From a virus (taxonomy: Duplodnaviria; Heunggongvirae; Uroviricota; Caudoviricetes), in the IMG/VR virus record IMGVR_UViG_3300031784_000011, positions 1 to 64,000 of that record: a stretch of 64,000 bases of DNA; one strand, written 5' to 3'. Numbering within the stretch: position 1 is the first letter of the stretch; each line of letters starts with the position of its first letter. Below the pieces are notes generated by a model, which did not search any database, was not told the DNA's origin, and saw nothing but the letters and a program-made list of their open reading frames with translations. The position numbers and the translations under genes are program-made. Below, one piece after another: positions 1 through 64,000 of the stretch.

Positions 1-821
1 ACTTGACTACCGTCAGCCATTCTATAATACTTAAACAAAACGTATTTATCGCCTTCGGTTGTTTTAAAATGTGTATGTTTGGTGTAAGGGTTTAGTTGAA
101 AATCATGGTATAAATTTTTCCAAATTACTCCATCTCCTTTTACAGGTTTTACACTTCTTTCAATTGAATTAAAAGTTAGATGTCCACCCTCAGTAATGTT
201 ATTCAATGATATTTGGACACTCCACAATCTATTACCCATGTTTGTAAACAATTTGTCCTCCGATATTTGATTAGGTAGTAGAAAATCGTATTTTTCCTCA
301 TAATTGAATTCGGGTGTTATTTTTTGAATAAAAACATCTTCACCAAATGAATCTCGAATACCAATAACAGAATTGATTCTCTCATTTACTGTTTTATAAA
401 TCTCAGACTTTTTATCTAACTTATGAATCATGGGTGATTGCAAGTCCTTAGATTTTTTCTGTGAGTTTAATTTTTTGTCTGTAATCGATATCAAATCATC
501 ACATTCAATTAATGTTAATAATTCAGGGTAATGATAAATTTCAACTAAATTATTTTCAACTCTATAAGCTCTTGGGTTATCACATAGAGATTTATTGAAC
601 GGATAAAGTTCAACTTCGTAAGGTTGATTAAGGTTTTCCTGTGAATATTGTCTTTGCCAAATTAACGCGTTAGTTGGTTCAATTTCAAGTTCTCTTTTAA
701 TTAAATTGTAATCAAATCCATTATTAAGTAAAACATTAAAAATGGACTCTCTATCATATCCATTCACAATATTAGACCAAATCCATAGTTTCCATTCAGG
801 AGTAAAAATTCTATTAATCAT
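1..821 (-). CDS. hypothetical protein whose C-terminus runs off the window start; possible 2OG-Fe(II) oxygenase/P4H-like fold
   Basis: Minus-strand frame is open from the ATG (rc of cat at 819-821) to position 1, translated by eye. It is not in the ORF track because it has no stop inside the window. The motif GGHLTF...KGDGVIW resembles a prolyl-hydroxylase-type jelly-roll. Confidence 0.3.
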   Translation of the reverse strand, partial: MINRIFTPEWKLWIWSNIVNGYDRESIFNVLLNNGFDYNLIKRELEIEPTNALIWQRQYSQENLNQPYEVELYPFNKSLCDNPRAYRVENNLVEIYHYPELLTLIECDDLISITDKKLNSQKKSKDLQSPMIHKLDKKSEIYKTVNERINSVIGIRDSFGEDVFIQKITPEFNYEEKYDFLLPNQISEDKLFTNMGNRLWSVQISLNNITEGGHLTFNSIERSVKPVKGDGVIWKNLYHDFQLNPYTKHTHFKTTEGDKYVLFKYYRMADGSQ

Positions 822-824
822 ATT

Positions 825-1079
825 TTATTTTTTTATTTTTCTTTCGATTACATACACAGTATCACCTTTTTCATATGACCTGTACGATGTTATTTTCATT
901 TCGGGGTTTTTTAGATACAATTTCCAATATGGAGTTGTTTGTAAAGTATTGTCACAACCAATTCCATGATATTCAACAGAATCAACAATACATGGGATTT
1001 TAGTGTCAGTATATTGTGTCTTGTACTTGCAAGACATTAATATTAGACCCAAAAAAATTACAAATGTTAGATTTTTCAT
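825..1079 (-). CDS. small lipoprotein
   Basis: N-terminus MKNLTFVIFLGLILMSC is a signal peptide ending in a lipobox-like Cys. A TATATTTA promoter-like motif sits 4 nt upstream of the ATG. Confidence 0.5.
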   Translation of the reverse strand: MKNLTFVIFLGLILMSCKYKTQYTDTKIPCIVDSVEYHGIGCDNTLQTTPYWKLYLKNPEMKITSYRSYEKGDTVYVIERKIKK

Positions 1080-1115
1080 ATTCTAAATATAAATGATTTT
1101 TTTGATAAAACAAAA

Positions 1116-1370
1116 TTAATCTTCACAGAAACAATTGTTTCTTGAAAGAGCGATTAACTTGATGTGTTTTAAACATTCATTGTCGGCCCTAACTACCGCA
1201 CCACACAAATCGTTATTCACAACAGATTGAACGAAACTACCCCCAATGGGTCCAACCCCATCTCTTGTTCTCATTACCGATACAATGATGTTGATGATGT
1301 GTTCACTAACATCATCTTGTCCATACCTCTTTACGAAGTCTTTTGCTGCACTATATAATTTTTCTTCCAT
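1116..1370 (-). CDS. hypothetical protein
   Basis: 84-aa ORF in the co-directional minus-strand gene array. Confidence 0.4.
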   Translation of the reverse strand: MEEKLYSAAKDFVKRYGQDDVSEHIINIIVSVMRTRDGVGPIGGSFVQSVVNNDLCGAVVRADNECLKHIKLIALSRNNCFCED

Positions 1371-1373
1371 ATT

Positions 1374-1598
1374 TTAAACATTCCATGATGCCAACATTTG
1401 TCCTATATCATCATTCCTGTCCCTACCGTCGGCTTTAAAATTATCATCATCCAGTGTAATATTTTTTGTGATTGTAATAATTCCTTTTTTTATCGCATCA
1501 CATGGTTTTCTGTTACATGGACAAATTCTATATTCGAATGAGGTGTTAATACCACATCTCACACATTCATAATAATCTTTTGTGGTTGTTGTTATCAT
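1374..1598 (-). CDS. small Cys-rich (zinc-ribbon-like) protein
   Basis: CxxC...CxC cysteine pattern (YECVRCG...ICPCNRKPC). Confidence 0.4.
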   Translation of the reverse strand: MITTTTKDYYECVRCGINTSFEYRICPCNRKPCDAIKKGIITITKNITLDDDNFKADGRDRNDDIGQMLASWNV

Positions 1599-1606
1599 TA
1601 TTAGAA

Positions 1607-2092
1607 TTAGTTGTCAAACCAAAAGACAACTCTAAAACCATTCTCTTTAATCGTATACCTCTTTTGGTCATCATTTGTTATCCAAAATTCTTCTTTAAAC
1701 CTATTGTCCATAGAGTCAACAAAATATTTTAAGTTCTCAACGATTTCTTCATTATCTGAATTATTGTACAGATAATCTTTGAGTTCTTTTAAGGTGTAGT
1801 AAGAAGCTGTATGGACCATATCACCTCTTTCATATTCCTTTCTTGTTGTCTCAGTCACATCCTCAGGTAAACCCCTTGGGTCCGCAATCGGGTCCATTGA
1901 ACCTCTGACCTCCGCAAGAATTGAGAATAAATCATAATTTCTTCCCCAATAAAAAGCAACGTGGTCGTACTCCCTTTCGGAATCGTTCATTCCAAAATGT
2001 GGATTTATTTGCCAATGGTCAACATTGACCCATTTATTTTCACCATTTACTGAAGTGTATTTTTCCAAATACACATGAATATCACATCCCAT
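1607..2092 (-). CDS. hypothetical protein
   Basis: 161 aa. Preceded by an exact TTG-N20-TATATTTG promoter-like element whose motif ends 4 nt before the ATG. Confidence 0.55.
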   Translation of the reverse strand: MGCDIHVYLEKYTSVNGENKWVNVDHWQINPHFGMNDSEREYDHVAFYWGRNYDLFSILAEVRGSMDPIADPRGLPEDVTETTRKEYERGDMVHTASYYTLKELKDYLYNNSDNEEIVENLKYFVDSMDNRFKEEFWITNDDQKRYTIKENGFRVVFWFDN

Positions 2093-2096
2093 GATT

Positions 2097-2127
2097 CAAA
2101 TATAATTAATAATTTTTAAAATGTCAA
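2097..2127 (-). promoter_or_regulatory. host sigma-A-type promoter candidate (TTG-N20-TATATTTG), leaderless
   Basis: Minus-strand TTG at 2125-2127, a 20-nt spacer, TATATTTG at 2097-2104, then aatc, then ATG of 1607..2092. Confidence 0.5.
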
Positions 2128-2128
2128 T

Positions 2129-4042
2129 TTAGTACTGAGATATCTTACCCAATTTAGTAACCTTGTTTCCCCTAAATTCTGAGTGTTCCTTTATTATGCC
2201 GTAAAAAGACACCTTTGAATTAATTGAAACGCTCTTATGTAAATTAGTTGTTAGGTATTCAGTATTAATTTCACCAAATTTAGAAAATATGTTACCATTT
2301 TTGTCAACCAAATCATAGACAGTTGTTGGCCCATAAAGACCATTCACGGTTCTAATATCGGTAACAGTTAGTTCAAAATAAATTTTCATACCAGGACTAC
2401 CGACAAATTTACTCACCTTTAATTTGGATTCGTCAATGTCCCTTGATTTGTGGTTAACAAATGCATCAAAGTCGGTTACAAATCCTAAAGTGGTTTTGGC
2501 TCTTGTGTAAGCAACGTATTCTAAATTTTTTTCTTGTTCAATTTGCCATGGTAAGGTTGCAAATTTCGATGGAAATAATTCTGGGTGGATAATAAAAACC
2601 CTTTCTGATTCAAGACCTTTAGATTTATGTACGTTACTCAAGCATATTCCACTTTTTTTATCATCTGAAAAGATATCATCGATTTTCTTTACAACAATTG
2701 CGGGGTCATCTATCCCGTGGGATAACGCTTCTATTACTTGTATCTTTTCACCAAATAGAATTACTTGGTTATCCTCTAACGCTTCACTTCTTTTCATTGT
2801 GTGATTTGTCATTGTTTTTTCAATCAACTTTTCTTTGTCCTTAAGAAGACAACATATTACGTTTGTCATGTTATATTCTTCATTCTTCTTGTTGCAAGAA
2901 AGTATCATGGTTTTCAAAGACTTACCAATATCAGAACCAATTATATAAGATTTTTTACCTTCACTTAATAATTTGATACACAATGAGACAACCGGAAATG
3001 TATTTCTACACAAAACCATGTCCCCATCCATAATATCTTTATAGGAGAAGTTTTCAATTACTCTACCTGACCTATTTTTAGAATGAGCAATGATTGCTGG
3101 ATTTATGTGTCGAACCAAATTTAAAATCTCAGGCGAGACTCTATATGTAAAAGACAATGGTAATTCAACCGTGTTTGGTAGTTCTTTCAATTTTTGATAT
3201 GACTCATGGTCAGCACCTGCAAAACCATATATCGCTTGTTTAGGGTCACCTACAGCAATGAATCTACCACCATCAGGTTTCATTGCTTTTTGCATCAATA
3301 AACGGTGACAAGAATTCAAATCTTGACATTCGTCTATAAAAACAAAATCGTAATTATCTCCCGAATGGTTCAAAATGATTGGTAAAGAAATCATGTCGGT
3401 ATAATCGAGAACCTTTAGATAAGACATACCCAATTTAGACAGATACCATGCGGCAGTGGATTCACCATCTTGATTGTTCACAGAATGAAACTCTGCAATT
3501 TTATTTATCTCACCAACACCAATTGGTTTGATATCAAAATTTACTAAATGTTGTCTCGATAAATTACACAGAGTTACAACATCGGTAACAAATTTATACC
3601 TGTCAATATTCTCACCTTGAACAGAATCATGGATGCCTTGAATGTACTTGTTTTGTTCTTCGTTGAATCCGTATTTGTCTAAACTATCGGGTTTTTCACC
3701 ACTGTAAAAATTAATGATGTCCCAAAAAAGATTTCGATACTTTAAACTTTTTTCGTCAACACCACAATCATAGTTATTCCTCATGATTGTGTAACCGAAA
3801 CCATGGACCGTTTTGACATCAATGTTCTTATTTTCGGGAATCCTTCTTTTTAATTCATCTCGTATACTAACATTGAATGCCAAAAACAATACTGATTTAT
3901 CATCAGGTATTAAGTCCAAAGCTTTTAATAGTGTCGTCGTTTTACCACTACCAGCAACAGCAGAAACTACTGCGTTTCGAGTATCTTTTAAAATAAAATT
4001 GAAAATATCTTTTTGATATTTGCTGGGTGTAAATTTAGACAT
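2129..4042 (-). CDS. UvrD/Rep-type superfamily 1 DNA helicase
   Basis: Walker A AGSGKTTTL near the N-terminus. Motifs II/III FIDECQDLN...VGDPKQAIYGFAGA match UvrD-like helicases. About 100 aa of C-terminal extension. Confidence 0.8.
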   Translation of the reverse strand: MSKFTPSKYQKDIFNFILKDTRNAVVSAVAGSGKTTTLLKALDLIPDDKSVLFLAFNVSIRDELKRRIPENKNIDVKTVHGFGYTIMRNNYDCGVDEKSLKYRNLFWDIINFYSGEKPDSLDKYGFNEEQNKYIQGIHDSVQGENIDRYKFVTDVVTLCNLSRQHLVNFDIKPIGVGEINKIAEFHSVNNQDGESTAAWYLSKLGMSYLKVLDYTDMISLPIILNHSGDNYDFVFIDECQDLNSCHRLLMQKAMKPDGGRFIAVGDPKQAIYGFAGADHESYQKLKELPNTVELPLSFTYRVSPEILNLVRHINPAIIAHSKNRSGRVIENFSYKDIMDGDMVLCRNTFPVVSLCIKLLSEGKKSYIIGSDIGKSLKTMILSCNKKNEEYNMTNVICCLLKDKEKLIEKTMTNHTMKRSEALEDNQVILFGEKIQVIEALSHGIDDPAIVVKKIDDIFSDDKKSGICLSNVHKSKGLESERVFIIHPELFPSKFATLPWQIEQEKNLEYVAYTRAKTTLGFVTDFDAFVNHKSRDIDESKLKVSKFVGSPGMKIYFELTVTDIRTVNGLYGPTTVYDLVDKNGNIFSKFGEINTEYLTTNLHKSVSINSKVSFYGIIKEHSEFRGNKVTKLGKISQY

Positions 4043-4043
4043 A

Positions 4044-4262
4044 TTACTTTTCGATAAACATGTTTGTATTTGAAATTGGTACTCTTAAAACAGGAATATT
4101 TTTTTCATCTCCATCCAATTTCTTCATGACTTCATAGTAACCACTGTCACTTATTCTAACAGTTGGTGCATCTGTAATCATTTCTAATAATTTTGAAGAT
4201 TCTTTTGGACCTTCGTAAAGCTTAACTTCTTTTGTTGTTGTGTTAAAAATTAATGTTTGCAT
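4044..4262 (-). CDS. hypothetical protein
   Basis: 72-aa ORF with a 1-nt gap to the helicase gene upstream on the same strand. Confidence 0.4.
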   Translation of the reverse strand: MQTLIFNTTTKEVKLYEGPKESSKLLEMITDAPTVRISDSGYYEVMKKLDGDEKNIPVLRVPISNTNMFIEK

Positions 4263-4268
4263 TTTTAT

Positions 4269-5378
4269 TTATTTTATGTTTAGTAAATATTTTTTAAATA
4301 ATTCGTGCTCAACTGACACGCAGATTCTAGAATATGATGACCATAAGTCCTTATCGTGATAAACAAACTTATCAAGACCAACAGCACCGATTCTATGTTG
4401 AAATAAGTAATCTTCCGATTTATTTATAACCGCGAAGATACCTAATGGTTGACCACCTTGGTAAATTTCTTCAACCAGTAGGTTTTTCTCTTTTAGGTAA
4501 TTTACATTCTTAAAGATATTATTAGTTGTTATATTTTTAAATTGTTCTAATGAACTTCTTCCTTCGGGTGTGGTTAAAACTTTCTCAATAATCATTTGAG
4601 ATGGGGAACATACGGCATTGAATTCATAAAGTAAACGAATGTTTAATTCTGAATTAAAATCCTTGTCCTTACAAAAAATGAAACCCATTCTTAAACCCGA
4701 TAAACCTACCCATTTTGAAAAAGATTCGGTGATAATAACATTATCAAGATGGGCAACTTTATCAAAGAAATCATCTTCATAAAATAACTTACGGTATGGT
4801 GAATCAAATATTATAATCGCACCTGTCATCGATATCTCATAAATCTTTCTGAAAAGAATGTTGTCATCTATTTTTACACCTGTAGGATTATTTGGGTCAC
4901 AAATAAAAATACAAGATGATTCACTAAAATTGGATGCTTCTAAAGATTCTAATGATTCATAAAATGAAAAAGACTTTTGTCTAATTGTTGCCATTTTAGA
5001 ATAAGAACCCCAATAAAATTTTGGGAAATAAATATTTTCTACATTTAATAATTGGATAACCAAATCTAACGCAGGCATACCACCTGGTGTGATTGCAATA
5101 TTATTGATGAAATTAGGTGAATTTGCAAATGAAGGAAAATATTCTGAAACGATAGAATGTCTAAATGTTTCAATACCCAAGTTAGGTGCATATACTTGAA
5201 ACTCTTTTGAGTTAAAATCAATTTGTTTCATAACTCCCGTCAAATCGATTTCCGTAACAGCGTTTACACCTCTATTTAATTCGAGATATGAATTACCTGA
5301 TTCTTTTGCCGCCCTTTTAACTTTCTGACCAATCCCTACTATCGAAGAGAAGGTTGCATTCGATATATTTACTTTCAT
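4269..5378 (-). CDS. class I/II PLP-dependent aminotransferase
   Basis: CDPNNPTG (NPTG motif) and ESFSKWVGLSGLRMGF (PLP-lysine SxSK...GxRxG) are diagnostic of fold-type I aminotransferases. Confidence 0.75.
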   Translation of the reverse strand: MKVNISNATFSSIVGIGQKVKRAAKESGNSYLELNRGVNAVTEIDLTGVMKQIDFNSKEFQVYAPNLGIETFRHSIVSEYFPSFANSPNFINNIAITPGGMPALDLVIQLLNVENIYFPKFYWGSYSKMATIRQKSFSFYESLESLEASNFSESSCIFICDPNNPTGVKIDDNILFRKIYEISMTGAIIIFDSPYRKLFYEDDFFDKVAHLDNVIITESFSKWVGLSGLRMGFIFCKDKDFNSELNIRLLYEFNAVCSPSQMIIEKVLTTPEGRSSLEQFKNITTNNIFKNVNYLKEKNLLVEEIYQGGQPLGIFAVINKSEDYLFQHRIGAVGLDKFVYHDKDLWSSYSRICVSVEHELFKKYLLNIK

Positions 5379-5450
5379 TATATTCTAAGTTAGTCTGTAC
5401 TTACCACTAACAAAATATAATAAAAAGAAATCGTATTTCCAAAAATTAAT

Positions 5451-5478
5451 AAAAAAAAATCCCCTTTCGGGGATTAAA
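5451..5478 (-). terminator. intrinsic terminator
   Basis: Hairpin atcccc-tttc-ggggat at 5459-5474, followed on the minus strand by a 9-nt T-run (A-run 5451-5459 on plus). It lies directly downstream of gene 5479..5835. Confidence 0.6.
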
Positions 5479-5835
5479 TTAATATGGATTTTCAAATGTC
5501 AACGAGTCTAAGGACTCATCTATTTTGGAATTATACCACCCATTTATCCAACATTTTGTGGTATCACCAATTTTGGCGGGTTTATTGGTTAGTATTGTGA
5601 CACCATTTTCAAATGTTATATGATATTGATTTTGGAATATTTCTTCACAGGATACTACCGGTACAGGATACCACTCTTTTTCGCTCCTTGGTATAACTTC
5701 CTCACTTATTTCTTCCTCAACTATATTTTCATCTGTAATATAGTTATGTATCTTTTCTTTATTAAAATGAAGAATACCAGTGAAAATTATGACCGTTATA
5801 AACGCCAAAAGAATCCTGACTTGTTTTATATCCAT
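5479..5835 (-). CDS. membrane-anchored hypothetical protein
   Basis: N-terminal hydrophobic segment ILLAFITVIIFTGIL. Confidence 0.45.
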   Translation of the reverse strand: MDIKQVRILLAFITVIIFTGILHFNKEKIHNYITDENIVEEEISEEVIPRSEKEWYPVPVVSCEEIFQNQYHITFENGVTILTNKPAKIGDTTKCWINGWYNSKIDESLDSLTFENPY

Positions 5836-5837
5836 GA

Positions 5838-6404
5838 TTAAAATTTTTCTTTTAATTTTTCAGTTTGAATTATGTCTTTCAATAATTTAACATACCCTTC
5901 ACCCGCTTCGGCGTAGGTATTTGATAAATACAAATAGTATTCATTTTCAGTATTAATCTGACCAAGGTATCGGCATTGGTAAAACGCATAATCATAAACA
6001 GATTGGTACCAGTTATCATAAAACGCGTGACCGTTTTGAGTTCCTTTGGCGGTGTTGATTCTAACTGTCGCCTGTTTCATACCAAACAGATTATTATTTT
6101 CCTTGAAAACTTGACTTTTGTAATGTCCCGTCTCAGCAATGGCTTGAGCCATAACAATATGTGGAAATTTAACGTTTAATCTTTTTAGTTCTGATACAAA
6201 CTTATCCTCTGAAAATTTATTTTTTTCTTTTTCTAATGAAATTACGATTAATTCTTTTTCGTAACTGTCCAAACTTTTAAACCGTATAAAACGACCTAAA
6301 ATAAATGAAGAGATTACCAAAACAATTACAACCGACAACGCGATTTTTACTTTTTTCCAATCCTTTTTCCAAAGGAGTAGAGAGTTATCATATTTGTAAA
6401 ACAT
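5838..6404 (-). CDS. GH73 glucosaminidase-domain peptidoglycan hydrolase with N-terminal signal-anchor (endolysin candidate)
   Basis: MAQAIAETGHYKS...NNLFGMK matches the mannosyl-glycoprotein endo-beta-N-acetylglucosaminidase (FlgJ-type) core. There is one N-terminal TM segment. Confidence 0.6.
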   Translation of the reverse strand: MFYKYDNSLLLWKKDWKKVKIALSVVIVLVISSFILGRFIRFKSLDSYEKELIVISLEKEKNKFSEDKFVSELKRLNVKFPHIVMAQAIAETGHYKSQVFKENNNLFGMKQATVRINTAKGTQNGHAFYDNWYQSVYDYAFYQCRYLGQINTENEYYLYLSNTYAEAGEGYVKLLKDIIQTEKLKEKF

Positions 6405-6445
6405 AATTTTAGTGTTTGAGTGTTAGACAATTATTGTTCCAAAAT

Positions 6446-6826
6446 TTAACTTTTCGTAAAATGGTCCACGACCATTCTTGCACTTGAGTAGTTTGTAGCT
6501 AATGCCACTTCGTGCACATCACAAACCCTCATTAACATTTGTACATCAGGTTCGTGCGGGTGTTTATCCAATGGGTCCCTAAAAAATATAACCGCATCGA
6601 TTTCTTTTCTCGAGACCATTGCAGCAATTTCCGCGTCTCCACCCATTGGTCCTGAATTGACTTGTTCAACCTTTGTAACACCAGCAAACATTATTCTTTT
6701 ACCTGTCGTACCCGTTGCAACAATATCAACATCGGTTCGATTAAAAAAATCTAATCGTTTCATTACAAAGGCAACCATGTCCGCCTTCTTACCGTCGTGT
6801 GCTATGAGTGCTATTTTCATAATCAA
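6446..6826 (-). CDS. mgsA: methylglyoxal synthase
   Basis: IALIAHDGKK...ATGTTG...SGPMGGD...IFFRDPL...PHEPD aligns along its full length to MgsA, including the catalytic His/Asp region. Confidence 0.85.
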   Translation of the reverse strand: MIMKIALIAHDGKKADMVAFVMKRLDFFNRTDVDIVATGTTGKRIMFAGVTKVEQVNSGPMGGDAEIAAMVSRKEIDAVIFFRDPLDKHPHEPDVQMLMRVCDVHEVALATNYSSARMVVDHFTKS

Positions 6827-7290
6827 AAAATAAACAACCTACCCCCAATCATAAACTGAGGTTTATCGGTTTGATAAAAACTTAAAGTTAAGTACAAGGG
6901 ATATGATAATTTCAAATTTGCAGCGGTCTTCAATATAATTTGATTACCACCATCAACAGATAAACCCGCCCCACCTGTTAAAATTAACCATTTATAATCT
7001 TTATTTGTGTAAACGTAATTTAAAACAACATAAATTTCTTCAGGTCTACCATTGATTGTTAAAGTATTGGGGTTAAATAAATTTAATTCGGCCATCAATT
7101 TACCATAACCAATTCCAATAAAGGCATTTGTTTTTTCTTTGGAGAATTCGTAACCCGCGGAATAATATGATGAATTACCTCTAGGACCATAAGATAATCC
7201 ATAATTGAATATTCTTTGGGGTACTCTTAACCCTTGTGCCCATGTGTTGTTCATCAACAGCATACAAAATATCATTAAGAATTTTTTCAT
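6823..7290 (-). CDS. secreted outer-membrane beta-barrel-like protein
   Basis: Signal peptide MKKFLMIFCMLLMNNTWAQ. Alternating hydrophobic beta-strand pattern. C-terminal ...GGRLFIF ends in an aromatic residue, which is the OMP sorting signature. Confidence 0.45.
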   Translation of the reverse strand: MKKFLMIFCMLLMNNTWAQGLRVPQRIFNYGLSYGPRGNSSYYSAGYEFSKEKTNAFIGIGYGKLMAELNLFNPNTLTINGRPEEIYVVLNYVYTNKDYKWLILTGGAGLSVDGGNQIILKTAANLKLSYPLYLTLSFYQTDKPQFMIGGRLFIF

Positions 7291-7307
7291 TTTTTATGAT
7301 TTACATA

Positions 7308-7338
7308 CAAATATATTACTAGTATTTGAGATATCCAA
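7308..7338 (-). promoter_or_regulatory. host sigma-A-type promoter candidate (TTG-N20-TATATTTG)
   Basis: Minus-strand TTG at 7336-7338, a 20-nt spacer, TATATTTG at 7308-7315, 17 nt before the ATG of 6823..7290. Confidence 0.5.
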
Positions 7339-7348
7339 ATTTTTTTTC

Positions 7349-7375
7349 AAAAAAAAGAGGGACCGAAATCCCTCC
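7349..7375 (-). terminator. intrinsic terminator
   Basis: Hairpin gaggga-ccgaaa-tccctc at 7356-7374, with a T-run on the minus strand (A-run 7349-7355 on plus). Downstream of gene 7400..8440. Confidence 0.55.
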
Positions 7376-7399
7376 TTACAAATTTAGATTTGATTGTAA

Positions 7400-8440
7400 T
7401 TAAATTCTCCTCAAGGTGGCATTTTCATTGTCATAGGTTCCTCGTAAGATTTCTCTCGGTCCTTCCGACATCATTCCACTTGTCTCGTACGCCCTTTCTT
7501 CCACAACCGCTTCAACATCACGTTCAACTACCCATTCTCTCTCTTCTCTTATATCCACATTTCTCATATCCATATCAGCTTCACCCATTGGGGATTCCAT
7601 ATCCGTTGGTTCTGGTAGTACCTCCATTTTGGTAAACTCTTTCAGTAACACATCCTCTTTGATTCTATCTTCTTCAGTCAACAAAGAGTTGTTGGTTACT
7701 GGGTTTTCACTAACTTCATTTTTAATGACACCCAATATAAAATCAGGTAAACCACTTTCTAATGAATCGATACGAGAATCAATTTGATTCCAAAAAGAAA
7801 ATTCAGGGTCTGAGTCGAGTGATTTAAAGCAACCAACTTTTAATCCTGTTAATTTATTAATCACATAAATAAGGATACCTCTTTTGGAGTATCTTAGGAA
7901 ATAATCCGGGTTATTCTCAGACGACGTACACCATTTTGTTGATGACCCATATTTCTTTGAGGCGTAAAACGTTAAAGGTCTTAAAACAATCCACTCATCT
8001 GAAGTGAACAATGTGTGAATTTGTTTTTCCAAATCTTTCTCGAAAGCTTTAATCTCAGCGAGACTAGTCGCCGTCATTACATCGTCAAAAGATTTAAATT
8101 TAGATAAGTCATTATCTTGAATCAATCCTCTTTCATTGTAATCACAAAATTTTTGGAATGTTTTTAAATCTGAAAAATTAAAACTCTGTTCCAAAAATCT
8201 GTAAGAGCTAAAAATTTGAAATGGGGTCATTCCTTTAAAGTGGTCATCTGTAATTCCAAATTCTCTTTTTAGATTCTCACGAACTTCATTGACGTACATG
8301 TCTAAATGTTTCGTGTTTTTTGAAAGTCGAATTAAAAATTCGATGTACTTAGATTTACCCTCAGGGCAAAAGATTTGAAAGACATCAACCATATTTATGT
8401 TGTTGTCAGGATTTTGTTTTAGTTCTTTGATTCGTGACAT
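7400..8440 (-). CDS. hypothetical protein
   Basis: 346-aa ORF with an acidic C-terminal region. Confidence 0.5.
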   Translation of the reverse strand: MSRIKELKQNPDNNINMVDVFQIFCPEGKSKYIEFLIRLSKNTKHLDMYVNEVRENLKREFGITDDHFKGMTPFQIFSSYRFLEQSFNFSDLKTFQKFCDYNERGLIQDNDLSKFKSFDDVMTATSLAEIKAFEKDLEKQIHTLFTSDEWIVLRPLTFYASKKYGSSTKWCTSSENNPDYFLRYSKRGILIYVINKLTGLKVGCFKSLDSDPEFSFWNQIDSRIDSLESGLPDFILGVIKNEVSENPVTNNSLLTEEDRIKEDVLLKEFTKMEVLPEPTDMESPMGEADMDMRNVDIREEREWVVERDVEAVVEERAYETSGMMSEGPREILRGTYDNENATLRRI

Positions 8441-8459
8441 ATTGTTTTAATTTAGTTTA

Positions 8460-9128
8460 TTAATAAAATTTACGTAACATTTGAACCACGTCCCAAGCGT
8501 CCTCAAGAGCGGTGTGAGCGACTTCTCCGTCAATTCCAGCACGTTCTTTACATTTTTTAAGACTTGGAATTGCGTTATCCTCATCCCATATACAATACAA
8601 AACGGAAGGGTCAATAATTCTTTGTCTGATTTTTATGAGTTTTTTCCACCACGGTAATTCTTCCAAGAACAATTTATCAAAGGTTCCAAAATTTTTACCG
8701 GCAACATTAATTGTAAGTGATGGTGTGTGATTGTTAAAAGCCGGTATCATTGTTCCATTGACATTTCTAACATGATTATTTAGAAATGATGAATTTGGGT
8801 AGATACCATTTAAGAATAAAAAGTCATAGAATTTTTGTGCCAGTTCATTTTCTTCCAAAAATACATAATCACTATGATGTTCCAAGTTTGCCCTATCCTC
8901 TTCGTTACCTTCTTTATATTCACCAATTAATGATATGATTTCTTTGTTCATGGAAATCGCTCTCGGTGAACCGGTAATTTGGTTTTGAAGTACGATGGCG
9001 TTAAACTTTGGTAATTTCTCGTATGGTAATTTATTAGTGGTGTCTTCTATGATAGCACCAAAAGACAACACACTATTGTTTAACGGTTCGAGACCTGAAG
9101 TCTCAATGTCTATTGATACATATATCAT
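8460..9128 (-). CDS. DEDDh-family 3'-5' exonuclease
   Basis: N-terminal YVSIDIETSG (Exo I motif) and C-terminal HTALEDAWD (Exo III, YxxxD/H) are typical of DnaQ-like exonucleases. Confidence 0.7.
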   Translation of the reverse strand: MIYVSIDIETSGLEPLNNSVLSFGAIIEDTTNKLPYEKLPKFNAIVLQNQITGSPRAISMNKEIISLIGEYKEGNEEDRANLEHHSDYVFLEENELAQKFYDFLFLNGIYPNSSFLNNHVRNVNGTMIPAFNNHTPSLTINVAGKNFGTFDKLFLEELPWWKKLIKIRQRIIDPSVLYCIWDEDNAIPSLKKCKERAGIDGEVAHTALEDAWDVVQMLRKFY

Positions 9129-9316
9129 CGGTCAAGTGCTTTTACAACTACAACAATCATGATGACAATAAAGATGAGGGCAAACCCACCCCATAGTGGT
9201 GCGGTCACCCACCACCACGACCAATCAATAACACCAGTAAGTTTAAGTGTCATAAAAATTAAAAACATCAGACCGAAGAATCCCACTCCTCCTGATGACG
9301 AACTATTTTCTGCCAT
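9125..9316 (-). CDS. small two-TM membrane protein (holin-like topology)
   Basis: 63 aa with two hydrophobic helices, a WSWWW stretch and a charged C-terminus KALDR. Confidence 0.35.
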   Translation of the reverse strand: MAENSSSSGGVGFFGLMFLIFMTLKLTGVIDWSWWWVTAPLWGGFALIFIVIMIVVVVKALDR

Positions 9317-9795
9317 TAGTGTAAATTATATTTTTCTTTTAATATTTTGATTGTTTCTTCCGCGGAAGTATGAAGAATACCTTCACCACCGTTTTCATTC
9401 CAACCGTCTATAGTATCTTTCCTATCGTCGATTAATATTGTGTATGGAGCCGCGAAATCTTTTTTATGTTTAGCACTTCTTAATATTAAAGCAACACCGG
9501 GTAACTCCCTGTTTACCCATTCCATTTTCCCAATACGGGATTCAACTTGTCTTGATGGTGCAGATAAAAGGGTTGGATTATACTTGGAAATGTGTTCCCA
9601 CAAAATGTGACCGTCAGGTTCAATCCATTTCAAATTGACCCAAAAATCATATCCCGCCTTTTCTATTGGTGCCCAAAATTGTGAGTCGTTACGATGTTCG
9701 TCTTTGTTCAAATCAATACCAGTAAGGTCTTTATAACCTTGGTTGAAATCTATTAAGACCCCATCTAAATCACAAAAAATAGTATACTTTGTCAT
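9316..9795 (-). CDS. 5'(3')-deoxyribonucleotidase-like HAD phosphatase
   Basis: N-terminal IFCDLDGVLIDF (HAD motif I, DxDGV) and overall NT5C-like length. Confidence 0.65.
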   Translation of the reverse strand: MTKYTIFCDLDGVLIDFNQGYKDLTGIDLNKDEHRNDSQFWAPIEKAGYDFWVNLKWIEPDGHILWEHISKYNPTLLSAPSRQVESRIGKMEWVNRELPGVALILRSAKHKKDFAAPYTILIDDRKDTIDGWNENGGEGILHTSAEETIKILKEKYNLH

Positions 9796-9859
9796 TTGAA
9801 ATACTTCTATGACAAGTATAAGAATAAATTTTTAAAATAAAAAATTTTAAAGAGTAATT

Positions 9860-10198
9860 TTAATAATCATCATTGTCAGAATCCTCAACAAAATCATTGT
9901 AGTAGGTGTCTTCCTCTTCTTCTGTGAGTTCTTCCCCCTCGAATTCATCTATCTCCAATTCAGCGTACAAGGCCTCGTAGACCATATCTTCTGTTAACCA
10001 AGTTGGTAATTCATCAACTTCGTTGTTTGGTTCATATGATTTAATATCAACCTCATTGTTATCCATAAATAAATTATCATCTTCATCTGAATCATCTTTA
10101 TTTATGTATTCATAGGTTACGAATAATTCAAATTCCTCGTCAGTGTCTGGATGAAAAACAGTAATTACTCGAGTATTTAATCCTTTTTTGTTTGCCAT
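9860..10198 (-). CDS. highly acidic protein
   Basis: 112 aa, very rich in D/E (EEEEDTYYNDFVEDSDNDDY). Confidence 0.5.
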   Translation of the reverse strand: MANKKGLNTRVITVFHPDTDEEFELFVTYEYINKDDSDEDDNLFMDNNEVDIKSYEPNNEVDELPTWLTEDMVYEALYAELEIDEFEGEELTEEEEDTYYNDFVEDSDNDDY

Positions 10199-10224
10199 TT
10201 TAATTATGAAATATTTATTATTAT

Positions 10225-10725
10225 ATGTTTAAGTATATATCTGAAATATTATCAAAATTCACACAGAGACAAAGAATTGTTGCTCTGTCAATTTTGTTAT
10301 TTTCAATTATAATTATCTCGGTTGGACCCAAAATCACTGAGTCTTTAACATATAATGACGAAGAACTGAAATTAAGGATAGAATCCCAAAACAATCAGAT
10401 TGTACAACTAAACAATAGAATTGATGAGTTAAACAACCAAGTAATAGAAAATCAAAGAGAGTGTACCAATGAAATGGTTAAAAGGGAAAATGAGATATTA
10501 ACTATTATAAGTGATATTGAAAACTATACCAATAAAATGAAAAACGAGACAAGAGTAGTAAACTCAATGTCTCGTAAAACCTATAATATTAATGATGATA
10601 GTTCCGTAAGAGTGATGGCGATGCTTCCTGAATCATCTAACACCACCACTATTATTAATAATAAAAGGGATGAGAAATTAATTGGGATGATAAGGAACTT
10701 GAAGAAAAAAGTTAAGGACCAATAA
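10225..10725 (+). CDS. membrane-anchored coiled-coil protein
   Basis: N-terminal TM helix (ALSILLFSIIIISV) followed by heptad-like coiled-coil sequence. One of only two isolated plus-strand genes in the left arm. Confidence 0.5.
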   Translation: MFKYISEILSKFTQRQRIVALSILLFSIIIISVGPKITESLTYNDEELKLRIESQNNQIVQLNNRIDELNNQVIENQRECTNEMVKRENEILTIISDIENYTNKMKNETRVVNSMSRKTYNINDDSSVRVMAMLPESSNTTTIINNKRDEKLIGMIRNLKKKVKDQ

Positions 10726-10726
10726 T

Positions 10727-10960
10727 TTACTTGGTTGCAATTATTTCACCGGTTTCAACATCAGTTACGTATATTTTTCCATCGTCACCTTTACCAATAG
10801 CCACAGTTCTTTTTAATTCTTGTTCATCTTCGTACTCCTGAGCACCTGGTAATTCCTCGGGCTGTGCTTGAGTATCGAAATCATCAAACTCAGCTTCGTT
10901 GATTGTTCTTTTTACAATATTTTCTAAATCTTTGATTGATAATTTAACTACTTTTTTCAT
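10727..10960 (-). CDS. small acidic hypothetical protein
   Basis: 77-aa acidic ORF. Confidence 0.45.
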   Translation of the reverse strand: MKKVVKLSIKDLENIVKRTINEAEFDDFDTQAQPEELPGAQEYEDEQELKRTVAIGKGDDGKIYVTDVETGEIIATK

Positions 10961-10989
10961 TTTTTCTTTTATCTATAAATATCGTATGT

Positions 10990-11023
10990 AAACAAAAAAC
11001 CCCTCTTTCGAGGGGTTCTTTTT
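10990..11023 (-). terminator. intrinsic terminator (hairpin also usable on plus strand)
   Basis: cccctc-tttc-gagggg hairpin at 11000-11015, flanked by an A-run (10994-10999) and ttcttttt (11016-11023). Downstream of 11022..11873. Confidence 0.6.
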
Positions 11024-11873
11024 ATTTAATACCTATCATCGTATTATTTTTGTCACCTAACATGGTTTCGGGTAACTTCCCATTCCATTTATTAATCCAT
11101 TCAAGTTGTAGGAGTAAAGGTGTAATTGTTTGTTGTTTCATCCGATTGGCTTCGGATTCCGCTTTAGCCGCGGTCAACATTGCTTGAGCATTACCATTGG
11201 CGGTTGCAATTTTAATCTTGGCTTGAGCTTCCGCAGTTTTTACCTCATTTTCCGCCCTTAACGCTGCTTGGACCGCATTGTTCTTGGCTTCAATGGACTT
11301 CTTAAATGTCTCAGGGTAAATCAAATTTGAGGTGAATTGGTTTATCACAAACCCTTCTTTTAAAAGTTGACTTTCCAATAGTTTACGAACCTCAACTTCA
11401 AACACCGCCCTATTCGAGATTAGTTCATCAGCAGTGTACTTATTTGTTGCTAAACGAAACGCGTCATATACTGCGGTCTTTAAAAATCCCTCCTCAATTT
11501 CAGGTAATGACCTACGATACTTTGAAAATATTGTGGGTACTTTTTCTCTTTGAACCGAATAGTTCATAATTGGGGATACTTGAAACTCAGAACCGTCTTT
11601 TGAGTTTACAACAAATGAATTATCAGATTCCTCAGTTTTCTTATACTCTTTGTGTTGAATATAGGTTGGGAATTCATAAATCTTTGTTGTGAAGGGGTTG
11701 TAGAATACCATACCTGTACATTCGGTGACATCATCAACACCCTTTCCATCACCATATAGATTTACTTTTACACCGACGTGACCGGCGTCAATTCTCTCAC
11801 AAGAGAAAAACAATAAGGTTAGGATAATGAATCCTAAAATTCCGAAAATTAATCGTTTCAAAAATGGTTCCAT
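11022..11873 (-). CDS. SPFH/band-7 (stomatin/prohibitin-like) membrane protein
   Basis: N-terminal TM. SPFH core. C-terminal Ala/Gln-rich coiled coil AEAQAKIKIATANGNAQAMLTAAKAESEA. Confidence 0.7.
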   Translation of the reverse strand: MEPFLKRLIFGILGFIILTLLFFSCERIDAGHVGVKVNLYGDGKGVDDVTECTGMVFYNPFTTKIYEFPTYIQHKEYKKTEESDNSFVVNSKDGSEFQVSPIMNYSVQREKVPTIFSKYRRSLPEIEEGFLKTAVYDAFRLATNKYTADELISNRAVFEVEVRKLLESQLLKEGFVINQFTSNLIYPETFKKSIEAKNNAVQAALRAENEVKTAEAQAKIKIATANGNAQAMLTAAKAESEANRMKQQTITPLLLQLEWINKWNGKLPETMLGDKNNTMIGIK

Positions 11874-11876
11874 AAT

Positions 11877-12221
11877 TTATTTAGTTTGTTTTTTAATTTT
11901 AATTGTTGTTTTAGATTTTCTTTCTTTTTTGGTAACTTTCTTTGGATTATAATCCAATTCCGTCTCAGGTGTTTTATTTGGGTCCGGTGTGAAGAGTTCA
12001 AAAGGTTCATCATTAAAGTACATAAACCTAATATAAAAAACCGCAAACATTGCCGTACCCACCGAAAAAATCGCTGAGATTATGTTGATTATCGTATTTG
12101 CAACGGTTAATCCAGGAAAGATTAAAAATTGATAAGAAATTCCAATGAAGAAAAATACCAAAAAGGTAATCGTTGTTTTGGATTTTATAATATTGGTGAA
12201 GATTTTGTTTAACATGTTCAT
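11877..12221 (-). CDS. membrane protein with basic C-terminal tail
   Basis: Two to three TM helices, then a K-rich tail. Overlaps and is co-oriented with the SPFH gene. Confidence 0.5.
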   Translation of the reverse strand: MNMLNKIFTNIIKSKTTITFLVFFFIGISYQFLIFPGLTVANTIINIISAIFSVGTAMFAVFYIRFMYFNDEPFELFTPDPNKTPETELDYNPKKVTKKERKSKTTIKIKKQTK

Positions 12222-12259
12222 TAATTAAATTATATGAAATATTTTTTAAAGTAAAAAAT

Positions 12260-12931
12260 TTAACCTACAACATTTTTCATGTCGTCATTGTGATGGTCTA
12301 TATCCCCCAATTCAGAACCAATCGGAACCTTCAACATTGGATTTAAAACCTCATGTACAAAGTCATATGGTCTGAACTCAGGGTGTCCATCCATACCAAC
12401 ATCCATTCTTCTCCCACCACTAACTTTTAAGTGGTTAGGTAAATGACAGTGTCCGTGTAAATGGATTCTACCCTTTCTCAGATTGTTCCACGAACTGATA
12501 GGATAATGTAACATCTCGAATGAATGCCCTTGGTATTCAAGTCTATTGTAATGACTTACACTGGTAAATAAACTCTGACAATTCTCACGGTTTCTTTCAA
12601 TGTGATGGTCATGGTTACCCAATAGGATGTGAATCTCTTGACAAACGATTCTATGTCTGAATTCCGCTATATTATCAAACCCACCGAATGACCAATCACC
12701 CAAGTGAATCAAAACATCATCCTGTCCAACAACCTCATTGATGTTGTTTACAATCGCGGCGTTCATCTTATCAAGAGTTGCGAAGTCTCTCGTTTGATTA
12801 ACGGGAATACTACCGTCAGGCATTCTCCAATTAGTAATTCCTCTACATATATTAGTATGTGAGTAATGCGTGTCAGACGTTATCCAAACTTTTCTATTGT
12901 TATCTATTCTTAACATATTAACTAAAATCAA
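12260..12931 (-). CDS. calcineurin-like metallophosphoesterase
   Basis: Motifs DTHYSH, GDWSFGG, GNHDHH, HGHCH are the MPP-superfamily metal ligands. Confidence 0.65.
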   Translation of the reverse strand: MILVNMLRIDNNRKVWITSDTHYSHTNICRGITNWRMPDGSIPVNQTRDFATLDKMNAAIVNNINEVVGQDDVLIHLGDWSFGGFDNIAEFRHRIVCQEIHILLGNHDHHIERNRENCQSLFTSVSHYNRLEYQGHSFEMLHYPISSWNNLRKGRIHLHGHCHLPNHLKVSGGRRMDVGMDGHPEFRPYDFVHEVLNPMLKVPIGSELGDIDHHNDDMKNVVG

Positions 12932-13424
12932 CTGATGTACTCACACGAAGTCCATCGATTATTAAATCATCATATTTTTCGTTGTCCATCCAAAACATTC
13001 CGTGGCCTTTCGACCTTTGGTCTCTCCTGTATTCTTCATTTACAACCCAACCATCTGGTTGACCCCACTCAAGAGCCATGGTGATAAACTCTTCAACATT
13101 CCATTCTTCACCATATTCATCCACAATTCTTCCTGAACGAATAAATGAAAGTAGTTCTTCTTTATTTGAATAATGTTTATTATTATGAAAATTCCAACAA
13201 AACTTCCACCCACCACTTCTTTTACCTAAATGAATTGATGTACCATCTCTGAATATGTCCCAAGGGCTAACTATCTCCCAAGATTCTTTAAATGGGTCAA
13301 TAAAGGGAAATCCACGTTCAATATCACTAGGTGACATTGTCATCTTTTCTATATCTCTTTGGAGACGTGATTTACGTGACTCCATTTCCTCTGCGGTCGG
13401 TATACGATAATAATTTGTACCCAT
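12918..13424 (-). CDS. hypothetical protein (start moved to first in-frame ATG)
   Basis: The ORF track begins at a TTG (13443-13445). The first ATG (13422-13424) is preceded by an exact TTG-N20-TATATTTG element. Confidence 0.5.
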   Translation of the reverse strand: MGTNYYRIPTAEEMESRKSRLQRDIEKMTMSPSDIERGFPFIDPFKESWEIVSPWDIFRDGTSIHLGKRSGGWKFCWNFHNNKHYSNKEELLSFIRSGRIVDEYGEEWNVEEFITMALEWGQPDGWVVNEEYRRDQRSKGHGMFWMDNEKYDDLIIDGLRVSTSVDFS

Positions 13425-13442
13425 TTTAAAATTAATATGGGC

Positions 13443-13473
13443 CAAATATATGAAATAATTTTGGATATACCAA
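13443..13473 (-). promoter_or_regulatory. host sigma-A-type promoter candidate (TTG-N20-TATATTTG)
   Basis: Minus-strand TTG at 13471-13473, a 20-nt spacer, TATATTTG at 13443-13450. Confidence 0.5.
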
Positions 13474-13480
13474 AATATTG

Positions 13481-13510
13481 CAAAAAAAAATCCCGATTTC
13501 TCGGGATTTA
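13481..13510 (-). terminator. intrinsic terminator
   Basis: Hairpin atcccga-tttc-tcgggat at 13490-13507, with a 9-nt T-run on minus (A-run 13482-13490). Downstream of 13524..14717. Confidence 0.6.
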
Positions 13511-13523
13511 ATTTGGTTTTAAT

Positions 13524-14717
13524 TTATTTGACCACTTTTTGAACTATTCGACTCACCAATTTATTTTTTATTGATTCGTTAAGTTCATTTTGGTTTGGAC
13601 CCCCAACTTGGTATCTTTTTACTGTTGCGCTTTTAAGATTGTCTTTTGGATTTAATGATAAAATCTGTGTTTTTAAATCATTAATAACTTCCATTAACGC
13701 ATCCACAACTTGTTTATCGTTCATTACCGTATAATTATCATTGAATGTTGTTCCAGGTCTAAGTTGTGCGGTTGCAGATGATTGAATTAATTTATCATCG
13801 AGAAACCCACCTTTTAATCCACTTTCGCTTTCAAGTTTTTTACCTAACTTGGTTTGAGCTCTAGCGGTCCACGCAAAACTATTTTCACCAATTAATTCTC
13901 CTTTAAGTTCAAAATCCATTCTAACTGTAACGTCTATGTTTTTTTCCTCAAGACCATATGCGTCTAACATATATTTTGGTGTTTTACCAGCATATTGTTT
14001 CAACATTTTTTTGTCTGCTCTCCAGTTATTGTAATTTTTATTGTACTGACGAGCCATATAAAATGTTTTCATTTCATCAGTATCTTTACCCTGAACTCGA
14101 GCCACTGCCGATAATAAAAAATCCCTTACTGTTGGGTAAGCATTATAGTTATGTGTTGAGTATTCAATTAATTGATTTGTAAATTTACCATATTGGTCGA
14201 CATTCTTTCTATCTCTAGCAACCACAGCAGGAATACTTCTTTTGTTAAGTTCTTGAACAAACGATTCGTCTTCAAAAGTATTTGCAATGATTGTGAATAG
14301 TCTTCTCTTAATTGTTTCTTGTTCTTTATATGTGTCACCTGTGGGTTTATATCCACCCTCAACATATTTTTCAATAGGTCTATGGTACTTTCCTCTCTTA
14401 CAAGCGGCTAATTGTGGTTCTAAATTGTGGAGTTCTTTGATTTTTTCTAAGAATTCTTTGTTTGCATTTTTAAACGCTTCAAGTTCCTGACAATCTAATG
14501 GTACCACTAATATCTCACCACCCTCTTGTAAGGTGGGGTTTGCAATCCAATAATCAGGGATATCTGTGTCATTATCTTCTTTGAAGAAAGGTTTATATTT
14601 TACTAGTTTACCTTTGTCATCCCTGACACCCTTTTGTTTGTATGCCATTTCCTCCACATCAGAGATATAAGATTCAGAAATGATACGTCTTAAATATTTT
14701 TCGGTTAATTTATCCAT
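13524..14717 (-). CDS. hypothetical protein
   Basis: 397-aa ORF. Confidence 0.5.
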   Translation of the reverse strand: MDKLTEKYLRRIISESYISDVEEMAYKQKGVRDDKGKLVKYKPFFKEDNDTDIPDYWIANPTLQEGGEILVVPLDCQELEAFKNANKEFLEKIKELHNLEPQLAACKRGKYHRPIEKYVEGGYKPTGDTYKEQETIKRRLFTIIANTFEDESFVQELNKRSIPAVVARDRKNVDQYGKFTNQLIEYSTHNYNAYPTVRDFLLSAVARVQGKDTDEMKTFYMARQYNKNYNNWRADKKMLKQYAGKTPKYMLDAYGLEEKNIDVTVRMDFELKGELIGENSFAWTARAQTKLGKKLESESGLKGGFLDDKLIQSSATAQLRPGTTFNDNYTVMNDKQVVDALMEVINDLKTQILSLNPKDNLKSATVKRYQVGGPNQNELNESIKNKLVSRIVQKVVK

Positions 14718-14760
14718 AGAAATAATTCTTTACATATAAATACAACCAAAAACAGAATTG

Positions 14761-14985
14761 TTAATACTTATCGGACAATCTTCTGACTTTTTCACCCAAT
14801 TCCATATCGTTTGGTGTATCCCTAATTAAATCAATTGGAACACATAAGTTTTTAGTCTCATCGGAACGATTACATTTCTCACACAATTGACCTAATCCCT
14901 CAACGTAACCGTATCTCAAATCAATATGAGTTTCAAATTCATATGGTGTCTCAACACCACAAATTACACAGGTATCTTTTGCCAT
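14761..14985 (-). CDS. small zinc-ribbon protein
   Basis: CVICG...CEKCN CxxC pairs. Confidence 0.45.
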   Translation of the reverse strand: MAKDTCVICGVETPYEFETHIDLRYGYVEGLGQLCEKCNRSDETKNLCVPIDLIRDTPNDMELGEKVRRLSDKY

Positions 14986-15040
14986 AACTTTTTGTTTTAT
15001 GAAAAGATATGAAAGAAAAAGAAAAAGTAAAATTAATTTT

Positions 15041-16369
15041 TTACGCTAAAGATTTGATTTTTGGACTGGCACCTCTTTCGTAACCATCTACAACTTTGGC
15101 AACCAAAGTACCAGTACCCCAAGTCTTAAGTGATTCACACTTAGCAATTTCCGCAGCACCAATATCATTTACCAAACCATCAACAATACAAGTATAAAGA
15201 CCATTTCTCAATGTTTTGATGGTTGCTTTCATACCGTCTTCTAAAGATTTGTAATTTTTAACACCAACACTATTTGCGTTAGTGGAACCCGGTAAATCCC
15301 ATGTGGTATTAAATGGATTATATTTTCCACCCGAACCTTCTGACTGTCTCCAAGCGTATAAGAATTTTAAGTTTTCCTCACTTTCGGGTGCACCTAAATT
15401 TTCAAGTAGTTTTTTATAAAAATTGATGTCCGTTAAACCGTCAACATTGATTTGTGAATTTTTAGCCGCTTGGTCAAGGTATTGTTTTAACTCTTCGGAT
15501 TTAACACCTTTAGCTTTTAATAATTCCAATAACTTATTTAACATTTCAGGTGTGGCATTTTCAGAAGTACCACTACTAGAAGATGATTTACCACCATATT
15601 GTAAATGAAAATGACCACCAGTTGCGGCTTTGGTTGGATTGGTGTATTCATCTATGTATGAAAAATTACCATCACTACTTTTTGTTGAGTTGAGTAATTT
15701 TATAAAATCGGAAGCGTTTTTTGAATTATATGGATTTAAAACCAAATCAATTGCATTTCCTTTGGTGTGTTGACTTACGTAATTTAAATTATGGTGGAAT
15801 TTATCGTTACCTGCGGTTATGGTAACCTCAACATCAGGATTACTTTGACTGTACTTGTCAAGAATTTGACTAACAATATCTGTGAGTTTGTCATTAATAG
15901 AACCACCACTGGTTAACTCATTACCTTTTTCGGTGTAACCTAAATCATCTAATTTATCTCTTAATGAATCGGCACTTTCTTTGATTACAGAATTATCTGA
16001 TTTGAATTTTCTAACAGCACTTGCGGTTTCAGGACCAAATAAACCATCAACACCAAATTTAGGTAACTCATAACCCAAGAGTATTAAACCAATTTGCATA
16101 GTTTCGACACCTTTTTGATATTCCATAGAACCTCTTGGTTGTTCTGATAACCCACCCTGAGCTGCGGTATCTTCTAATGTCTTATAAAATTCTGCAACGT
16201 CAGGTGAAACTAAGTCCGCCTTTTTGGGGTCGTCTATTTTTTTTTCGTCTTTTTTACCTAACCCAATTTTACCCAATAAATCATCGATAAAATTTTCATT
16301 TACCATTGATTTACCGTAGGTAATTTCATGGATTCGTTGTAATTCTTCTTGTAGTGTGGGTTTTTTCAT
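15041..16369 (-). CDS. cell-wall hydrolase: peptidoglycan-binding domain plus M15-type (VanY/L-Ala-D-Glu peptidase-like) zinc peptidase
   Basis: GVDGLFGPETASAVRKFK is a PG_binding_1 motif. SQHTKGNAIDL and GGHFHLQ match the H...D / HxH zinc ligands of peptidase M15. Confidence 0.55.
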   Translation of the reverse strand: MKKPTLQEELQRIHEITYGKSMVNENFIDDLLGKIGLGKKDEKKIDDPKKADLVSPDVAEFYKTLEDTAAQGGLSEQPRGSMEYQKGVETMQIGLILLGYELPKFGVDGLFGPETASAVRKFKSDNSVIKESADSLRDKLDDLGYTEKGNELTSGGSINDKLTDIVSQILDKYSQSNPDVEVTITAGNDKFHHNLNYVSQHTKGNAIDLVLNPYNSKNASDFIKLLNSTKSSDGNFSYIDEYTNPTKAATGGHFHLQYGGKSSSSSGTSENATPEMLNKLLELLKAKGVKSEELKQYLDQAAKNSQINVDGLTDINFYKKLLENLGAPESEENLKFLYAWRQSEGSGGKYNPFNTTWDLPGSTNANSVGVKNYKSLEDGMKATIKTLRNGLYTCIVDGLVNDIGAAEIAKCESLKTWGTGTLVAKVVDGYERGASPKIKSLA

Positions 16370-16420
16370 TAAAACAATTCTATACTTAAATAAATATCCC
16401 TACGTTTAGAAACGGTGTAA

Positions 16421-16993
16421 TTAAGTAAGGTAATCGATAATCTTTTGTTTTATACCAGATTGTTTGATACCTAAAGTAGATGATGGAGTTAATACAAAAT
16501 TATCTAAACCCCAATCTTTCCAGTCCTCTCCATTTTTACCCATATCCAAATCATCAACAGAAACCCAATGAGTAACTTCAGGGTGGTCGTGTAAAAATTG
16601 TTTAATCTCGATAACGCGAGTCATCTCCAAATCCCATCTCGGTGACCAAACCCATACTTTATCATTATACCAATTACACTGACCTAAATTAGGTGTGAGA
16701 GCGATTGGTTTTTTAGAGATACCTTTTGATTCGTAGTATTCACCCATTTCTTCGAGATTTGCCCACCTCTTCCAATCAGATGACGTTACAATTTCCGCAC
16801 CTGTTTTTTCGATGATTTGGTTTAATACCTTAACCGCTTTTTGATTGAAATTATCAAATCGGTATTCTAGTGGCATTTCTGATGTTGTCATAGATAATTT
16901 ACGACCACCCCATTTTTCTTGTTTCTTGAATCGACCACCCCATTCTGACGACAAACAAATTACACCGTCGTGGTCTAAAAATATAACTTTCAT
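16421..16993 (-). CDS. HAD-like hydrolase
   Basis: N-terminal VIFLDHDGVI (DxDG motif I). Confidence 0.45.
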   Translation of the reverse strand: MKVIFLDHDGVICLSSEWGGRFKKQEKWGGRKLSMTTSEMPLEYRFDNFNQKAVKVLNQIIEKTGAEIVTSSDWKRWANLEEMGEYYESKGISKKPIALTPNLGQCNWYNDKVWVWSPRWDLEMTRVIEIKQFLHDHPEVTHWVSVDDLDMGKNGEDWKDWGLDNFVLTPSSTLGIKQSGIKQKIIDYLT

Positions 16994-17676
16994 TTATTGA
17001 ATCTTTTAAATATTTTAATAAAGTCTGACGAATATTTTTCATAGACAGAATCTTTCCATTCATGATGTTTACCTGTTGACATGTATGCTTGAATCTCGTC
17101 ATCAATAATCGTTTTGTCGTCAGAATATCCACCTTTAATTAAAACTTTTTTCAAATGTTCATAATCTCTATGATTAATATCTCCAATTAAATAATCGACC
17201 TCAACTTTGTATTGTGGGTTTGTATAATAAAATCCGTGAGCTATTTCATGATTCATTACACCACTTTTTACTTTATCAGCGCCGATAAGATACCAAGAAT
17301 GTTGTTCACCACGATTCTTTATTCTACACTCTCTTTCACAGTATTCAATAATTTCATACATAGTATAATCATATTGGGTTCGAGGTAAACCAAACGTATT
17401 TTTTGCCTCTAAAAGAACTTTCGAGGGTATATTATAACCAGTCCAATCGCTTGGATACGTAAAATGAGGTTTTTTATTTGTATCAATGTACAACTTCATG
17501 TATTGTTCTAAAGTGAAAAACTTACCTCTAATCTGTGGGTATGGAGATTCGTAAAATTCTTGGTATCTACAAAACAAGCTAGACCTATCATATTGGTTTT
17601 TAACGATAACAGCAAATATGAAAGGTTTTATTTCTCTCACTTCACCTTCAATTAATGAATTTGAAATACGCATCAT
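16990..17676 (-). CDS. hypothetical protein with HExxH motif (putative zinc metallopeptidase)
   Basis: MNHEIAHGFYY contains HEIAH. Confidence 0.4.
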   Translation of the reverse strand: MMRISNSLIEGEVREIKPFIFAVIVKNQYDRSSLFCRYQEFYESPYPQIRGKFFTLEQYMKLYIDTNKKPHFTYPSDWTGYNIPSKVLLEAKNTFGLPRTQYDYTMYEIIEYCERECRIKNRGEQHSWYLIGADKVKSGVMNHEIAHGFYYTNPQYKVEVDYLIGDINHRDYEHLKKVLIKGGYSDDKTIIDDEIQAYMSTGKHHEWKDSVYEKYSSDFIKIFKRFNK

Positions 17677-17722
17677 TTTAAGATTTTTTAGTAAATATAA
17701 CTATTTTTTTTCAAATTATCAC

Positions 17723-17730
17723 TATATTTG
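17723..17730 (+). promoter_or_regulatory. TATATTTG -7-like element, leaderless
   Basis: Plus-strand TATATTTG, then 4 nt, then the GTG start of 17735..18202. The 17677-17734 region also carries a TATATTTA on the minus strand for 16990..17676 (divergent promoters). Confidence 0.4.
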
Positions 17731-17734
17731 ACTT

Positions 17735-18202
17735 GTGAATATATTCTTTCTTGATAAAGATGTAAAAAAATGTGCCGAATATCATTGCGACAAACACGTT
17801 GTGAAAATGATATTGGAAACTGCACAACTTTTGTGTGGGGCTCATCACATGACCGAACAAGTAACCGGTCAAGTACCGTACAAGTTGTCACATAAAAATC
17901 ACCCGTGTTCAATATGGGTAAGAGAATCCTTGACAAACTATCTAATACTCTGTGAATTGGGTTTAGAACTTTGTAAAGAGTACACTTACCGTTATGGTAA
18001 ACGTCATAAATCTCAAGAAGTTATTGAGTGGTGTGTCACAAATAAATTAAAAATTTGTGACAAAGGTTTGACTACACCACCAAAAGCAATGCCAATAGAG
18101 TATAAAACAGATTGTGTGATTGAATCTTACAGAAACTACTACAGGGGTGCAAAATCAAAATTCACAACATGGAAAAATAGAGATGTACCTCCTTGGTTTT
18201 AG
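17735..18202 (+). CDS. conserved hypothetical protein
   Basis: GTG start in the ORF track. N-terminus NIFFLDKDVKKCAEYHCDKHVVKMILETAQLL looks like a conserved phage family that I cannot name. Confidence 0.45.
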   Translation: MNIFFLDKDVKKCAEYHCDKHVVKMILETAQLLCGAHHMTEQVTGQVPYKLSHKNHPCSIWVRESLTNYLILCELGLELCKEYTYRYGKRHKSQEVIEWCVTNKLKICDKGLTTPPKAMPIEYKTDCVIESYRNYYRGAKSKFTTWKNRDVPPWF

Positions 18203-18345
18203 TAGAAATTTTGTTCGGTATGTTGTTTATTATCGTCCCAAGTATAATCATTATCTGATTCATAATTCTCCTGAATTATTTCATCATTTACAATTGGGTT
18301 ATCTTCTTTAATGACCTGATTATTAATTTCTTTTGGACTTTTCAT
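18199..18345 (-). CDS. small acidic hypothetical protein (start trimmed to internal ATG)
   Basis: Track ORF 18199..18399 overlaps the next gene by 43 nt. The internal ATG at 18343-18345 removes the overlap. Confidence 0.3.
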   Translation of the reverse strand: MKSPKEINNQVIKEDNPIVNDEIIQENYESDNDYTWDDNKQHTEQNFY

Positions 18346-18356
18346 GAAAATAAATA

Positions 18357-18731
18357 TTAAGGTCCGACAAAATATTTTGACCTCCAAAATTGATACCATT
18401 TTCTCTTTTGGATTGGTTTACATTTTGAGAACGGATTGTCCCCAAAATTTACTCTTCCTTGATATCTTGAAGATAAAACATTTAAAAATATTTCATGGTA
18501 TTCAGGTGGTATAGTATTAAAGTCTGCCTTTATTTCAACTCGTAAAGAAACTGGTCCCTCATCGTGTTGAACTACCAAATAATCATTTAGGGTGATTATT
18601 GTTGATTTTCTAATATTAATCCATTCACCACTAATACCAATATCCTGATTGTTTTCATTTGATGGGTCAACAACTATCATCTCTTCTTCTTTTTGTGGTT
18701 CGACTTTTTGTTTTGTCTTATTCTGTCTCAT
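18357..18731 (-). CDS. hypothetical protein (start trimmed)
   Basis: Track ORF 18357..18824 overlaps 18718..18990 by about 107 nt. The internal Met (MRQNKTKQ) gives a 14-nt overlap. Confidence 0.4.
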   Translation of the reverse strand: MRQNKTKQKVEPQKEEEMIVVDPSNENNQDIGISGEWINIRKSTIITLNDYLVVQHDEGPVSLRVEIKADFNTIPPEYHEIFLNVLSSRYQGRVNFGDNPFSKCKPIQKRKWYQFWRSKYFVGP

Positions 18732-18990
18732 TTGATAATATGTGGTCAAATTCTTCGGCAGCTTTTGGGTTTCTTTCATAGAACATATCATACGCCATCG
18801 CGAACCTATTATATTCAGTTTCAAATAAAAATAGATAGGTTTGTAAACTATCCATTTCCTGTTTGGTTCTTGATAGTTCCGTTTTTAATTTATTTTCTCT
18901 ATGTATGGATTTTTGGAGAAGAATACCCATAGAGATGGCAAACAACATGGTGAGTACCAAATAAAATTTGATATCTTGAATGAATTTCAT
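18718..18990 (-). CDS. small membrane protein
   Basis: N-terminal TM FYLVLTMLFAISMGILL, then a coiled-coil tail. Confidence 0.45.
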   Translation of the reverse strand: MKFIQDIKFYLVLTMLFAISMGILLQKSIHRENKLKTELSRTKQEMDSLQTYLFLFETEYNRFAMAYDMFYERNPKAAEEFDHILSNETE

Positions 18991-19002
18991 GGTTAATACA
19001 AT

Positions 19003-19167
19003 TTAAAAGATTTCTTCCGCGATACCGAGTATCTCCGCCACAAAAAATAAAATTGCCGCAGTTTCTAAATTGGTAAAAAATAAGAAATAACAAGCCACGA
19101 TTCTCAAACCTGACTTGGCCAAACTTATATTGAAGTGAGAATTAGATTTTGATTCTTTTGGTTCCAT
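19003..19167 (-). CDS. unannotated 54-aa protein with hydrophobic C-terminus
   Basis: Not in the ORF track (under 60 aa). Translation MEPKESKSNSHFNISLAKSGLRIVACYFLFFTNLETAAILFFVAEILGIAEEIF. Preceded by an exact TTG-N20-TATATTTG, then 20 nt, then ATG. Confidence 0.35.
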   Translation of the reverse strand: MEPKESKSNSHFNISLAKSGLRIVACYFLFFTNLETAAILFFVAEILGIAEEIF

Positions 19168-19187
19168 GATTAAGGGGTTTTACCAAC

Positions 19188-19218
19188 CAAATATAGAAAA
19201 GAAAAATTTGATTTCCAA
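19188..19218 (-). promoter_or_regulatory. host sigma-A-type promoter candidate (TTG-N20-TATATTTG)
   Basis: Minus-strand TTG at 19216-19218, a 20-nt spacer, TATATTTG at 19188-19195. Confidence 0.5.
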
Positions 19219-19231
19219 AAAAATCCTAAAA

Positions 19232-20635
19232 TTATTTTGAAATATATTCATATTTTTCTTTAGTCCATGTCATATTGGAATATTTCATCATTTTTTTTGA
19301 TATTTCATTTATTGCGGGATTGAAATAAGACTCAACAGGACTATTGGCCTTACCAAAAGACATTATCAAACTACCTTTTTTATATTCTAAATTAATCTTT
19401 GTTCGATTACATTTCATGGAAAGATAGATATAGACCACACCTTTGCTGAATTGTTTAGACATACAATTTTTCATCATAAATCCTTCAGTGAAAAAATCCT
19501 CTTCGGTTTTGAGTATTTTGGTTTGAAAAACTTTATTGTCAATTATAATGTCAGATTCTATTTCATTTATGAACTCCTCATTAAATGAATATCTTGTTTT
19601 GTAACCCCTTTTAAAATGATTTTTTATGTTTTCAAATTTATTTAAAAGTAATTCTACAGAGTCGGAATCGCTCGCATTAAATTTACAGGGGATATTTTTG
19701 GATTCTATGAATTCTCGAAGATTCATTAATTTGTTCACCAACTCAACAAAATTATCTTTATATAGGTTTGTGGTTTCCCAATCATTAATAACCTTGACCA
19801 TCATGGATTTTTCTTTATCATTTTTCAAAGTGTGGAATTTTCTGAAATTAGAATTACGTTTTACAATGTCGTGCCACTTAGTTTGTCTTAAATAATCAAC
19901 GTAACCATCACCAAAAAGTTTACATAGAAAGCTTAGACTTTTAATATTCACATCAAAGTTTTGTGGTTTATTTAATTCAGCAATCAAGTACTTTGATTTA
20001 ATTCCATACGAATCTAAAATAGAAGGTAAAAATTTATTATCATTTAATTTTAACCATTTTTTCTGTGGATACTCTTGTTGAATTGTGGTGTAAACAGTAT
20101 CATGGTATTTTATATTTTTCTTTGATAAATGAAAATCAACTAACAAATCATATAGTGGATTAATATAGCATTTCTCTTGATAATTCTTTTCAATATTAAA
20201 ATTTGACTCAGATTGTATTTTGGATATTAAAATATTAATAATGTCCTGAATTGATTTATTATACCTTTTACCCCAATAATCTTTTCTCTTTTCACCCTTG
20301 TACATGCCGTTTTCTATTAGTGCAAGTATTGAATCAAAATTATTCTTCTTTCTATTATTTTTACTTCTACCTTTATCACCTTCACTCACTGAATAGTTTG
20401 ATAATTGGTAGTAAGTATTTATGTCCCCGTTTTTTAAATTAACCGTGAACCCGTGATGGATGGTAAGGATGTTTTTTATTCCGTATCGTAAATAATCGAA
20501 AGAAAAATCCGCGATATAGTGTATCAAACTATCATATTGATACAACTGTAATTCACAAATCGAAACCGAATTGTTCGTTTTGGATTTTTTGTTTTGATAA
20601 TGTCTAAGTAACAAATCCATGTATAAAATATACAT
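19232..20635 (-). CDS. large hypothetical protein, paralog A of a tandem pair
   Basis: Shares blocks with 20659..22494 (SILDSYGIKSKY vs SILDSYGINSKF; C-terminal FMMKNC...IYLSM vs FMHHC...ISLRT). Confidence 0.55.
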   Translation of the reverse strand: MYILYMDLLLRHYQNKKSKTNNSVSICELQLYQYDSLIHYIADFSFDYLRYGIKNILTIHHGFTVNLKNGDINTYYQLSNYSVSEGDKGRSKNNRKKNNFDSILALIENGMYKGEKRKDYWGKRYNKSIQDIINILISKIQSESNFNIEKNYQEKCYINPLYDLLVDFHLSKKNIKYHDTVYTTIQQEYPQKKWLKLNDNKFLPSILDSYGIKSKYLIAELNKPQNFDVNIKSLSFLCKLFGDGYVDYLRQTKWHDIVKRNSNFRKFHTLKNDKEKSMMVKVINDWETTNLYKDNFVELVNKLMNLREFIESKNIPCKFNASDSDSVELLLNKFENIKNHFKRGYKTRYSFNEEFINEIESDIIIDNKVFQTKILKTEEDFFTEGFMMKNCMSKQFSKGVVYIYLSMKCNRTKINLEYKKGSLIMSFGKANSPVESYFNPAINEISKKMMKYSNMTWTKEKYEYISK

Positions 20636-20658
20636 GGACTAAATTTAATTATGTAGTA

Positions 20659-22494
20659 TTAAAACTCTATGTCACCATTCATCAGTTGTTCAAATAAATC
20701 AGGTTCTCTTTGGTTGACTTCCTTCCCATTTATTTTAACTTTCACCTTTTTAATATCAATGTGGTTCAATAATCTTTGTGACGCAAATTTTCTAACTCTT
20801 TGTTTTAATATTTCTAATGATTCACCAAAATACTCAGGTGGTAACTTATTACAAAAATGTCTCTCCTGAATACAGTCACCTGTTTTTTTGTTAAACTCAC
20901 ATGTTACTCTATCTGAACCACCGTTGGTCCTCAATGAAATTATCATTGATGATTCTTTGTTTGCGTAACTGGCAACACAGTGGTGCATAAATGTACCCTC
21001 TTCCGAATATTCTTCTTCTCTCTTTAATATCACAGGAGAAAAAATATGATTGTCGTTCTCAAATCGAGTCTTTATTTGTTCCTCCACTAATCTCACCATT
21101 CTGTTGTCATATTGATATTCGATTGACCAACCCTTTTTGATTAATGAACATGTCTTGGATAGTTCAATGTGCTCTGTATGAAAGTCCGTGTAATTTGTTG
21201 CCCTCATTTTTATGTTAGGGTCAAATTCACGAATCTTTTCAATCATATCGAAGTGGTCTTTTATCAAAGTGTATATACCTCGAGTAACCGACGATACTGA
21301 ATGGTCTCCTGCCGGTTTGGGAATCAGGGAATTTAAAATTTTAATGATATTTTCCCTATCAACATTATCAATAAACAGGTGTCGGTGGTGATTTTTAGCA
21401 CCTCTCAATTCAAGCGGTACCATAGAATGTGCATTACCATTATCTACCATAAAAAGATTAAAACATTCACTTTTCAAAGAACCGAGGTATTTTGGATAAT
21501 CCTTTCCAAGTAAATCACACATACATGAAAACTCTTGTAAATTTAATTTTGGATTTTCATGGAAAAGTTTCAAGGTAAATTTTGAATTTATTCCGTAACT
21601 ATCCAAAATAGATTGCATTAATTTTCTCTGATTCTTTTTAAGGTATTTTTCAGTTGGGTAATGTATTTTAATAAGTGGTACAAAGTCGTTTGGTGTTTTT
21701 ATTTTTTTCTTTTCCGCAAAGAATTCAATAAAACTAGTTATAAAAAAATGTTTATCAAATAAGTTTCCAACGTTAGTAGGTAAGTTTGGAATGTGATTTT
21801 TAATAACATTTACAAATTCGTGTTCATTAAATGTGTCATCAAATTCCTTAGCGATTTTAAGATTGTTACTAAACTCTTTTTTTAAATTGAAAAGACTGTT
21901 TGAACCCAACAAGATTTCTAACGTAGTAAATGAATTTTTTCTAAATCTTTTGGATTTTATCTTTCCAAAATTCATATCCCCAATCGTAAAATCTCCCTTC
22001 TGTAAATCAATTGTTAACGTCATTACCTTGGAAGATTTACGGAAATATTTCCAATTAAAATCACGATATCTGGTATTCTTGTAACACCTTATGTAAAGTT
22101 TACCTTCTCTAAGTTCTATTGTTCTTTCAAATGTTACAATTTGTATTGATGAGAAAGGATTCCCATAATGTCTTTTTAAATGTTTTTCACTTGTTGTGTA
22201 ACAAGGTTCTTTTGTCAATTTTATGAAAGAAACGTATTCTTTTTCTTTTTCACCATAAAAATATTTTGTCCTCGCACCCTTTGATGGTCTTGGTTCCAAT
22301 TTTATGGTTTCAAATTTGGTATCCCTATTTACAACGGGCTCAAGTGTCTTAACCTGTTCAGTAAATAAAAAATCATCATCCAGTTCTTTACCATCAGATA
22401 CAACAATTGGTATTGGTCTATCTTCAGACAACATACAATTATCCCTAACTAAATCTATTCTGAAATAAGAAAATCTTTGTTTGATGAGTTGCAT
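20659..22494 (-). CDS. large hypothetical protein, paralog B of a tandem pair
   Basis: 611 aa. Paralogous to 19232..20635. Upstream TATATTTG at 22510-22517. Confidence 0.55.
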   Translation of the reverse strand: MQLIKQRFSYFRIDLVRDNCMLSEDRPIPIVVSDGKELDDDFLFTEQVKTLEPVVNRDTKFETIKLEPRPSKGARTKYFYGEKEKEYVSFIKLTKEPCYTTSEKHLKRHYGNPFSSIQIVTFERTIELREGKLYIRCYKNTRYRDFNWKYFRKSSKVMTLTIDLQKGDFTIGDMNFGKIKSKRFRKNSFTTLEILLGSNSLFNLKKEFSNNLKIAKEFDDTFNEHEFVNVIKNHIPNLPTNVGNLFDKHFFITSFIEFFAEKKKIKTPNDFVPLIKIHYPTEKYLKKNQRKLMQSILDSYGINSKFTLKLFHENPKLNLQEFSCMCDLLGKDYPKYLGSLKSECFNLFMVDNGNAHSMVPLELRGAKNHHRHLFIDNVDRENIIKILNSLIPKPAGDHSVSSVTRGIYTLIKDHFDMIEKIREFDPNIKMRATNYTDFHTEHIELSKTCSLIKKGWSIEYQYDNRMVRLVEEQIKTRFENDNHIFSPVILKREEEYSEEGTFMHHCVASYANKESSMIISLRTNGGSDRVTCEFNKKTGDCIQERHFCNKLPPEYFGESLEILKQRVRKFASQRLLNHIDIKKVKVKINGKEVNQREPDLFEQLMNGDIEF

Positions 22495-22509
22495 TTTTGA
22501 TATTTTTTA

Positions 22510-22517
22510 CAAATATA
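22510..22517 (-). promoter_or_regulatory. TATATTTG -7-like element
   Basis: Minus-strand TATATTTG 15 nt upstream of the ATG of 20659..22494. No TTG at -20 (TGG instead). Confidence 0.35.
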
Positions 22518-22563
22518 CCACTTTTTTAATGATATCCATATTTATTTTTATAAAATTATTAAC

Positions 22564-22716
22564 ATGGCAGCAGGAAAAAGTTCAAAAGGTAAATCATCAA
22601 ACGCATCTATAAAGGTGAATTTTGGTAAAAGAAGATTAGGTAAAGCTAAAAAATCTTTTAATAAACACGATAAAAGTGAGAAAAACTACCGTGGACAGGG
22701 TAGGAGAACTAATTAA
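22564..22716 (+). CDS. unannotated small basic protein (50 aa)
   Basis: MAAGKSSKGKSSNASIKVNFGKRRLGKAKKSFNKHDKSEKNYRGQGRRTN. Very K/R-rich. Sits in an otherwise empty 218-bp gap and converges on 22713..23024. Confidence 0.3.
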   Translation: MAAGKSSKGKSSNASIKVNFGKRRLGKAKKSFNKHDKSEKNYRGQGRRTN

Positions 22717-23024
22717 AAAATACTCCCCAATAACCCAATTAAAGTATAAGATAACTTATACCCTGTGAACGCACCCAATGCCGAAGGGATTGGGAAAACT
22801 ATCAACTTACCTAAATCTGTAACGTACTTTGGTCGATTAACTATCCGACCCATGTAATAATAGTAGACAATATAACCGATAAGAACAGCAAAGTCGGTTC
22901 TTGTTGCAATAAAAACAACAAGTGTCGCTCCGATGAAACCGAAAGTAAAATTGTCTCTAATTCCTTCCCATATCTCATAAGTTGTAGCATTTTTATATTC
23001 TTTTACGATTTTACGGAGCTTCAC
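22713..23024 (-). CDS. membrane protein
   Basis: Three predicted TM helices. Confidence 0.5.
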   Translation of the reverse strand: MKLRKIVKEYKNATTYEIWEGIRDNFTFGFIGATLVVFIATRTDFAVLIGYIVYYYYMGRIVNRPKYVTDLGKLIVFPIPSALGAFTGYKLSYTLIGLLGSIF

Positions 23025-23043
23025 TTGTTGTTATTTTATGTTA

Positions 23044-24420
23044 TTACTTATCAGAATTCAAGTTACCTTGAATTGACCATGTGAAATCTAATTTAACATC
23101 ATTCTTAAATAACGATGTGTCCATCATATCAATGTATTGATTTGTGGTGTATCCATTCTTACCCGTCATAGTCGACAATGCGTGACATGACATACAGTTT
23201 GTTTGCATTCCATACACAAAATCAGGTCTGAATTTGTTTTGTAAACTGAAAACTTTTGGACCAAATCCACCCTCTAAATAAGGATTGAAAGCAAGTATCG
23301 GTCTAGCGTTGTTGTCAGAACCGCCACTCACAGGTTGATTCGGCCAAACCATTGCGTATGCTGTACTAACTGCGTAGTGTGAAGCGGCGCCTTTAAGTTC
23401 TTTAGGTCTAAGACCTGCTTCAAATTTAGAACTTGGTGAAGGAGGGTTAGACGGGTCAGGGCACCAAAAATAAGTTTGCCATGTCCAATTTTTAAATTCT
23501 TTTGTTGTTACGTGCATGGCTACCAACAACACATAGTCACCTTCGATAAATTGTCTACTTGGTGTAGTTCCAACGTCTTGGTGACTATTGAGATAGTCCG
23601 CACCTACTCTATCAATTTTATAATTAATAAAATCATTTACGTTACAGGTCGCATCTTTAATTTGTTCCTCTGTGGGATTTGATGTTGTTACAGGTACTAA
23701 CTTTTTATTCGGTTCCTGTTTATTATTAACATCGGCGTAAACCCATTGTTGCCATTCATTATATCTATACGCTTTGGCCGGATTTGGTGATACCCAAACA
23801 GGTACTCTAATCAAACCGTTTTTACTTGGTACACCAGCATAATATGTTGGTTTGGTGGTGATTGAAGTATTAGGAAATTCAGGTACCGCACCAATTCCAT
23901 CTTTTACCAAATATTTGTTCAATGACGATTGATTAAATAATTTGTTTGATGTTGCAAAATGTGCCGCAGATGGGTCATAAGAAACTGTTTCCAACACAGT
24001 GAAGTTTGTGTCAATCTTTTGTCCCGCGAAAAGTTTACCATGTACAAATTGTTTCGGGATGTTAAGTTCAGTTCTGTTTGATTTTTCCATTGAACTTGAA
24101 ACTTGACCCTGTGCAGACATTGCAGATAGTTCTTGAACACCCATCCAAGTTTCAAAAACCAACAATGTTTGACCATTGTATTTTTGTTTTGTTGGTTGAG
24201 TAAGTCCAGCCCAAATACCCCACGCGTGATTTACAATACTGGTTGTATCTTGATTCTCTAACCATCCGTAAATTTTCGTAGAGTCTTCAGGAAAATTGAA
24301 TCCCGAAATACCTAAGTCCGTTGGGAACTCTTGTGGTTTAATTGTTTTACTCGTGTCAGAACATGAGTATACGATTGTAAACAATCCTAAAATTAATAAT
24401 AGTGTTTTTGTAATTTTCAT
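23044..24420 (-). CDS. secreted lipoprotein with CxxCH motif
   Basis: Signal peptide plus lipobox (LFTIVYSC). C-terminal NCMSCHAL contains a c-type heme-binding-like CxxCH. Confidence 0.5.
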   Translation of the reverse strand: MKITKTLLLILGLFTIVYSCSDTSKTIKPQEFPTDLGISGFNFPEDSTKIYGWLENQDTTSIVNHAWGIWAGLTQPTKQKYNGQTLLVFETWMGVQELSAMSAQGQVSSSMEKSNRTELNIPKQFVHGKLFAGQKIDTNFTVLETVSYDPSAAHFATSNKLFNQSSLNKYLVKDGIGAVPEFPNTSITTKPTYYAGVPSKNGLIRVPVWVSPNPAKAYRYNEWQQWVYADVNNKQEPNKKLVPVTTSNPTEEQIKDATCNVNDFINYKIDRVGADYLNSHQDVGTTPSRQFIEGDYVLLVAMHVTTKEFKNWTWQTYFWCPDPSNPPSPSSKFEAGLRPKELKGAASHYAVSTAYAMVWPNQPVSGGSDNNARPILAFNPYLEGGFGPKVFSLQNKFRPDFVYGMQTNCMSCHALSTMTGKNGYTTNQYIDMMDTSLFKNDVKLDFTWSIQGNLNSDK

Positions 24421-24424
24421 TTTT

Positions 24425-24673
24425 TTATTTGTTTTTATTTTTATTTTCTATAACTATGAACTTATTTATTTCGTGAAGAACTTCGGCAGTATCATATCTT
24501 ACACTATAAACCACGTCCCATATTGTTCTATCATTATAAGAAGGGTGTAATCTTGATTGGGCCCATTTTTTGGCTTTATTAAAATCCTCTACTGACCATT
24601 TTACTGGTTCAACTATTGTTGGGGAATTTAAACGCCTAAGTTTCATCAATAGCAGTTTTAAAAATTTAATCAT
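24425..24673 (-). CDS. hypothetical protein
   Basis: 82-aa ORF. Confidence 0.45.
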   Translation of the reverse strand: MIKFLKLLLMKLRRLNSPTIVEPVKWSVEDFNKAKKWAQSRLHPSYNDRTIWDVVYSVRYDTAEVLHEINKFIVIENKNKNK

Positions 24674-24709
24674 CTATATTTTTCAATTATCTGTTATGTT
24701 TTGGTGTAT

Positions 24710-24795
24710 AACCAATAACCAATTGATAACTAAACCAACCAATTATTAATTCATAATCACCATTTAACCAACTGTTATATGTTATTTTAACATAT
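24710..24795. repeat. AACCAA direct-repeat array plus 8-bp-arm inverted repeat in a 170-bp noncoding gap
   Basis: AACCAA at 24710, 24717, 24733, 24737 and 24766. Inverted repeat atatgtta-ttt-taacatat at 24777-24795. Confidence 0.4.
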
Positions 24796-24845
24796 GGTAA
24801 AATATAAGATTGATATACAACTTTGTCAATACTTATTTTCATAGT

Positions 24846-26171
24846 TTAATTACTTAAGGGTGCTTTAATCGATGGGTGTGATTGATAATTTTCGATTTGA
24901 AAATCCTTATTTTCCAAATGAGTTATTAAAGATGAGTCTTCAGATAATGATTTATAAAATTCATCGGTCTTCATATGTTTTAGTTTGGGTAATTTATAAG
25001 GTTCTCTTGTGTATCGTGGTATTTTATATATCTCATAATATTCAGACATACCTCCACCAAATGGTGCTAAGTCTTTCAACGCACTTTTATAACCATTAGG
25101 ACCCATCGCCTCTTTTAACATACCTTCTCTCTCTTCATGTGTATACTTTCTACCGATTTGTTCTCTTGCTTGTTCAACATGGTTACTATACAAATGAGTA
25201 TCACCTAAATTACCAATCAACTCATCAGGTACCATATTTACTTCTTTAGCAATAATCTCAAGTAACAAACCGTAAGAAGCAATATTGAATGGTAGACCTA
25301 AGAATGTGTCTACTGAGCGTTGATTCCACATTAAAGAGATTGCTCGTTTAGGAACTCTTAAACTATCCATGTGAACATCGTGATAATCACTACTTTGATT
25401 TAAAGGGTCTTTTGTTGAGTTATAATAATTAATCCTTTCATCTAAACTCAACTCTCTCGTATAAACTTGAAATCCATAATGACAAGGTGGAAGAACCATT
25501 TGGTCCAGCTCTCCAACATTCCAAGCATTGACCATTAATCGTCTTGAGTCTGGATTTGTTTTAAGGTCGTTGATTAGGTTTGTGATTTGGTCTATTGAAT
25601 TGTTTTGGTATTCTATTTTGACACCATACTTGGTAACATCTTCACCGATTTCAATTGCTTTTAGTACTCTGTGTTGGTCAGAACCTTTTACATCCTTTAA
25701 GTCGTAATTAGTCACATTCTTTCTACCCCATCTTCTCCATTGCTTACCATACACAGGTCCGAGGTCACCCCACTTCTTAGCAAACTCATCATCGGTTTTT
25801 ATTTTGTTGATGAATTCTTCTTTTGTTAATCGAAATCCTAACTCTAACATTTTTTCTTTTGACATATTAGGTAAGATTTTGGCATCTTCAATTAGATAGT
25901 TCTTATACGCATCACCATCCCAAATATGACAATTGTTATCAACAAGGAACTTGATGTTTGTATCACCACGAAGGAACCATAACAATTCGGTTACCATCGT
26001 CTTCCACGCCATTTTCTTGGTTGTAAGTAATGGAAACCCATCGGACATTTTATGACGGATTGTATAACCAAAAATAGATTTGGTTCCTGTACCTGTACGG
26101 TCTTTCTTTTCTACCCCATAATCTATAATAGTTTGGAGTAAGTCTGTGTATTGTTTATCTAATTTGTTCAT
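24846..26171 (-). CDS. thyA: thymidylate synthase (ThyA type, with insertions)
   Basis: LLTTKKMAWKTMVTELLWFLRGDTN and the catalytic-Cys region LPPCHYGFQVY match ThyA. 441 aa implies large inserts. Confidence 0.85.
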   Translation of the reverse strand: MNKLDKQYTDLLQTIIDYGVEKKDRTGTGTKSIFGYTIRHKMSDGFPLLTTKKMAWKTMVTELLWFLRGDTNIKFLVDNNCHIWDGDAYKNYLIEDAKILPNMSKEKMLELGFRLTKEEFINKIKTDDEFAKKWGDLGPVYGKQWRRWGRKNVTNYDLKDVKGSDQHRVLKAIEIGEDVTKYGVKIEYQNNSIDQITNLINDLKTNPDSRRLMVNAWNVGELDQMVLPPCHYGFQVYTRELSLDERINYYNSTKDPLNQSSDYHDVHMDSLRVPKRAISLMWNQRSVDTFLGLPFNIASYGLLLEIIAKEVNMVPDELIGNLGDTHLYSNHVEQAREQIGRKYTHEEREGMLKEAMGPNGYKSALKDLAPFGGGMSEYYEIYKIPRYTREPYKLPKLKHMKTDEFYKSLSEDSSLITHLENKDFQIENYQSHPSIKAPLSN

Positions 26172-26785
26172 TACTCAAATGTTTGAATTTTTGCGTCTAC
26201 TTCTTTTAATTCAGACCACGTTCCAAGATACGTAATCGCTCTGACTTTTCTATTATCAATCCACACATATTCTTGGTCATCTTTGATTCTTGGTTTGTCC
26301 ATAACCAATCCGTGATATTTAAAACCTTTTTCTTTTAACCATGTTTCGGTTACTTCACGGTCTTTACTTTCACGAGCGGTAAAAAATGTAATTACATTTC
26401 CCTCATCGTACCATTTGTTGATGATACCCAACGCGTTTGGGTAATGGTTAGCTGTCGGATAAAGATGTGAATCTTCATTTTTAATGTCGTCACAAATTGT
26501 CCCATCAATATCAATCAGAAAAACCCGACTAACCATTTTTTGCGTTATTATGATGTCAGCAATTGTACTATGAAAAATATCATCGTACATTACTTGACAA
26601 TTTGTTTTTAAAACATACTCGACTTCATCACCGTCTTTTACATCATATTTTCCGCTTTTTATTTTTTCTAAAGTTTCTTTTGATGCTTCAAAATTCTTTG
26701 ATGAATCTTCAGAAACAATAAACCATCCTTCGACACTGTTAATAAGTTCGTCAGATTTTTTTTGATATATTAATTTACCTTTCAT
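26171..26785 (-). CDS. HAD-family phosphatase
   Basis: RVFLIDIDGTICDD (motif I). Confidence 0.5.
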   Translation of the reverse strand: MKGKLIYQKKSDELINSVEGWFIVSEDSSKNFEASKETLEKIKSGKYDVKDGDEVEYVLKTNCQVMYDDIFHSTIADIIITQKMVSRVFLIDIDGTICDDIKNEDSHLYPTANHYPNALGIINKWYDEGNVITFFTARESKDREVTETWLKEKGFKYHGLVMDKPRIKDDQEYVWIDNRKVRAITYLGTWSELKEVDAKIQTFE

Positions 26786-27179
26786 TTCTAACCCATTTTC
26801 TATCTGAATTTAATGTAAAAGCACCAATAAAATCGTCACCCCGATTCCAATCTTTTGGTGATAATAATGATAATGTATTTACACCATTAAAATTATATAA
26901 GTAATATGTTTCACCAACAATTGGGTCAAAAGAAATTTTTGATTCCCAAACCATTATTGAATCCACATACTCTCTTTGAAGTTTTTCTATTGATTGAATG
27001 ATTTCTTCTCTTTGACGATTAAAGACATCAATCATTTTTTTTGAGGACTCTTTTTTTACGAGACCCACATTAGGTAATTCAAATTTTGGCGAACCGATAC
27101 TGGTAGGATAATGCTTTCTATTAGCGTCGTACCCATTTGTTTCATCCCAAACAACAATATCAGGTTTCTTTTTATTCAT
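26775..27179 (-). CDS. hypothetical protein
   Basis: 134-aa ORF. Confidence 0.45.
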   Translation of the reverse strand: MNKKKPDIVVWDETNGYDANRKHYPTSIGSPKFELPNVGLVKKESSKKMIDVFNRQREEIIQSIEKLQREYVDSIMVWESKISFDPIVGETYYLYNFNGVNTLSLLSPKDWNRGDDFIGAFTLNSDRKWVRNER

Positions 27180-27331
27180 CCTCCAAACCGTCCATTAAAG
27201 TTACGTCCCAATCTGAAAAATCGTCACCTAATTCCATACCCAATTTCAAATTTTCCAAAAAATTTTTTTCCCATTCCTCATAAGAAAGATTTGAGTTGGG
27301 ATTTTGTTTAATGTAAATTTTATATTGTCTT

Positions 27332-27760
27332 TTAAGGGTTGACATCGTTTTGTTCAGAATCTCTTATGTCAATTAATTTTTGAATTCTACTCCTACCTTT
27401 TTCACCAATTGGTACCGGATTACCTTCTTCATCAATCCTAACAAACCTTATGTTTGTTTTCAAGATGACAATTTGGTTACCTGTGTAAACATTATGTGCT
27501 CTTGCTTCCATATACAAGGTAACTGAAGTATTCCCTAATTTACTTGGTGACCCGTAAATTTTAATCAACTGACCCTCTTTGGCTGGTTTTTCAAAAAAAC
27601 ATTTATCAATTGATACGGTAACTAATCTTGGTGAATCACACAATTGCATGGAGTATCCCGCAGCCGCCGCGTCAATCCACGCTAAAAGTTTTCCACCGAA
27701 TAAATTTCCGTGGAATCCTAAATCCGACTTTTTTATGGGGTGTGAATTCAAAAATTCCAT
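27332..27760 (-). CDS. hotdog-fold acyl-CoA thioesterase (YciA/4HBT-like)
   Basis: HGNLFGGKLLAWIDAAAAGYS aligns with the YciA-type thioesterase active-site helix. Confidence 0.65.
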   Translation of the reverse strand: MEFLNSHPIKKSDLGFHGNLFGGKLLAWIDAAAAGYSMQLCDSPRLVTVSIDKCFFEKPAKEGQLIKIYGSPSKLGNTSVTLYMEARAHNVYTGNQIVILKTNIRFVRIDEEGNPVPIGEKGRSRIQKLIDIRDSEQNDVNP

Positions 27761-28108
27761 TACTCAAAAGTTATTTGTTCTCTAATAATGTATTCTTTTA
27801 ATGCGTTTTCCGCTTCTATTTTAGTTGCAAAAACCCCAATAGTTTGGTCAAATTCTGTTGGGTCGGACACACCAAATTGTCCGTTTAATGTTTCATAAAT
27901 GAACGTATCTAAAATTTGTTGACTTACCATAATTAATTTATATTTCTTGATTTTTATTTGATTCCGATTCTTGATTTATTGATTCAGAATTTTTAGTCTC
28001 TTGCATTTTCTTAAATAAATTCATCAATGTGGACTCTTCTCTCTTTAATCTTTGATTACGAGCTTGAACTTTTTTTCTATGTTCTTTGTCTTTTTTTCCC
28101 ATGGTATT

Positions 28109-29233
28109 TTATTCTTCTTCATCTTTTCGATAACTTTCCAAGAGTTCCTCCCCTGAAAGTGTACCGTATTTATTTACAATTTTTTCGGTGTCTATTTCAA
28201 CATTCATCATGTGATGAACATTATTTAATTCTTCGGCTAATGATAAACTATCACTAATCACTTTAACGATTTTATATGGGTCCGCGTGTGATGCTGGTCT
28301 CCTGTCTTCAAGATAACCCTTCCATGTCTCACCAACGGATTTTGGTACACGGATAGATGCACCTCTGTCTGAGACACCCCAACTAAATTTATCAATAGAT
28401 TGTGTCTCAAAATGACCTGTTAATCTCAAATGGTTATCAGAACCATAAGAGTCAATATGTTCTTGTGTTCTTGATTCAAAAGACCTAAAAATTGCATTGA
28501 AGTATTGTTCACCACCCTCTTCTCTCATTTTTTGATTTGAGAAATTTGTATGTAAACCTGAACCGTTCCATTCTCCGTGGGTCATCGGTTTGGGATGTAA
28601 CTCAATAGAACGACCATATTTCTCAGCAATTTTATGTAAAAAATATCTACTCATCCATAAATCATCAGAAGCGGCAATTTTACCTGTTGCAAAAATTTGG
28701 TATTCCCATTGACCTAATGCAACCTCTGAATTGGTTCCCTCCACATTGATGTCATATTTTAAACACATGTTCAAATGTTCATCAGAAATATTTCGACCAA
28801 CAATATGTCCACCTACACCACAATAATAAATTCCTTGACCGTCAATGATACCATTTCTTTCAAATCCAAGAATTGGATTATTATGTGAAGAACGAATAAA
28901 ATATTCCTGTTCAAATCCAACCCAAAAATTTACATCTTCCTCACCTACTTTTGCTCTATGATTTGATGGATGAATTTCATTATTACCATCTAAAACCTCA
29001 CATAATACATATACTGTATCAAGTGAACTATTTGTATGATATAATTTTACTGGCTTAAGATAACAATCTGAAAAGTTACCTTCCGCTTGTTTAGTTGAGC
29101 TTCCGTCAAACCCCCAATTGGGGATGTGTTTCAATTCAAATGGTGCCGGTAGGTCCACAATTTTTATTTTACTTCTGAGATTTGGCTCAGGGGAATACCC
29201 ATCAAGCCATACGTATTCTACTTTTGTTTTCAT
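28109..29233 (-). CDS. glutamine synthetase, type II (eukaryote-like) family
   Basis: EYVWLDG, FDGSSTKQAEG, YYCGVG, WMSRYFLHKIAEKYG...HPKPM..GEWNGSGLHTNFS and RGASIRVP are the GSII signature blocks in the correct order. Confidence 0.8.
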   Translation of the reverse strand: MKTKVEYVWLDGYSPEPNLRSKIKIVDLPAPFELKHIPNWGFDGSSTKQAEGNFSDCYLKPVKLYHTNSSLDTVYVLCEVLDGNNEIHPSNHRAKVGEEDVNFWVGFEQEYFIRSSHNNPILGFERNGIIDGQGIYYCGVGGHIVGRNISDEHLNMCLKYDINVEGTNSEVALGQWEYQIFATGKIAASDDLWMSRYFLHKIAEKYGRSIELHPKPMTHGEWNGSGLHTNFSNQKMREEGGEQYFNAIFRSFESRTQEHIDSYGSDNHLRLTGHFETQSIDKFSWGVSDRGASIRVPKSVGETWKGYLEDRRPASHADPYKIVKVISDSLSLAEELNNVHHMMNVEIDTEKIVNKYGTLSGEELLESYRKDEEE

Positions 29234-29439
29234 TTTTTATAATATATGTTTTTCTGTATCTGAATACCGACCATAAAAATTAAGAATCTCAAAGCCAAAC
29301 CCCAGCTTGGTGAGGTTGCACCGGTTTCAAAAAACGTGTCTTTACGGTAGTAAAATATGGGAGTTGGTAAAAGAAACCAATGGTATTTCTTTCTTATTAC
29401 AAAAAAATCCGTGATGTATTTCTTTTCTTTATTTGACAT
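29230..29439 (-). CDS. small hypothetical protein
   Basis: 69-aa ORF overlapping the GS start by 4 nt. Confidence 0.3.
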   Translation of the reverse strand: MSNKEKKYITDFFVIRKKYHWFLLPTPIFYYRKDTFFETGATSPSWGLALRFLIFMVGIQIQKNIYYKK

Positions 29440-29549
29440 TTTTTTTCTTTTTTAAATAATCTAAAACTATATTGAATGAACCAAGAGAAATTATACCAAA
29501 TCCAAAATATTTTTCAATCTCGGGATTACTGGTGTTCATTCCGTATTTT

Positions 29550-29795
29550 TCAATTATGATTCCCGTCAGAATCATCAGTACGTAAATTATTGTCCTTATA
29601 TTCATATGTTTTTAAGTATTGAATTGTTTTATATAACGTGTGTGTTTCCCTCATGTTAAAAACACCGGAATAATGACCATGTTGTAAACCCATTTCAATA
29701 ATTTGAATTGCCATCTGTGGGTTTAAATTATCTAAAACCATTTCCAATTCATCATTATTGTCAAAATTTAATTGGTCGTTGAATAGTCCTTTCAT
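29550..29795 (-). CDS. hypothetical protein
   Basis: 81 aa. A TATATTTT element sits 6 nt upstream of the ATG. Confidence 0.45.
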   Translation of the reverse strand: MKGLFNDQLNFDNNDELEMVLDNLNPQMAIQIIEMGLQHGHYSGVFNMRETHTLYKTIQYLKTYEYKDNNLRTDDSDGNHN

Positions 29796-29819
29796 GATAT
29801 TAAAATATAGTAAACAAAT

Positions 29820-30215
29820 ATGATAAAGTCAAATATTTATAAAAATATGTCAGTGATTATTAATAATACAAAGTTCCCTGCGGAATACCTATCCGAACCT
29901 GAAGAAATTAGTCAAGGTATGATGGGTAGAGATAATTTAAATGGTTGTATGGTTTTTAATATGGGTGGTGTTGGTCACCATTCTTTTTGGATGAAAAACT
30001 GTTTAATACCTTTGGATATTGTTTTTGTATTGAAAAATAGAATCAGTAAAATACATAGAAATTGTGAACCCGCTGGTCAAAATGAATTGAACCCAAAAAG
30101 ATACACCGGCATAGGTGACCATGTTATTGAGTTTCCCGCCGGTGTTACTGATAAATTTAAAGAAGGTGACCGAGTTAATATGTATTTGGGAACACCTATG
30201 AATCCTGTCCGTTAA
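29820..30215 (+). CDS. DUF192-family protein
   Basis: GMMGRDNL...GMVF...FWMKNCLIPLDIVF matches the COG1430/DUF192 core. Confidence 0.55.
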   Translation: MIKSNIYKNMSVIINNTKFPAEYLSEPEEISQGMMGRDNLNGCMVFNMGGVGHHSFWMKNCLIPLDIVFVLKNRISKIHRNCEPAGQNELNPKRYTGIGDHVIEFPAGVTDKFKEGDRVNMYLGTPMNPVR

Positions 30216-30217
30216 TT

Positions 30218-31072
30218 TTATTCTTCAAACATTACCAGTTGTTTCTTTTGGTTATCATAATCAATCAATCTCTGTTGAGATATCTTTGTGTAAGATTCTG
30301 ATAACTCAAAACCAATATAATTTCTATTCAGCTTCTTAGCTGACAAAGCGGTGGTTCCACTTCCTGAAAAACAATCAACAATCAGGTCATTTTGATAGGA
30401 AAGTATTTTTATTGCTTTCATTGGGATGTCCATGGAGAATGTGGCTTTAGTTAAAGATTTTGTGTCGTTGAAGTATTTCCATTGACCAAAGACTAATTCC
30501 ATGAATTCGTTTTTGTCTTTATCTGAATAAACCCTTTTGTTTTTAAAATTACCTTCCTCGTTTTCGACCTCAATCTGATTATAAGACCATTGAGATATAC
30601 CTTTTTCTTTCTTTTTGTAATCTTTCTTATATGCAAGAATTACACATTCTTTTGGATTGTATATGTATGGTGATGATGGTGACATCCAAGAACCCCAAGC
30701 GGTTGTTTTAGAACGGTGTGGAGAATCCTCCTCTAAGTCCACAACACCAAAGAATCCAAAACCAATCTCTTTCATCATCTGCCAATATTCAGATACTAAG
30801 AAAATTCTCCCACCTCTTTCTCTAACGTTTATTTCATATGGTATATTCAAGGCAATTCTACCATCATCTTTTAATGTACGGTAAACTTCGGATAACCATT
30901 TCTTACACCACTCAAAATACTCATCCATCGGAGCATCGTCTTTGTGCACATCATAACTAATACCGACATTGTACGGTGGACTCGTAACAAAGAGGTCTAC
31001 AGTACCGTCATTTAACTCCTTAAACAGTTCTAAGCAGTCACCCTGATAAATTTTATTCATTTCCATTGACAA
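30218..31072 (-). CDS. beta-class DNA methyltransferase (N4-C or N6-A)
   Basis: LFVTSPPYNVG (motif IV) is N-terminal and DCFSGSGTT (motif I) is C-terminal, which is the beta-class order. The ORF-track start is TTG; the first ATG is 2 codons in. Confidence 0.75.
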   Translation of the reverse strand: MSMEMNKIYQGDCLELFKELNDGTVDLFVTSPPYNVGISYDVHKDDAPMDEYFEWCKKWLSEVYRTLKDDGRIALNIPYEINVRERGGRIFLVSEYWQMMKEIGFGFFGVVDLEEDSPHRSKTTAWGSWMSPSSPYIYNPKECVILAYKKDYKKKEKGISQWSYNQIEVENEEGNFKNKRVYSDKDKNEFMELVFGQWKYFNDTKSLTKATFSMDIPMKAIKILSYQNDLIVDCFSGSGTTALSAKKLNRNYIGFELSESYTKISQQRLIDYDNQKKQLVMFEE

Positions 31073-31153
31073 ATTGTTTTCTATTTATTATTATTACAAA
31101 AGATAACGAATAAAAAACAATAAACCAAAATATTTATAAAAAAACTTAAAATC

Positions 31154-31339
31154 ATGGGATGCGGATGTAAAAAAAGAAACCAACCTGTTAGTAATCAAAC
31201 GGTAAACATTCAACTAACCGAAGGTGGTTCAACACCTCCACAGGAGATTACAATTATGGAACAACAACTTGACCAAATCATAAAAAAGGTTGAGGAGATT
31301 AACAATCAAACTAACGAAGAAAACACAGAAGGACAATAA
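31154..31339 (+). CDS. small hypothetical protein
   Basis: MGCGCKKRNQ...; 61 aa; followed by a strong terminator. Confidence 0.4.
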   Translation: MGCGCKKRNQPVSNQTVNIQLTEGGSTPPQEITIMEQQLDQIIKKVEEINNQTNEENTEGQ

Positions 31340-31342
31340 ATT

Positions 31343-31379
31343 GTATCGGACAGTCTAATAAATTGTCCGATATTTTTTG
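31343..31379 (+). terminator. intrinsic terminator
   Basis: 9-bp stem tatcggaca / tgtccgata (31343-31351, 31364-31372) with an 11-nt loop, then ttttttg. Confidence 0.55.
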
Positions 31380-31415
31380 TCTTTTATAATATATATAAAT
31401 TTATATACTTATATT

Positions 31416-31616
31416 ATGCCTAAACAACAAACAAAACTAACCAGCGTTAACATCATAGATGATGTTTATAAAAGATTTAAGATAAAAAGTGTAGATGGTT
31501 CAATCAATCTACAAAAATTAGTAAACCGAGCTCTTGACCTATATAACACTAGAGAAGATTTTAGAAAACAAATTGATAATCACAACGGTCTTGCACCAAA
31601 CGGTTCCAAATTTTAA
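31416..31616 (+). CDS. ribbon-helix-helix (Arc/CopG-like) DNA-binding protein candidate
   Basis: Start taken at MPKQQ. KLTSVNIIDDVYKRFKIKSVDGSINLQKLVNRALDLY fits a beta-strand, helix, loop, helix RHH pattern. Confidence 0.4.
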   Translation: MPKQQTKLTSVNIIDDVYKRFKIKSVDGSINLQKLVNRALDLYNTREDFRKQIDNHNGLAPNGSKF

Positions 31617-31665
31617 GTTGTGAATTTTATTTCTTATATTATCATCAATATTTTAAAACAAAAAA

Positions 31666-33123
31666 ATGATTACAATAGGTTACAGTACAAGAGAGTCCAA
31701 CCCAAAATTTCAAGAATATTTAAAAAAAACTTGTGGACACCCCAAAGTTCAAGTTATTGAAAAAGTAAACAATGGTGAAAAAAGTCTTTCACAAACTTAC
31801 AATGAAATTATTCAAGAGTCGATTCATGATATTGTCGTACTTTGTCATGATGACATTTACTTTAATACGACTTCGTGGGGTAGAAAATTAGTCAAACATT
31901 TTGAAGAATCTGACTACGGGATTCTCGGTGTTGCCGGTACAACCAATATTCATGAGAGTGGTAGGTGGTGGACAGATAATACCAAAATGGTTGGTATTGT
32001 TAATCATGAAAATGAGGGTAAAAAATGGGAATCGAGATATGCAAATGGAATCCCAAATTCAATTCACGAAGTTTGTTTAGTGGATGGTTTATTCATTGGA
32101 ATCCACAAAAACAGAATAAAACACACTTTTGATGAGTCAGTACCGGGTTTTCATTTTTATGATATGGTATTCTGTACTAGCAATCACTTAAGTGAGGTAA
32201 ACATCGGTGTTATATACAACATAAGAATCACTCACAAATCAATCGGAATGACCAATGATTCTTGGGAAAAGAATAGGGAATTTTACATTGAAAAATTTAA
32301 AGAGAACCTACCAATTAATATAACACCAAAAATTGATTATGACATAACCAAACCAAAACAGTTTAAAGATAAATTTAATTTAATAGTTCAAACATCAAAC
32401 GATAATGAAAATTTAATTCAGTTTTTTGAAAACATAAAAAAATTACCAGTGTTTGATAGTTTACAGATTTCACTCATCTCGACGGATACCAATATAGACA
32501 ATATTAGAGAATTTGAATCTGAAAATATTAAAATTTACGAGGGTTTTTTTGATACATTAAATAAAAACTTATCAGTACTGAAATGGGATGAATCGTTTAT
32601 GGAATCAAAAACAGATTTGTTATTTTTCAGTAATGATACTGTTACCGTATTGAACGACGTTTTCTCAAGTATGTATTCAATATTTAAGAGTGAAAAAAAT
32701 ACTTTTGGGTGCGTCTTTCCTACAGTATTAGAAAACGACCGAACAATTTTTTCAAATGGATTGGATATAGTTCAAAACAACGAACAGTTCAATTTAATTT
32801 TTAAAAACAAATCATCTTTTTTCAATATTTTACACGGACACTTTCCAAACAATTTTGGTAGTATTAGTGACTTTTTTGCCACTACATCTACAAATTTAAA
32901 AATGATTGATTGGTTTGATATTAATTTAGAAACATCAATTTATAACTTAGATTTTGCGTTGAAAACTTTACTTAAAAAACGTAAAACATTCATTGACACA
33001 AACAGTGTGGTAATGATTGATATGGCATCAAAATTTGAAAAGGTTGATGTTGAATTAAAACAAGTCTTAGGTCAGTACATAAACTCACCTGAAATTAGAA
33101 AAAATATCAAACAATTAAGATGA
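31666..33123 (+). CDS. GT-A fold glycosyltransferase (family 2-like) with C-terminal extra domain
   Basis: CHDDIYF (DxD) and GFHFYDMVF are typical of GT2-type nucleotide-sugar transferases. Confidence 0.5.
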   Translation: MITIGYSTRESNPKFQEYLKKTCGHPKVQVIEKVNNGEKSLSQTYNEIIQESIHDIVVLCHDDIYFNTTSWGRKLVKHFEESDYGILGVAGTTNIHESGRWWTDNTKMVGIVNHENEGKKWESRYANGIPNSIHEVCLVDGLFIGIHKNRIKHTFDESVPGFHFYDMVFCTSNHLSEVNIGVIYNIRITHKSIGMTNDSWEKNREFYIEKFKENLPINITPKIDYDITKPKQFKDKFNLIVQTSNDNENLIQFFENIKKLPVFDSLQISLISTDTNIDNIREFESENIKIYEGFFDTLNKNLSVLKWDESFMESKTDLLFFSNDTVTVLNDVFSSMYSIFKSEKNTFGCVFPTVLENDRTIFSNGLDIVQNNEQFNLIFKNKSSFFNILHGHFPNNFGSISDFFATTSTNLKMIDWFDINLETSIYNLDFALKTLLKKRKTFIDTNSVVMIDMASKFEKVDVELKQVLGQYINSPEIRKNIKQLR

Positions 33124-33899
33124 TAAAAATTGTATCGGGATTTACAGAAAAAGGTGGTTCTACCACTTTTTTTATAAACTTAACAAATTTCTTAAATGAA
33201 AATGGTATTGATTGCACATTTTACGGTAATCAGAATTACCATTTAGACAAATGTAAATCAGGGAACATTGAAAAAGATTTAAAGTATGAATCTGATGATA
33301 TTGTAATTACCCATTTTTTACAACTACAGGAAAGACCACCTGTTAAAAAAGTTATTTTGTCTTGTCATGAAAAATGGTGGTTCCCTGTTGGTAAAATTAA
33401 ACAGTATTGGGACCTGTGCGTGTTTTTACATGAAGAGCATCGAAAATATCACTCGGATTACAGGGGTGATTATGTAATAATACCAAACATCAAAGAAAAT
33501 TTAATTATTTCAAATAAAGAGCTGGTAAGAAATATTGCAGGAATTATTGGTACAATTGAAGACAGAAAACAGACCCATGTGTCAATACAAAGAGCATTAA
33601 AAGACAGGTGTGAAAAAATCTATTTGTTCGGTCACATCGGTGACCAAAACTATTTTGACAAATTGGTAAAACCTTTAATGAATCCAAGAGTAATTCATTA
33701 CGGTCACACCACCAATAAACAAGAAATGTACGATATGATTGGTAAGGTATATCACTCATCAAAGGGTGAGGTTGCTTGTTTGGTTAAAGATGAATGTTAT
33801 TTAACCGGTACAGAGTTTTATGGTAATGAAGAGACTATGAATGAAGTTTCTAAATTAAGTAACGAAGAGATATTAACACTTTGGAAAAACATATTTTAA
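33120..33899 (+). CDS. GT-B (group 1-like) glycosyltransferase candidate
   Basis: N-terminal SGFTEKGGSTTF resembles the GT4 G-rich loop. Confidence 0.3.
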   Translation: MIKIVSGFTEKGGSTTFFINLTNFLNENGIDCTFYGNQNYHLDKCKSGNIEKDLKYESDDIVITHFLQLQERPPVKKVILSCHEKWWFPVGKIKQYWDLCVFLHEEHRKYHSDYRGDYVIIPNIKENLIISNKELVRNIAGIIGTIEDRKQTHVSIQRALKDRCEKIYLFGHIGDQNYFDKLVKPLMNPRVIHYGHTTNKQEMYDMIGKVYHSSKGEVACLVKDECYLTGTEFYGNEETMNEVSKLSNEEILTLWKNIF

Positions 33900-33900
33900 A

Positions 33901-34623
33901 ATGAAGATACACGCACATATACTGTCATGGAATGAAGAAAAAATATTACCATTCACATTGGATTACTATAGTACAATCTGTGAAAAAATATTCATATACG
34001 ATAATATGTCAACGGACTCCTCTGATGAGATTTATAAGAGGTACCCAAAAGTTGAGGTTATTAAATGGGATAGTGGTAATGAAATAAATGAAATTAATTA
34101 CGTAAACATTAAATCCGAAGAGTATAAAAAAAGAAGTAGAGGTCAGGGTGTTGATTGGGTTATAGTTTGTGACTGTGATGAGTTTATATACCATGAAAAT
34201 CTTATGGATAAACTTCAAGAGTACAAAGAAATGGGTATAACCGTCCCAAGAATAGACGGTCACGACATGGTTAGTACTGAATTTCCAATATACGACGGTG
34301 AATTCATTACAACAAAAATTAAAACAGGTTCACAAACGTATGAACCAATGTGTAAAAATATAATTTTTCATCCTGATTTAGATATAAAATACGGCATTGG
34401 TGGTCACAGTTTTAATTCTGTTGATGGTAAATTTTCGGATGAGCGGGAAATAAAACTTCTTCACTATAAATTCTTGGGTAAAGACTACGTGAAGAACATT
34501 TACATTTCAAGAGCAAAGAGATTGTCATCGTTCAATAAACAACATAAATTCGGTGAACATTATTTTAATTTACCATTCAATTACATGGACAGCATGTTAA
34601 AAGAAAATTATCAAGTTATATGA
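33901..34623 (+). CDS. GT-A type glycosyltransferase candidate
   Basis: ILSWNEEKILPFTLDYY...VIVCDCDEF (DxD). Confidence 0.4.
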   Translation: MKIHAHILSWNEEKILPFTLDYYSTICEKIFIYDNMSTDSSDEIYKRYPKVEVIKWDSGNEINEINYVNIKSEEYKKRSRGQGVDWVIVCDCDEFIYHENLMDKLQEYKEMGITVPRIDGHDMVSTEFPIYDGEFITTKIKTGSQTYEPMCKNIIFHPDLDIKYGIGGHSFNSVDGKFSDEREIKLLHYKFLGKDYVKNIYISRAKRLSSFNKQHKFGEHYFNLPFNYMDSMLKENYQVI

Positions 34624-35441
34624 GGAAAATACTTATATCGGATTTTACCATTAAAGAAGTACCTCACGGTGGTTCTGAATGGGTGAATCAAGTTTTAATT
34701 GATAGATTTAATCTTGAGTTTGAATATTCAAACCAAGTCAAGTCATTTGATTACAACGCCCTGTATATTATATCAAATATTTCTTTGATGAACCCAAACT
34801 TGGTTAATCAAATACAAAATTTGAACTACGTCATTATTGAAAACGATTATAAAATATGTGCAAGTAGACACCCATGGAGATATACCGACAACATAATTCC
34901 GATTGAGGAAAGAACCAACTATTCTCTTTACCGGAATGCAAAAGCGGTATTTGTTCAAACAACCGACCACATGAACGTTTATCTTAAAAACGATGTTGTT
35001 GCTAATTTTATAAATCTGAATAGTTCGATATGGTCAAATGAGGACTTAGAATTATTGAGGAATTTAAATAAATCCAACAATGTTAAAAACGACAAATATT
35101 CTGTTTACTATACAAATAATTGGATAAAGAACACCCAAGGTAGTCTGAAGTATTGTTCTGAAAATAAATTACCGGTCCATATTCTTAAAGAATCTAAAGA
35201 CAGAGTTGAATTTTTAAGTAATATGGCCAAATGTAAAGGTATTGTGTTTTTCCCGATAGCAAGAGAAACTTTTTGTAGACTGGTTGTTGAGGCAAAATGT
35301 TTAGGTTTGGAAGTAATAACGACACAAAATTATGGTGCAAGTTTAGAAGAATGGTTTAATAGGTTATCAGGTGATGAATTAATTGATTTCTTAGAAACTA
35401 ACACTTTAAAAAATTTAGAAATCATTTCAACTTATATATGA
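34620..35441 (+). CDS. GT-B (group 1) glycosyltransferase candidate
   Basis: N-terminal VPHGGSEWV and C-terminal ARETFCRLVVEAKCLGLEVITTQNYGASLEEW match the GT4 conserved loops. Confidence 0.45.
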   Translation: MRKILISDFTIKEVPHGGSEWVNQVLIDRFNLEFEYSNQVKSFDYNALYIISNISLMNPNLVNQIQNLNYVIIENDYKICASRHPWRYTDNIIPIEERTNYSLYRNAKAVFVQTTDHMNVYLKNDVVANFINLNSSIWSNEDLELLRNLNKSNNVKNDKYSVYYTNNWIKNTQGSLKYCSENKLPVHILKESKDRVEFLSNMAKCKGIVFFPIARETFCRLVVEAKCLGLEVITTQNYGASLEEWFNRLSGDELIDFLETNTLKNLEIISTYI

Positions 35442-36430
35442 TATTATTTTGTTACGGCACAAGACCTGAGTATATTAAAATAAAAAAATTAATAGAAATG
35501 TGTGGGGAAAGTATTCCCCATAAAATTTTATATGTTACCCAACACAAAGATATTGTATTGGGTGATTTTGATTATAAATTATCCATTGATGATACGTGTG
35601 AAAATAGATTGGATAGTATTATGTCATCCGTATTTTTAAATTTTAAAAAAGAATTTTTGGAAGGGGTTACACATATACTTATCCAAGGGGACACCGCAAC
35701 CGCTCTTTCATTATCCCTAATAGGATTACACCATAAAAAAGAAGTGATTCATTTAGAAGCGGGATTACGGACATATGACTACAATCACCCTTACCCCGAA
35801 GAAATGTATCGGCAGTTAATTAGTAGAATTTCAAACTATAATCTTTGCCCAACAGAAAGTAACAAGATGAACTTAGAAAATGAAAAAGTTCAGGGTAAAA
35901 ATTTTGTAGTTGGCAATACCGTATTAGATAATCTTAATAAAGAAAATATTACATACGAAAATAAAGTCTTAATCACTTTACATAGAAGAGAGAATCATGA
36001 GATGATGTCGGAGTGGTTTGATGTTATCAATCGATTAGCAAAGAATAATCCTGAATTAAAATTCATTCTTCCAATACACCCAAACCCAAACGTCATAAAA
36101 CACAAACATATATTGACACATGTTGATGTTATTGAACCATTAACCCATGATAAATTTATTGAGGAATTCAAATCCTGTAAATTACTAATTTCAGATAGTG
36201 GGGGTGTTCAAGAAGAGGCGTCGTTCCTAAATAAGAAAGTTATTGTATGTAGAGAAAAAACTGAGAGACCTGAGTCCTTGGGTAAAACGTCTTTTATATG
36301 TAAAAAACCCATTGACTTAGAAGGTATTTTTTACGATATTATTAACGATTTCCAAACAGAATATGATTGTCCTTTTGGTGATGGTAATTCTTGTGAAAGA
36401 ATCATTGAAATATTTAGAAAAATTGTATGA
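35438..36430 (+). CDS. UDP-N-acetylglucosamine 2-epimerase (non-hydrolysing, WecB-like)
   Basis: HLEAGLRTYDYNHPYPEEMYRQLISRISNYNLCPTE and DSGGVQEEA match the epimerase_2 family. Confidence 0.75.
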   Translation: MILFCYGTRPEYIKIKKLIEMCGESIPHKILYVTQHKDIVLGDFDYKLSIDDTCENRLDSIMSSVFLNFKKEFLEGVTHILIQGDTATALSLSLIGLHHKKEVIHLEAGLRTYDYNHPYPEEMYRQLISRISNYNLCPTESNKMNLENEKVQGKNFVVGNTVLDNLNKENITYENKVLITLHRRENHEMMSEWFDVINRLAKNNPELKFILPIHPNPNVIKHKHILTHVDVIEPLTHDKFIEEFKSCKLLISDSGGVQEEASFLNKKVIVCREKTERPESLGKTSFICKKPIDLEGIFYDIINDFQTEYDCPFGDGNSCERIIEIFRKIV

Positions 36431-37155
36431 GTATAACGGTAATATTAAATGGGTATAAAAGACCACATGTTCTCCAAAAACAATTGGAATCAATTAGAAA
36501 TCAAAGTGTCCAACCCGAATCAATTTTATTTTGGCAAAATTCTGGTTCTCAATTTGATGAGGGACTAACCAAAGATTTAATTCACGCATCTTGTAATAGT
36601 AATTTAGGTGTGTGGGCAAGATTTGCATTTGCTTTAAATGCCAACACAGAATATATTTGTGTTTTTGATGATGACACAATACCGGGTAAACTATGGTTAG
36701 AAAACTGTCTAAACACCATGAAAATTCAAGAAGGTTTATTAGGAACTATCGGTGTAAAATTTCACACAAAAAACTCTTATTGGCCAGCAACAAGAGTCGG
36801 TTGGGACCAACCTAACGAAGAAATTGAAAAGGTCGACATTGTTGGTCACTCGTGGTTCTTTAAAAGAGAATGGTTATCGATATTTTGGAGAGAATTACCT
36901 GAAATCAATCAGAGTAAATTAGTTGGTGAGGATATGCACTTTTCATATACATTACAGAAATACGCAAATATCGGAACTTACGTTCCTCCCCATCCTAAAG
37001 AAAATAGAGAAATGTGGGGTAGTATACCAGAATATGCATGGGAACATGGAACTGATTCCAACGCAATTTCCGTAAATCATTCAAATATGAATTTAATGGG
37101 TGAAGTTTACCGTGGGTATGTAAATAAAGGATTTAAGACAATATTAAATGATTGA
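36427..37155 (+). CDS. family-2 glycosyltransferase
   Basis: ITVILNGYKRPHVLQKQLESIRNQS and FDDDTIPG (DxD). Confidence 0.5.
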   Translation: MSITVILNGYKRPHVLQKQLESIRNQSVQPESILFWQNSGSQFDEGLTKDLIHASCNSNLGVWARFAFALNANTEYICVFDDDTIPGKLWLENCLNTMKIQEGLLGTIGVKFHTKNSYWPATRVGWDQPNEEIEKVDIVGHSWFFKREWLSIFWRELPEINQSKLVGEDMHFSYTLQKYANIGTYVPPHPKENREMWGSIPEYAWEHGTDSNAISVNHSNMNLMGEVYRGYVNKGFKTILND

Positions 37156-37867
37156 AAAGTATATTGAAGATTTTAATTCGTTTTGGGAAAAGATAGATAG
37201 TCGAACTAACTTTTCTTTTGTTAGATATGCCGATGGTGAAGTGATGTTAATGAATAATTCACCGATAGAAAAGAATACACAAGCGTATCAAAACGATAAA
37301 TGGTTTTCGAGTGGGGGACAAACCAAATTAGGTGTGGATTTAAATGAATGTATAGGGTTGAACGACCCAAATTTTTATTTTGCAATATCCTCCAAAACTG
37401 ATAGTATTAGAGACTATAATTTTTTATATGATAGAATACAAAATAAATCAAACATTACATTTGCTAACCTATGGATTAACGCAAATTACAAAGAAAATAT
37501 ATCAAGAATAAGAAATATAAATCGAGATGTTGTTTTAATTTGTAATGAAAATTGTGATTTAAAAAACATACCATTTAGTGTATCAGAATTTGTACCGTTC
37601 CCTAATGATTGTGTAAACTATTGGGAAGAACATAGAGATTCGTTTTTAGAAAAAATATACAATGTTTCTTCAAAATATAAAGATACTTTATTTATCGTAT
37701 GTTGTGGACCAACATCTGCTGTTATCATAAAACATATGTTTACAAATAATAGTAATAACACTTATATTGATTTTGGTTCCGCATTAGATGTATTCATACA
37801 TAATAAAATAACTAGACCATACATGTATGAAGGGTCACAATATCATAATCACATATCAAAATTTTAA
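37148..37867 (+). CDS. GT-D type (DUF1792-like) glycosyltransferase candidate
   Basis: FVRYADGEV, CCGPTSAVII and IDFGSALD echo the GT-D/DUF1792 motifs. Confidence 0.35.
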   Translation: MIEKYIEDFNSFWEKIDSRTNFSFVRYADGEVMLMNNSPIEKNTQAYQNDKWFSSGGQTKLGVDLNECIGLNDPNFYFAISSKTDSIRDYNFLYDRIQNKSNITFANLWINANYKENISRIRNINRDVVLICNENCDLKNIPFSVSEFVPFPNDCVNYWEEHRDSFLEKIYNVSSKYKDTLFIVCCGPTSAVIIKHMFTNNSNNTYIDFGSALDVFIHNKITRPYMYEGSQYHNHISKF

Positions 37868-37873
37868 TTCAGT

Positions 37874-38464
37874 ATGAATAATGATTTTTGTGTCATAGTA
37901 CAAGGACCTTCAGACTACGTTAAAGAATTAAAAAACGCTTGGACTGGTTATGATTTGATTTGGTCAACATGGCAAGGTGAAGAATCAAAATACGATACTA
38001 ATGATGTTGTCTTATTCAACAGTATTCCACACGATAGGGGTGTACAAAATATAGCACTACAAAAAATATCAACTTTGAATGGAATAATGAAAGCCAAAGA
38101 AATAGGTTACAACAGAGTCCTTAAATGGAGAAGTGATTTACTACCATCTAATGCAAATAGATTAGTTTCCACATTTAAAAAAGAGTGTGTAAATTTTTTG
38201 ACTTGGCATAATGAAGGAAAATATTTTGTTGATTATTTTGTGGAGGGTGAAATAGATACGGTGTTTGATATTTGGAATGTATCTACCATACACGATGAGT
38301 ATTCGGAAAAAATAATCACGGAAAATATAATATCACTTAACTATAAAAATATAAACTTTATGGGTGGCGAATTAAGTAATGATAATGAAATTTTTTGGTT
38401 AAAACGAAATATTAATTTGTCCACATATAAAGACGCACCATGTTATAGTATGGTGGTGATTTAA
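37874..38464 (+). CDS. hypothetical protein (possibly WavE-like LPS biosynthesis)
   Basis: N-terminal CVIVQGPSDY. Confidence 0.3.
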   Translation: MNNDFCVIVQGPSDYVKELKNAWTGYDLIWSTWQGEESKYDTNDVVLFNSIPHDRGVQNIALQKISTLNGIMKAKEIGYNRVLKWRSDLLPSNANRLVSTFKKECVNFLTWHNEGKYFVDYFVEGEIDTVFDIWNVSTIHDEYSEKIITENIISLNYKNINFMGGELSNDNEIFWLKRNINLSTYKDAPCYSMVVI

Positions 38465-38475
38465 AAATTATAAAA

Positions 38476-39210
38476 ATGATAGATAATTCAAAATTTATTG
38501 ACGACGCATTTACTCAAGATGAATTAAATAGGGGTGCCTTTACCGATTTGAATGGTAGATGTCCATTATGGACAACAAAAATGATTAATGTTATAAAAGA
38601 TAAAATTGACTTTAATGATGTCAACACAATATTAGATATTGGGTCAAGAGATGGTTGCCAAAGTTTAGAGTTAAATAGATGGTTTCCACATGCTAAAATA
38701 TATGCGTTTGAACCAGTAAAAGAAAACTACGAATTTACAGTTAAGAACGTTGAGAAAATTAATAACATAAAAGTTTACCAATACGCAATAAACAATTACA
38801 ACGGTAAAACTAAATTTTACGAAGTTTATAATGGAAATGTGGGTGCCAGTTCTTTATTACAGACAACAAACCACTGGCGTTCATCTCAGTGGGCCCAAAA
38901 GGAAACTGAGGTTGACTGTATTGTTCTTAGTGATTGGTTAAAAGAAAATGATATTAAAAGTGTTGATTTGATTTGGATGGATGTTCAAGGTGCAGAAAAT
39001 ATCGTATTAGACTCTCTAAAAGAATATTTAAATGATGTAAAAATAATAACCACCGAAGTAGGGTTACAGGAATTATATCGTGGTTCTACAAGTAAATCTG
39101 AACTAGATGAAAAACTAAATAGGTTTATACCAATAGACGAGTCGCCAGAATCTTCAAACACAGAAATGGATGTGGTTTATATCAACAAAAATTTAACACC
39201 TTATGGATAA
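38476..39210 (+). CDS. FkbM-family SAM-dependent methyltransferase
   Basis: ILDIGSRDGCQSLEL...AFEP and the overall FkbM pattern. Confidence 0.55.
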   Translation: MIDNSKFIDDAFTQDELNRGAFTDLNGRCPLWTTKMINVIKDKIDFNDVNTILDIGSRDGCQSLELNRWFPHAKIYAFEPVKENYEFTVKNVEKINNIKVYQYAINNYNGKTKFYEVYNGNVGASSLLQTTNHWRSSQWAQKETEVDCIVLSDWLKENDIKSVDLIWMDVQGAENIVLDSLKEYLNDVKIITTEVGLQELYRGSTSKSELDEKLNRFIPIDESPESSNTEMDVVYINKNLTPYG

Positions 39211-39904
39211 TAAAATTTGTTACGTTACTTATACAAATTCAAAATGTTCAGATATTTTGGATATGTTCTTGTTAGAACAAAAAAAGTACACAAACTTACC
39301 GATGTATTTTATTACAGATGTAATGATACCCGAGCAAATTTGTTTTTTATATGAAAATCAAGAACCTTATTATGAATCATGGTTAAAGTGTTTATCTTCA
39401 ATACCATATGACTATTTTATATACTTACAAGAAGACTTTATTCTTTATAACAATGTCAGTCATGATAAAATTTTTAATTACCTCGATTTTTTACATGATA
39501 ACCAAGAATATTCGTTCATTAGATTGTTAAAATCGGGGTCTGTTAAAGATAAAAAAATTTATGAGACCTTATATGAAATAGAATCCGACAATAAAGATAT
39601 ATTTTCTATGCAACCAACTATTTGGAAAAAAGATGATTACATTAAAATCATGAAAGGTACCAAAAATAATATGTGGTTAGAGAATGAAACATATAGAAAT
39701 TTTATGATAGAAAACAACATCAAAGGTTTATATCATTACGATGGTGAAAACAAAAGGGGGTTGAATCATTTTGATAGTTCTGTTTATCCATATATAGCAA
39801 CGGCTTTAGTTAGAGGTAAATGGAATTTATCTGAATACCCTAATGAACTCTCTCCATTAATAAATGAATATGAAATAAACGTAAATGTTCGGGGGATACA
39901 TTAA
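39203..39904 (+). CDS. hypothetical protein
   Basis: 233-aa ORF inside the sugar island. Confidence 0.4.
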   Translation: MDNKICYVTYTNSKCSDILDMFLLEQKKYTNLPMYFITDVMIPEQICFLYENQEPYYESWLKCLSSIPYDYFIYLQEDFILYNNVSHDKIFNYLDFLHDNQEYSFIRLLKSGSVKDKKIYETLYEIESDNKDIFSMQPTIWKKDDYIKIMKGTKNNMWLENETYRNFMIENNIKGLYHYDGENKRGLNHFDSSVYPYIATALVRGKWNLSEYPNELSPLINEYEINVNVRGIH

Positions 39905-39906
39905 TA

Positions 39907-40581
39907 ATGAAAATTGTTCTATCTTTTTACACCAACAATAAATTTAGTAACACCGTTCAAAAATTAATCGGATATTATAATTCACGTGGTTTCAATGATA
40001 TCCGAGGATTTAAATCTGAAGATGTTAAGAAAGGTATTTTTTATGAAAACCATAAAGAAATATTAGATTGTGAAACGGGTGATGGATTTTGGTTGTGGAA
40101 ACCAAAAATTATTTTAGATATTTTGAATGAATTAGAAGATGGGGATGCATTAATTTATACCGATGCCGGTGATTTAGTTGATGTTGATTATAATACGATT
40201 GCAAATTATTTGAAAGATAATGATTATTATTTTACAAATTGGAATGGAAATCGTTGGCCTCAAAAAATATGTACAAAAAGAGACTGTTTTATCTTGATGG
40301 ATTGTGATGAAGAAAAGTTTCATGAAACACCACAGATGGAAGCAGGATTTATCATCATTAAAAAAACCAAACAAATGATGGAATTTGTTCACGATTATTT
40401 TAAGTATTGTAGTATTAAACAGATAGTTGACAATGAACCAAATCAAATTGGTGAGAATTTTCCAAATTGGCAATTCCATAGAAATGACCAAAGTATATTA
40501 ACTAACTTGGTTGTGAAACATAATTTAAAATTTGATTATTGTCTCGATTATAGAATAAAATACAACGTATATATACCATGA
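39907..40581 (+). CDS. hypothetical protein (possible DxD glycosyltransferase)
   Basis: GFWLWKPKIIL...IYTDAGD. Confidence 0.35.
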   Translation: MKIVLSFYTNNKFSNTVQKLIGYYNSRGFNDIRGFKSEDVKKGIFYENHKEILDCETGDGFWLWKPKIILDILNELEDGDALIYTDAGDLVDVDYNTIANYLKDNDYYFTNWNGNRWPQKICTKRDCFILMDCDEEKFHETPQMEAGFIIIKKTKQMMEFVHDYFKYCSIKQIVDNEPNQIGENFPNWQFHRNDQSILTNLVVKHNLKFDYCLDYRIKYNVYIP

Positions 40582-41339
40582 AATTTATTGCATTAAATTA
40601 TAATTATGACTTAAATAAAATGTCCCAAATCGGTCGGAAATGGGCGTTTGATGTCTACAAAAATAAAGAGTTTATATCTGATTATTCATCAGCATCTTAT
40701 GCTTCATTTATTGATAAGAATAGAAAAAGTATTTTACATCTTTATACTGATGATGTTGAGGGTATGAAAGAAAAAATGAACAAGTATAACATTGACCAAG
40801 ACAGAATTATTTATATTGATTACACGGAACAACTTACCAAATACAATGAAAGTCTTAATTATAGTTTTACAGTTTTAAATGATTTTATTAATTATGCAAA
40901 ATCAGAAACTGAGTACACTGTAAAAATCGATAATGATTTATTTTTTCATTCGGAATTACCACAAATTGATGATAATTCTATTATGGTTTGGAAGTATGAA
41001 AGAATCGTTAGGAATGGTGACCCGAGATGGGGTGAAATAAAAATATGTAAACAGGTTACAAATGATTTAGATTTTAAAATTTATAATTTAGGTATTTTTG
41101 GGTTGCCCGCGGATTACAATATTCACCAAGCAAAAAAAATTATGGAAGATATGATATCGGTAGACATTTCAGATGTGACTGATACAGACTCGAAGATTTA
41201 TCATTGTTGTGAGCAAACGGCAAATAATTGGATTTTTCACAAAGAAAATTATAACGTGATTGAAACGTATAATTATGTTGACCACCTGTTTGATAGAAAA
41301 GGTGATTGTATAGAATTATCAAAATATCTTTTAAAATGA
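40578..41339 (+). CDS. hypothetical protein
   Basis: 253-aa ORF inside the sugar island. Confidence 0.4.
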   Translation: MKFIALNYNYDLNKMSQIGRKWAFDVYKNKEFISDYSSASYASFIDKNRKSILHLYTDDVEGMKEKMNKYNIDQDRIIYIDYTEQLTKYNESLNYSFTVLNDFINYAKSETEYTVKIDNDLFFHSELPQIDDNSIMVWKYERIVRNGDPRWGEIKICKQVTNDLDFKIYNLGIFGLPADYNIHQAKKIMEDMISVDISDVTDTDSKIYHCCEQTANNWIFHKENYNVIETYNYVDHLFDRKGDCIELSKYLLK

Positions 41340-42103
41340 AAACATCAGTAGTATTGACAATTCACAACAAGGAATTCTTAATGAACCAAGTGGTGAGTAA
41401 CTTGGTAAATAATTTATCAGAACTGAATGACCAGATTGTAATAGTTTTTGATGGTTGTACAGATAATAGTGAAGGTATTGTTCGTGACAATTTAAAGAGA
41501 GTTAGTAATAAAAAAATTGATTACCTGTATGCCGACAATGTTTTTGAAACCAAAGCAAATAATATTGGTCTAAAGTCTGTTATAAATGATTATGTGGTCT
41601 TAATCCAAGATGATATGGTTGTCACAGAAAAAGATTTTGATAAGAGGATGTTGGAACCGTTCATAAAATATAGTGATGTGTTCGCTGTAACATCTTTTGT
41701 TGCTCACAATAACATCTATAATGAACAAACAAAACAAATAAATTACATCGATATTGCACATAAAGATAACTCATCAAGAGATATTTTTTATGCTAGAGAA
41801 TATGGTAACAGAGGTCCACTAATGTACAACTATAATGACGTGGTCAAATTAAATTTTTTAGACGAATATTTTTCACCCCAAAATTATGATGATATGGATA
41901 TGTCCATGAGAGCATTCAAAGAACTCGGAAAAGTGTCAGGTTTATATACGATAGATTATATTTCCGAACCTGGATGGGGGACCACTAGACAAAAAAATCA
42001 ATCATTACATAATAATTTAGTTTACGTAAACGCAGCAAAAATACTTGAAAAACACAGGGATTTATTGTATAATAAAGACAAATATAAAGAGGATAGAGAA
42101 TGA
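41336..42103 (+). CDS. family-2 glycosyltransferase
   Basis: Start taken at MKTSVV. VVLTIHNKEF...VIVFDGCTDNSE...LIQDDMV. Confidence 0.5.
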   Translation: MKTSVVLTIHNKEFLMNQVVSNLVNNLSELNDQIVIVFDGCTDNSEGIVRDNLKRVSNKKIDYLYADNVFETKANNIGLKSVINDYVVLIQDDMVVTEKDFDKRMLEPFIKYSDVFAVTSFVAHNNIYNEQTKQINYIDIAHKDNSSRDIFYAREYGNRGPLMYNYNDVVKLNFLDEYFSPQNYDDMDMSMRAFKELGKVSGLYTIDYISEPGWGTTRQKNQSLHNNLVYVNAAKILEKHRDLLYNKDKYKEDRE

Positions 42104-42717
42104 ATAATATAGAGCTAAAGACATTTATGATTAATCATAATGTTAATATCCATGGTGTGATTCACGTTGGTGCACATTTTGGTCAAGAAGATGAAGTTTA
42201 TAAGGAATTGGGTATTTCAAACAGAATATACTTTGAACCTCTATCGTCTAATTTTGAGACCTTAAAAGAAAAAATAGATGATGACGCAATTTTAGTTAAA
42301 CTGGCGTTAGGTAATGAAAAGAGAAAAGTTTCTATGTTTGTAGAATCCTTTAATAAAGGTATGTCATCCTCAATATTAGAACCGAAATTACATTCTGTTC
42401 AATTTCCTCATATCGTTTTTGATTCTGTAGAAGAAGTTGAAATGGATAGATTGGATGATTTAAATTACGATTTTTCAAAATACAACATGATGAATATCGA
42501 TGTTCAAGGTTTTGAATTAGAGGTTCTCAAAGGTTCCGTGAATACATTAATCAACATTGACTACGTTATTGTAGAAATAAACAGAGCCGAATTATATAAA
42601 GGTTGTCCACACTTTGATGAAATAAACAATTGGATGACACATCATGGGTTTACCTGTGTTGAACAATTTTGGTGGGGTAATAATTTTGGTGAGGGATTTT
42701 TTAAAAAAATAAAATGA
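42100..42717 (+). CDS. FkbM-family methyltransferase
   Basis: IHVGAHFGQEDEVY...YFEP. Confidence 0.5.
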   Translation: MNNIELKTFMINHNVNIHGVIHVGAHFGQEDEVYKELGISNRIYFEPLSSNFETLKEKIDDDAILVKLALGNEKRKVSMFVESFNKGMSSSILEPKLHSVQFPHIVFDSVEEVEMDRLDDLNYDFSKYNMMNIDVQGFELEVLKGSVNTLINIDYVIVEINRAELYKGCPHFDEINNWMTHHGFTCVEQFWWGNNFGEGFFKKIK

Positions 42718-43775
42718 AACGAGTATTAGTATTGGGTGGTGGCGGATTTATTGGTGGTCACCTAGCAAAAAGATTAAAAAATGAAGGAAACTACGTAAGA
42801 GTAGTTGATATAAAAAGACACGAATATTTTGATGAGAAAGACTTTTGTGACGAATTCTTAATATATGACCTTACGGACCCAAAAAACGTATCATCAGTAA
42901 TGAGATTAGAAGAATTAAATGGTACGATATTACCGTTTAATTATTACAAACAACCATATTCAACTGAGGTCCCATTTGATGAGGTTTATCAATTAGCTGC
43001 CGATATGGGTGGTGCTGGTTACATCTTCACTGGTGAAAATGACGCGAATGTTATGCACAATTCTGCAATGATAAATTTAAATGTTGTAAATGAATCAGTG
43101 AAGACAAAAGTTAAGAAGATTTTTTATTCATCATCGGCATGTATGTATCCTGAACACAATCAATTAGACCCTAACAACCCAAATTGTGAAGAATCATCAG
43201 CATATCCCGCGAATCCTGATTCAGAATATGGTTGGGAAAAACTTTTTTCGGAAAGGTTGTACTTGGCTTTTCACAGAAATCACGGTTTGGATGTTCGAAT
43301 TGCTAGATTTCATAACATATTTGGTCCATATGGTACGTGGAAAGGTGGTAAAGAAAAAGCACCAGCAGCTATGTGTAGAAAAGTTGCCGAAATGTTAGAC
43401 GGTGGAGAAATTGAAGTTTGGGGTGATGGTCAACAGACTCGTTCATTCTTATATGTGGATGAATGTGTTGAAGCGGTTTTAAGACTAATGAGACAAGACT
43501 CTTTTTTGGGTCCTGTAAACATTGGTTCTGAAGAGAAAGTAACAATTAATGATTTGGCTCAAATGGCTATAGATATTTCAGGTAAAGAAATTTATATCAG
43601 AAATATTGGTGGGGAAGAATTTAAACAGAAGTATGGATATAAATGTCCTGTTGGTGTGAGGGGAAGAAATTCAGACAATAAATTATACCACGAAAAAATA
43701 GGTTGGGTTGTTAGTGAACCTCTGTTCTATGGAATGGAAAAAACCTATAAATGGATTAATAGTTTAGTTAAATAA
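42714..43775 (+). CDS. GDP-mannose 3,5-epimerase-like NAD-dependent epimerase/dehydratase
   Basis: Rossmann GGGGFIGGHL. SEYGWEKLFSE (YxxxK). RFHNIFGPYGTWKGGKEKAPAAMCRK closely matches the plant/bacterial GME signature. Confidence 0.7.
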   Translation: MKRVLVLGGGGFIGGHLAKRLKNEGNYVRVVDIKRHEYFDEKDFCDEFLIYDLTDPKNVSSVMRLEELNGTILPFNYYKQPYSTEVPFDEVYQLAADMGGAGYIFTGENDANVMHNSAMINLNVVNESVKTKVKKIFYSSSACMYPEHNQLDPNNPNCEESSAYPANPDSEYGWEKLFSERLYLAFHRNHGLDVRIARFHNIFGPYGTWKGGKEKAPAAMCRKVAEMLDGGEIEVWGDGQQTRSFLYVDECVEAVLRLMRQDSFLGPVNIGSEEKVTINDLAQMAIDISGKEIYIRNIGGEEFKQKYGYKCPVGVRGRNSDNKLYHEKIGWVVSEPLFYGMEKTYKWINSLVK

Positions 43776-43808
43776 AAAAGGGGGTTATTGACCCCCTTCT
43801 TTTTTTTC
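43771..43808. terminator. bidirectional intrinsic terminator
   Basis: Stem aagggggt / acccccctt (43778-43785, 43791-43798), loop tattg, A-run upstream, 9-nt T-run downstream. It overlaps the stop codon of the convergent gene 43785..44078. Confidence 0.65.
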
Positions 43809-44078
43809 AATGTATTTTAATATAATTGCTAACGCCTCGTCGTCCCCATTAAAATCTTTTTCGGGACAAAAAAAGGGTCCTTTACCAGTGTCGTCTTTTT
43901 TAATGTAAAAGGCGGGTAAATATTCATTACCCGTTTGTTCAATTACTTTATTCCAAATCTCTTTATTCTTACCAACTTCAACTTCTCGGTAAGGTAATGA
44001 TTCTTTTTGGAGTCTCTCTTTTAATCTTTTACAACCTCCACAACCCTCAAGTGTAAATAGAAGTAATTCATTCGCCAT
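43785..44078 (-). CDS. glutaredoxin/NrdH-like redoxin
   Basis: LFTLEGCGGCKRLKE (CxxC), about 97 aa. Confidence 0.5.
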   Translation of the reverse strand: MANELLLFTLEGCGGCKRLKERLQKESLPYREVEVGKNKEIWNKVIEQTGNEYLPAFYIKKDDTGKGPFFCPEKDFNGDDEALAIILKYIEKKEGGQ

Positions 44079-44079
44079 A

Positions 44080-44385
44080 TTATAAAGTGTTTAATATTTC
44101 TTTGTAAAAAGAATCGGGTCTAACACCTGATGTTCTTGATACTTCGTTATTACCATTAAATATCATTACCGTTGGTACTGAACGTACCCCATATTCTTGA
44201 GAACCTGACATTTCAGAATCAACATTAACCTTGACGAATTTAACATCAGGGTATTCGTGTTGTAGTAAATCTAATTTTGGTAATAACATTTTACATGGTC
44301 CACACCATTCAGCGTAAAAGTCGGCAAGAACTTTCTCACCGTTTTGTTTCATTTCATTTAGTTTTTCAACTGTTACTAATTCCAT
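44080..44385 (-). CDS. thioredoxin
   Basis: FYAEWCGPCKML, 101 aa. Confidence 0.8.
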   Translation of the reverse strand: MELVTVEKLNEMKQNGEKVLADFYAEWCGPCKMLLPKLDLLQHEYPDVKFVKVNVDSEMSGSQEYGVRSVPTVMIFNGNNEVSRTSGVRPDSFYKEILNTL

Positions 44386-44397
44386 TTTTCTTTAATT

Positions 44398-45465
44398 TTA
44401 AAATCCTATTTGTTTTTTATTTTCAACTCGAACCACGTCTTCATCGATATTATAAATATCCGCAAGTGTAGTTGGTTTATCAACTGTTTTTTTCTTACCT
44501 AAGTGTTTTAATAATTTGTTAGATTCTTCAACACTTAGAGGTTCAAATTTATGTTCACAAATTAATCTACCCTTTCTCAGTAGGGCTTGGTCAATTTTTT
44601 CTTTTTTCATATTGAAGGTAGCAACGATTTGAATATTCAAACAATCCCCAAGAATACCATCTGTTATGTTTAATATATTAGAAACACCAACAGAAGAACC
44701 GTTTAATTCTCTATCTGAAATTACTTTCTCGGCATCTTCAATAATCAGAATAGAGTTTTTATGTTCCATCAAGAATGGAATAATTGAGGGTTCTGAAAGA
44801 GATTCGGCCATAGATGGTGGAATAAATAGTATCTCTTTATCGACAATCAATCTTGTAAGGTACTTTATATACGAAGTTTTGCCCGTGCCGGGGTCTCCAT
44901 GAAATAACACAATACCTTTATCATTTTTCTTGTTCAGTCGAGTGACAATAGTATCGTGTAGTTTTACAAACTTATCACCGTAATTTAATTTTATGTCAAC
45001 ATCAGGTACATTTAATTCATATTCCTCGGTGTCCATATGACCATGTTCAGATTTTACTAAACTAATACCACTCTTTTTTAATTCAAACTCAAATCCTGAT
45101 ATTTTTTTCAAATCAAAATTTGTATCAAATATACCATGAGATAATGTGTAATAAAATTCTAACTCAAATAATAATTCTTCTTTTTCATATTTTGATTTTA
45201 ATAATATTGCAGTTTTATTATTATCATTAAGAAGAAAAATTTCTGTATTTGGTTTATGTACTCTTCTTTTAGAGGTTGAATTTAATTCACATATAGGTCT
45301 ATATCCATCTGATATGAAATAATCCATTACATCTGATGTATACACCTTCTCCGTCTTATAAACAGATGGTATTTCATCAAAGGTGTGAAGATACAATTGA
45401 TTCGTTGGTACGTCGGTACCATACGATGTTTCATAAATAAAATATTGGTCTGGTGTTTTTCTCAT
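44398..45465 (-). CDS. AAA-family ATPase
   Basis: Walker A HGDPGTGKTS, Walker B ILIIEDAEK, then an arginine-finger region. Confidence 0.65.
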   Translation of the reverse strand: MRKTPDQYFIYETSYGTDVPTNQLYLHTFDEIPSVYKTEKVYTSDVMDYFISDGYRPICELNSTSKRRVHKPNTEIFLLNDNNKTAILLKSKYEKEELLFELEFYYTLSHGIFDTNFDLKKISGFEFELKKSGISLVKSEHGHMDTEEYELNVPDVDIKLNYGDKFVKLHDTIVTRLNKKNDKGIVLFHGDPGTGKTSYIKYLTRLIVDKEILFIPPSMAESLSEPSIIPFLMEHKNSILIIEDAEKVISDRELNGSSVGVSNILNITDGILGDCLNIQIVATFNMKKEKIDQALLRKGRLICEHKFEPLSVEESNKLLKHLGKKKTVDKPTTLADIYNIDEDVVRVENKKQIGF

Positions 45466-45466
45466 T

Positions 45467-45757
45467 CTATTTGTAATAAAATTTTAAATCCGTTGATTCA
45501 TAAAAGTAAATTCCATTAAATTCACTATCTTCTACTTTTTTAAAAATCATCAAAGATACTCTTAGAAATTCAAGTTGTTCCTGTGTTAATTGAGGTTCAC
45601 CTGTTTTTCTAAAATTATTTTCAGCGACTTTTAAAATACTATTATAAAACTCATCTTCGTTCAAGTTTGATAAAAAATATTTTCTCGCTTCCTCATTACT
45701 TTCAAAGTAATTTTTAATTGTTTGCAAATATATCAAACTTTCAGGAGAAAAATCCAT
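45467..45757 (-). CDS. hypothetical protein
   Basis: 96-aa ORF. Confidence 0.45.
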   Translation of the reverse strand: MDFSPESLIYLQTIKNYFESNEEARKYFLSNLNEDEFYNSILKVAENNFRKTGEPQLTQEQLEFLRVSLMIFKKVEDSEFNGIYFYESTDLKFYYK

Positions 45758-45759
45758 TT

Positions 45760-46650
45760 TTAATAATTCATAATCAGTAATTCAATACCTTCGTTTTGTG
45801 TTCCGTCTTTTTTAGCGGCAGCCGCCTTTTTGAAAGTTTCTTTAGCCCATTTGTAACCAGTTGGTTGAAACATCAAAAGTTGTCCATTTTTACCAATACC
45901 AACACCATTTTCGGGGAACCAATCATGAAGTTGTTTAAACTCATAATAAGATAAACTAAATTTACCTTGTATACCCTTTAATGTGTTTGCCAACCTTTCA
46001 TGGTCATTACTATCAAAATCATGATTTGAATAATAATTTTCTGTTTTCCAATAAGGGGGGTCCATGTAAAAATATGTTTTTGGCGAATCATACTTTTCAA
46101 CAACTTTTTGGAAATCCATGTTTTCGACAAACGTGATTCTATCTAAATGTGCTCTATATTCAGGATGTTTGAGTTTGTCCATAAAGATTAACACCTTACA
46201 TCTGTACTTACCCTTGTAATCAGTATAACTAGAAGTTTCGGGTTTGGAACCTGAGAAAACTTGAGTTAATACGTAAACGTATTTTGCGGCAACATCAAAA
46301 TTGGGCTCATCCCCAATGACTAATTCTTCGTTGAATACTTCTTTTTGGTATGTACGGAACATTTGTTCATATTCAGGTGGGGTGTTTTCCACACCTAATT
46401 GTTGACATGGGTATTTCGCGAGTTCATCCCATAACCTATCGTAATGTTTAGCACATTTAAAAAGGTTTGCGTTCAATCGATTAAAGTCATTGTAAACGAC
46501 TGTTTTGAGATTGGGGTATTTCTTTAGGTCCATATTAAAAAAGACCCAAAACATACCCGAAAACCCCTCCACGTAGGTTTCAATATCATTAGGTATGAAC
46601 GGAACAATCCACTTACCTATTCTAGCTTTTCCTCCAATGTAAGATATCAT
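45760..46650 (-). CDS. dam: D12-class N6-adenine DNA methyltransferase (Dam-like)
   Basis: N-terminal ISYIGGKARI and motif IV MDPPYWKT. Confidence 0.8.
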   Translation of the reverse strand: MISYIGGKARIGKWIVPFIPNDIETYVEGFSGMFWVFFNMDLKKYPNLKTVVYNDFNRLNANLFKCAKHYDRLWDELAKYPCQQLGVENTPPEYEQMFRTYQKEVFNEELVIGDEPNFDVAAKYVYVLTQVFSGSKPETSSYTDYKGKYRCKVLIFMDKLKHPEYRAHLDRITFVENMDFQKVVEKYDSPKTYFYMDPPYWKTENYYSNHDFDSNDHERLANTLKGIQGKFSLSYYEFKQLHDWFPENGVGIGKNGQLLMFQPTGYKWAKETFKKAAAAKKDGTQNEGIELLIMNY

Positions 46651-46940
46651 TTATAATTTTATATTTTGCGTTATTAGTCCTCTAACTATAAAAATATAAG
46701 AAACTTTTTTCAAAAATGGAAATCAGTGCGCACTTTTATTTTACCGGCTGAGATTTGGTCTTTCCACCTTTCTGTCTTTTTCTTCTCGCGGCGCAGTGGG
46801 CTTTTTGAGAAAAACCTTTTGGATTGCTACAATCTATGGTCTTTTTATATTTCATTGACCATTTTTCAACCACCATGTCTTCCAACAATTCAATCAATTT
46901 CATATTGATAAATACTTATTTATTACTTATTTTTTGTATT

Positions 46941-47105
46941 ATGGGATGTTCTAATTGTAAACAGAAGAAAGAAATGGCTCCTCCAACAAAGGAGTCATTG
47001 GAAAGATTAGCACAAAAGACAGAAAAGGTGATGTATGGTGCTTTTATTATTTGGAGTGTTTTCGCGGTTTACGGAATCTACTCCTTTGTTAAAAACTTTC
47101 TATGA
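46941..47105 (+). CDS. small membrane protein candidate (internal start of track ORF 46824..47105)
   Basis: MGCSNCKQKK...AFIIWSVFAVYGIYSF has a C-terminal TM helix. Confidence 0.25.
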   Translation: MGCSNCKQKKEMAPPTKESLERLAQKTEKVMYGAFIIWSVFAVYGIYSFVKNFL

Positions 47106-47740
47106 AAAATGGAAAATACTTTGTAGTTCTCTTTTGTAACAAGAAAAGAGTTAAAATTCTATACAGGTGTCAAAAAAGGACAACTGTGTACGAGTATTGG
47201 CATGAATATAAGACAGAGAAAAAACCAAGATTTGTAAAAACACAAAACAGAAAAAGAAACAACGAAGTAGTTTATGAACTTGCGTTAATTTTTCCTAACA
47301 ATAGGTGGGCGACTAAAACATTTGTCAAGGATAGTTTGGGGAGATTGATTGAGGCTAAGTACGAAGATGATAAATTCAGAATCAAAGAGATAATTCCTTA
47401 TTGGAAAGAAGAACTAATATACGATTTTCAAAAGAAGGAAAGAATTAGATATCATGAATTGTTAGAACAAATAACATCTATAAATGAAATAGGTCAAATA
47501 TTCACATTGAATAATAAACTATTTGTTCAAAACGATGATAATATACTGTTGTTTGGAAATAAGAACATCCGTGACGCTAAAAGGTTGTTTGAATTGATAA
47601 GAGAGGACGTTCTAAAAAAGAAGAAAGGTAATTTCATATTCATAAAAGACGTGTCAACCGCACAAAGAAAATTGTTATATCAACTACTTGAATCCAAAGG
47701 ATTTAAAAAATCAGAATTATTTAGACACTACTCTTATTAA
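47102..47740 (+). CDS. hypothetical protein
   Basis: 212 aa, basic. Confidence 0.45.
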   Translation: MKNGKYFVVLFCNKKRVKILYRCQKRTTVYEYWHEYKTEKKPRFVKTQNRKRNNEVVYELALIFPNNRWATKTFVKDSLGRLIEAKYEDDKFRIKEIIPYWKEELIYDFQKKERIRYHELLEQITSINEIGQIFTLNNKLFVQNDDNILLFGNKNIRDAKRLFELIREDVLKKKKGNFIFIKDVSTAQRKLLYQLLESKGFKKSELFRHYSY

Positions 47741-47960
47741 AGATGATATCCACCTGACCAATTTTAATTGTAAAAGTTTTGTCGGGTTTAACCATTCGAC
47801 TATTTTGTTTTTTTGAGATATAATCAAAAGTTTGTAGAAACTTTTCGTTTTCTAACTCAATAACCAATGTGCACGATTTAGTATCCAAATTAATTTTTTC
47901 AATTAAATCTGATATTATTGCCAATTGATTTATCAAGTCACCTTTTTTTTCCATATCCAA
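47721..47960 (-). CDS. hypothetical protein
   Basis: 79-aa ORF. Confidence 0.4.
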   Translation of the reverse strand: MDMEKKGDLINQLAIISDLIEKINLDTKSCTLVIELENEKFLQTFDYISKKQNSRMVKPDKTFTIKIGQVDIIFNKSSV

Positions 47961-48502
47961 AAATTATAGAAAGTCTTTTAAAAAAAGAAAGTTTTTCTTT
48001 TTTAGGGGTCTCAAACATTTTGGTTTTATCCAATTTTTTGATTTCCTCAATCATTTGATTCTTGTGGGATTGTATCTCCTTGGAGTCCCTCTCCACTTCC
48101 CGATTCAACCAATTTAATCCCTGTTGTATTCTCTTGTCTTGCATCCTCAATAAATGATATTTCTTTTAACTTATCAAGTGTCTGGTGTTGAAACAAAACT
48201 TCTAACTCTTTAATCTTTTGTTGTAAGAGTCTTTGTTTCTCTTCCATTTCTTTATTCATGGTTATTATTTCTTTTGCACAAGAAAAAACAACATCATAAC
48301 CATCAGCGGTTGCATTACTGATTAATGAAACCAAAGTAAATTTCTCATTTTTATCTTGTATCTTATATTTGATAGATTTGTATTGAGAAATTATTGATTC
48401 GATTTTCCAAGTAACAGGAAGTTTAATGTCTAAACTTACGTTATTGTCTATTTCTCTCAAAGAGAAAAAATATGGTCTTAAATGTCTTATATTGTCAAAC
48501 AC
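47938..48502 (-). CDS. hypothetical coiled-coil protein, apparently split over two frames (48047..48502 and 47938..48150)
   Basis: The upstream frame ends in low-complexity text. The +1 frame carries protein-like coiled-coil sequence through the 104-nt overlap. Confidence 0.35.
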
Positions 48503-48506
48503 TAAA

Positions 48507-48689
48507 TTATATTATTAAAAATGTTATTATGTAAGAAACCGCAAGATAAAACAAAACAGATTCTATTTTGGTCAACTTTAATATTGAGGGTTGTTCTGAG
48601 AAGAATTTTATCAAAAATTCAACACAGAACCTTAGTACGTAAATGGTACTCAATACCATCAAAAAAATAAAGATATAATTAATCATCAT
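48507..48689 (-). CDS. small membrane protein
   Basis: 60 aa with two TM helices. Confidence 0.35.
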   Translation of the reverse strand: MMINYIFIFLMVLSTIYVLRFCVEFLIKFFSEQPSILKLTKIESVLFYLAVSYIITFLII

Positions 48690-48861
48690 GTTTTTTTATT
48701 TCTTGTAATAGTTCTTTTCTATAAAGAGGAATTAACTCTTTTATTTCTTGAGCATATTTTCTAGCTCGAATAGATGCACTTCTATTACCCTTTTCGAATA
48801 CCTTGGTGGTATCAACAGACATTTTTTCCACCAAGTCTTTGATTTGTTTAAGTGTGTCCAT
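48679..48861 (-). CDS. small basic hypothetical protein
   Basis: 60-aa ORF. Confidence 0.35.
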   Translation of the reverse strand: MDTLKQIKDLVEKMSVDTTKVFEKGNRSASIRARKYAQEIKELIPLYRKELLQEIKKHDD

Positions 48862-48896
48862 TTTTCCGTTTTTATATATAGTATACGGAAAATAAA

Positions 48897-49361
48897 CTAC
48901 TTTTTCAAGTTTTGTTCGAATAATTTATAAATTTCTGTGAGAATGTCCAACTCGGACCTTGACTTTTGATATCTAAAATCAAATAACTTGTAAAAGTATT
49001 CAGATATTCTATTTTCTTTTTCTTCCAATTTAACAAAATAGTACGCCTCATAGAAAAAATTCCACATATATTCATAGTGGGTTCCTTTCTCCTTGAAGAA
49101 TATTTTTTCTTTATCAAAATTGGTGATTATTTTATTCCAACACCAATTAAAATGGTTTCGTTGGTCTATTTCGTCATAAAGTACATCAGAACCTAAAAAG
49201 GTTTCGTCTACTAAATCATATAAAGAAGATAGGAAATCATAAAATAATATTATTTTATCCCTATTAATGTTGTAGGTTCTATACCAAATGTCTATTTGAT
49301 GTTTGTATTTTTCAGAAATATCTGACTCAATATACTCTTCTCTATTTTCCATAATCCTCAT
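48897..49361 (-). CDS. hypothetical protein
   Basis: 154 aa. A TATATTTT element sits 5 nt upstream of the ATG. Confidence 0.5.
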   Translation of the reverse strand: MRIMENREEYIESDISEKYKHQIDIWYRTYNINRDKIILFYDFLSSLYDLVDETFLGSDVLYDEIDQRNHFNWCWNKIITNFDKEKIFFKEKGTHYEYMWNFFYEAYYFVKLEEKENRISEYFYKLFDFRYQKSRSELDILTEIYKLFEQNLKK

Positions 49362-49402
49362 CTGTTAAAATATAAGGATAAAAGAAAACAAAAAAAAGAA
49401 GA

Positions 49403-50728
49403 TTACTGAGTACTTTCGTTGTATCCGATGATTTTTTTCATTCTCGAGATTTCCTCATTCACAATTGAAGTCATTGTAGTTTTAGATTCATTCACACTCT
49501 TTACTTTTAAAGGTTGAACTCCTCTTGCTCCATGGAATGCTTCAGGTGCGTCTTTCTCTTTTTCTTTTTTTCTTTCAGCCGATTTACTTAATCTCTCTCC
49601 TGTTTTTGTTTTTATAACGTTAGCAGCATTTTGTGAGTTACCCATTTTTGAGTCACCTTCTAATGCCATTTTTAATCTTTTTTTGAATGATTCTGATGGT
49701 TCAAAATCATAATTTAAATCTAAAAGGGTACCACCCTTCATATTATCATCAATATACTCTTCTTGTTTCTCAGTTGGGTTTACCGCCATTTTTTCACCTT
49801 TACCAACTTGTTTTGGAAACTCAGGATTATCATTACCATCAAATGTTGATGCTTTTTTCAGTTTTTTCTGAACATCTTTAATTGCGTCGTCATTTTCTTT
49901 TTTAGAACCACTCTGAGCTTTCTTAGTTACCGCAATACCGGGTACCGCCTCACTTAGATTTTTTTTTGAATCAATTACCATTTTTTTAATCAAAGAAACC
50001 ATTTCACTTTCAGTAAGTCTAAGAACCGATTTCTTAGATTCATACATACCAGTACCACACTCTGAACACATTCCTTCCTCATTCATGGGTGAACCACACT
50101 CACTACACGTACCCATTTCACCTTCATTTGTATCAATATCTTTAGTGATTGTTACTTTATGCATTTTACCACTTCCTTTAGGGAATTCGAATTCTTTTTT
50201 ACCAGCATCTCTCGCTTTATCAGCAGCCAAAACAAACGCGCTTGATTCCTCCACATTTGTTTCTTCTTCCATATAACCTTGTCCACACTCATCACAAACA
50301 CCTTCCTCTTCTTCAAGTTGTTTCCATGATTCTTCAACATTATGTACTTTTCCGTTAAATTTAATTTCTTTTAGACCTTTTTCTTTAGCGGATAAAATGG
50401 CTTCTGCCATGCTCGATACTTTAATTTTTTTCATTTTTGTGGTTTCTTTATTTTCTTCTAATTCTTCTCCCATCTGGTCTAATTTATCAATCATTTCAGT
50501 TGGTGAATTATATTTTACTTTTTCGATTATGAACTCCTTTTTAGGATGTTTCTTTTTATAAATATCCAAATGTTGCATTGCAATTTCTTCGGATTCAAAT
50601 GTTTCAACGGGTTCTCCCTCGCAAGTAATTTGAAACATATCTTGAGATTTTTTATTTTCTTTTAATATGGTTCTTTTTACTTCGTCAAATAATGACTCCG
50701 AAATGATATTTGATATATTCTTTTTCAT
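49403..50728 (-). CDS. acidic protein with three CxEC-G modules
   Basis: GVCDECGQG, GTCSECGSP and GMCSECGTG, each preceded by a K-E-[IF]-x-F-x-GK-[VM]H-[NK]V block. Confidence 0.5.
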   Translation of the reverse strand: MKKNISNIISESLFDEVKRTILKENKKSQDMFQITCEGEPVETFESEEIAMQHLDIYKKKHPKKEFIIEKVKYNSPTEMIDKLDQMGEELEENKETTKMKKIKVSSMAEAILSAKEKGLKEIKFNGKVHNVEESWKQLEEEEGVCDECGQGYMEEETNVEESSAFVLAADKARDAGKKEFEFPKGSGKMHKVTITKDIDTNEGEMGTCSECGSPMNEEGMCSECGTGMYESKKSVLRLTESEMVSLIKKMVIDSKKNLSEAVPGIAVTKKAQSGSKKENDDAIKDVQKKLKKASTFDGNDNPEFPKQVGKGEKMAVNPTEKQEEYIDDNMKGGTLLDLNYDFEPSESFKKRLKMALEGDSKMGNSQNAANVIKTKTGERLSKSAERKKEKEKDAPEAFHGARGVQPLKVKSVNESKTTMTSIVNEEISRMKKIIGYNESTQ

Positions 50729-51232
50729 TTACTTAATAAATATCTTATTTATTTCATTTATTACAATTTTCTCGACCTGAGAATACGGTAATCCTAATTT
50801 TTTTGATACATTATAAACGGATTCTTTCAATTCTTGGTCTTCAAAAAAATCTAAACTTTTGATATCACCCTGATTACAGTAAGGATATTTTTTACATCTT
50901 TCTTTTACCTTTACATAAACACCACCAGGACCTCCCCATTTTGGGAAATTTTTATCTTTTACCGCTCGACTGTTCATGATACTATTGGGACCATTGATTT
51001 TTAATGGGTTCGACCTACCAGCACTATAAGAAGTGTCATATTGTCCTGAAGAAGAAGAGTCTGTAACTTCACTTAATTCTTCTTCAAAATTATGAATCTT
51101 TTTTATTTTCCTTTTAACTAATGGACCGCTCAGAGCTCCCTCAAATGAACCTGAGGAATCTGCAGAAGTTTCATTTGTATCTTTTGGGGAAGATTTTTTC
51201 CCTCTCAATATTTTCTCGAAATTATATGACAT
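50729..51232 (-). CDS. hypothetical protein
   Basis: 167-aa ORF. Confidence 0.45.
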   Translation of the reverse strand: MSYNFEKILRGKKSSPKDTNETSADSSGSFEGALSGPLVKRKIKKIHNFEEELSEVTDSSSSGQYDTSYSAGRSNPLKINGPNSIMNSRAVKDKNFPKWGGPGGVYVKVKERCKKYPYCNQGDIKSLDFFEDQELKESVYNVSKKLGLPYSQVEKIVINEINKIFIK

Positions 51233-51471
51233 TATCTAACACTTTTTAAGGGTTGTTCCCAAAAAGACTTACGTTGCCATAGTGTTTTGAAAAGTTCCAC
51301 AACAACTTTAGATGATAGGTCAACGATTCTTTCATCAACTGACCTAGCACCTATCTCTTTTTGTATTATTTTCATTACAATGGTATGTGCTTGAGTGGTC
51401 TCAAGAAAATCTTTCATTTCTTTTCTTGCAATCTTTTCAATTTCTTTAACATCGGTGTTTGTAAGTGCCAT
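51232..51471 (-). CDS. hypothetical protein
   Basis: 79-aa ORF. Confidence 0.4.
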   Translation of the reverse strand: MALTNTDVKEIEKIARKEMKDFLETTQAHTIVMKIIQKEIGARSVDERIVDLSSKVVVELFKTLWQRKSFWEQPLKSVR

Positions 51472-52016
51472 TATGCGTTCATTCTATCTCTAATTAATGG
51501 CTCCATAGCCGATGTGAAAGTTGGTTCAAATTTTCTCAATTTTTCTAACATGTCCATTGTTTCGTCGTCTAATAATAACATGTCGCCATTTATGTATAAC
51601 CCACTACCTTCACCCGAAATCATAACAAAATTAATTTCTAAGTCTGTAATTTCACCATCAAGTCTGATTTCAGTCTCGGTTATGGTAATTCCAGGTTCTA
51701 AACTTGCAATTTGTGAAACTTGTTGTCTAAATGAATCAATTATTTGTGATAAGGCGGTTTTTTCTTCAGGTTTAAGTTTTATATCCTCTTGGTCAGAAGA
51801 CAATAATTTAACATCCACATCATTAACAACCTCCACGTTATCGTACTGTTTTTTGTTTAACTCGTTATCGGTATTTTGTGTATTGGTATTAGGTTGTTGA
51901 GTTTCATCCTCTTCCTTAATCAAATTCTTGTTGGTGTACACGGTTTCATTAAGAGACCTTAACGTCTTTAACATACCTTTTATCTCGTCGTACCCCGATG
52001 TTTTTCTATTGTTCAT
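51471..52016 (-). CDS. hypothetical protein
   Basis: 181-aa ORF. Confidence 0.45.
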   Translation of the reverse strand: MNNRKTSGYDEIKGMLKTLRSLNETVYTNKNLIKEEDETQQPNTNTQNTDNELNKKQYDNVEVVNDVDVKLLSSDQEDIKLKPEEKTALSQIIDSFRQQVSQIASLEPGITITETEIRLDGEITDLEINFVMISGEGSGLYINGDMLLLDDETMDMLEKLRKFEPTFTSAMEPLIRDRMNA

Positions 52017-52611
52017 TTTTAAAAATTAGTCTAAAATTAAATGATGGGTTTATATCTGTATAAATATTTGAGAAATTAGATTTACACACTACACCATTAA
52101 ATTTAATAGCGCTTTCAAGATATCCCTGAGAAGGTACTATATTTTTTGGTATACCGTGGGATTCACATATATGTTCACACAATGATGAAATTGATAATAC
52201 TTGGTCATCATTATACCTATCCCAAAAATAATGGTTTCTCCAATTTCTAACGAAAGGTTCACATCTGTAAGGGTCTCCAATCCAATTATGCATGAAACCT
52301 GTTACGGTATTTTTACTTAACCATCCTAAATTTTCAACCGCAATTTTAATAAATTGTTTGTCAATATAAGGTTCGTCAAATGTATTTGAATAATAGTTGG
52401 TATCGAAAAGTTGGTAGATTGTACCTAATTTAGTGACAATAAAGTGTGGTATTTCGTCGTATTTACCACACTTCCTGTACTTTAATTTATTAATGAAATC
52501 GTCCGCACGTCTATTAGTGTCGTACAGTAATATTTGGGTTTTTTTCGTTCTGCGACGAACAACATTTAAAGTTTTATCATCTAAACCTTCTACGTTGTGT
52601 ATTTCCAACAT
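52006..52611 (-). CDS. amidase_2/PGRP-like domain protein (candidate N-acetylmuramoyl-L-alanine amidase)
   Basis: PHFIVTKLGTIYQ, KIAVENLGWL and a C-terminal C..N..P region resemble T7-lysozyme/PGRP spacing. The zinc ligands are not all evident. Confidence 0.35.
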   Translation of the reverse strand: MLEIHNVEGLDDKTLNVVRRRTKKTQILLYDTNRRADDFINKLKYRKCGKYDEIPHFIVTKLGTIYQLFDTNYYSNTFDEPYIDKQFIKIAVENLGWLSKNTVTGFMHNWIGDPYRCEPFVRNWRNHYFWDRYNDDQVLSISSLCEHICESHGIPKNIVPSQGYLESAIKFNGVVCKSNFSNIYTDINPSFNFRLIFKNEQ

Positions 52612-52725
52612 TTCTAGTTAACCTTTTACTGATAACAGAAGAAATGTCGTTGTCTTCTGTATTATTTATTTCCCCATTGTCCAAACCAAAGTTTTCCAAC
52701 GATTCCTCCTGTTGTGGGGACTCTT

Positions 52726-53835
52726 CTAATTTTTTTTTTCTTCCTCAATGGGAAGTTGTTCATCTTGTATTGGTTCCTCAACAATCGGTTCAGGTGTTTC
52801 AATTATTTCCTCAACAATCGGTTCAGGTGTAACAATTGGTTCTTCAATTACTATCGGTTGTTCTTCAACTATTACAGGTTGTTCTTCAACAATTGGTTCT
52901 TCAATTACTATCGGTTGTTCTTCAACTATTACAGGTTGTTCTTCAACAATTGGTTCAGGAGTAATAGTTGTTTCTTCAATTACTATCGGTTGTTCTTCAA
53001 CAATTGGTTCAGGTGCAATAGTTGGTTCAGGTGTGACAATTGGTTCTTCAACTATTACAGGTTGTTCTTCAACAATTGGTTCAGGAGTAATAGTTGTTTC
53101 TTTAACAACCACCGGTTCTTCTTTAATTAAATGGTCCTCAATTAAAAAAACATCTGATGAGTCATTATCCTCTTCTTCCTCAGGAGTTTCAACATCTTTT
53201 GGTTGGGGGGTTTTGTTAAGTAATTTTTCTAAAATATCTAAATCTTCTTGAGAGATTCTAACTCGAGAGACTTCACCAACAATGTCTTTAGCATCTACCA
53301 CCGGTGTTTCTTCACCAACGGGTTCAGGAGCGTCTTTTACCACTGGTTGTTCAACCTCTACAGTATTTTTCTCACTCTGAGTAAACTTAACTAACATATG
53401 TAGAAAAGAAAGTGAAATGATTGGTAACATACCTCCAGCGAAAAACGCTAAAAATCTTTTGTGACCAATCATGTCTGTAGGGTCAACACCAATATATTCT
53501 AAAAGTGGTGAAACTAACTCAACCCAAGAAATAAATGCTTGACTCGTAATATCAATATATGAATAGGCGAAATAAATATTACCAATAAATTGAATGAGGG
53601 TTACAATACCAAATGGGAAATATACTTTTCTACCCATATCAGCTGATATTGCAGCCAACGCAGATAATGCGGCAATTTCGATACCTATTGATAAATAGAT
53701 AGCCCAACTAATTGGGTTTGAAATTCCGTACCATTTAGTTACGTGTGATATTGAAACCAACGCAACAGTTATAATTGGTATTAAAAACGCAGATACTATT
53801 AATGTTTTATAATTTTTATTAATCCAATTTTTCAT
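52726..53835 (-). CDS. polytopic membrane protein with long C-terminal Pro/Glu/Val/Ile-rich repeat domain
   Basis: Four to five TM helices in the first 150 aa, then about 200 aa of (E)PIVEEQPVIVEE-type repeats. Confidence 0.55.
   Translation of the reverse strand: MKNWINKNYKTLIVSAFLIPIITVALVSISHVTKWYGISNPISWAIYLSIGIEIAALSALAAISADMGRKVYFPFGIVTLIQFIGNIYFAYSYIDITSQAFISWVELVSPLLEYIGVDPTDMIGHKRFLAFFAGGMLPIISLSFLHMLVKFTQSEKNTVEVEQPVVKDAPEPVGEETPVVDAKDIVGEVSRVRISQEDLDILEKLLNKTPQPKDVETPEEEEDNDSSDVFLIEDHLIKEEPVVVKETTITPEPIVEEQPVIVEEPIVTPEPTIAPEPIVEEQPIVIEETTITPEPIVEEQPVIVEEQPIVIEEPIVEEQPVIVEEQPIVIEEPIVTPEPIVEEIIETPEPIVEEPIQDEQLPIEEEKKN
52745..53110. repeat. coding tandem repeats (about 57-bp units)
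   Basis: The unit ggttgttcttcaactattacaggttgttcttcaacaattggttcttcaattactatc recurs. It encodes the PIVEEQPVIVEE repeats of gene 52726..53835. Confidence 0.6.
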
Positions 53836-54119
53836 TTAACACTATTTTCCAACTTGCTTATTTCATTATCAATTTCAGTTTGACGGTTTACATCTAAAAT
53901 TTTTCTATCAGTTGCTTGAATCATTCTTTTTTCTGATTTCAATCCTTCAATTCTTAACCTAACATCCAATTCTTCTTTGGTGTAGGTAGAATCTTTAATT
54001 GACTCAATTTCCTTTCTCATTTTAGAGAGTTCTCTTCCGTCGCCACAACTTTTAAAAAATCCTAAAAGTGCAACAACCAAAACGATTATTGTGAAATTTT
54101 TTTGAATAAAATTTTTCAT
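53832..54119 (-). CDS. lipoprotein with coiled-coil body
   Basis: Signal peptide plus lipobox (LLGFFKSC), then a heptad-rich 70 aa. Confidence 0.5.
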   Translation of the reverse strand: MKNFIQKNFTIIVLVVALLGFFKSCGDGRELSKMRKEIESIKDSTYTKEELDVRLRIEGLKSEKRMIQATDRKILDVNRQTEIDNEISKLENSVK

Positions 54120-54128
54120 GTTTTTTAT

Positions 54129-54941
54129 TTATAAATAGTTTAATAATCCATAACTGTCGTTACGAAGTTTCTTTAGTGCTTTATCACGTAGTTGTCTAAT
54201 ACGTTCTTTAGTGCATCCGAATTCATCACCCAAGTCTTCTAAATTCATTTCAATACCGTTCAACCCATAAGACTTTTCAATAATGACCTTTTCTCTATCG
54301 TCAAGGATTGAAAGCATTTGAGAAACTCTTTTTTTAATTTCTTCAGACGTATTTAAAATGTCTTCAGGGTTATCAGCGTTGACATTAATGATGGTATCGA
54401 TTAATTGGTCTCCCTCTTCATTTATTTCATCATTCAAGTTTACACAATGAGGTAGTACTATTTCTGCCCCATTATCTTCATAATTGATAAAGAAAGGGTC
54501 ATCAACATTTAACTGTTCATTTTTCTTTCTTTTTTGATTTTCCTGAATAATGTTTGACGGCAGTCTTATCATCCTTGAATTCTCGTTTAGAGAAGCCATA
54601 ATAGATTGTTTAATCCACCAAACAGCATATGAAATAAATTTGTAACCACTGTTAGGGTCAAATCTTTCGGCGGCTCGTATGAGACCGATATTACCTTCGG
54701 ATATTAAATCAATTAAATCCATACCATTGTTTTGATATGATTTAGCGACGGTGATTACAAAACGTAGATTACCCACTACGAGTTCGTTTAACAAATCGAC
54801 TCTTTCCTTCTTAGGTAGGTCTTTATTTTTTAAGAGTTCGAAGACTTCATCCTGTCTTTGGTGAGTAATTACCTTAATCTTTCGGATGTCTTTGATGTAG
54901 TTCTGAATTTCTTCAGTGTTGATTAGTAATGTTTTGGCCAT
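54129..54941 (-). CDS. sigma-70 family RNA polymerase sigma factor (regions 2-4)
   Basis: Region 2.2-2.4 DLISEGNIGLIRAAERFDPNSGYKFISYAVWWIKQSI. Region 4.2 LEDLGDEFGCTKERIRQLRDKALKKLR. Confidence 0.8.
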   Translation of the reverse strand: MAKTLLINTEEIQNYIKDIRKIKVITHQRQDEVFELLKNKDLPKKERVDLLNELVVGNLRFVITVAKSYQNNGMDLIDLISEGNIGLIRAAERFDPNSGYKFISYAVWWIKQSIMASLNENSRMIRLPSNIIQENQKRKKNEQLNVDDPFFINYEDNGAEIVLPHCVNLNDEINEEGDQLIDTIINVNADNPEDILNTSEEIKKRVSQMLSILDDREKVIIEKSYGLNGIEMNLEDLGDEFGCTKERIRQLRDKALKKLRNDSYGLLNYL

Positions 54942-54985
54942 GAATGTTCGGTTTGTGGTTCATGGGTAAAAATATGTAAAAAAAA

Positions 54986-55447
54986 TCAATTTTGGAAGCC
55001 ATCCAAGAATTTTTTTTCGTCAGGAGTCAAACTGTCTATCCCCTCCTGTTCAATTTTCTCTAAAATATTATCAAGGTCCATTGTTTCGTTAGGGTTCTCG
55101 GTGTTTTCTTTTTTATTATATTCTAACCTTAATGAACTATATTCTTCACTTGGCTTAAACATAAAGTCCTTCATCTGTATAGGTAAATTGGCACTATATA
55201 TACTTTCTCTTTCGAAGAGGAAGTAAAATTTCACATCCTCCATAGAAATAATATTGTGAAGTTCTTCAGAGAGCTCTTTTCTATTTGATTCGGATTCAAA
55301 TATAACTATTATACTTTTAGACGTATCTTCAATAACAAACCTAACCTTGGCAATTTTTGGACTAACTCCAAGAACTTCCAAACAAAAAAATTCAATGTCT
55401 TCGTGGTCTTCGAAATTCGCGAATAAAAATAAAAGATATGTCTTCAT
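54986..55447 (-). CDS. acidic hypothetical protein
   Basis: 153-aa ORF. Confidence 0.45.
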   Translation of the reverse strand: MKTYLLFLFANFEDHEDIEFFCLEVLGVSPKIAKVRFVIEDTSKSIIVIFESESNRKELSEELHNIISMEDVKFYFLFERESIYSANLPIQMKDFMFKPSEEYSSLRLEYNKKENTENPNETMDLDNILEKIEQEGIDSLTPDEKKFLDGFQN

Positions 55448-55456
55448 TCAAATAAA

Positions 55457-55885
55457 TTACTGTACGATTAAAAATACGGATAAAATTGCAATAAGTCCAC
55501 CCCCAACGATGGTTTTGAACTTATTTTTCACCTTTTCTTTCTTCAACTGTAATTCTAAATTTTTTGTGTGATTTTCTAAAATTTGATATTTTTCGTCTTG
55601 AGATTTAATTATTGTTAAATAATTTTCCTCTTTCTTCTGCATGGTAACAATTACACTATCTTTCAGTGAAACCTTTTCCTCTAATTTTGTGATTTGTTCA
55701 TTTGATAATTTCAATTCAGCAATCGCAGAATCACCTCTTAATAAGTCTTTAGCAATTGACTTAAATGTAGAAACCGGTAAACATTTTACTGGTTCGGGGG
55801 TTCGATTTTTATTATTTGTATCTGTCTGAGAAAAAGCTATCAAGCTCTGGCTCAGTAAAATTAGAAACACGATTAATTTTTTCAT
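55457..55885 (-). CDS. secreted coiled-coil protein with C-terminal TM anchor
   Basis: Signal peptide MKKLIVFLILLSQSLIAFSQ. C-terminal GGGLIAILSVFLIVQ. Confidence 0.45.
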   Translation of the reverse strand: MKKLIVFLILLSQSLIAFSQTDTNNKNRTPEPVKCLPVSTFKSIAKDLLRGDSAIAELKLSNEQITKLEEKVSLKDSVIVTMQKKEENYLTIIKSQDEKYQILENHTKNLELQLKKEKVKNKFKTIVGGGLIAILSVFLIVQ

Positions 55886-56204
55886 GATATACTTCCTTTA
55901 CTATTGTTTTTTGATTTTTAATTTTATCGATACTATTATCAACTTCTCCAATTTCTTTATTGATGTTGTCGATTTTATCGTCTAACATTTCTTGTTCTTT
56001 ATACATGTTATTAATTACAACATTCAAAGAATCAATCTTCGCCTTATCTTCAGGTGACATACCCACTCGAGGTGTTAAAATGAAAATCATCCAATACAGA
56101 ACGAACAACCCGAACACAACCATTAAAACGGTTTTATAGTTCTTTGCAAGAAAACCTGCAATTTTATTTGTATTTTCTTTTGCGTTTAAAAGTCTTTCGT
56201 CCAT
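55812..56204 (-). CDS. type II membrane protein with periplasmic coiled coil (i-spanin-like topology)
   Basis: N-terminal TM VLMVVFGLFVLYWMIFIL followed by a coiled coil. Overlaps the next gene by 74 nt. Confidence 0.45.
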   Translation of the reverse strand: MDERLLNAKENTNKIAGFLAKNYKTVLMVVFGLFVLYWMIFILTPRVGMSPEDKAKIDSLNVVINNMYKEQEMLDDKIDNINKEIGEVDNSIDKIKNQKTIVKEVYHEKINRVSNFTEPELDSFFSDRYK

Positions 56205-56226
56205 ATGATATAAATATTAATAATAA

Positions 56227-56901
56227 TTATTTTTTCTTTCTAATTATCTCATCGATAATGCCATAACTCAACGCATCTTCTGATGATAACCACAAATCTC
56301 TCGACGCATCCTCCATGACAACTTCGGATGGTTTGTTACAATATTCACCCAATAGGTCAAATAGAATTTTATTTAATTTTTCCCATTCTTTCATATTAAT
56401 CTTAGCATCCTGAATATTACCTTCAAAACCTCCTGAAGACTGATGTAACATTGTTCTACTGAATCTTAGTGAACATCTCTTACCTTTTGTACCCGCACCA
56501 AGTAAAACCGAACCCATAGATGCTGCCATTCCAGTGTTGATTGTACGAATATCCGAGTTGATATAATCCATTACATCCACCATTGATAATCCACTTTTTA
56601 CAGAACCACCAGGACTATCAATGTGCATTGTGATATCAGTATTATCGATACTGTCTAAAAACATAAGTTGAGCTTGAACCACTGTCGACATGTTATCGTT
56701 TACAACACCCGCAACCCATATGATTCTTTCCATCATCAATCGTGAGAATACATCCATCACGGTTACGTTCATTTGTCTCTCTTCCAATATGTATGGAGTT
56801 AAACTGTCTTCAACTTGTTTGTTGTAGTGATGTAAATTTAAACCGCTAATCCCTTTGTCCTTAGCGAATAGTCCGAAGTCTTTATATAGTTTACTGTTCA
56901 T
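56227..56901 (-). CDS. clpP: ClpP-family serine protease
   Basis: Ser (GMAASMGS), His (MLHQSSGG) and Asp (SRDLWLSSEDALSYGIIDEI) triad regions are all present with ClpP spacing. Confidence 0.8.
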   Translation of the reverse strand: MNSKLYKDFGLFAKDKGISGLNLHHYNKQVEDSLTPYILEERQMNVTVMDVFSRLMMERIIWVAGVVNDNMSTVVQAQLMFLDSIDNTDITMHIDSPGGSVKSGLSMVDVMDYINSDIRTINTGMAASMGSVLLGAGTKGKRCSLRFSRTMLHQSSGGFEGNIQDAKINMKEWEKLNKILFDLLGEYCNKPSEVVMEDASRDLWLSSEDALSYGIIDEIIRKKK

Positions 56902-56940
56902 GTGAATTATTTTTTTTAAATCTAAGAAAAAAAAGTGATA

Positions 56941-59307
56941 TTAAGAAATTTTTGGTGTGATAAAATCAATTGAACTAATGTTGTTATCTTTTTTGACCAT
57001 AACCAAATTGTCCGACCAGTTTCTAATTAATGGGTTATGGGAAATAACAAATATGTGTTCAAAATAATCTTTAATTTTTTTGAAGAACTCTCCCACCATT
57101 TCCAAATTCTCATCCGCAATTTTACCAAATACTTCATCCATTACAACAATATTTGGTTTGGGTAATGACGATATCTTGGTTAATACGCTTCGAAGGGCAA
57201 GTGATGAAATAGTTCTTTCATAACCCGAACCACTAACGAGTGGTTTTACTACTCTAGTTTCAGTATCAATCATTATAAATTCAACCTCGTTTCTCTCGTT
57301 GATGTTCAATTCTAAAATAAAGTGACAACTATCAACTAAAAGTCTGTACAACTCTTGGTTAATTAGTGGGACCATATTTTTTAAAATAACCTTTGAGATT
57401 CCATTCTTACCGAAAACGGTTAGGTAAACCTTGAAGATAGATTGAGTTTCATTTTCAACTTTTATCTTTCTAATTAAATCCTTATTAGTTTCAATTTTTT
57501 CAGTTAAAGTTTGATTCTGATTTTTTAATCTTTCAATAGTAGTGCCATAACTTCTTAGATTTGCATTGAGGGTTTCAATTTGAGACTTTAAACCCACAAT
57601 TTCAGCATCTATTCTTTGATTCTCTTCTAACTTTTGTTTGTTGCGGTCATAGTTATCAAGTTTTGTTTGTAACTTTTCAATTTCTATTTTTTTCTGCTCG
57701 ACCTCCAACTCATACCTTGTCTTTTTAATTTTGTTTTTTTCGTACCCATCGTACTCTTTTTTCAAATCAATAAAGACCTTTTCCTTTTCAGTTAATTCAT
57801 CATACTTCTTACGATTATCTGTTTGAATTTTCCTAATTGATTCGACCAATTCTTTTAATTTATTTATTTCATCAGTGTGGTCAACCTCAGCTAATGCTCT
57901 TTTACAGGTCGGACATATTTGTCCTTCCTCTAATTGTTTTATTAGTTCTTCGTTTCGTTTAATGGAGTCAGCATTTACTCTACCTTCCACAACTATTCCA
58001 TTCATTTCATCTTTTAGTAACAAATGATTTTCCTCAAGATAAAACTGTGAAGGTTCTTTTACATTAACAGAATCGGCGTTAGTAATTGAAACTTGTTTTT
58101 GTTTTTCCAAATTACTAATATCAACCTTTATTTGACTTGTATTGGTACGAATTAAATCTTGGTCAATATCTGTGTTTCTTTTTGACAACAAATCATCTCT
58201 TTTATTTTCCGCATTTTTTAAGGTTGACTGAGTTTTTGTTGTTTCAATTTCTAATCTAGATATTTCTGATTTGTTTTCATCGATACCTTCTTGAAAAGAA
58301 GTAATCTCTGTTTCCAAATCATTCATATTATGATTATTGGAAATCAATTTTTTACTCCATTCACTTTGAATTGTTTTACAGATTTCTTCTTTTTCTTTAA
58401 GAATTTCTAAACCTAAAAACTTTGTAAGTATTAAACCTCTTGCAGTAGGTTTTGATTCAATGAGTTCTTCTAAATTATTTCCAGTTGTTAATATTGTTGA
58501 TAGAAAATCTTCCTCTGTGCCGATTGCCTTTGTTATAAAATCTTCAGTTTCTCTACGTTGTTCACCTGTTAAATTTTCAATCGTACCATCTTGATTTTTT
58601 TTATAAAAATCCAATTTATTTGTGACGGTATAATCACCACTTTTTGTTTTCTTACGTGAGCTTATTCTCTCAATAATGTAGTCCTCATTGTCTATGGTTA
58701 TGTATCCCTTAACTTTTACTTCGTCATTGTTACTGAACCTATTGAAAATTTCTGAATTGGTTTTAGTTTTTGTGGTTTTATTAAAAAATAAAAACATCAT
58801 TAAATCAACTGTTGCAGTTGACTTACCACCAAAATTTTTGGGTGTAGATTCTACAACTGTGATGCCGGGTAATATGGTAAAATCAATCTCATTGTTTCCC
58901 CCATAGGACAGGAAATTTGAAAATTCAACCTTTTTGATATACCATTTAGTGTATTTGATTCTATCACCGTTTTTACGGATGAATTCTTCATTTACTTTAT
59001 TGTCAAGATTATTAAGTCTTTCTAATGATATATTGATTTCATTCTCCTCAACGAAATCTTTCATCAAAGTTTTTTGGTACTGAAAATCAGAAATATTTTC
59101 TGTTATGTCTAATGACGCTAATTTTGTTTGGTCATCATTGGATATAACTTTAGTTATAATTTGAACGTACTTTGTGTTGTATTTCTTTTGAAAATATGAT
59201 TTAACTCTATTGAGTTTTTCAGAGGTGAAGTTCTCATGTGTATCCTGCCATGTAACTTTAATGTAGGGATTTTTAAGATTGGTTACTTCTTTCTTTGTAG
59301 TGTCCAT
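56941..59307 (-). CDS. SbcC/Rad50-like recombination ATPase (T4 gp46 analogue)
   Basis: Walker A PKNFGGKST. Central coiled coil with a CPTC zinc hook. C-terminal VVMDEVFGKIAD (Walker B/D-loop). Confidence 0.8.
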   Translation of the reverse strand: MDTTKKEVTNLKNPYIKVTWQDTHENFTSEKLNRVKSYFQKKYNTKYVQIITKVISNDDQTKLASLDITENISDFQYQKTLMKDFVEENEINISLERLNNLDNKVNEEFIRKNGDRIKYTKWYIKKVEFSNFLSYGGNNEIDFTILPGITVVESTPKNFGGKSTATVDLMMFLFFNKTTKTKTNSEIFNRFSNNDEVKVKGYITIDNEDYIIERISSRKKTKSGDYTVTNKLDFYKKNQDGTIENLTGEQRRETEDFITKAIGTEEDFLSTILTTGNNLEELIESKPTARGLILTKFLGLEILKEKEEICKTIQSEWSKKLISNNHNMNDLETEITSFQEGIDENKSEISRLEIETTKTQSTLKNAENKRDDLLSKRNTDIDQDLIRTNTSQIKVDISNLEKQKQVSITNADSVNVKEPSQFYLEENHLLLKDEMNGIVVEGRVNADSIKRNEELIKQLEEGQICPTCKRALAEVDHTDEINKLKELVESIRKIQTDNRKKYDELTEKEKVFIDLKKEYDGYEKNKIKKTRYELEVEQKKIEIEKLQTKLDNYDRNKQKLEENQRIDAEIVGLKSQIETLNANLRSYGTTIERLKNQNQTLTEKIETNKDLIRKIKVENETQSIFKVYLTVFGKNGISKVILKNMVPLINQELYRLLVDSCHFILELNINERNEVEFIMIDTETRVVKPLVSGSGYERTISSLALRSVLTKISSLPKPNIVVMDEVFGKIADENLEMVGEFFKKIKDYFEHIFVISHNPLIRNWSDNLVMVKKDNNISSIDFITPKIS

Positions 59308-59789
59308 TTGTTCTTCTTTAAGTTATAGGTTTGAACGTGTTCTTTTTTAAATGACATCCATTTTTCTATCTCTTCACTATTGTTTGGTTTGAATTCTGTG
59401 AAAAGTATTTTGTCTTTATTCTTAATTGTGGTTGGTTTTATTAATATAACTTGAGTAAAATCTCTGTTTGTTCTAATAAACCAATGCTTATTTTTGTTTG
59501 GGGTTATAGTATCACCTACTTTATCGTACCAATACTTTACCTTCCGTATTGGAATATTAACAGTCCTAAAATCATAACCACTAATCAAGGAATATTCATT
59601 CTCCCAAAAATCACCAATCCAACCCCCTCTTTCCAACTCCACACCAAATGAATTATCGTCAACACAAATTAAATCAATTGCTTTTGAATTAGGATGTGAC
59701 TCGAACAAAATGTTAAAAACTTCTTTAATGAAAATTTTAGCAAAATTTCTTACTTCAGTGTCATCAAAACTTCTTTTTATGTAACCCAT
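59283..59789 (-). CDS. hypothetical protein
   Basis: 168-aa ORF. Confidence 0.45.
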   Translation of the reverse strand: MGYIKRSFDDTEVRNFAKIFIKEVFNILFESHPNSKAIDLICVDDNSFGVELERGGWIGDFWENEYSLISGYDFRTVNIPIRKVKYWYDKVGDTITPNKNKHWFIRTNRDFTQVILIKPTTIKNKDKILFTEFKPNNSEEIEKWMSFKKEHVQTYNLKKNKWTLQRKK

Positions 59790-59817
59790 TTAAAATTTTT
59801 GAACATCCCGTCAGGGT

Positions 59818-60162
59818 TTATTTATTGAATCTACTTTCTTCAAAGAATTCAACTATTCCATTTATAGCCCATACACTTCCCGCGGTAAACATACCGTCAA
59901 AGAAAATAGATGGTAACCAATGAATACCAAAATGAGTTGTCATTCCCCCGAGACAGATTGAAAAGAAGAATCCAACCCATGTTGATGTACATAACATACA
60001 ACTAATCAATCCTGAAATAAAATTTCCAACTCCTTGTAAAGGAGCGTATTCATTTTTGGCCCAATTATGTATGGAATCTCTTACAGAGTCAAAAATAGAA
60101 CCGTAAACGATTATAGTGCTCATTCCATATGCTGCCATAATCCAAATAAAAATGTTTGTCAT
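59818..60162 (-). CDS. polytopic membrane protein
   Basis: Three to four TM helices. Confidence 0.45.
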   Translation of the reverse strand: MTNIFIWIMAAYGMSTIIVYGSIFDSVRDSIHNWAKNEYAPLQGVGNFISGLISCMLCTSTWVGFFFSICLGGMTTHFGIHWLPSIFFDGMFTAGSVWAINGIVEFFEESRFNK

Positions 60163-60210
60163 GTTTGAATGTATTTTATAAAATATATGAAAAAAAAATC
60201 AATAAAAAAA

Positions 60211-60732
60211 TTATTCACCATATAAAGATGAGAGGTTACTGTCCTTCATAAATTTACCCTTTCTGCCGAGACCCTCTAATGATTTTGTTAGACTTTCCAA
60301 TTCAGACTTTAATTTCTCATTTTCAACTTTTAAAGTGTTTAATTCTTCGTCATTTTTTACCTCAATAATCTTTTCAATTGGGACTTCTTTTATAACCTCT
60401 CTTACTACAATCTGAGTATCCCCTTTTATCTCCACCGGTACCTCTTTAATAACTTCAACAGGTACCTCTTTAATAACTTCTCGAATAATTTCAATTGGTT
60501 TTTCAATTATCCTATCTACGGGAATCTCTTTAATAATTTCTTTGATTACTTCCTTCTCTACTATCTTTTCACCAGATGAAAATCCAAATGGTACTTCACC
60601 GTACTTTACAATATTGAAACCTTTTTTAAAAACTTGTTCCGCAAATTCTTGAGGATTCTCAATTTTGTTTAATTCACAATACTTTATGAATTCATTATCT
60701 AATATTAAGTAGTTTTTCTGATTCATTGTCAA
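60211..60732 (-). CDS. protein with tandem (R)EVIKEVPVE repeats
   Basis: Repeat units are visible in the DNA (ggtacctctttaataacttc occurs twice around 60430-60480). C-terminal coiled coil. Confidence 0.45.
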   Translation of the reverse strand: MTMNQKNYLILDNEFIKYCELNKIENPQEFAEQVFKKGFNIVKYGEVPFGFSSGEKIVEKEVIKEIIKEIPVDRIIEKPIEIIREVIKEVPVEVIKEVPVEIKGDTQIVVREVIKEVPIEKIIEVKNDEELNTLKVENEKLKSELESLTKSLEGLGRKGKFMKDSNLSSLYGE

Positions 60733-61501
60733 TATCTAATATGTCAGATATGGAGAAATGTAGAAAAGGTTGTTCATTCTCTATATCATAAGTATGGTAT
60801 TCATCGTTTACCACGTCATAAACACCGTATCCGTGATAATTAACTGTCTCACCAAAATTTTGTTGAATCAGAGAACCAATCATGATAGCTTTACCTCCGT
60901 TGGGTAAGTCAAACATTTGTCTTTTATGGATATCACCACAAAGTAATAAATCCAAACCAACAAAGTTTAATGGTGAGTAGGCATTTTCAAACTCGAACCC
61001 TAAATCAGTGGACAAACCTTGTATTGGTCCATGAAATAAACCAACATAAAATTTATTATCCTCTTTTTCAAAATCGGGTTTTTGATTGTGTTGATATAAA
61101 GAGTAAACCACCCAATTAATGTTCTCATCCTCATATACCCCACTGTTTTTGAAATATTTGACATTTTCATTATTCAACATTTCAACAATTGGGGTAATAC
61201 TATCCAATCTACTCACATTATTTTCTAAAAAATCATGGTTTCCTGGTATTATTATAACAGGTCCGATGTTTTCGTGTAACTGTGTTAGGAACCAAGATGT
61301 GAGCATCATTTGTTCGTTTGAGATATTAATTTTTTGATGAGCAATGTCACCAGTAATGACCACTCTTATCTCATCGTAATTACAATCTTCCACTCTTCTC
61401 ATCGCATCGTCAATTACCATCTTGAATTGTTTCTTATACATGTCATGTAATTGAAAGGTCCTGATGTGTAAATCAGATATGTGTATAATTTTTCTTATCA
61501 T
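60695..61501 (-). CDS. SbcD/Mre11-like nuclease (T4 gp47 analogue)
   Basis: HISDLH, GDIAH, PGNHDF and GDIH metallophosphoesterase motifs in Mre11 order. Confidence 0.75.
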   Translation of the reverse strand: MIRKIIHISDLHIRTFQLHDMYKKQFKMVIDDAMRRVEDCNYDEIRVVITGDIAHQKINISNEQMMLTSWFLTQLHENIGPVIIIPGNHDFLENNVSRLDSITPIVEMLNNENVKYFKNSGVYEDENINWVVYSLYQHNQKPDFEKEDNKFYVGLFHGPIQGLSTDLGFEFENAYSPLNFVGLDLLLCGDIHKRQMFDLPNGGKAIMIGSLIQQNFGETVNYHGYGVYDVVNDEYHTYDIENEQPFLHFSISDILDIDNESEKLLNIR

Positions 61502-62352
61502 TTTAAGTATTTTTTTATATCCATTTGTAAAATCGAATTGGTCATGTCCGATGGGACTTTGTATTCCGTAAACGTCCCATTATCTTTAAGATGTGTAATG
61601 ACACAACCTAATAATTTGATATCTGAAAACTTACTACCTTCCAACATTTTTAATAATAGTTTACCATACAATGGTAGTTGAACATAATAGTGACTTAGAG
61701 CGGTATCATAATAGTTTTCAAAAGGGTGTAACATTTTTGAAGTATAGGGTTGTATTTGAAAATTCTTTTCTTGGTTTGTTTTCCAATCCGTAACAACAAT
61801 TCCAAATCCGTCTTTTTGTTTGTTCATCATCAGCCAGCATTTATCAGGTTGACCAACATATCCTAGTTCAGGGTCACCCAACACCATTTCAGTATCTAAG
61901 AGTACCGCACCTCTTTCTTCCATCAAGGTTAAAAAATCTTTACCCGCTGATATCATACTGTCACTCTTCATGATTTGTTGATTGTCACATTCAAAAATTG
62001 GTTGTCTCACATCTTTATAATTACCATATCTACCAACTAAATCAGTTTCTAACATGTAATGAACCCTACTACCTAAATTTGTAGAGTAATCACCCGCTTT
62101 CTTCCATTTTTCTAACAATAAACGAGTTTCTTCCTCGTCACCATCTGTCATTTGGTAAGCTTTAGATTCTGCATCAAATGGGATGTAAAATTTTTTAATG
62201 ACTTTTGATACGGATGGAAAATTATTTCTATGTTTTCCATCTAAATCTCTCATAAAATAAATGTGTTCATCTTCATAAAAAGTAAGTTCTAACTCCTTTT
62301 TTCTAATTTCAACACACTCTCTGATTTCCTGTGCTATTTCTGTTAAATTCAT
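61498..62352 (-). CDS. PD-(D/E)XK nuclease (Cas4/RecB/YqaJ-like) candidate
   Basis: D...VTDWKT (D-ExK-like) followed by YVQLPLYG (QxxxY). Confidence 0.4.
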   Translation of the reverse strand: MNLTEIAQEIRECVEIRKKELELTFYEDEHIYFMRDLDGKHRNNFPSVSKVIKKFYIPFDAESKAYQMTDGDEEETRLLLEKWKKAGDYSTNLGSRVHYMLETDLVGRYGNYKDVRQPIFECDNQQIMKSDSMISAGKDFLTLMEERGAVLLDTEMVLGDPELGYVGQPDKCWLMMNKQKDGFGIVVTDWKTNQEKNFQIQPYTSKMLHPFENYYDTALSHYYVQLPLYGKLLLKMLEGSKFSDIKLLGCVITHLKDNGTFTEYKVPSDMTNSILQMDIKKYLK

Positions 62353-62353
62353 T

Positions 62354-63334
62354 TTAATCTAATTTAAATTCTTTGTATTCGGTTAAGTTTCCTTGTAAAT
62401 CTGCAATGTCTTTGTCTTTAGGTAGTTTCACGATGTTTATCTTACCCAATAGTTTACCACAATTTAATTTGTGATATAATTTTTCTGCGTCGTCCCACGC
62501 ATCACCATCTAACAATATTGTCACTTCACATCTAAGGTCATATATTTTATTAAAGAGTAAATCACTTATGTACTTACCTAACATTGGGACGGCATTATCT
62601 AAAAAAATAGAGTCAAACGCACCCTCGACTAAATAAATTTTTTTTGACCAATCTATCAAACTTTCATTAAAAATAATTGTCTCTTTTTGTACGTCAGGAT
62701 TTTTATATTTTAATTTAGTTTTTGACAAAAATGAACGTGCAACAAAGTAATTGATTTGTCTCCATTCATTATAAGATGGAATTATTATTCTATTCTCATA
62801 TGGTCCTGAGAATGCAAACCCTATATTGTGTTTTCTTATTATTTTGTCAGTAACGTTTCTCTTTTTTAGATACGCCATGGCTTGTCTATAGTGGTGAGTC
62901 AATTTAACACCGTCACTTGGATTGTTAAGTGCAATAAATTCTTTGGGTAATTCAACTTGTTTGAATTGTTTTACCACAAGTTCTACCTCATCAGGTTTTA
63001 ATAACTCATATCTTTTTAGATGTTTTTCGTTTCCATATTTTTTTATGAGTTTGTAAACCGAGCCATGGGTATTGTATAATTCAGAACATGACCAACACTT
63101 ATAAACCAACATTTTGTAATTGATTTCCAAGTTACCTTTACCATCACCGTGGTCTAATCCTTTGATTTCGTGGGAACATACTGGACAATCAAACGCCAAC
63201 TGTCCTTTGTATTCGTTGTGCATTCTACAGTCACCAAGAATATCTTCAAGGATGTCAATAACAGGTTTGTATTCAATGGCAACTGATGGCATAGATAAAA
63301 TATACAAAATAAAAATTGTAAAACCAAACCGCAT
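62354..63334 (-). CDS. DNA primase (Zn-ribbon plus TOPRIM)
   Basis: CPVCSH...CWSC zinc ribbon. LVEGAFDSIF and ILLDGDAWD (TOPRIM E and DxD). Confidence 0.6.
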   Translation of the reverse strand: MRFGFTIFILYILSMPSVAIEYKPVIDILEDILGDCRMHNEYKGQLAFDCPVCSHEIKGLDHGDGKGNLEINYKMLVYKCWSCSELYNTHGSVYKLIKKYGNEKHLKRYELLKPDEVELVVKQFKQVELPKEFIALNNPSDGVKLTHHYRQAMAYLKKRNVTDKIIRKHNIGFAFSGPYENRIIIPSYNEWRQINYFVARSFLSKTKLKYKNPDVQKETIIFNESLIDWSKKIYLVEGAFDSIFLDNAVPMLGKYISDLLFNKIYDLRCEVTILLDGDAWDDAEKLYHKLNCGKLLGKINIVKLPKDKDIADLQGNLTEYKEFKLD

Positions 63335-63372
63335 AAAAAAAGGTGGGGGTTATACACCAAAACCTCCCACCT
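63335..63372 (-). terminator. intrinsic terminator
   Basis: Stem aggtgggggtt / aacctcccacct (one bulge), with a 7-nt T-run on minus (A-run 63334-63340). Confidence 0.5.
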
Positions 63373-63463
63373 TATGTCAAAATACTAATGCTATCTTGAC
63401 ATTATTAGTTATTGAATCAAATTCTTTTCAAAGTATACACAATCATTTTCATAAAAACAAATT

Positions 63464-64000
63464 TTAATTGGAAATACCTAATTTTTGCATGTTCACAAAT
63501 CCAATCACCGCTGTTGCCGCATCACTCATATCGTAGTTTTCTTTTTTCAATTGACCGTTTTTACCATACAACCACTCTACCTCAGGACAAACGGTATTTA
63601 CGTTTTCCCATATAATGTGTTTCTTGTCTATATCTTTAGGTAAACCACCAAATAAAACATTCTTACCCTTATCGTTTTTACCAACTAAGCTTGGAAATGC
63701 ATATTTTCTTGCATTGTAGGTGGTAATGAAAGTAGGTACAATACCTAAAATCTCATAACACGATTTGAGAATCATTGTGTTGTATCTCAATAATGTTCCA
63801 ACAGTGTAAATGTTATTTGAATTTAATAGTGGTTCCTCAATAACAACTCGTGTTATCCCCACATCTTTATAATCTTCTAAATGTTTTTTAAACGCCTGTG
63901 CCTTCTTTAGAAGTTCCTCAATCTTATCTTCAGGTTGAGGTTTTATTTTAGGAGAAAAGTGTGTCAATTCTAAAAGTCGCGAAGAATTAACATCAAATAG
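63464..64000 (-). CDS. RuvC-like Holliday-junction resolvase candidate (N-terminus beyond window end)
   Basis: Frame stays open to position 64000. RVVIEEPLL...YDMSDAATAVIGF resembles the RuvC C-terminal catalytic Asp region. Confidence 0.4.
   Translation of the reverse strand, partial: LFDVNSSRLLELTHFSPKIKPQPEDKIEELLKKAQAFKKHLEDYKDVGITRVVIEEPLLNSNNIYTVGTLLRYNTMILKSCYEILGIVPTFITTYNARKYAFPSLVGKNDKGKNVLFGGLPKDIDKKHIIWENVNTVCPEVEWLYGKNGQLKKENYDMSDAATAVIGFVNMQKLGISN

Follow-up and report, generated by a model that had tools for sequence, protein, structure and literature searches.

A compact 15-gene operon of a large uncultured aquatic phage with a predicted route to two unusual activated sugars and a methylated glycan

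Several marine phages are known to carry clusters of sugar genes. S-SCSM2R is reported to encode 13 glycosyltransferases and 22 cell-wall genes (PMC12801897), S-SCSM1 has a fucosyltransferase and glycosyltransferase cluster that includes an annotated GDP-mannose 3,5-epimerase (PMC9602691), and the hypervariable regions of pelagimyophages are rich in glycosyltransferases (PMC7029224). For these homologous cyanophage and pelagimyophage clusters, modification of the host surface has been proposed (PMC7029224, PMC9602691, PMC12801897). The S-SSM7 cluster, of ~12 kb, comprises three epimerases, a methyltransferase, a UDP-glucose dehydrogenase and at least four glycosyltransferases. Here we describe a large uncultured aquatic phage in which a compact 15-gene operon is predicted to yield two unusual activated sugars and a methylated glycan. 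An earlier note had called such a pathway exceptional for a bacteriophage, which was overstated, since cyanomyoviruses and pelagimyophages have comparable clusters. In the phage collection, 37 records, the majority of them isolated T4-like cyanomyoviruses, contain homologs of its last gene, g17, with 53-58% identity. The novelty seems to lie in the architecture, with the tandem GT-A enzyme g03 opening the island, an epimerase closing it and a swappable interior.

Within the window (the whole 64,000-nucleotide stretch of DNA analysed), 17 co-oriented plus-strand ORFs, g01 to g17, occupy positions 31154-43775, with minus-strand genes on either side; the operon itself spans 31416-43775. The surrounding minus-strand genes belong to phage replication and nucleotide metabolism, and the flanks include a helicase, ThyA, two DNA methyltransferases, a sigma factor, SbcCD and a primase. 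Elsewhere in the window there is no other plus-strand block above ~1 kb, in agreement with the earlier description of the island as its only long one, and both GC skew and AT skew reverse sign over the block. Most genes do overlap as reported, by 4-8 nt at 10 of the 14 junctions between 31666 and 43775, which implies translational coupling. A comparison of composition with the flanks, which the earlier note had called for, placed the island close to its surroundings (GC 30.2% vs 32.7%; codon usage, RSCU r = 0.98), yet the RSCU difference is statistically distinguishable, with 0 of 500 permutations matching the observed value.

A contig of an independent ENA assembly (L169, 82.6 kb) aligned to window positions 30578-45268 as a single block with 97.9% identity, and it contains the same 17 genes, the same flanks and both junctions. 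Two further assemblies, L001 and L003, confirmed one junction each. The L169 assembly refutes a mis-assembled fragment of a host capsule locus. The block is a genuine and self-contained phage operon. In close relatives, the conserved left half (g03 to g08 or g09) and the terminal epimerase g17 flank an exchanged right half. Over 34 loci, the island interior comprises 69 families, and the FkbM family is found in 24 of these islands. Cassette swapping at strain level fits an exposed, selected glycan, and, with a virion protein as acceptor, each phage lineage would carry its own glycan type.

At the left end of the block, a small transcription unit of its own precedes the operon. It consists of g01 (31154-31339, plus strand), a 61-aa ORF starting with MGCGCKK, which had no Pfam match, is 93% conserved in L001 and is also present in L165 and L169. 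Directly 3' of g01, a terminator-like hairpin of the intrinsic type (31343-31373, plus strand; 12 pairs and a T-run) is kept in L001, L165 and L169; it terminates g01, and the operon's true left border lies here. At the right end, a bidirectional intrinsic terminator (43778-43798), with a 9-pair stem including 5 GC pairs, preceded by an A-run and followed by a T-run, lies between g17 (plus strand) and a glutaredoxin gene (minus strand). Of the two convergent terminators proposed as borders, both hairpins are thus present, but the left one is located inside the block as first delimited and is not convergent.

The operon proper begins past the left hairpin with a promoter-like site, followed by g02 (ATG at 31416). 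The candidate promoter and operator (31363-31407, plus strand) combine a sigma-70-like TTGTCC-N16-TATAAT at 31363-31390, scoring 10 of 12 matches in a promoter scan, with the perfect 16-bp palindrome TATATAAATTTATATA at 31392-31407, which ends 8 nt ahead of the g02 ATG. Seven palindromes of this kind occur in the window against 2.4 expected, an excess that alone is not significant. Columns 31391-31418 are invariant across five relatives that are 2-20% divergent elsewhere, apart from one L001 substitution at 31396, within the palindrome. We infer that the palindrome is an operator. The g02 product (31416-31616, plus strand; 66 aa) is ribbon-helix-helix-like (RHH), with a weak match to Pfam RHH_10 (E 0.0066, under the cutoff). 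Its homologs (35-50% identity) occur in 13 other viral loci, on the same strand and 4-7 kb upstream of the epimerase, and gene calls in L165, L168 and L169 include the 66-aa gene. Probably g02 regulates transcription of the island (and its own), and it would control the operon via the palindrome. The layout of autonomous promoter and RHH gene is moron-like rather than that of a late structural operon, which points away from a virion acceptor.

The first and signature enzyme, g03 (31666-33123, plus strand; 485 aa), is a tandem GT-A glycosyltransferase (Pfam PF13712, E 2.9e-24). Its N-terminal domain (Glyco_tranf_2_5) carries an invariant HDD motif, while the conservation map showed a GT-A-like C-terminal domain without a conserved DxD, which is therefore likely an accessory or acceptor-binding domain. 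Foldseek matched the AF2 model (pLDDT 91) to two-GT-A-domain enzymes such as K4CP, PmHS2, LH3, COLGALT1 and LARGE1. In pairing a catalytic with a degenerate GT-A domain, g03 has the layout of the protein glycosyltransferases LH3 and COLGALT1, a lead toward a protein acceptor. Its family numbers 2729 metagenomic sequences of ~486 aa, with no match among 50,697 phage records; in 185,579 reference genomes, the relatives that are full-length have at most 41% identity and all lie on MAG contigs, and by these sequence comparisons g03 looks virus-specific. Natural g03-g04 and g04-g05 fusions occur. In L165-L168, a 116-118-aa ORF derived from a T4-type major capsid protein (Pfam Gp23, E 3e-20) overlaps the g03 start codon, a lead toward a virion acceptor; it is absent from this window, L001 and L169.

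In Nitrospirota MAGs, a full-length g03 homolog is located among TPR-GT9 and TPR-GT41 (OGT-like) proteins, a known arrangement for protein, especially flagellin, glycosylation, and in L098 a fliK-like gene lies ~5 kb upstream of the start of the cluster with the homolog. When 125 genes next to g03-like genes were tallied across 31 bacterial genomes, the neighbourhoods were generic glycosyltransferase clusters, three of them with ABC-transporter ATPases, and no flagellin family was among the top families. The flagellar association is thus confined to one lineage.

The remaining glycosyltransferases, all on the plus strand, differ in how well they are supported. The compact g04 (33120-33899; 259 aa) had no match in Pfam or NCBIfam, and structure confirms its assignment to GT-B (GT4-like): its profile found BshA-type GT4 enzymes at ~1e-3, its EX7E residues E217 and E225 are invariant, and the best Foldseek matches of its AF2 model (pLDDT 96) were BshA, HepE, TarM, WaaG and PimA, with TMq ~0.7. 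The GT-A/GT2 fold was assigned to g05 (33901-34623; 240 aa; Pfam Glyco_tranf_2_4, E 3.2e-15), g08 (36427-37155; 242 aa; Glycos_transf_2, E 1e-6, 29.2 bits vs a cutoff of 23.3) and g15 (41336-42103; 255 aa from ATG 41336; Glycos_transf_2, E 1.9e-12), the last also matching PHROG GtrB-like (E 2e-5) in its N-terminal part only. We tentatively assign g06 (34620-35441; 273 aa) to GT-B/GT4-like enzymes from its EX7E motif (invariant E216-x7-E224, next to an invariant HGGSE) and a sub-threshold match to Pfam Glycos_transf_1 (E 0.0025, residues 196-240); its profile found no match among PDB sequences. A probable GT-D-fold (DUF1792-like) enzyme, g09 (37148-37867; 239 aa), matched Pfam GT-D-like (E 1.2e-4, almost full length) and NCBIfam GT-D_rel (E 1.4e-4) under curated thresholds, as well as the founding GT-D structure, 4pfx (E 0.0068), and has invariant R26, D29, G30 and E31, which form a DxE motif. 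Its only solved relative (GT-D, DUF1792/dGT1) acts in the extension of protein O-glycans, another lead toward a protein acceptor. Altogether, seven glycosyltransferases are supported or plausible, at least five firm and two probable, with three further candidates. The earlier count of at least five over GT-A, GT-B and GT-D holds for the four GT-A/GT2 enzymes and, by structure, for g04, but is tentative at 34620 and probable at 37148.

Profile searches placed the called ORFs in the families that the earlier note had named, including two FkbM-type methyltransferases and both epimerases, and the donors that it inferred are the right reading of these epimerases. The plus-strand gene g07 (35438-36430; 330 aa) encodes a non-hydrolysing UDP-GlcNAc 2-epimerase of the WecB type (Pfam Epimerase_2, E 4e-60; PDB 6vlb, 1.3e-43, and other WecB structures), predicted to make UDP-ManNAc. 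Conserved as the last, 3'-most gene of the island, g17 (42714-43775, plus strand; 353 aa) encodes a GDP-mannose 3,5-epimerase that matched PDB 2c59 (Arabidopsis GME) at E 1.3e-87 with its catalytic Cys, Tyr, Lys and Lys positions conserved in the alignment, and is predicted to make GDP-L-galactose and/or GDP-L-gulose. Homologs lie on more than 596 viral contigs, of which 80 were kept (67-95% identical). The FkbM-family SAM methyltransferases g11 (38476-39210; 244 aa; Pfam Methyltransf_21, E 1e-19) and g16 (42100-42717; 205 aa; same family, E 1.3e-16), both on the plus strand, are paralogs, and g11 is predicted to O-methylate a sugar.

Four plus-strand genes remain without assignment, three with DxD-like motifs, consistent with the several unassigned proteins noted before. 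Searches of Pfam, NCBIfam, PHROG and PDB profiles gave no match for g10 (37874-38464; 196 aa), which has homologs in L020, L056 and L165. Library and PDB-profile searches gave none for g12 (39203-39904; 233 aa), which may be a GT-A-like transferase judging by an invariant QEDF motif, and no informative one for g13 (39907-40581; 224 aa), where the WLWKP, Y-x-D-x-G and HR-DQS motifs are invariant and might fit a nucleotide-sugar transferase. The metagenome-only family of g14 (40578-41339; 253 aa) has an invariant, DxD-like KIDND motif; none of its 154 homologs has a Pfam domain, and neither PDB profiles nor hhalign against g03 gave a match.

The operon would build a methylated hetero-oligosaccharide or polysaccharide wholly in the infected cell's cytoplasm. 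The WecB enzyme g07 would turn host UDP-GlcNAc into UDP-ManNAc, g03 would catalyse the acceptor-specific opening step, which is conserved, glycosyltransferases encoded downstream would lengthen the glycan and the methyltransferases would cap or decorate its sugars. As acceptor we propose a soluble protein, the likeliest candidate being a virion structural protein of the capsid, tail or fibre. We give glycosylation of virion or other proteins a probability of about 0.4; the acceptor is the least secure part of this model, with a virion or protein acceptor only slightly favoured over the host surface. None of the 17 products has a transmembrane segment (maximum 19-residue hydropathy 1.51). All 15 enzymes are acidic (pI >7.5 in 0 of 15 vs 18 of 45 flanking proteins), which would be atypical of membrane-peripheral or DNA-binding enzymes. 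Against a virion acceptor, the window contains no recognised structural gene, and replication and nucleotide-metabolism genes surround the island.

Remodelling of the host surface by the glycan is a possible reading, to which we lend somewhat less credence. GT2, GT4 and ManNAc are classic in the synthesis of LPS, capsule and teichoic acid, glycosyltransferases acting on undecaprenyl-linked acceptors likewise have no transmembrane segments, and bacterial neighbourhoods of g03-like genes are generic glycosyltransferase clusters with a flagellar link in one lineage; it is also the published reading of the homologous clusters (PMC7029224, PMC9602691, PMC12801897). However, Pfam and NCBIfam detected no initiating phosphoglycosyl transferase, flippase, polymerase, ligase or ABC exporter among the island products, four of which are unassigned, and the pathway appears complete for a soluble acceptor and incomplete for a lipid-linked one. 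Sugar hypermodification of DNA, also raised in the earlier note, is disfavoured, as the ThyA of the window has the canonical L143, D169, N177 signature and the two flanking DNA methyltransferases are of the N6/N4 and Dam types, not C5.

Glycosylation of a virion protein would parallel that of mycobacteriophage virions and of chlorovirus and mimivirus capsids or fibrils. Sugar islands as such have been described before in marine cyanophages and SAR11 phages. No cultured phage has the tandem GT-A enzyme g03.

The ORF listing placed 17 plus-strand ORFs across 31154-43775, with minus-strand genes on either side and no second block of comparable length in the 64 kb, in agreement with the earlier note, which had described this as the only long plus-strand block of the window. 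Both the GC skew and the AT skew invert exactly over the block. From position 31666 onward, 10 of the 14 gene junctions overlap by 4-8 nt, which indicates a translationally coupled operon. The two hairpins that had been taken as terminators at the limits of the block were both recovered by a terminator scan, but only the right one stands as a boundary. The left hairpin (31343-31373) terminates a separate 61-aa ORF (g01, 31154-31339), and the operon (g02-g17, 31416-43775) starts just after it. The right hairpin (43778-43798) is preceded by an A-run, followed by a T-run and located between the convergent epimerase (g17) and glutaredoxin genes; it is therefore read as a bidirectional terminator.

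The island is set within a phage genome, as its flanks are of phage type and the arrangement is reproduced across assemblies. PHROG matches in the flanks comprise a UvrD-like helicase, thymidylate synthase, two DNA methyltransferases, a sigma-70-family sigma factor, SbcC/SbcD-like nucleases, an exonuclease and a primase. Genes for thioredoxin, glutaredoxin and an AAA ATPase were identified there as well. An ENA contig (L169) gave a single alignment to window positions 30578-45268, with 97.9% identity and identical gene order. The IMG/VR contig L001 spans the left flank and g01-g03, while a second contig of 170,860 bp (L003) spans g13-g17 and 10 kb of the right flank. The left junction is also present in JGI and Logan contigs (L165-L168). 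A comparison of composition with the flanks, proposed in the earlier note, gave close values (GC 30.2 vs 32.7%, GC3 25 vs 28%, RSCU correlation 0.98), yet the codon usage remains statistically separable, since none of 500 permutations reached the observed difference. Given the agreement of the assemblies and a composition near that of the flanks, the block is a long-resident part of the phage lineage.

The same data bear on whether part of a capsule or O-antigen locus from the host was mis-assembled into the phage contig or very recently captured by it. The strand switch, the slightly lower GC and the distinguishable codon usage are what such an event could leave behind, but the same island lies between the same phage genes in the independent ENA, JGI and Logan assemblies, and its codon usage correlates almost fully with that of the flanks. 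In addition, at least 34 further viral loci share the architecture running from g03 to the epimerase, g03 has no close bacterial homolog, and the island contains no membrane genes. With the single-block alignment of the ENA contig, the independent assemblies and the composition, mis-assembly, which had been named as a finding that would overturn the island, is ruled out, and we assign the artefact a negligible probability. Assembly of the two IMG/VR relatives breaks off within the island (window positions 32368 and 39809), presumably as an effect of population-level variation on short-read assemblies. In L001, an insertion of ~600 bp also separates the DNA methyltransferase from g01 (approximately L001:8826-9444, alignment columns 34-650). 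Judged by eye, it encodes a GIY-YIG-like homing endonuclease, and it apparently repeats the initial few codons of g01 (MGCG...).

A sigma-70-like site (TTGTCC-N16-TATAAT) lies between the terminator of g01 and g02, followed by a perfect 16-bp palindrome (31392-31407) that ends 8 nt before the start of g02. Such palindromes occur seven times in the window against 2.4 expected, and a single one is not improbable in AT-rich DNA. The stretch with the palindrome is almost invariant in five relatives, with one substitution in L001, while the coding regions differ by up to 20%. The product of g02 shows a weak ribbon-helix-helix (RHH) match. From these sequence features we infer a candidate promoter and operator, with g02 as a putative RHH autoregulator.

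Sought as an indication of when the operon is expressed, the T4-type late promoter TATAAATA is not enriched in the window (12 copies vs 11.3 expected), and no copy was found upstream of the operon on its own strand. Another motif, TTTG-N17-21-TAnnTTTG, precedes several minus-strand operons of the window and is absent upstream of the island. Minus-strand copies of the form TTTGG(A/T)A...-N-TATATTTG are intergenic and lie just upstream of three operons (7308-7339, 13443-13474 and 19188-19219). The overall count of the motif, seven against 5.2 expected, is not above chance, so that only its positions are suggestive. It resembles the -33/-7 promoter consensus of Bacteroidota. The best matches of the helicase are phages of Bacteroides, Chryseobacterium and Flavobacterium (33-36% identity), and those of SbcC reach only 23-25% identity. 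Neither protein is T4-like, and no cultured phage is close to the window phage. The positions of the promoter-like motif and the relatives of the helicase suggest a host from the phylum Bacteroidota. The phage-encoded sigma factor (54129-54941, minus strand; PHROG 351, E 2e-52) points to a transcription programme of its own. Inside g08, at 36628-36659 on the plus strand and ~490 nt upstream of g09, a perfect TTTG-N20-TATATTTG match may be an internal promoter or a chance occurrence; it is close to the point where the relatives begin to diverge.

The replication and nucleotide region contains several further genes, all on the minus strand. These include a glutamine-synthetase-like protein (28109-29233), a class I/II aminotransferase (4269-5378) and a HAD/PNKP-like phosphatase (26171-26785), and the orthologous region of L165 adds a 4HBT thioesterase and a DUF2452 protein. 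These unusual metabolic genes could belong to some other modification pathway. Located among the replication genes are also a 611-aa protein with a PcfJ-like domain (20659-22494) and a 442-aa protein with a peptidoglycan-binding domain and an endolysin-like PHROG match (15041-16369).

The enzymes of the island were assigned mainly by profile matches in Pfam and PDB, which agree with the motif-level calls of the earlier note for the GT2 glycosyltransferases (GTs), the WecB-like enzyme, the GDP-mannose 3,5-epimerase (GME)-like enzyme and the two FkbM methyltransferases. Firm GT assignments were obtained for g03 (31666; Glyco_tranf_2_5, E 3e-24), g05 (33901; GT2_4, E 3e-15), g08 (36427; GT2, E 1e-6) and g15 (41336; GT2, E 2e-12). 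The g07 product (35438) is a UDP-GlcNAc 2-epimerase (Pfam E 4e-60; WecB structures up to 1e-43), and g11 and g16 encode FkbM methyltransferases (E 1e-19 and 1e-16). Along its full length, g17 (42714) is similar to the Arabidopsis GME (2c59, E 1.3e-87), with which its SSAC, YGxEK and GGxEK motifs align and the positions of the catalytic Cys, Tyr, Lys and Lys are conserved. We take the roles of these residues from the Arabidopsis enzyme, the activity of g17 being predicted. WecB, GME, at least five firm GTs and two FkbM methyltransferases are co-located within 12.1 kb, and the island would provide a phage source of GDP-L-galactose/gulose chemistry, as predicted from g17.

The assignment of g04 (33120) as a GT-B enzyme was borne out by a different route. 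While no match was found in the profile libraries, a profile of 30 sequences reaches GT4 enzymes at 1e-3 with an invariant EX7E pair, and the AlphaFold model (pLDDT 96) resembles BshA, HepE, TarM, WaaG and PimA with a TM of ~0.7. The parallel call for g06 (34620) is tentative, with an EX7E motif and a weak Pfam match pointing to a GT-B/GT4-like GT. For g09 (37148), the proposed GT-D/DUF1792 membership drew three convergent signals, all below threshold: 21.9 bits against a cutoff of 27 in Pfam, 21.6 against 75 in NCBIfam, and E 0.0068 to PDB 4pfx over residues 21-68. Its DxE motif (D29, E31) is invariant in eight homologs, and we rate g09 as a probable GT-D glycosyltransferase.

Pfam searches at E up to 10 returned only noise for g10, g12, g13, g14 and the C-terminal domain of g03, and PDB-sequence profile searches gave nothing usable for g06, g10, g12, g13 and g14. 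Three of g10, g12, g13 and g14 have putative DxD-like motifs, read off the alignments as invariant. Two GT-A domains in tandem make up the model of g03 (pLDDT 91). An HDD motif is invariant in the first, and the second is probably a non-catalytic accessory domain, since it has no conserved acidic motif. The fold resembles both polysaccharide polymerases and protein GTs, with a whole-chain TM of only ~0.3. An hhalign comparison of the g14 profile with g03 gave no match, and paralogy within the island is restricted to the two FkbM genes. A PHROG scan of ten island proteins returned essentially nothing: two borderline matches (E about 0.01) and, for g15, a weak, partial GtrB-like match (E 2e-5) covering the soluble GT2 domain. 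The island supplies several GT families with no Pfam or PHROG assignment.

Epimerases of the g17 type are extremely common in IMG/VR, occurring on more than 596 viral contigs, from which we kept 80 loci with 67-95% identity. The g03 family comprises 2729 metagenomic proteins of ~486 aa, none of which carries a meaningful functional name. Thirty-four loci have g03 and the epimerase on one strand, g03 being the upstream gene at a distance of 3.8-12.1 kb, with a median of nine intervening genes, and the island of the window is the largest of those compared. The 314 proteins of these islands fall into 69 families, 32 of which occur at a single locus; only g03, the epimerase and the FkbM methyltransferases are near-universal. 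Exchange of cassettes is shown directly by two close relatives. In L168, g03 has 94% amino-acid identity and the DNA is 88% identical over 31660-37890, after which different genes follow, and in L165 the sequence is 80% identical over 31666-37149 and then rearranged with two extra genes.

Natural fusions join g03 to g04 in five proteins (P0243, P0247, P0248, P0252 and P0253) and g04 to g05 in another (P0244), an indication that the three transferases g03-g05 act together. In P0252, the degenerate second domain of g03 has given way to the GT-B enzyme g04. The commonest island type contains a UDP-glucose/GDP-mannose dehydrogenase, GT2, FkbM, GT11, a TylF-type methyltransferase, GT10, NAD synthase and GT25. 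GT10 and GT11 are fucosyltransferase families. The pairing of the epimerase with them would make biochemical sense, because L-galactose is the 6-hydroxy analogue of L-fucose. Among cellular genomes, full-length relatives of g03 have at most 41% identity and are found on MAG contigs, while cultured bacteria match the N-terminal domain only (25-32%). Neither tblastn with g03 nor megablast with the island gave a match among 50,697 phage records.

As the reading with the highest probability, roughly 40%, we propose that the product of the operon decorates a protein, most likely a virion protein. A protein acceptor is favoured because the operon is complete for a soluble task, in which no carrier or export step is needed. 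No hydrophobic or membrane segment was found in any island product, and all 15 enzymes are acidic (pI below 6.7), compared with 18 of 45 flanking proteins above 7.5. Scans of the island in Pfam and NCBIfam detected no PGT, Wzx, Wzy or ABC exporter family. This set of soluble proteins is what protein glycosylation would use. The lack of a close cellular counterpart of g03, and the resemblance of g09 to a GT-D enzyme of a protein O-glycan pathway, count weakly in the same direction.

Bacterial homologs of g03 provide a further context. In Nitrospirota MAGs, a full-length homolog has TPR-GT9 and TPR-GT41 proteins as neighbours, and on contig L098 this cluster is located ~5 kb downstream of a fliK-like gene. 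The cluster, which contains a GT2+GT9 fusion, the g03 homolog, a TPR-GT9 and a TPR-GT41 protein (L098:3928-17010), is conserved on L099, L093, L089 and L087. TPR-GT arrangements near flagellar genes are typical of flagellin glycosylation, and by analogy the Nitrospirota cluster has the look of an island for glycosylation of flagella or other proteins. Such a flagellar context is found in this one lineage only: when 125 genes next to g03-like genes were surveyed across 31 bacterial genomes, the result was generic GT clusters, in which protein and polysaccharide contexts were not separated.

In four close relatives, an ORF of 116-118 aa encoding a capsid fragment ends with a stop codon that overlaps the start codon of g03 (L165:9654-10004, L168:256-612, and also in L166 and L167). 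Its origin is a major capsid protein of the T4 type (Pfam Gp23, E 3e-20, profile positions 133-196). The two versions are ~45% identical and keep both their length and a C-terminal F-K-x-F-K-L-L-x-G tail. The ORF is absent at 31617-31665 of the window and in L001 and L169, and the window holds no recognised structural gene. In the protein database, true small homologs are limited to three close relatives. More distant matches were rejected as real capsid genes, frameshifted in low-coverage long-read assemblies, which makes this a narrow lead.

With more reserve, we extend the protein reading to the whole family: the islands running from g03 to the epimerase may tentatively be viewed as a widespread virion-coating system of uncultured aquatic phages, building a strain-specific O-methylated heteroglycan of ManNAc and L-galactose or L-gulose. 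In such a system, g03 would be a virus-specific initiating protein glycosyltransferase, and the capsid fragment fused to its start in some relatives would hint at the substrate. Exchange of the right half would diversify the phages into "glycotypes", in the way that O-antigen loci give rise to the serotypes of bacteria. If the product is on virions, planktonic tailed phages would carry variable glycan coats, with a bearing on adsorption, decay, grazing and immune-like recognition.

Remodelling of the host surface is a possible reading that we place only marginally below protein decoration. Here, a new oligosaccharide would be built on host undecaprenyl-phosphate, primed by a WecA- or WbaP-type enzyme of the host, and displayed as an altered O-chain or capsule through the host flippase and polymerase or its ABC exporter and ligase; the methyltransferases could terminate the chain with a methyl cap, as happens in O-antigen pathways that depend on ABC transporters. 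The proposed benefits are a block to superinfection, no adsorption of progeny to infected cells or debris, and altered recognition by grazers. The combination of GT2, GT4, WecB/ManNAc and GDP-hexose epimerase is typical of LPS, capsule and ECA loci, and the GT10, GT11, GT25, UDP-glucose dehydrogenase and TylF-type methyltransferase of the commoner islands match the "LPS/cell-wall" clusters of cyanophages. The hypervariability resembles that of O-antigen loci, a promoter and regulator of its own would permit expression decoupled from the late programme, and the likely host belongs to Bacteroidota, in which capsule type gates phage infection. It is also the published interpretation of the cyanomyophage and pelagimyophage clusters (PMC7029224). 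On the other hand, the island encodes no membrane step, all of which would fall to the host, and its proteins lack both membrane segments and the basic surfaces usual for membrane-peripheral transferases. Flippases and polymerases are usually specific for their repeat unit, so the product of 8-11 transferases would have to suit the foreign machinery of many hosts, and g03 has no close cellular homolog. To our knowledge, proven serotype conversion by phages always involves membrane proteins (GtrA/B/C, Wzy-like polymerases or Oac) and temperate phages, and no lysogeny genes were seen in the window. A product on the cell would represent the first route of serotype conversion by soluble enzymes of a lytic phage.

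DNA as acceptor, also raised in the earlier note, is disfavoured. The GTs would in that case place an oligosaccharide on a hydroxylated pyrimidine of the phage DNA as a protection against restriction, for which glucosyl-hmC in T4, arabinosyl-5hoC in RB69 and DLP3, and clusters of methyltransferase, TET and GT genes are precedents. Known DNA glycans consist of 1-3 sugars added by 1-3 GTs, and 8-11 GTs with two O-methyltransferases far exceed any of them. The location is suggestive, as the island lies in the nucleotide-metabolism region, adjoins the thioredoxin and glutaredoxin genes, lies ~5.5 kb away from a ThyA homolog that contains large insertions (24846-26171, minus strand; 441 aa vs the usual 264-320) and is bracketed at short distance by two minus-strand DNA methyltransferases (30218-31072 and 45760-46650). 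Di- and trisaccharides are known from phage DNA, with sugar-nucleotide genes in the clusters responsible (bioRxiv 10.1101/2023.12.21.572611; PMC13326640), and a thymidine modification of ~1 kDa is reported for phage YerA41 (PMC9023294). However, D169N is diagnostic of 5hodCMP synthases, N177D is a mark of dCMP-specific enzymes and changes at L143 mark a hydroxymethyl product (PMC13326640), while the window ThyA, with VLPPCH ... QRSVDTFLGLPFNIASY (QRSVD...PFNIASY), is canonical at L143, C146, D169 and N177 and scores 305 bits on the TIGR03284 thymidylate synthase model. The flanking methyltransferases are of the N6/N4 and Dam/D12 types (the former from a PF01555 match of the L165 and L169 orthologs), not C5-cytosine enzymes. 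No TET/JBP dioxygenase, dCTPase or dNMP kinase was found among the ~40 ORFs scanned in the window, itself 64 kb of a genome of ~170 kb or larger, and all island enzymes are acidic. Within that coverage, we judge a DNA glycan very improbable.

A different soluble product, such as a free cytoplasmic or secreted glycan, a glycosylated small molecule or a glycosylated host protein (flagellin, pilin or receptor), is unlikely, though less so than a DNA glycan. It would fit the soluble, acidic enzymes with neither carrier nor exporter; natural-product pathways likewise make use of FkbM- and TylF-type methyltransferases and of GT-B enzymes, and the Nitrospirota context of the g03 homologs suggests flagellar glycosylation. 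Against this, the island has no aglycone-forming, polyketide, NRPS or tailoring genes, a lytic phage has no obvious gain from such a product, and we know of no phage precedent.

For glycosylation of virions, the closest demonstrated systems are the cassettes of mycobacteriophages (Freeman et al. 2023, cited in PMC12619734 and PMC12801897). They are reported likewise to consist of soluble phage GTs that work in the cytoplasm with no export machinery, to include methyltransferases in some phages and to lie outside the structural module. They differ in having 2-4 genes, no sugar-nucleotide epimerases and actinobacterial hosts; their glycan has been demonstrated on capsid and tail-tube C-termini, while the product described here is predicted from genes. 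The PHROG scan of ten island proteins found no family matching these cassettes. The glycosylation of capsids and fibrils in chloroviruses and Megavirinae (reviews: PMC9614988 and PMC10117803) relies on virus-encoded clusters of up to ~12 genes. These also combine sugar-nucleotide synthesis, several GTs and sugar methylation, operate independently of host secretory glycosylation and have clade-specific contents. They belong, however, to giant viruses of eukaryotes and make rhamnose, viosamine, bacillosamine and other sugars.

Bacterial O-antigen and capsule loci, and the gtrABC, Oac and Wzy-like converters, share the enzyme superfamilies of the island and its conserved ends around swappable GTs, methyltransferases and sugar-nucleotide enzymes. 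In contrast to these loci, the island has no Wzx, Wzy, Wzz, WaaL, Wzm/Wzt or initiating transferase and is not in a cellular genome, and in contrast to the converters of temperate phages, it has no GtrA- or GtrC-type membrane protein. Phage DNA-glycosylation clusters resemble it in placing GT-B and GT-A enzymes and sugar-nucleotide genes near nucleotide metabolism and in being widely variable, but the precursor-forming enzyme is missing here, where ThyA is canonical and the ORFs scanned in the window include no C5-methyltransferase or TET.

The nearest counterparts are the clusters of cyanomyoviruses (P-SSM2, S-SSM7, S-SCSM1 and S-SCSM2R) and pelagimyophages, in view of which the description of such a pathway as exceptional for a bacteriophage was overstated. 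The epimerase has homologs at 53-58% identity in 37 records of the phage collection, mostly isolated T4-like cyanomyoviruses and including S-SSM7, S-SCSM2R, S-SCSM1 and P-TIM68. The S-SSM7 cluster of ~12 kb encodes three epimerases, a methyltransferase, UDP-glucose dehydrogenase, NAD synthetase and at least four GTs, and the epimerase is the only island protein that matches it. In S-SCSM1, an annotated GDP-mannose 3,5-epimerase lies among fucosyltransferases and GTs (PMC9602691), and 13 GTs and 22 cell-wall genes were reported for S-SCSM2R (PMC12801897). The hypervariable regions of pelagimyophages are rich in GTs and, like the island, vary between strains; their authors read them as putative O-chain modification against co-infection (PMC7029224). 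Common to all are large lytic aquatic phages and clusters of ~10 kb with nucleotide-sugar enzymes, several GTs and methyltransferases, and these clusters share UDP-glucose dehydrogenase, NAD synthase, GT2, GT10, GT11 and GT25 with the commoner related islands. Unlike them, the locus described here is one tight operon with a putative RHH regulator, a promoter-like site and a terminator. It has g03 at one end and the epimerase at the other and occupies part of the replication region in a phage with a helicase and SbcC that are not of the T4 type. In the literature searched, neither this bracketed, RHH-regulated form, nor the g03, g04 and g14 families, nor the structure of conserved core and variable module has been described.

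Glycan islands make up 5-10% of many abundant aquatic phage genomes, and their putative role has been guessed as host O-chain modification for ~twenty years. To a specialist, the existence of this one will be unsurprising; it makes the question of what these clusters glycosylate experimentally tractable. As a recurrent family with conserved ends, the islands provide a practical template for heterologous reconstitution, and the present locus is among the largest and tidiest, with 15 enzymes in a single operon that includes a putative regulator and lacks membrane steps. Compared with the cyanomyovirus and pelagimyophage clusters, it is a well-delimited and unusually complete form of a known, functionally putative class of phage glycan islands.

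What the first reader, a model, noticed from the sequence alone, without database searches (positions are those of the whole stretch)
54129..54941. Phage-encoded full sigma-70-family factor
The 270-aa product has canonical regions 2.1-2.4 (promoter -10 recognition and melting) and 4.2 (HTH for the -35). This makes it a genuine sigma-70 homologue rather than a divergent gp55-like late factor. Combined with host-type promoters on a subset of genes, this suggests a two-tier programme in which the phage swaps in its own sigma to redirect host RNAP.
Basis: partly seen in the sequence, partly recalled or inferred. Interest (0 to 1): 0.55.

Follow-up and report, generated by a model that had tools for sequence, protein, structure and literature searches.

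The report
Jumbo-phage sigma factor, Bacteroidota type
A large freshwater phage that infects Bacteroidota carries its own well-conserved copy of the host-type RNA polymerase sigma factor, trimmed of one domain; this kind of gene is already known in giant phages, so it is a solid but fairly ordinary finding.

Summary
The ORF is real: 54129-54941, minus strand, 270 aa. It scores Pfam Sigma70_r2 and Sigma70_r4 above threshold. All DNA-melting and -35-type contact residues are invariant across 117 relatives, and dN/dS is about 0.02. It is not a pseudo-sigma. It is also not a host gene. The same SbcC-ClpP-DUF6576-sigma neighbourhood recurs on viral contigs of 287-371 kb, down to 45% identity, and no cellular genome holds a copy above 39%.

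It is not "full". Region 1.1 is absent, region 1.2 is degenerate, and region 3 is cut by about 15 aa and goes undetected, whereas Bacteroidota sigmaA controls score all four Pfam regions. Diagnostic residues place it with the short Bacteroidota sigmaA type (9 of 12 positions; generic sigma-70, 0).

The "host-type" promoters are real in one specific form. TTG-N20-TAT[AC]TTT[GT] occurs 11 times against about 1 expected, and this is the Bacteroidota -33/-7 consensus.

No second promoter motif appears in this window, which has no structural genes. The two-tier sigma-swap model is therefore plausible but untested. RpoD-like sigmas in jumbo phages are already described, and the probable lineage ("moraphages") lists a sigma factor as a core gene.

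The parts
54129..54941 (-). Phage sigma-70-family gene, 270 aa (ATG at 54941, stop at 54129-54131)
   Evidence: ORF list; Pfam r2+r4; PHROG_351; PDB SigA/RpoD/RpoS alignments; dN/dS about 0.02
54864..54917 (-). Degenerate region 1.2 (aa 9-26, EEIQNYIKDIRKIKVIT; Y15 invariant)
   Evidence: Aligns to region 1.2 of SigA in HMMER/BLASTP. Pfam Sigma70_r1_2 is not detected, but it is detected in sigmaA controls
54576..54779 (-). Regions 2.1-2.4 (aa 55-122): core binding (DLISEGNIGL), -10/-7 melting and recognition (YKFISYAVWWIKQSIMAS)
   Evidence: Pfam Sigma70_r2, 63 bits; residue table; AF2 pLDDT 70-83
54345..54557 (-). Region 3 remnant (aa 129-199): a 3.0-like helix (129-143), a variable low-confidence segment, and a conserved 3.2-finger-like stretch (LPHCVNLNDEINEEGDQLID). 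Region 3.1 is deleted (about 15 aa shorter than sigmaA/sigma70)
   Evidence: No Pfam r3; spacing 118 vs 133 aa; AF2 aa 143-186 pLDDT <50, coil; family invariants
54159..54314 (-). Regions 4.1-4.2 (aa 210-261), HTH with recognition helix TKERIRQLRDKALKKLR
   Evidence: Pfam Sigma70_r4, 44.7 bits; K245/E246/R247/R249/Q250 invariant in the family
54967..54998 (-). Weak sigmaA-type promoter-like element upstream of the sigma gene: CTTC-N20-TATTTTTA
   Evidence: Sequence. The box TAT[TCA]TTT[AT], with CTTC/TTTG/TTTC exactly 20 nt upstream, is conserved in relatives at 94%, 70% and 69% identity. Function is inferred
7308..7338 (-). Example of a strong Bacteroidota-type promoter, TTTGG-N19-TATATTTG, 17 nt upstream of the ATG of ORF 6823-7290, following a hairpin/T-run terminator
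13443..13473 (-). Same promoter class, 18 nt upstream of ORF 12918-13424
19188..19218 (-). Same promoter class, 20 nt upstream of ORF 19003-19167
2097..2127 (-). Same promoter class (TTGACA...-TATATTTG), only 4 nt from the ATG of ORF 1607-2092; a leaderless mRNA is predicted
   Evidence: the -7 box occupies -12..-5 according to PMC9723704
5412..5442 (-). Same promoter class (TATATTTT variant), 33 nt upstream of the aminotransferase-like ORF 4269-5378
29802..29832 (-). Same promoter class, 6 nt upstream of ORF 29550-29795
31098..31128 (-). Same promoter class (TATCTTTT variant), 31 nt upstream of DNA methylase ORF 30218-31066

Best explanation
The gene encodes a functional sigma-70-family initiation factor. 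It is an old, vertically inherited core gene of a clade of freshwater jumbo phages (about 290-370 kb). In the 64 kb window and the flanks examined, no RNA polymerase subunit gene turned up, and the host is predicted to be Bacteroidota.

The protein descends from the short Bacteroidota sigmaA type, which has no region 1.1. It keeps region 2 (core binding, DNA melting, -7/-10 recognition), a 3.0-like helix, the 3.2 finger-like linker and region 4 (the -33/-35 HTH). It has lost the folded region 3.1 sub-domain and has a degenerate region 1.2.

Proposed mechanism (inferred):
1. Host sigmaA-RNAP first transcribes phage genes from strong host-consensus promoters (TTTG-N20-TATATTTG). It also transcribes the sigma gene, either from its own weaker version of that promoter or by read-through.
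2. The phage sigma then competes for host core RNAP.
3. It directs the core enzyme to phage promoters with a sigmaA-like -33/-7 architecture, most probably a later temporal class lying outside this window.

Shown here: gene, domains, residue conservation, purifying selection, phage residency, host-type promoters. Inferred: binding to host core, promoter class, timing.
For: Domains and contact residues.

Purifying selection: dN 0.04 with dS saturated against a relative at 94% aa identity.

Phage core-gene status: identical neighbourhood (primase-exonuclease-SbcD-SbcC-ClpP-DUF6576-sigma-95 aa-membrane protein-amidase...Hc1) on contigs of 287, 319 and 371 kb at 69%, 70% and 45% identity; 37 IMG/VR viral contigs; no cellular copy above 39% identity.

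Bacteroidota sigmaA descent: 9 of 12 diagnostic positions follow sigmaA and 0 follow generic sigma70; the signatures FISYAVWW / LRFV / RLPxN are shared; a named Taibaiella RpoD/SigA is 36% identical, E=5e-57; a rough NJ tree agrees.

Host-type promoters: 11 observed vs about 1 expected, and positioned upstream of genes. They match the published Bacteroidetes sigmaA consensus TAnnTTTG at -12..-5 (PMC9723704).

No phage RNAP subunit or second sigma in the window.

Precedent: all group 2 jumbo phages encode sigma factors, some 'close to cellular RpoD', and are proposed to recruit host catalytic subunits (PMC7824862). The probable lineage lists a sigma as a core gene and has no RNAP (PMC12619734).

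Family-invariant substitutions at specificity positions differ from both sigmaA and sigma70 (T440M, R441A, R423S, A444N, R584K). These allow an altered promoter preference.
Against: No distinct second promoter motif was found in 45 upstream regions, nor upstream of the sigma gene in relatives. Nothing here shows a separate regulon.

The window holds no structural or late genes, and attempts to reach them failed.

The DNA-contact residues are so close to sigmaA that identical specificity is equally possible.

The AF2 model of region 3 is low confidence and built from a shallow alignment (42 sequences at 67% identity or more).

No biochemical or expression data exist.
Confidence: 0.5

Rival explanations
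1. SigmaA surrogate. The phage sigma has essentially the same promoter specificity as host sigmaA. It exists to keep or boost transcription of the phage's sigmaA-type promoters when host sigmaA is limiting, inactivated or sequestered, for example by a phage anti-sigma or by host shut-off. It would then be a replacement, not a temporal switch.
For: Only one promoter family is detectable in the window and in relatives. Region 4.2 recognition residues (K/R584, E585, R586, R588, Q589) and region 2.3/2.4 residues are shared with sigmaA. There is precedent for a huge phage that encodes its own sigma70 while CRISPR-targeting the host sigma70 gene (PMC7162821). A phage Hc1 histone-like protein could silence host DNA, which would make shared specificity harmless (inference).
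Against: Family-invariant differences from sigmaA sit at the -12-contact positions 440/441 and at 423, 444, 458, 581-584. No anti-sigma was recognised next to the gene or elsewhere in the window. Characterised phage sigmas (SPO1 gp28/gp34, T4 gp55; my own knowledge) have distinct specificities.
Confidence: 0.33
2. Non-initiating competitor or decoy. The protein binds host core RNAP or a host regulator to shut off host transcription, without directing promoter-specific initiation itself.
For: Loss of the region 3 domain and a degenerate region 1.2 could in principle impair open-complex formation.
Against: Every residue needed for DNA melting and for -10/-35-type base contacts is invariant across 117 relatives. 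So is the 3.2 finger-like segment. A pure decoy would not need them.
Confidence: 0.05
3. Host sigma gene on a chimeric or misassembled contig, or a very recent capture from the host.
For: JGI pipelines label relatives 'RNA polymerase primary sigma factor'. The closest cellular type is Bacteroidota sigmaA.
Against: The same gene sits in the same phage neighbourhood on many independent contigs from different samples, down to 45% identity. GC content is uniform across the window. The best cellular hits are only 36-44% identical. The domain loss is shared by the whole phage family and absent from sigmaA.
Confidence: 0.01

Closest known systems
Bacteroidota primary sigma factor sigmaA (sigmaAB; Vingadassalom et al. 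2005, cited in PMC9723704), e.g. RpoD/SigA of Taibaiella sp. MCF8448226.1
   Same: Short, with no region 1.1. Shares the lineage signatures LRFV, KFISYAVWW and RLPxN (9 of 12 diagnostic positions). Regions 2 and 4.2 have the same contact residues. The phage genome is full of the promoters this sigma reads (TTTG-N19-21-TAnnTTTG).
   Different: Only 36-44% identical. The phage protein lacks the MRQLKIT N-terminus. It has no detectable Pfam region 3 (about 15 aa deleted) and a sub-threshold region 1.2. It differs at positions 423, 440, 441, 444, 458 and 581-584. It is encoded by a phage, not by a cell.
RpoD-like ('more complete') sigma factors of group 2 jumbo phages (Iyer et al. 2021, PMC7824862), e.g. 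Lak megaphages, cyanophage S-CBS3, Microcystis phage MaAM05, Vibrio phage VAP7
   Same: A sigma-70-family factor with regions 2 and 4, encoded by a large T4-related phage that has no RNAP of its own. The presumed role is recruiting host core RNAP.
   Different: Sequence identity is only 28-36%. This family is of the Bacteroidota sigmaA type and has lost region 3.
Core sigma factor of 'moraphages' (OG0000024 / VOG00090 'sigma-F'; Perez-Hernandez et al. 2025, PMC12619734)
   Same: Freshwater jumbo phages of 200-307 kb with predicted Flavobacteriia hosts. They carry Hc1 (PF07432), several glycosyltransferases, primase, exonuclease subunit 2, glutaredoxin and no RNAP. All of these features are seen in this window or its relatives. 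This is probably the same gene family.
   Different: The paper gives only an annotation label, with no domain, residue or promoter analysis.
Bacillus phage SPO1 gp28 and gp33/34, and T4 gp55 (temporal-class phage sigmas; my own knowledge)
   Same: Phage proteins that replace the host sigma on host core RNAP to switch promoter class. This is the working model for the present gene.
   Different: Those factors are highly divergent or minimal, and their distinct promoters have been shown experimentally. This protein is a close structural copy of the host-type primary sigma, and no distinct promoter has been found.
Huge phage that encodes its own sigma70 and CRISPR-targets the host sigma70 gene (Al-Shayeb et al. 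2020, PMC7162821)
   Same: A phage-encoded sigma70 proposed to substitute for a disabled host sigma.
   Different: No CRISPR array or anti-sigma was found in this window.

Membership tests
Sigma-70 family (Pfam clan; TIGR02937 superfamily) | Region 2 domain above the curated threshold | tested here: met
   PF04542, 63.0 bits vs cutoff 24; TIGR02937, 112.4 bits vs 42.9
Sigma-70 family (Pfam clan; TIGR02937 superfamily) | Region 4 HTH above the curated threshold | tested here: met
   PF04545, 44.7 bits vs cutoff 24.1
Sigma-70 family (Pfam clan; TIGR02937 superfamily) | Aromatic/basic residues for -10 melting and recognition (E. coli Y425, F427, Y430, W433, W434, Q437), and the region 2.2 core-binding motif DLIxEGNxGL | tested here: met
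   Y100, F102, Y105, W108, W109, Q112 and DLISEGNIGL; 100% conserved in 117 relatives, except position 425 which is Y/F
Sigma-70 family (Pfam clan; TIGR02937 superfamily) | Region 4.2 recognition-helix residues (E. coli R584, E585, R586, R588, Q589) | tested here: met
   K245, E246, R247, R249, Q250, all invariant
Sigma-70 family (Pfam clan; TIGR02937 superfamily) | Binds core RNAP and confers promoter-specific initiation | not testable with these tools
   Requires biochemistry
Group 1/2 sigma (RpoD/SigA/RpoS equivalogs) | Score above the NCBIfam equivalog cutoff | tested here: not met
   Best hits: RpoS TIGR02394, 169 bits vs 378.7; RpoD_Cterm, 162 vs 354
Group 1/2 sigma (RpoD/SigA/RpoS equivalogs) | Folded region 3 domain (Pfam Sigma70_r3) | tested here: not met
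   No hit at E<1 in the window protein or in 4 relatives, while sigmaA controls score 47-59 bits. The region is about 15 aa shorter. AF2 predicts coil with pLDDT <50 for aa 143-186
Group 1/2 sigma (RpoD/SigA/RpoS equivalogs) | Region 1.2 (Pfam Sigma70_r1_2) | tested here: not met
   Not detected, or 13.9 bits vs 22 in P0140. A degenerate homologous stretch does align
Group 1 sigma | Region 1.1 | tested here: not met
   The protein starts 8 residues before region 1.2. Bacteroidota sigmaA also lacks region 1.1 (literature cited)
Bacteroidota sigmaA lineage (descent, not orthology) | Lineage-diagnostic residues that differ from generic sigma-70 | tested here: met
   9 of 12 follow sigmaA, 0 follow generic, 3 follow neither. 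About 140 of the top 150 representatives carry FISYAVWW-type signatures
Bacteroidota sigmaA lineage (orthologue / housekeeping sigma) | MRQLKIT-type N-terminus, about 287 aa, all four Pfam regions, encoded in a cellular genome | tested here: not met
T4 gp55-type minimal late sigma | Region-2-only minimal factor matching gp55 families, with no region 4 | tested here: not met
   The PHROG hits are RpoD-like families (phrog_351 and others) and a region 4 is present. That gp55 lacks region 4 is my own knowledge
ECF / group 4 sigma | Sigma2-linker-sigma4 only, with Sigma70_r4_2-type region 4 and no regions 1.2/3.0/3.2 | tested here: inconclusive
   The Pfam domain content (r2+r4 only) resembles group 4. 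However, the best full-length matches are RpoD/RpoS/SigA, r4 is the PF04545 type, and remnants of regions 1.2, 3.0 and 3.2 align to group 1
Moraphage lineage (Perez-Hernandez 2025) | Clustering with the 25 SPIRE genomes by TerL/MCP/PolB phylogeny | not testable with these tools
   Their genomes are not available here. Shared traits only: freshwater origin, 287-371 kb contigs, Hc1, glycosyltransferases, core sigma, predicted Bacteroidota host

The most novel reading that the evidence does not exclude
A whole clade of Bacteroidota jumbo phages carries a sigmaA-derived sigma that has shed the sigma3 domain yet keeps sigmaA's promoter-contact residues. The near-invariant TTTG(G)-N20-TATATTTG promoters scattered through the genome would then be this sigma's own regulon, or be shared with host sigmaA. 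On this reading the phage runs its programme with a streamlined, regulation-proof replacement of the housekeeping sigma rather than with a sigma of new specificity. A phage Hc1 histone-like protein might silence the host chromosome. This would be a natural 'minimal primary sigma', showing that region 3.1 is dispensable for -33/-7 promoter use.
Probability: 0.25. Interest if true: 0.55.

Novelty: new member of a known kind. Interest (0 to 1): 0.3.

Why it matters
Phage-encoded RpoD-like sigmas are an accepted feature of jumbo phages that lack their own RNA polymerase, so the existence of this gene is not surprising.

What this analysis adds is modest but concrete:
- This family is a derivative of the unusual Bacteroidota sigmaA.
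- The whole lineage has lost the region 3 domain.
- The phage genome is punctuated by textbook Bacteroidota -33/-7 promoters, some of them apparently leaderless.

Transcription in Bacteroidota is poorly studied and has few genetic tools. A compact, naturally trimmed sigmaA relative with its matching strong promoters could be a useful reagent. It could also serve as a test case for which parts of a primary sigma are needed for promoter use. If the phage sigma turns out to have its own specificity, it would define the temporal switch of an abundant group of freshwater jumbo phages.

Tried and rejected
1. Nucleotide search of 10 kb against GenBank phages found no match. No isolated close relative exists; the best phage protein hits are 28-36% identical.
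2. Pseudo-sigma: rejected, because the contact residues are invariant and dN/dS is about 0.02.
3. Host gene or chimeric contig: rejected.
4. Generic motif counts are not enriched: TATATTTG 12 vs 7.6; TAnnTTTG 96 vs 105; TTTG-N19-21-TAnnTTTG 5 vs 3.3; E. coli-type TTGACA/TATAAT 87 vs 86.9. Only the specific N20/TAT[AC]TTT[GT] form and its placement are significant.
5. A possible second promoter class with TTG 12 nt upstream of the box (sigma gene, 46691, 60180). I dropped it. In two cases the TTG overlaps the upstream gene's TGA stop codon. The alignment of relatives instead shows a weak -33 at N20.
6. K-mer search for a second upstream motif: nothing beyond TATATTT(G), TTTGGA and T-runs.
7. 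Second sigma or lone sigma4 paralogue in the window: none in six-frame hmmsearch with two profiles.
8. Anti-sigma or co-factor among the conserved neighbours: only DUF6576, Amidase_2 and unannotated membrane/coiled-coil proteins.
9. Walking to structural genes to look for late promoters: 10 kb extensions on both sides showed only small unknown, NUDIX and glycosyltransferase genes.
10. tRNA and Rfam scans found nothing.
11. The GTDB scan is pattern-seeded. Its hit list (Melioribacteraceae, Ignavibacteria, Verrucomicrobia and others at 31-39%) is not a ranking of the nearest homologues. I used it only to show that no close cellular copy exists.
12. The NJ tree is star-like and has no support values. 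I used it only as consistency evidence.
Full report
**1. The observation**

An ATG-initiated ORF of 270 aa occupies 54129..54941 on the minus strand.
- Pfam detects Sigma70_r2 (63.0 bits, aa 55-122) and Sigma70_r4 (44.7 bits, aa 210-261), both well above their gathering scores, and nothing else of relevance.
- NCBIfam's best models are RpoS/RpoD types at 150-170 bits, all far below their equivalog cutoffs. Only the superfamily model TIGR02937 passes.
- PHROGs assigns phrog_351, 'RNA polymerase sigma factor' (1.7e-52).
- Against PDB sequences, the protein aligns from aa 10 to 263 with SigA/RpoD/RpoS chains, best 1.5e-37.

So the coordinates, the length and the claim of canonical regions 2 and 4.2 are correct.

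**2. Is it degenerate?**

I aligned the protein with 117 family members, 37 Bacteroidota sigmaA-type sequences and E. coli sigma70.
- The melting and -10-contact residues Y425/F427/Y430/W433/W434/Q437, together with R448/R451, are present and essentially invariant in the family.
- So are the region 4.2 residues E585/R586/R588/Q589. R584 is an invariant K (invariant columns).
- The region 2.2 core-binding motif reads DLISEGNIGL.
- Against a relative at 94% amino-acid identity, dN is 0.04 while dS is saturated, giving dN/dS of about 0.02.

**3. Is it phage-borne?**

The window has uniform GC of about 31% and is 94% coding. It encodes:
- a Dda/UvrD-type helicase, ThyX, SbcC/SbcD, an exonuclease, a primase, a ClpP-like protease and two DNA methylases;
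- auxiliary genes: aminotransferase, GlnA-like, Band 7, HAD phosphatases, glucosaminidase, thioredoxin, glutaredoxin, and the Hc1 histone-H1-like protein.

The sigma protein belongs to a large metagenomic family. At least 120 clusters (clustered at 90% identity) are 67-98% identical to it, all 263-287 aa long.

The neighbourhood primase-exonuclease-SbcD-...-SbcC-ClpP-...-DUF6576-sigma-95 aa-about 360 aa-Amidase_2-...-Hc1-...-Dam methylase-AAA is conserved at several distances:
- at 94% identity;
- at 70% identity on a 319 kb contig;
- at 69% identity on a 287 kb contig;
- at 45% identity on a 371 kb contig.

At 55% identity the sigma gene follows SbcC directly. Thirty-seven IMG/VR viral contigs carry it at 41-94% identity. 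A pattern-seeded scan of 185,579 GTDB species genomes found nothing above 39% identity. The 'host gene on a chimeric contig' refutation also fails. The gene is an old core gene of a jumbo-phage clade.

**4. What kind of sigma?**

An exhaustive phmmer search of 1.84 billion representatives returned two groups below the family itself. One is many 245-280 aa proteins. The other is a band of 284-292 aa proteins beginning MRQLKIT.
- One such cluster contains NCBI-named RpoD/SigA of Taibaiella sp. and of a Chitinophagaceae bacterium. BLASTP identity to the former is 36%, E=5e-57.
- About 140 of the top 150 representatives carry FISYAVWW and R[LI]PxN, where generic sigma70 has FSTYATWW and RIPVH.
- There are 12 positions where Bacteroidota sigmaA and generic sigma70 consensus residues differ, each at least 75% conserved. 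The phage family follows sigmaA at 9, generic at 0 and neither at 3.
- A rough NJ tree is consistent. The family sits inside the FISYAVWW radiation, among other short metagenomic sigmas rather than within one sigmaA lineage (no support values).

The helicase's best isolated-phage hits are Bacteroides, Chryseobacterium and Flavobacterium phages. This agrees with a Bacteroidota host.

**5. Not a 'full' sigma**

Two Bacteroidota sigmaA controls score all four Pfam regions above threshold (r1_2, r2, r3, r4). The window protein and four relatives down to 45% identity score only r2 and r4.

The distance from RLPxN (end of region 2.4) to KERIRQ (the 4.2 recognition helix) is 133 aa in E. coli sigma70 and in sigmaA. 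It is 118 aa (range 112-123) in all 118 family members measured. The alignment shows that the segment equivalent to 'GREPTPEELAE...' (region 3.1) is missing. A 3.0-like helix and a conserved 3.2-finger-like stretch, LP(H/Y)CVxLxxEINE(E/D)GDQLID, remain.

AlphaFold2 with a 42-sequence family alignment gave mean pLDDT 66.8.
- Sigma2 (aa 9-118), a helix at 129-143 and sigma4 (aa 192-269) are modelled at pLDDT 70-84.
- Residues 143-186 come out as coil below pLDDT 50. This is weak evidence on its own, because the alignment is shallow.
- Foldseek's best PDB matches are SigA and sigmaS chains at probability 1.0.

The three 'neither' positions include the equivalents of E. coli T440 and R441, which are -12 contacts by established knowledge. 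Here they are M and A, against L and Q in sigmaA. Further family-invariant differences from sigmaA lie at positions 423 (S), 444 (N), 458 (Q) and 581-584 (G, C, T, K).

**6. Promoters**

The loose Bacteroidetes consensus is not enriched at all in this AT-rich DNA. E. coli-type promoters are at chance, 87 vs 86.9.

The specific form TTG-N20-TAT[AC]TTT[GT] is different. It occurs 11 times against 0.98 expected, and 0 of 300 dinucleotide shuffles reach 11. Seven of the 11 copies lie 4-33 nt upstream of a same-strand ATG, although only 6.6% of the window is intergenic.

The sites are at 2097, 5412, 7308, 13443, 19188, 29802 and 31098, with a spacing-19 variant at 22510. Several directly follow hairpin/T-run terminators. 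The motif matches the published Bacteroidetes sigmaA promoter, TAnnTTTG at -12..-5 with an upstream TTG/TTTG (PMC9723704). At 2097 and 29802 the box ends only 4-6 nt from the ATG, which predicts leaderless transcripts. A distant relative (L008) shows the same promoter type. 'Host-type promoters' is therefore right, and the host type is Bacteroidota.

**7. Is there a second tier?**

All strong sites lie in 0-31 kb. The 44-64 kb replication module that contains the sigma gene has only weaker TATATTTT-type boxes.

Upstream of the sigma gene the sequence is CTTC-N20-TATTTTTA. The box TAT[TCA]TTT[AT] and a weak -33 (CTTC, TTTG or TTTC) at exactly N20 are conserved in relatives at 94%, 70% and 69% identity. 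This is a weaker member of the same promoter family, not a new motif.

K-mer enrichment across 45 upstream regions finds only TATATTT(G) (13 regions, about 11-fold), TTTGGA and T-runs. No second sigma-like ORF exists in the window. No neighbour has a recognisable anti-sigma domain. The two-tier hypothesis therefore cannot be tested here.

**8. Mechanism**

Shown: a constrained sigma-70-family protein of Bacteroidota sigmaA descent, resident in a jumbo-phage lineage whose genome uses Bacteroidota-type promoters. No RNAP subunit gene was seen in the window.

Inferred:
1. Host sigmaA-RNAP transcribes early cassettes from the strong consensus promoters. It also transcribes the sigma gene, from its weak promoter or by read-through.
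2. The phage sigma then competes for core RNAP.
3. It directs the core enzyme to phage promoters.

I give about 0.5 to a temporal switch to a related but distinct promoter class outside the window. Precedents are SPO1 gp28/34 and T4 gp55 (my own knowledge), the substitutions at positions 440/441/584, and the statement that group 2 jumbo phages use their sigmas to recruit host catalytic subunits (PMC7824862).

I give about 0.33 to a sigmaA surrogate with the same specificity. In its favour: only one promoter family is seen, the contact residues are shared, and there is a precedent of a huge phage that encodes a sigma70 while targeting the host's (PMC7162821). A decoy role (0.05) and a host-gene artefact (0.01) are unlikely.

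**9. Comparison with the known**

Iyer et al. 2021 already describe 'more complete' RpoD-like sigmas in all group 2 jumbo phages, including Bacteroidetes-infecting ones.

Perez-Hernandez et al. 2025 describe 'moraphages':
- 25 mostly freshwater jumbo-phage genomes of 200-307 kb with predicted Flavobacteriia hosts;
- no RNAP, Hc1 (PF07432) and several core glycosyltransferases;
- core primase, exonuclease subunit 2 and glutaredoxin;
- a core sigma factor (OG0000024; VOG00090 'sigma-F' in 24 genomes).

All of these traits are present in this window or its relatives. The window very probably belongs to that lineage or a sister of it. Their paper gives only an annotation label for the sigma.

**10. 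Verdict**

This is a real, functional-looking phage sigma, correctly spotted. It is not 'full', and the sigma-swap programme is untested. It is a new member of a known kind.

The incremental points are the Bacteroidota sigmaA ancestry, the lineage-wide loss of region 3, and the clean set of Bacteroidota-type promoters, partly leaderless.

Interest is about 0.3.

Noticed in passing
window 31666-43775 (+ strand): A 12 kb block of 15 co-oriented, tightly packed genes lies on the opposite strand from nearly everything else, with reversed GC skew. It encodes a glycan-biosynthesis island: several family-2 and GT-D-like glycosyltransferases, a UDP-GlcNAc 2-epimerase, an FkbM methyltransferase and an NAD-dependent epimerase/dehydratase. 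The target (virion, DNA or host surface) is unknown. The moraphage paper reports four core glycosyltransferase groups.
   Followed up: partly
window 48679-48861 (-): A 60-aa histone H1-like protein Hc1 (PF07432, 3e-15), conserved in all relatives examined, including the 371 kb contig. Its upstream region contains an inverted repeat, TTTTCCGTATACTATATATAAAAACGGAAAA. It could compact host or phage DNA.
   Followed up: partly
window 2092-2104 and 29795-29809 (-): Two strong promoters place the -7 box only 4 and 6 nt from the ATG. Given the published -12..-5 position of the box, this predicts leaderless mRNAs.
   Followed up: no
window 5379-5478, 7291-7399, 10961-11021, 13425-13523 (-): Repeated 'GC-rich hairpin + T-run, then TTTGG-N19-TATATTTG' units separate short gene cassettes, for example AATCCCCGAAAGGGGATTTTTTTTT and GGAGGGATTTCGGTCCCTCTTTTTTTT. 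They look like terminator-promoter modules of independently transcribed cassettes.
   Followed up: no
window 52726-53835 (-): A 369-aa protein two genes downstream of the sigma has N-terminal transmembrane segments and a long acidic P/E/V/I-rich tandem-repeat tail (EPIVEEQPVIVEE...). It has no family hit. Its position is conserved but its length varies among relatives, from 304 to 386 aa.
   Followed up: no
window 54986-55447 (-): The gene immediately upstream of the sigma carries a C-terminal DUF6576 motif (33.4 bits). It stays adjacent to the sigma gene in most relatives examined, including the 45%-identity contig; one 69%-identity relative has an unannotated 209-aa gene there and one 55%-identity relative has SbcC directly upstream. 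A functional link with the sigma, such as a partner or regulator, is possible but untested.
   Followed up: partly
L006 19543-20070 (relative, 287 kb contig): A NusG/KOW-like gene (PF02357) sits between the Dam methylase and the AAA gene in this relative. It is absent at the same place in the window, where a 96-aa ORF lies at 45467-45757.
   Followed up: no
window 24846-26171 (-): The ThyX-type thymidylate synthase ORF is 441 aa. Its match spans 351 residues for about 248 profile positions, which suggests an insertion of about 100 aa or a fused extra domain.
   Followed up: no
window 28109-29233 and 4269-5378 (-): Auxiliary metabolic genes: a glutamine-synthetase-like protein (Gln-synt_N + Gln-synt_C) and a class I/II aminotransferase, the latter behind a strong host-type promoter.
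   Followed up: no
window 46651-46835: A 185-nt divergent intergenic region between the Dam methylase and a + strand ORF is unusually GC-rich for this genome (GTGCGCAC..., CTCGCGGCGCAGTGGGC followed by a T-run). There is no Rfam hit.
   Followed up: no
P0155: One representative hit is a 7,852-aa protein with a sigma-like segment at residues 3102-3349 (33% identity, FISYAVWW type). It is either a giant fusion protein or a gene-calling artefact.
   Followed up: no
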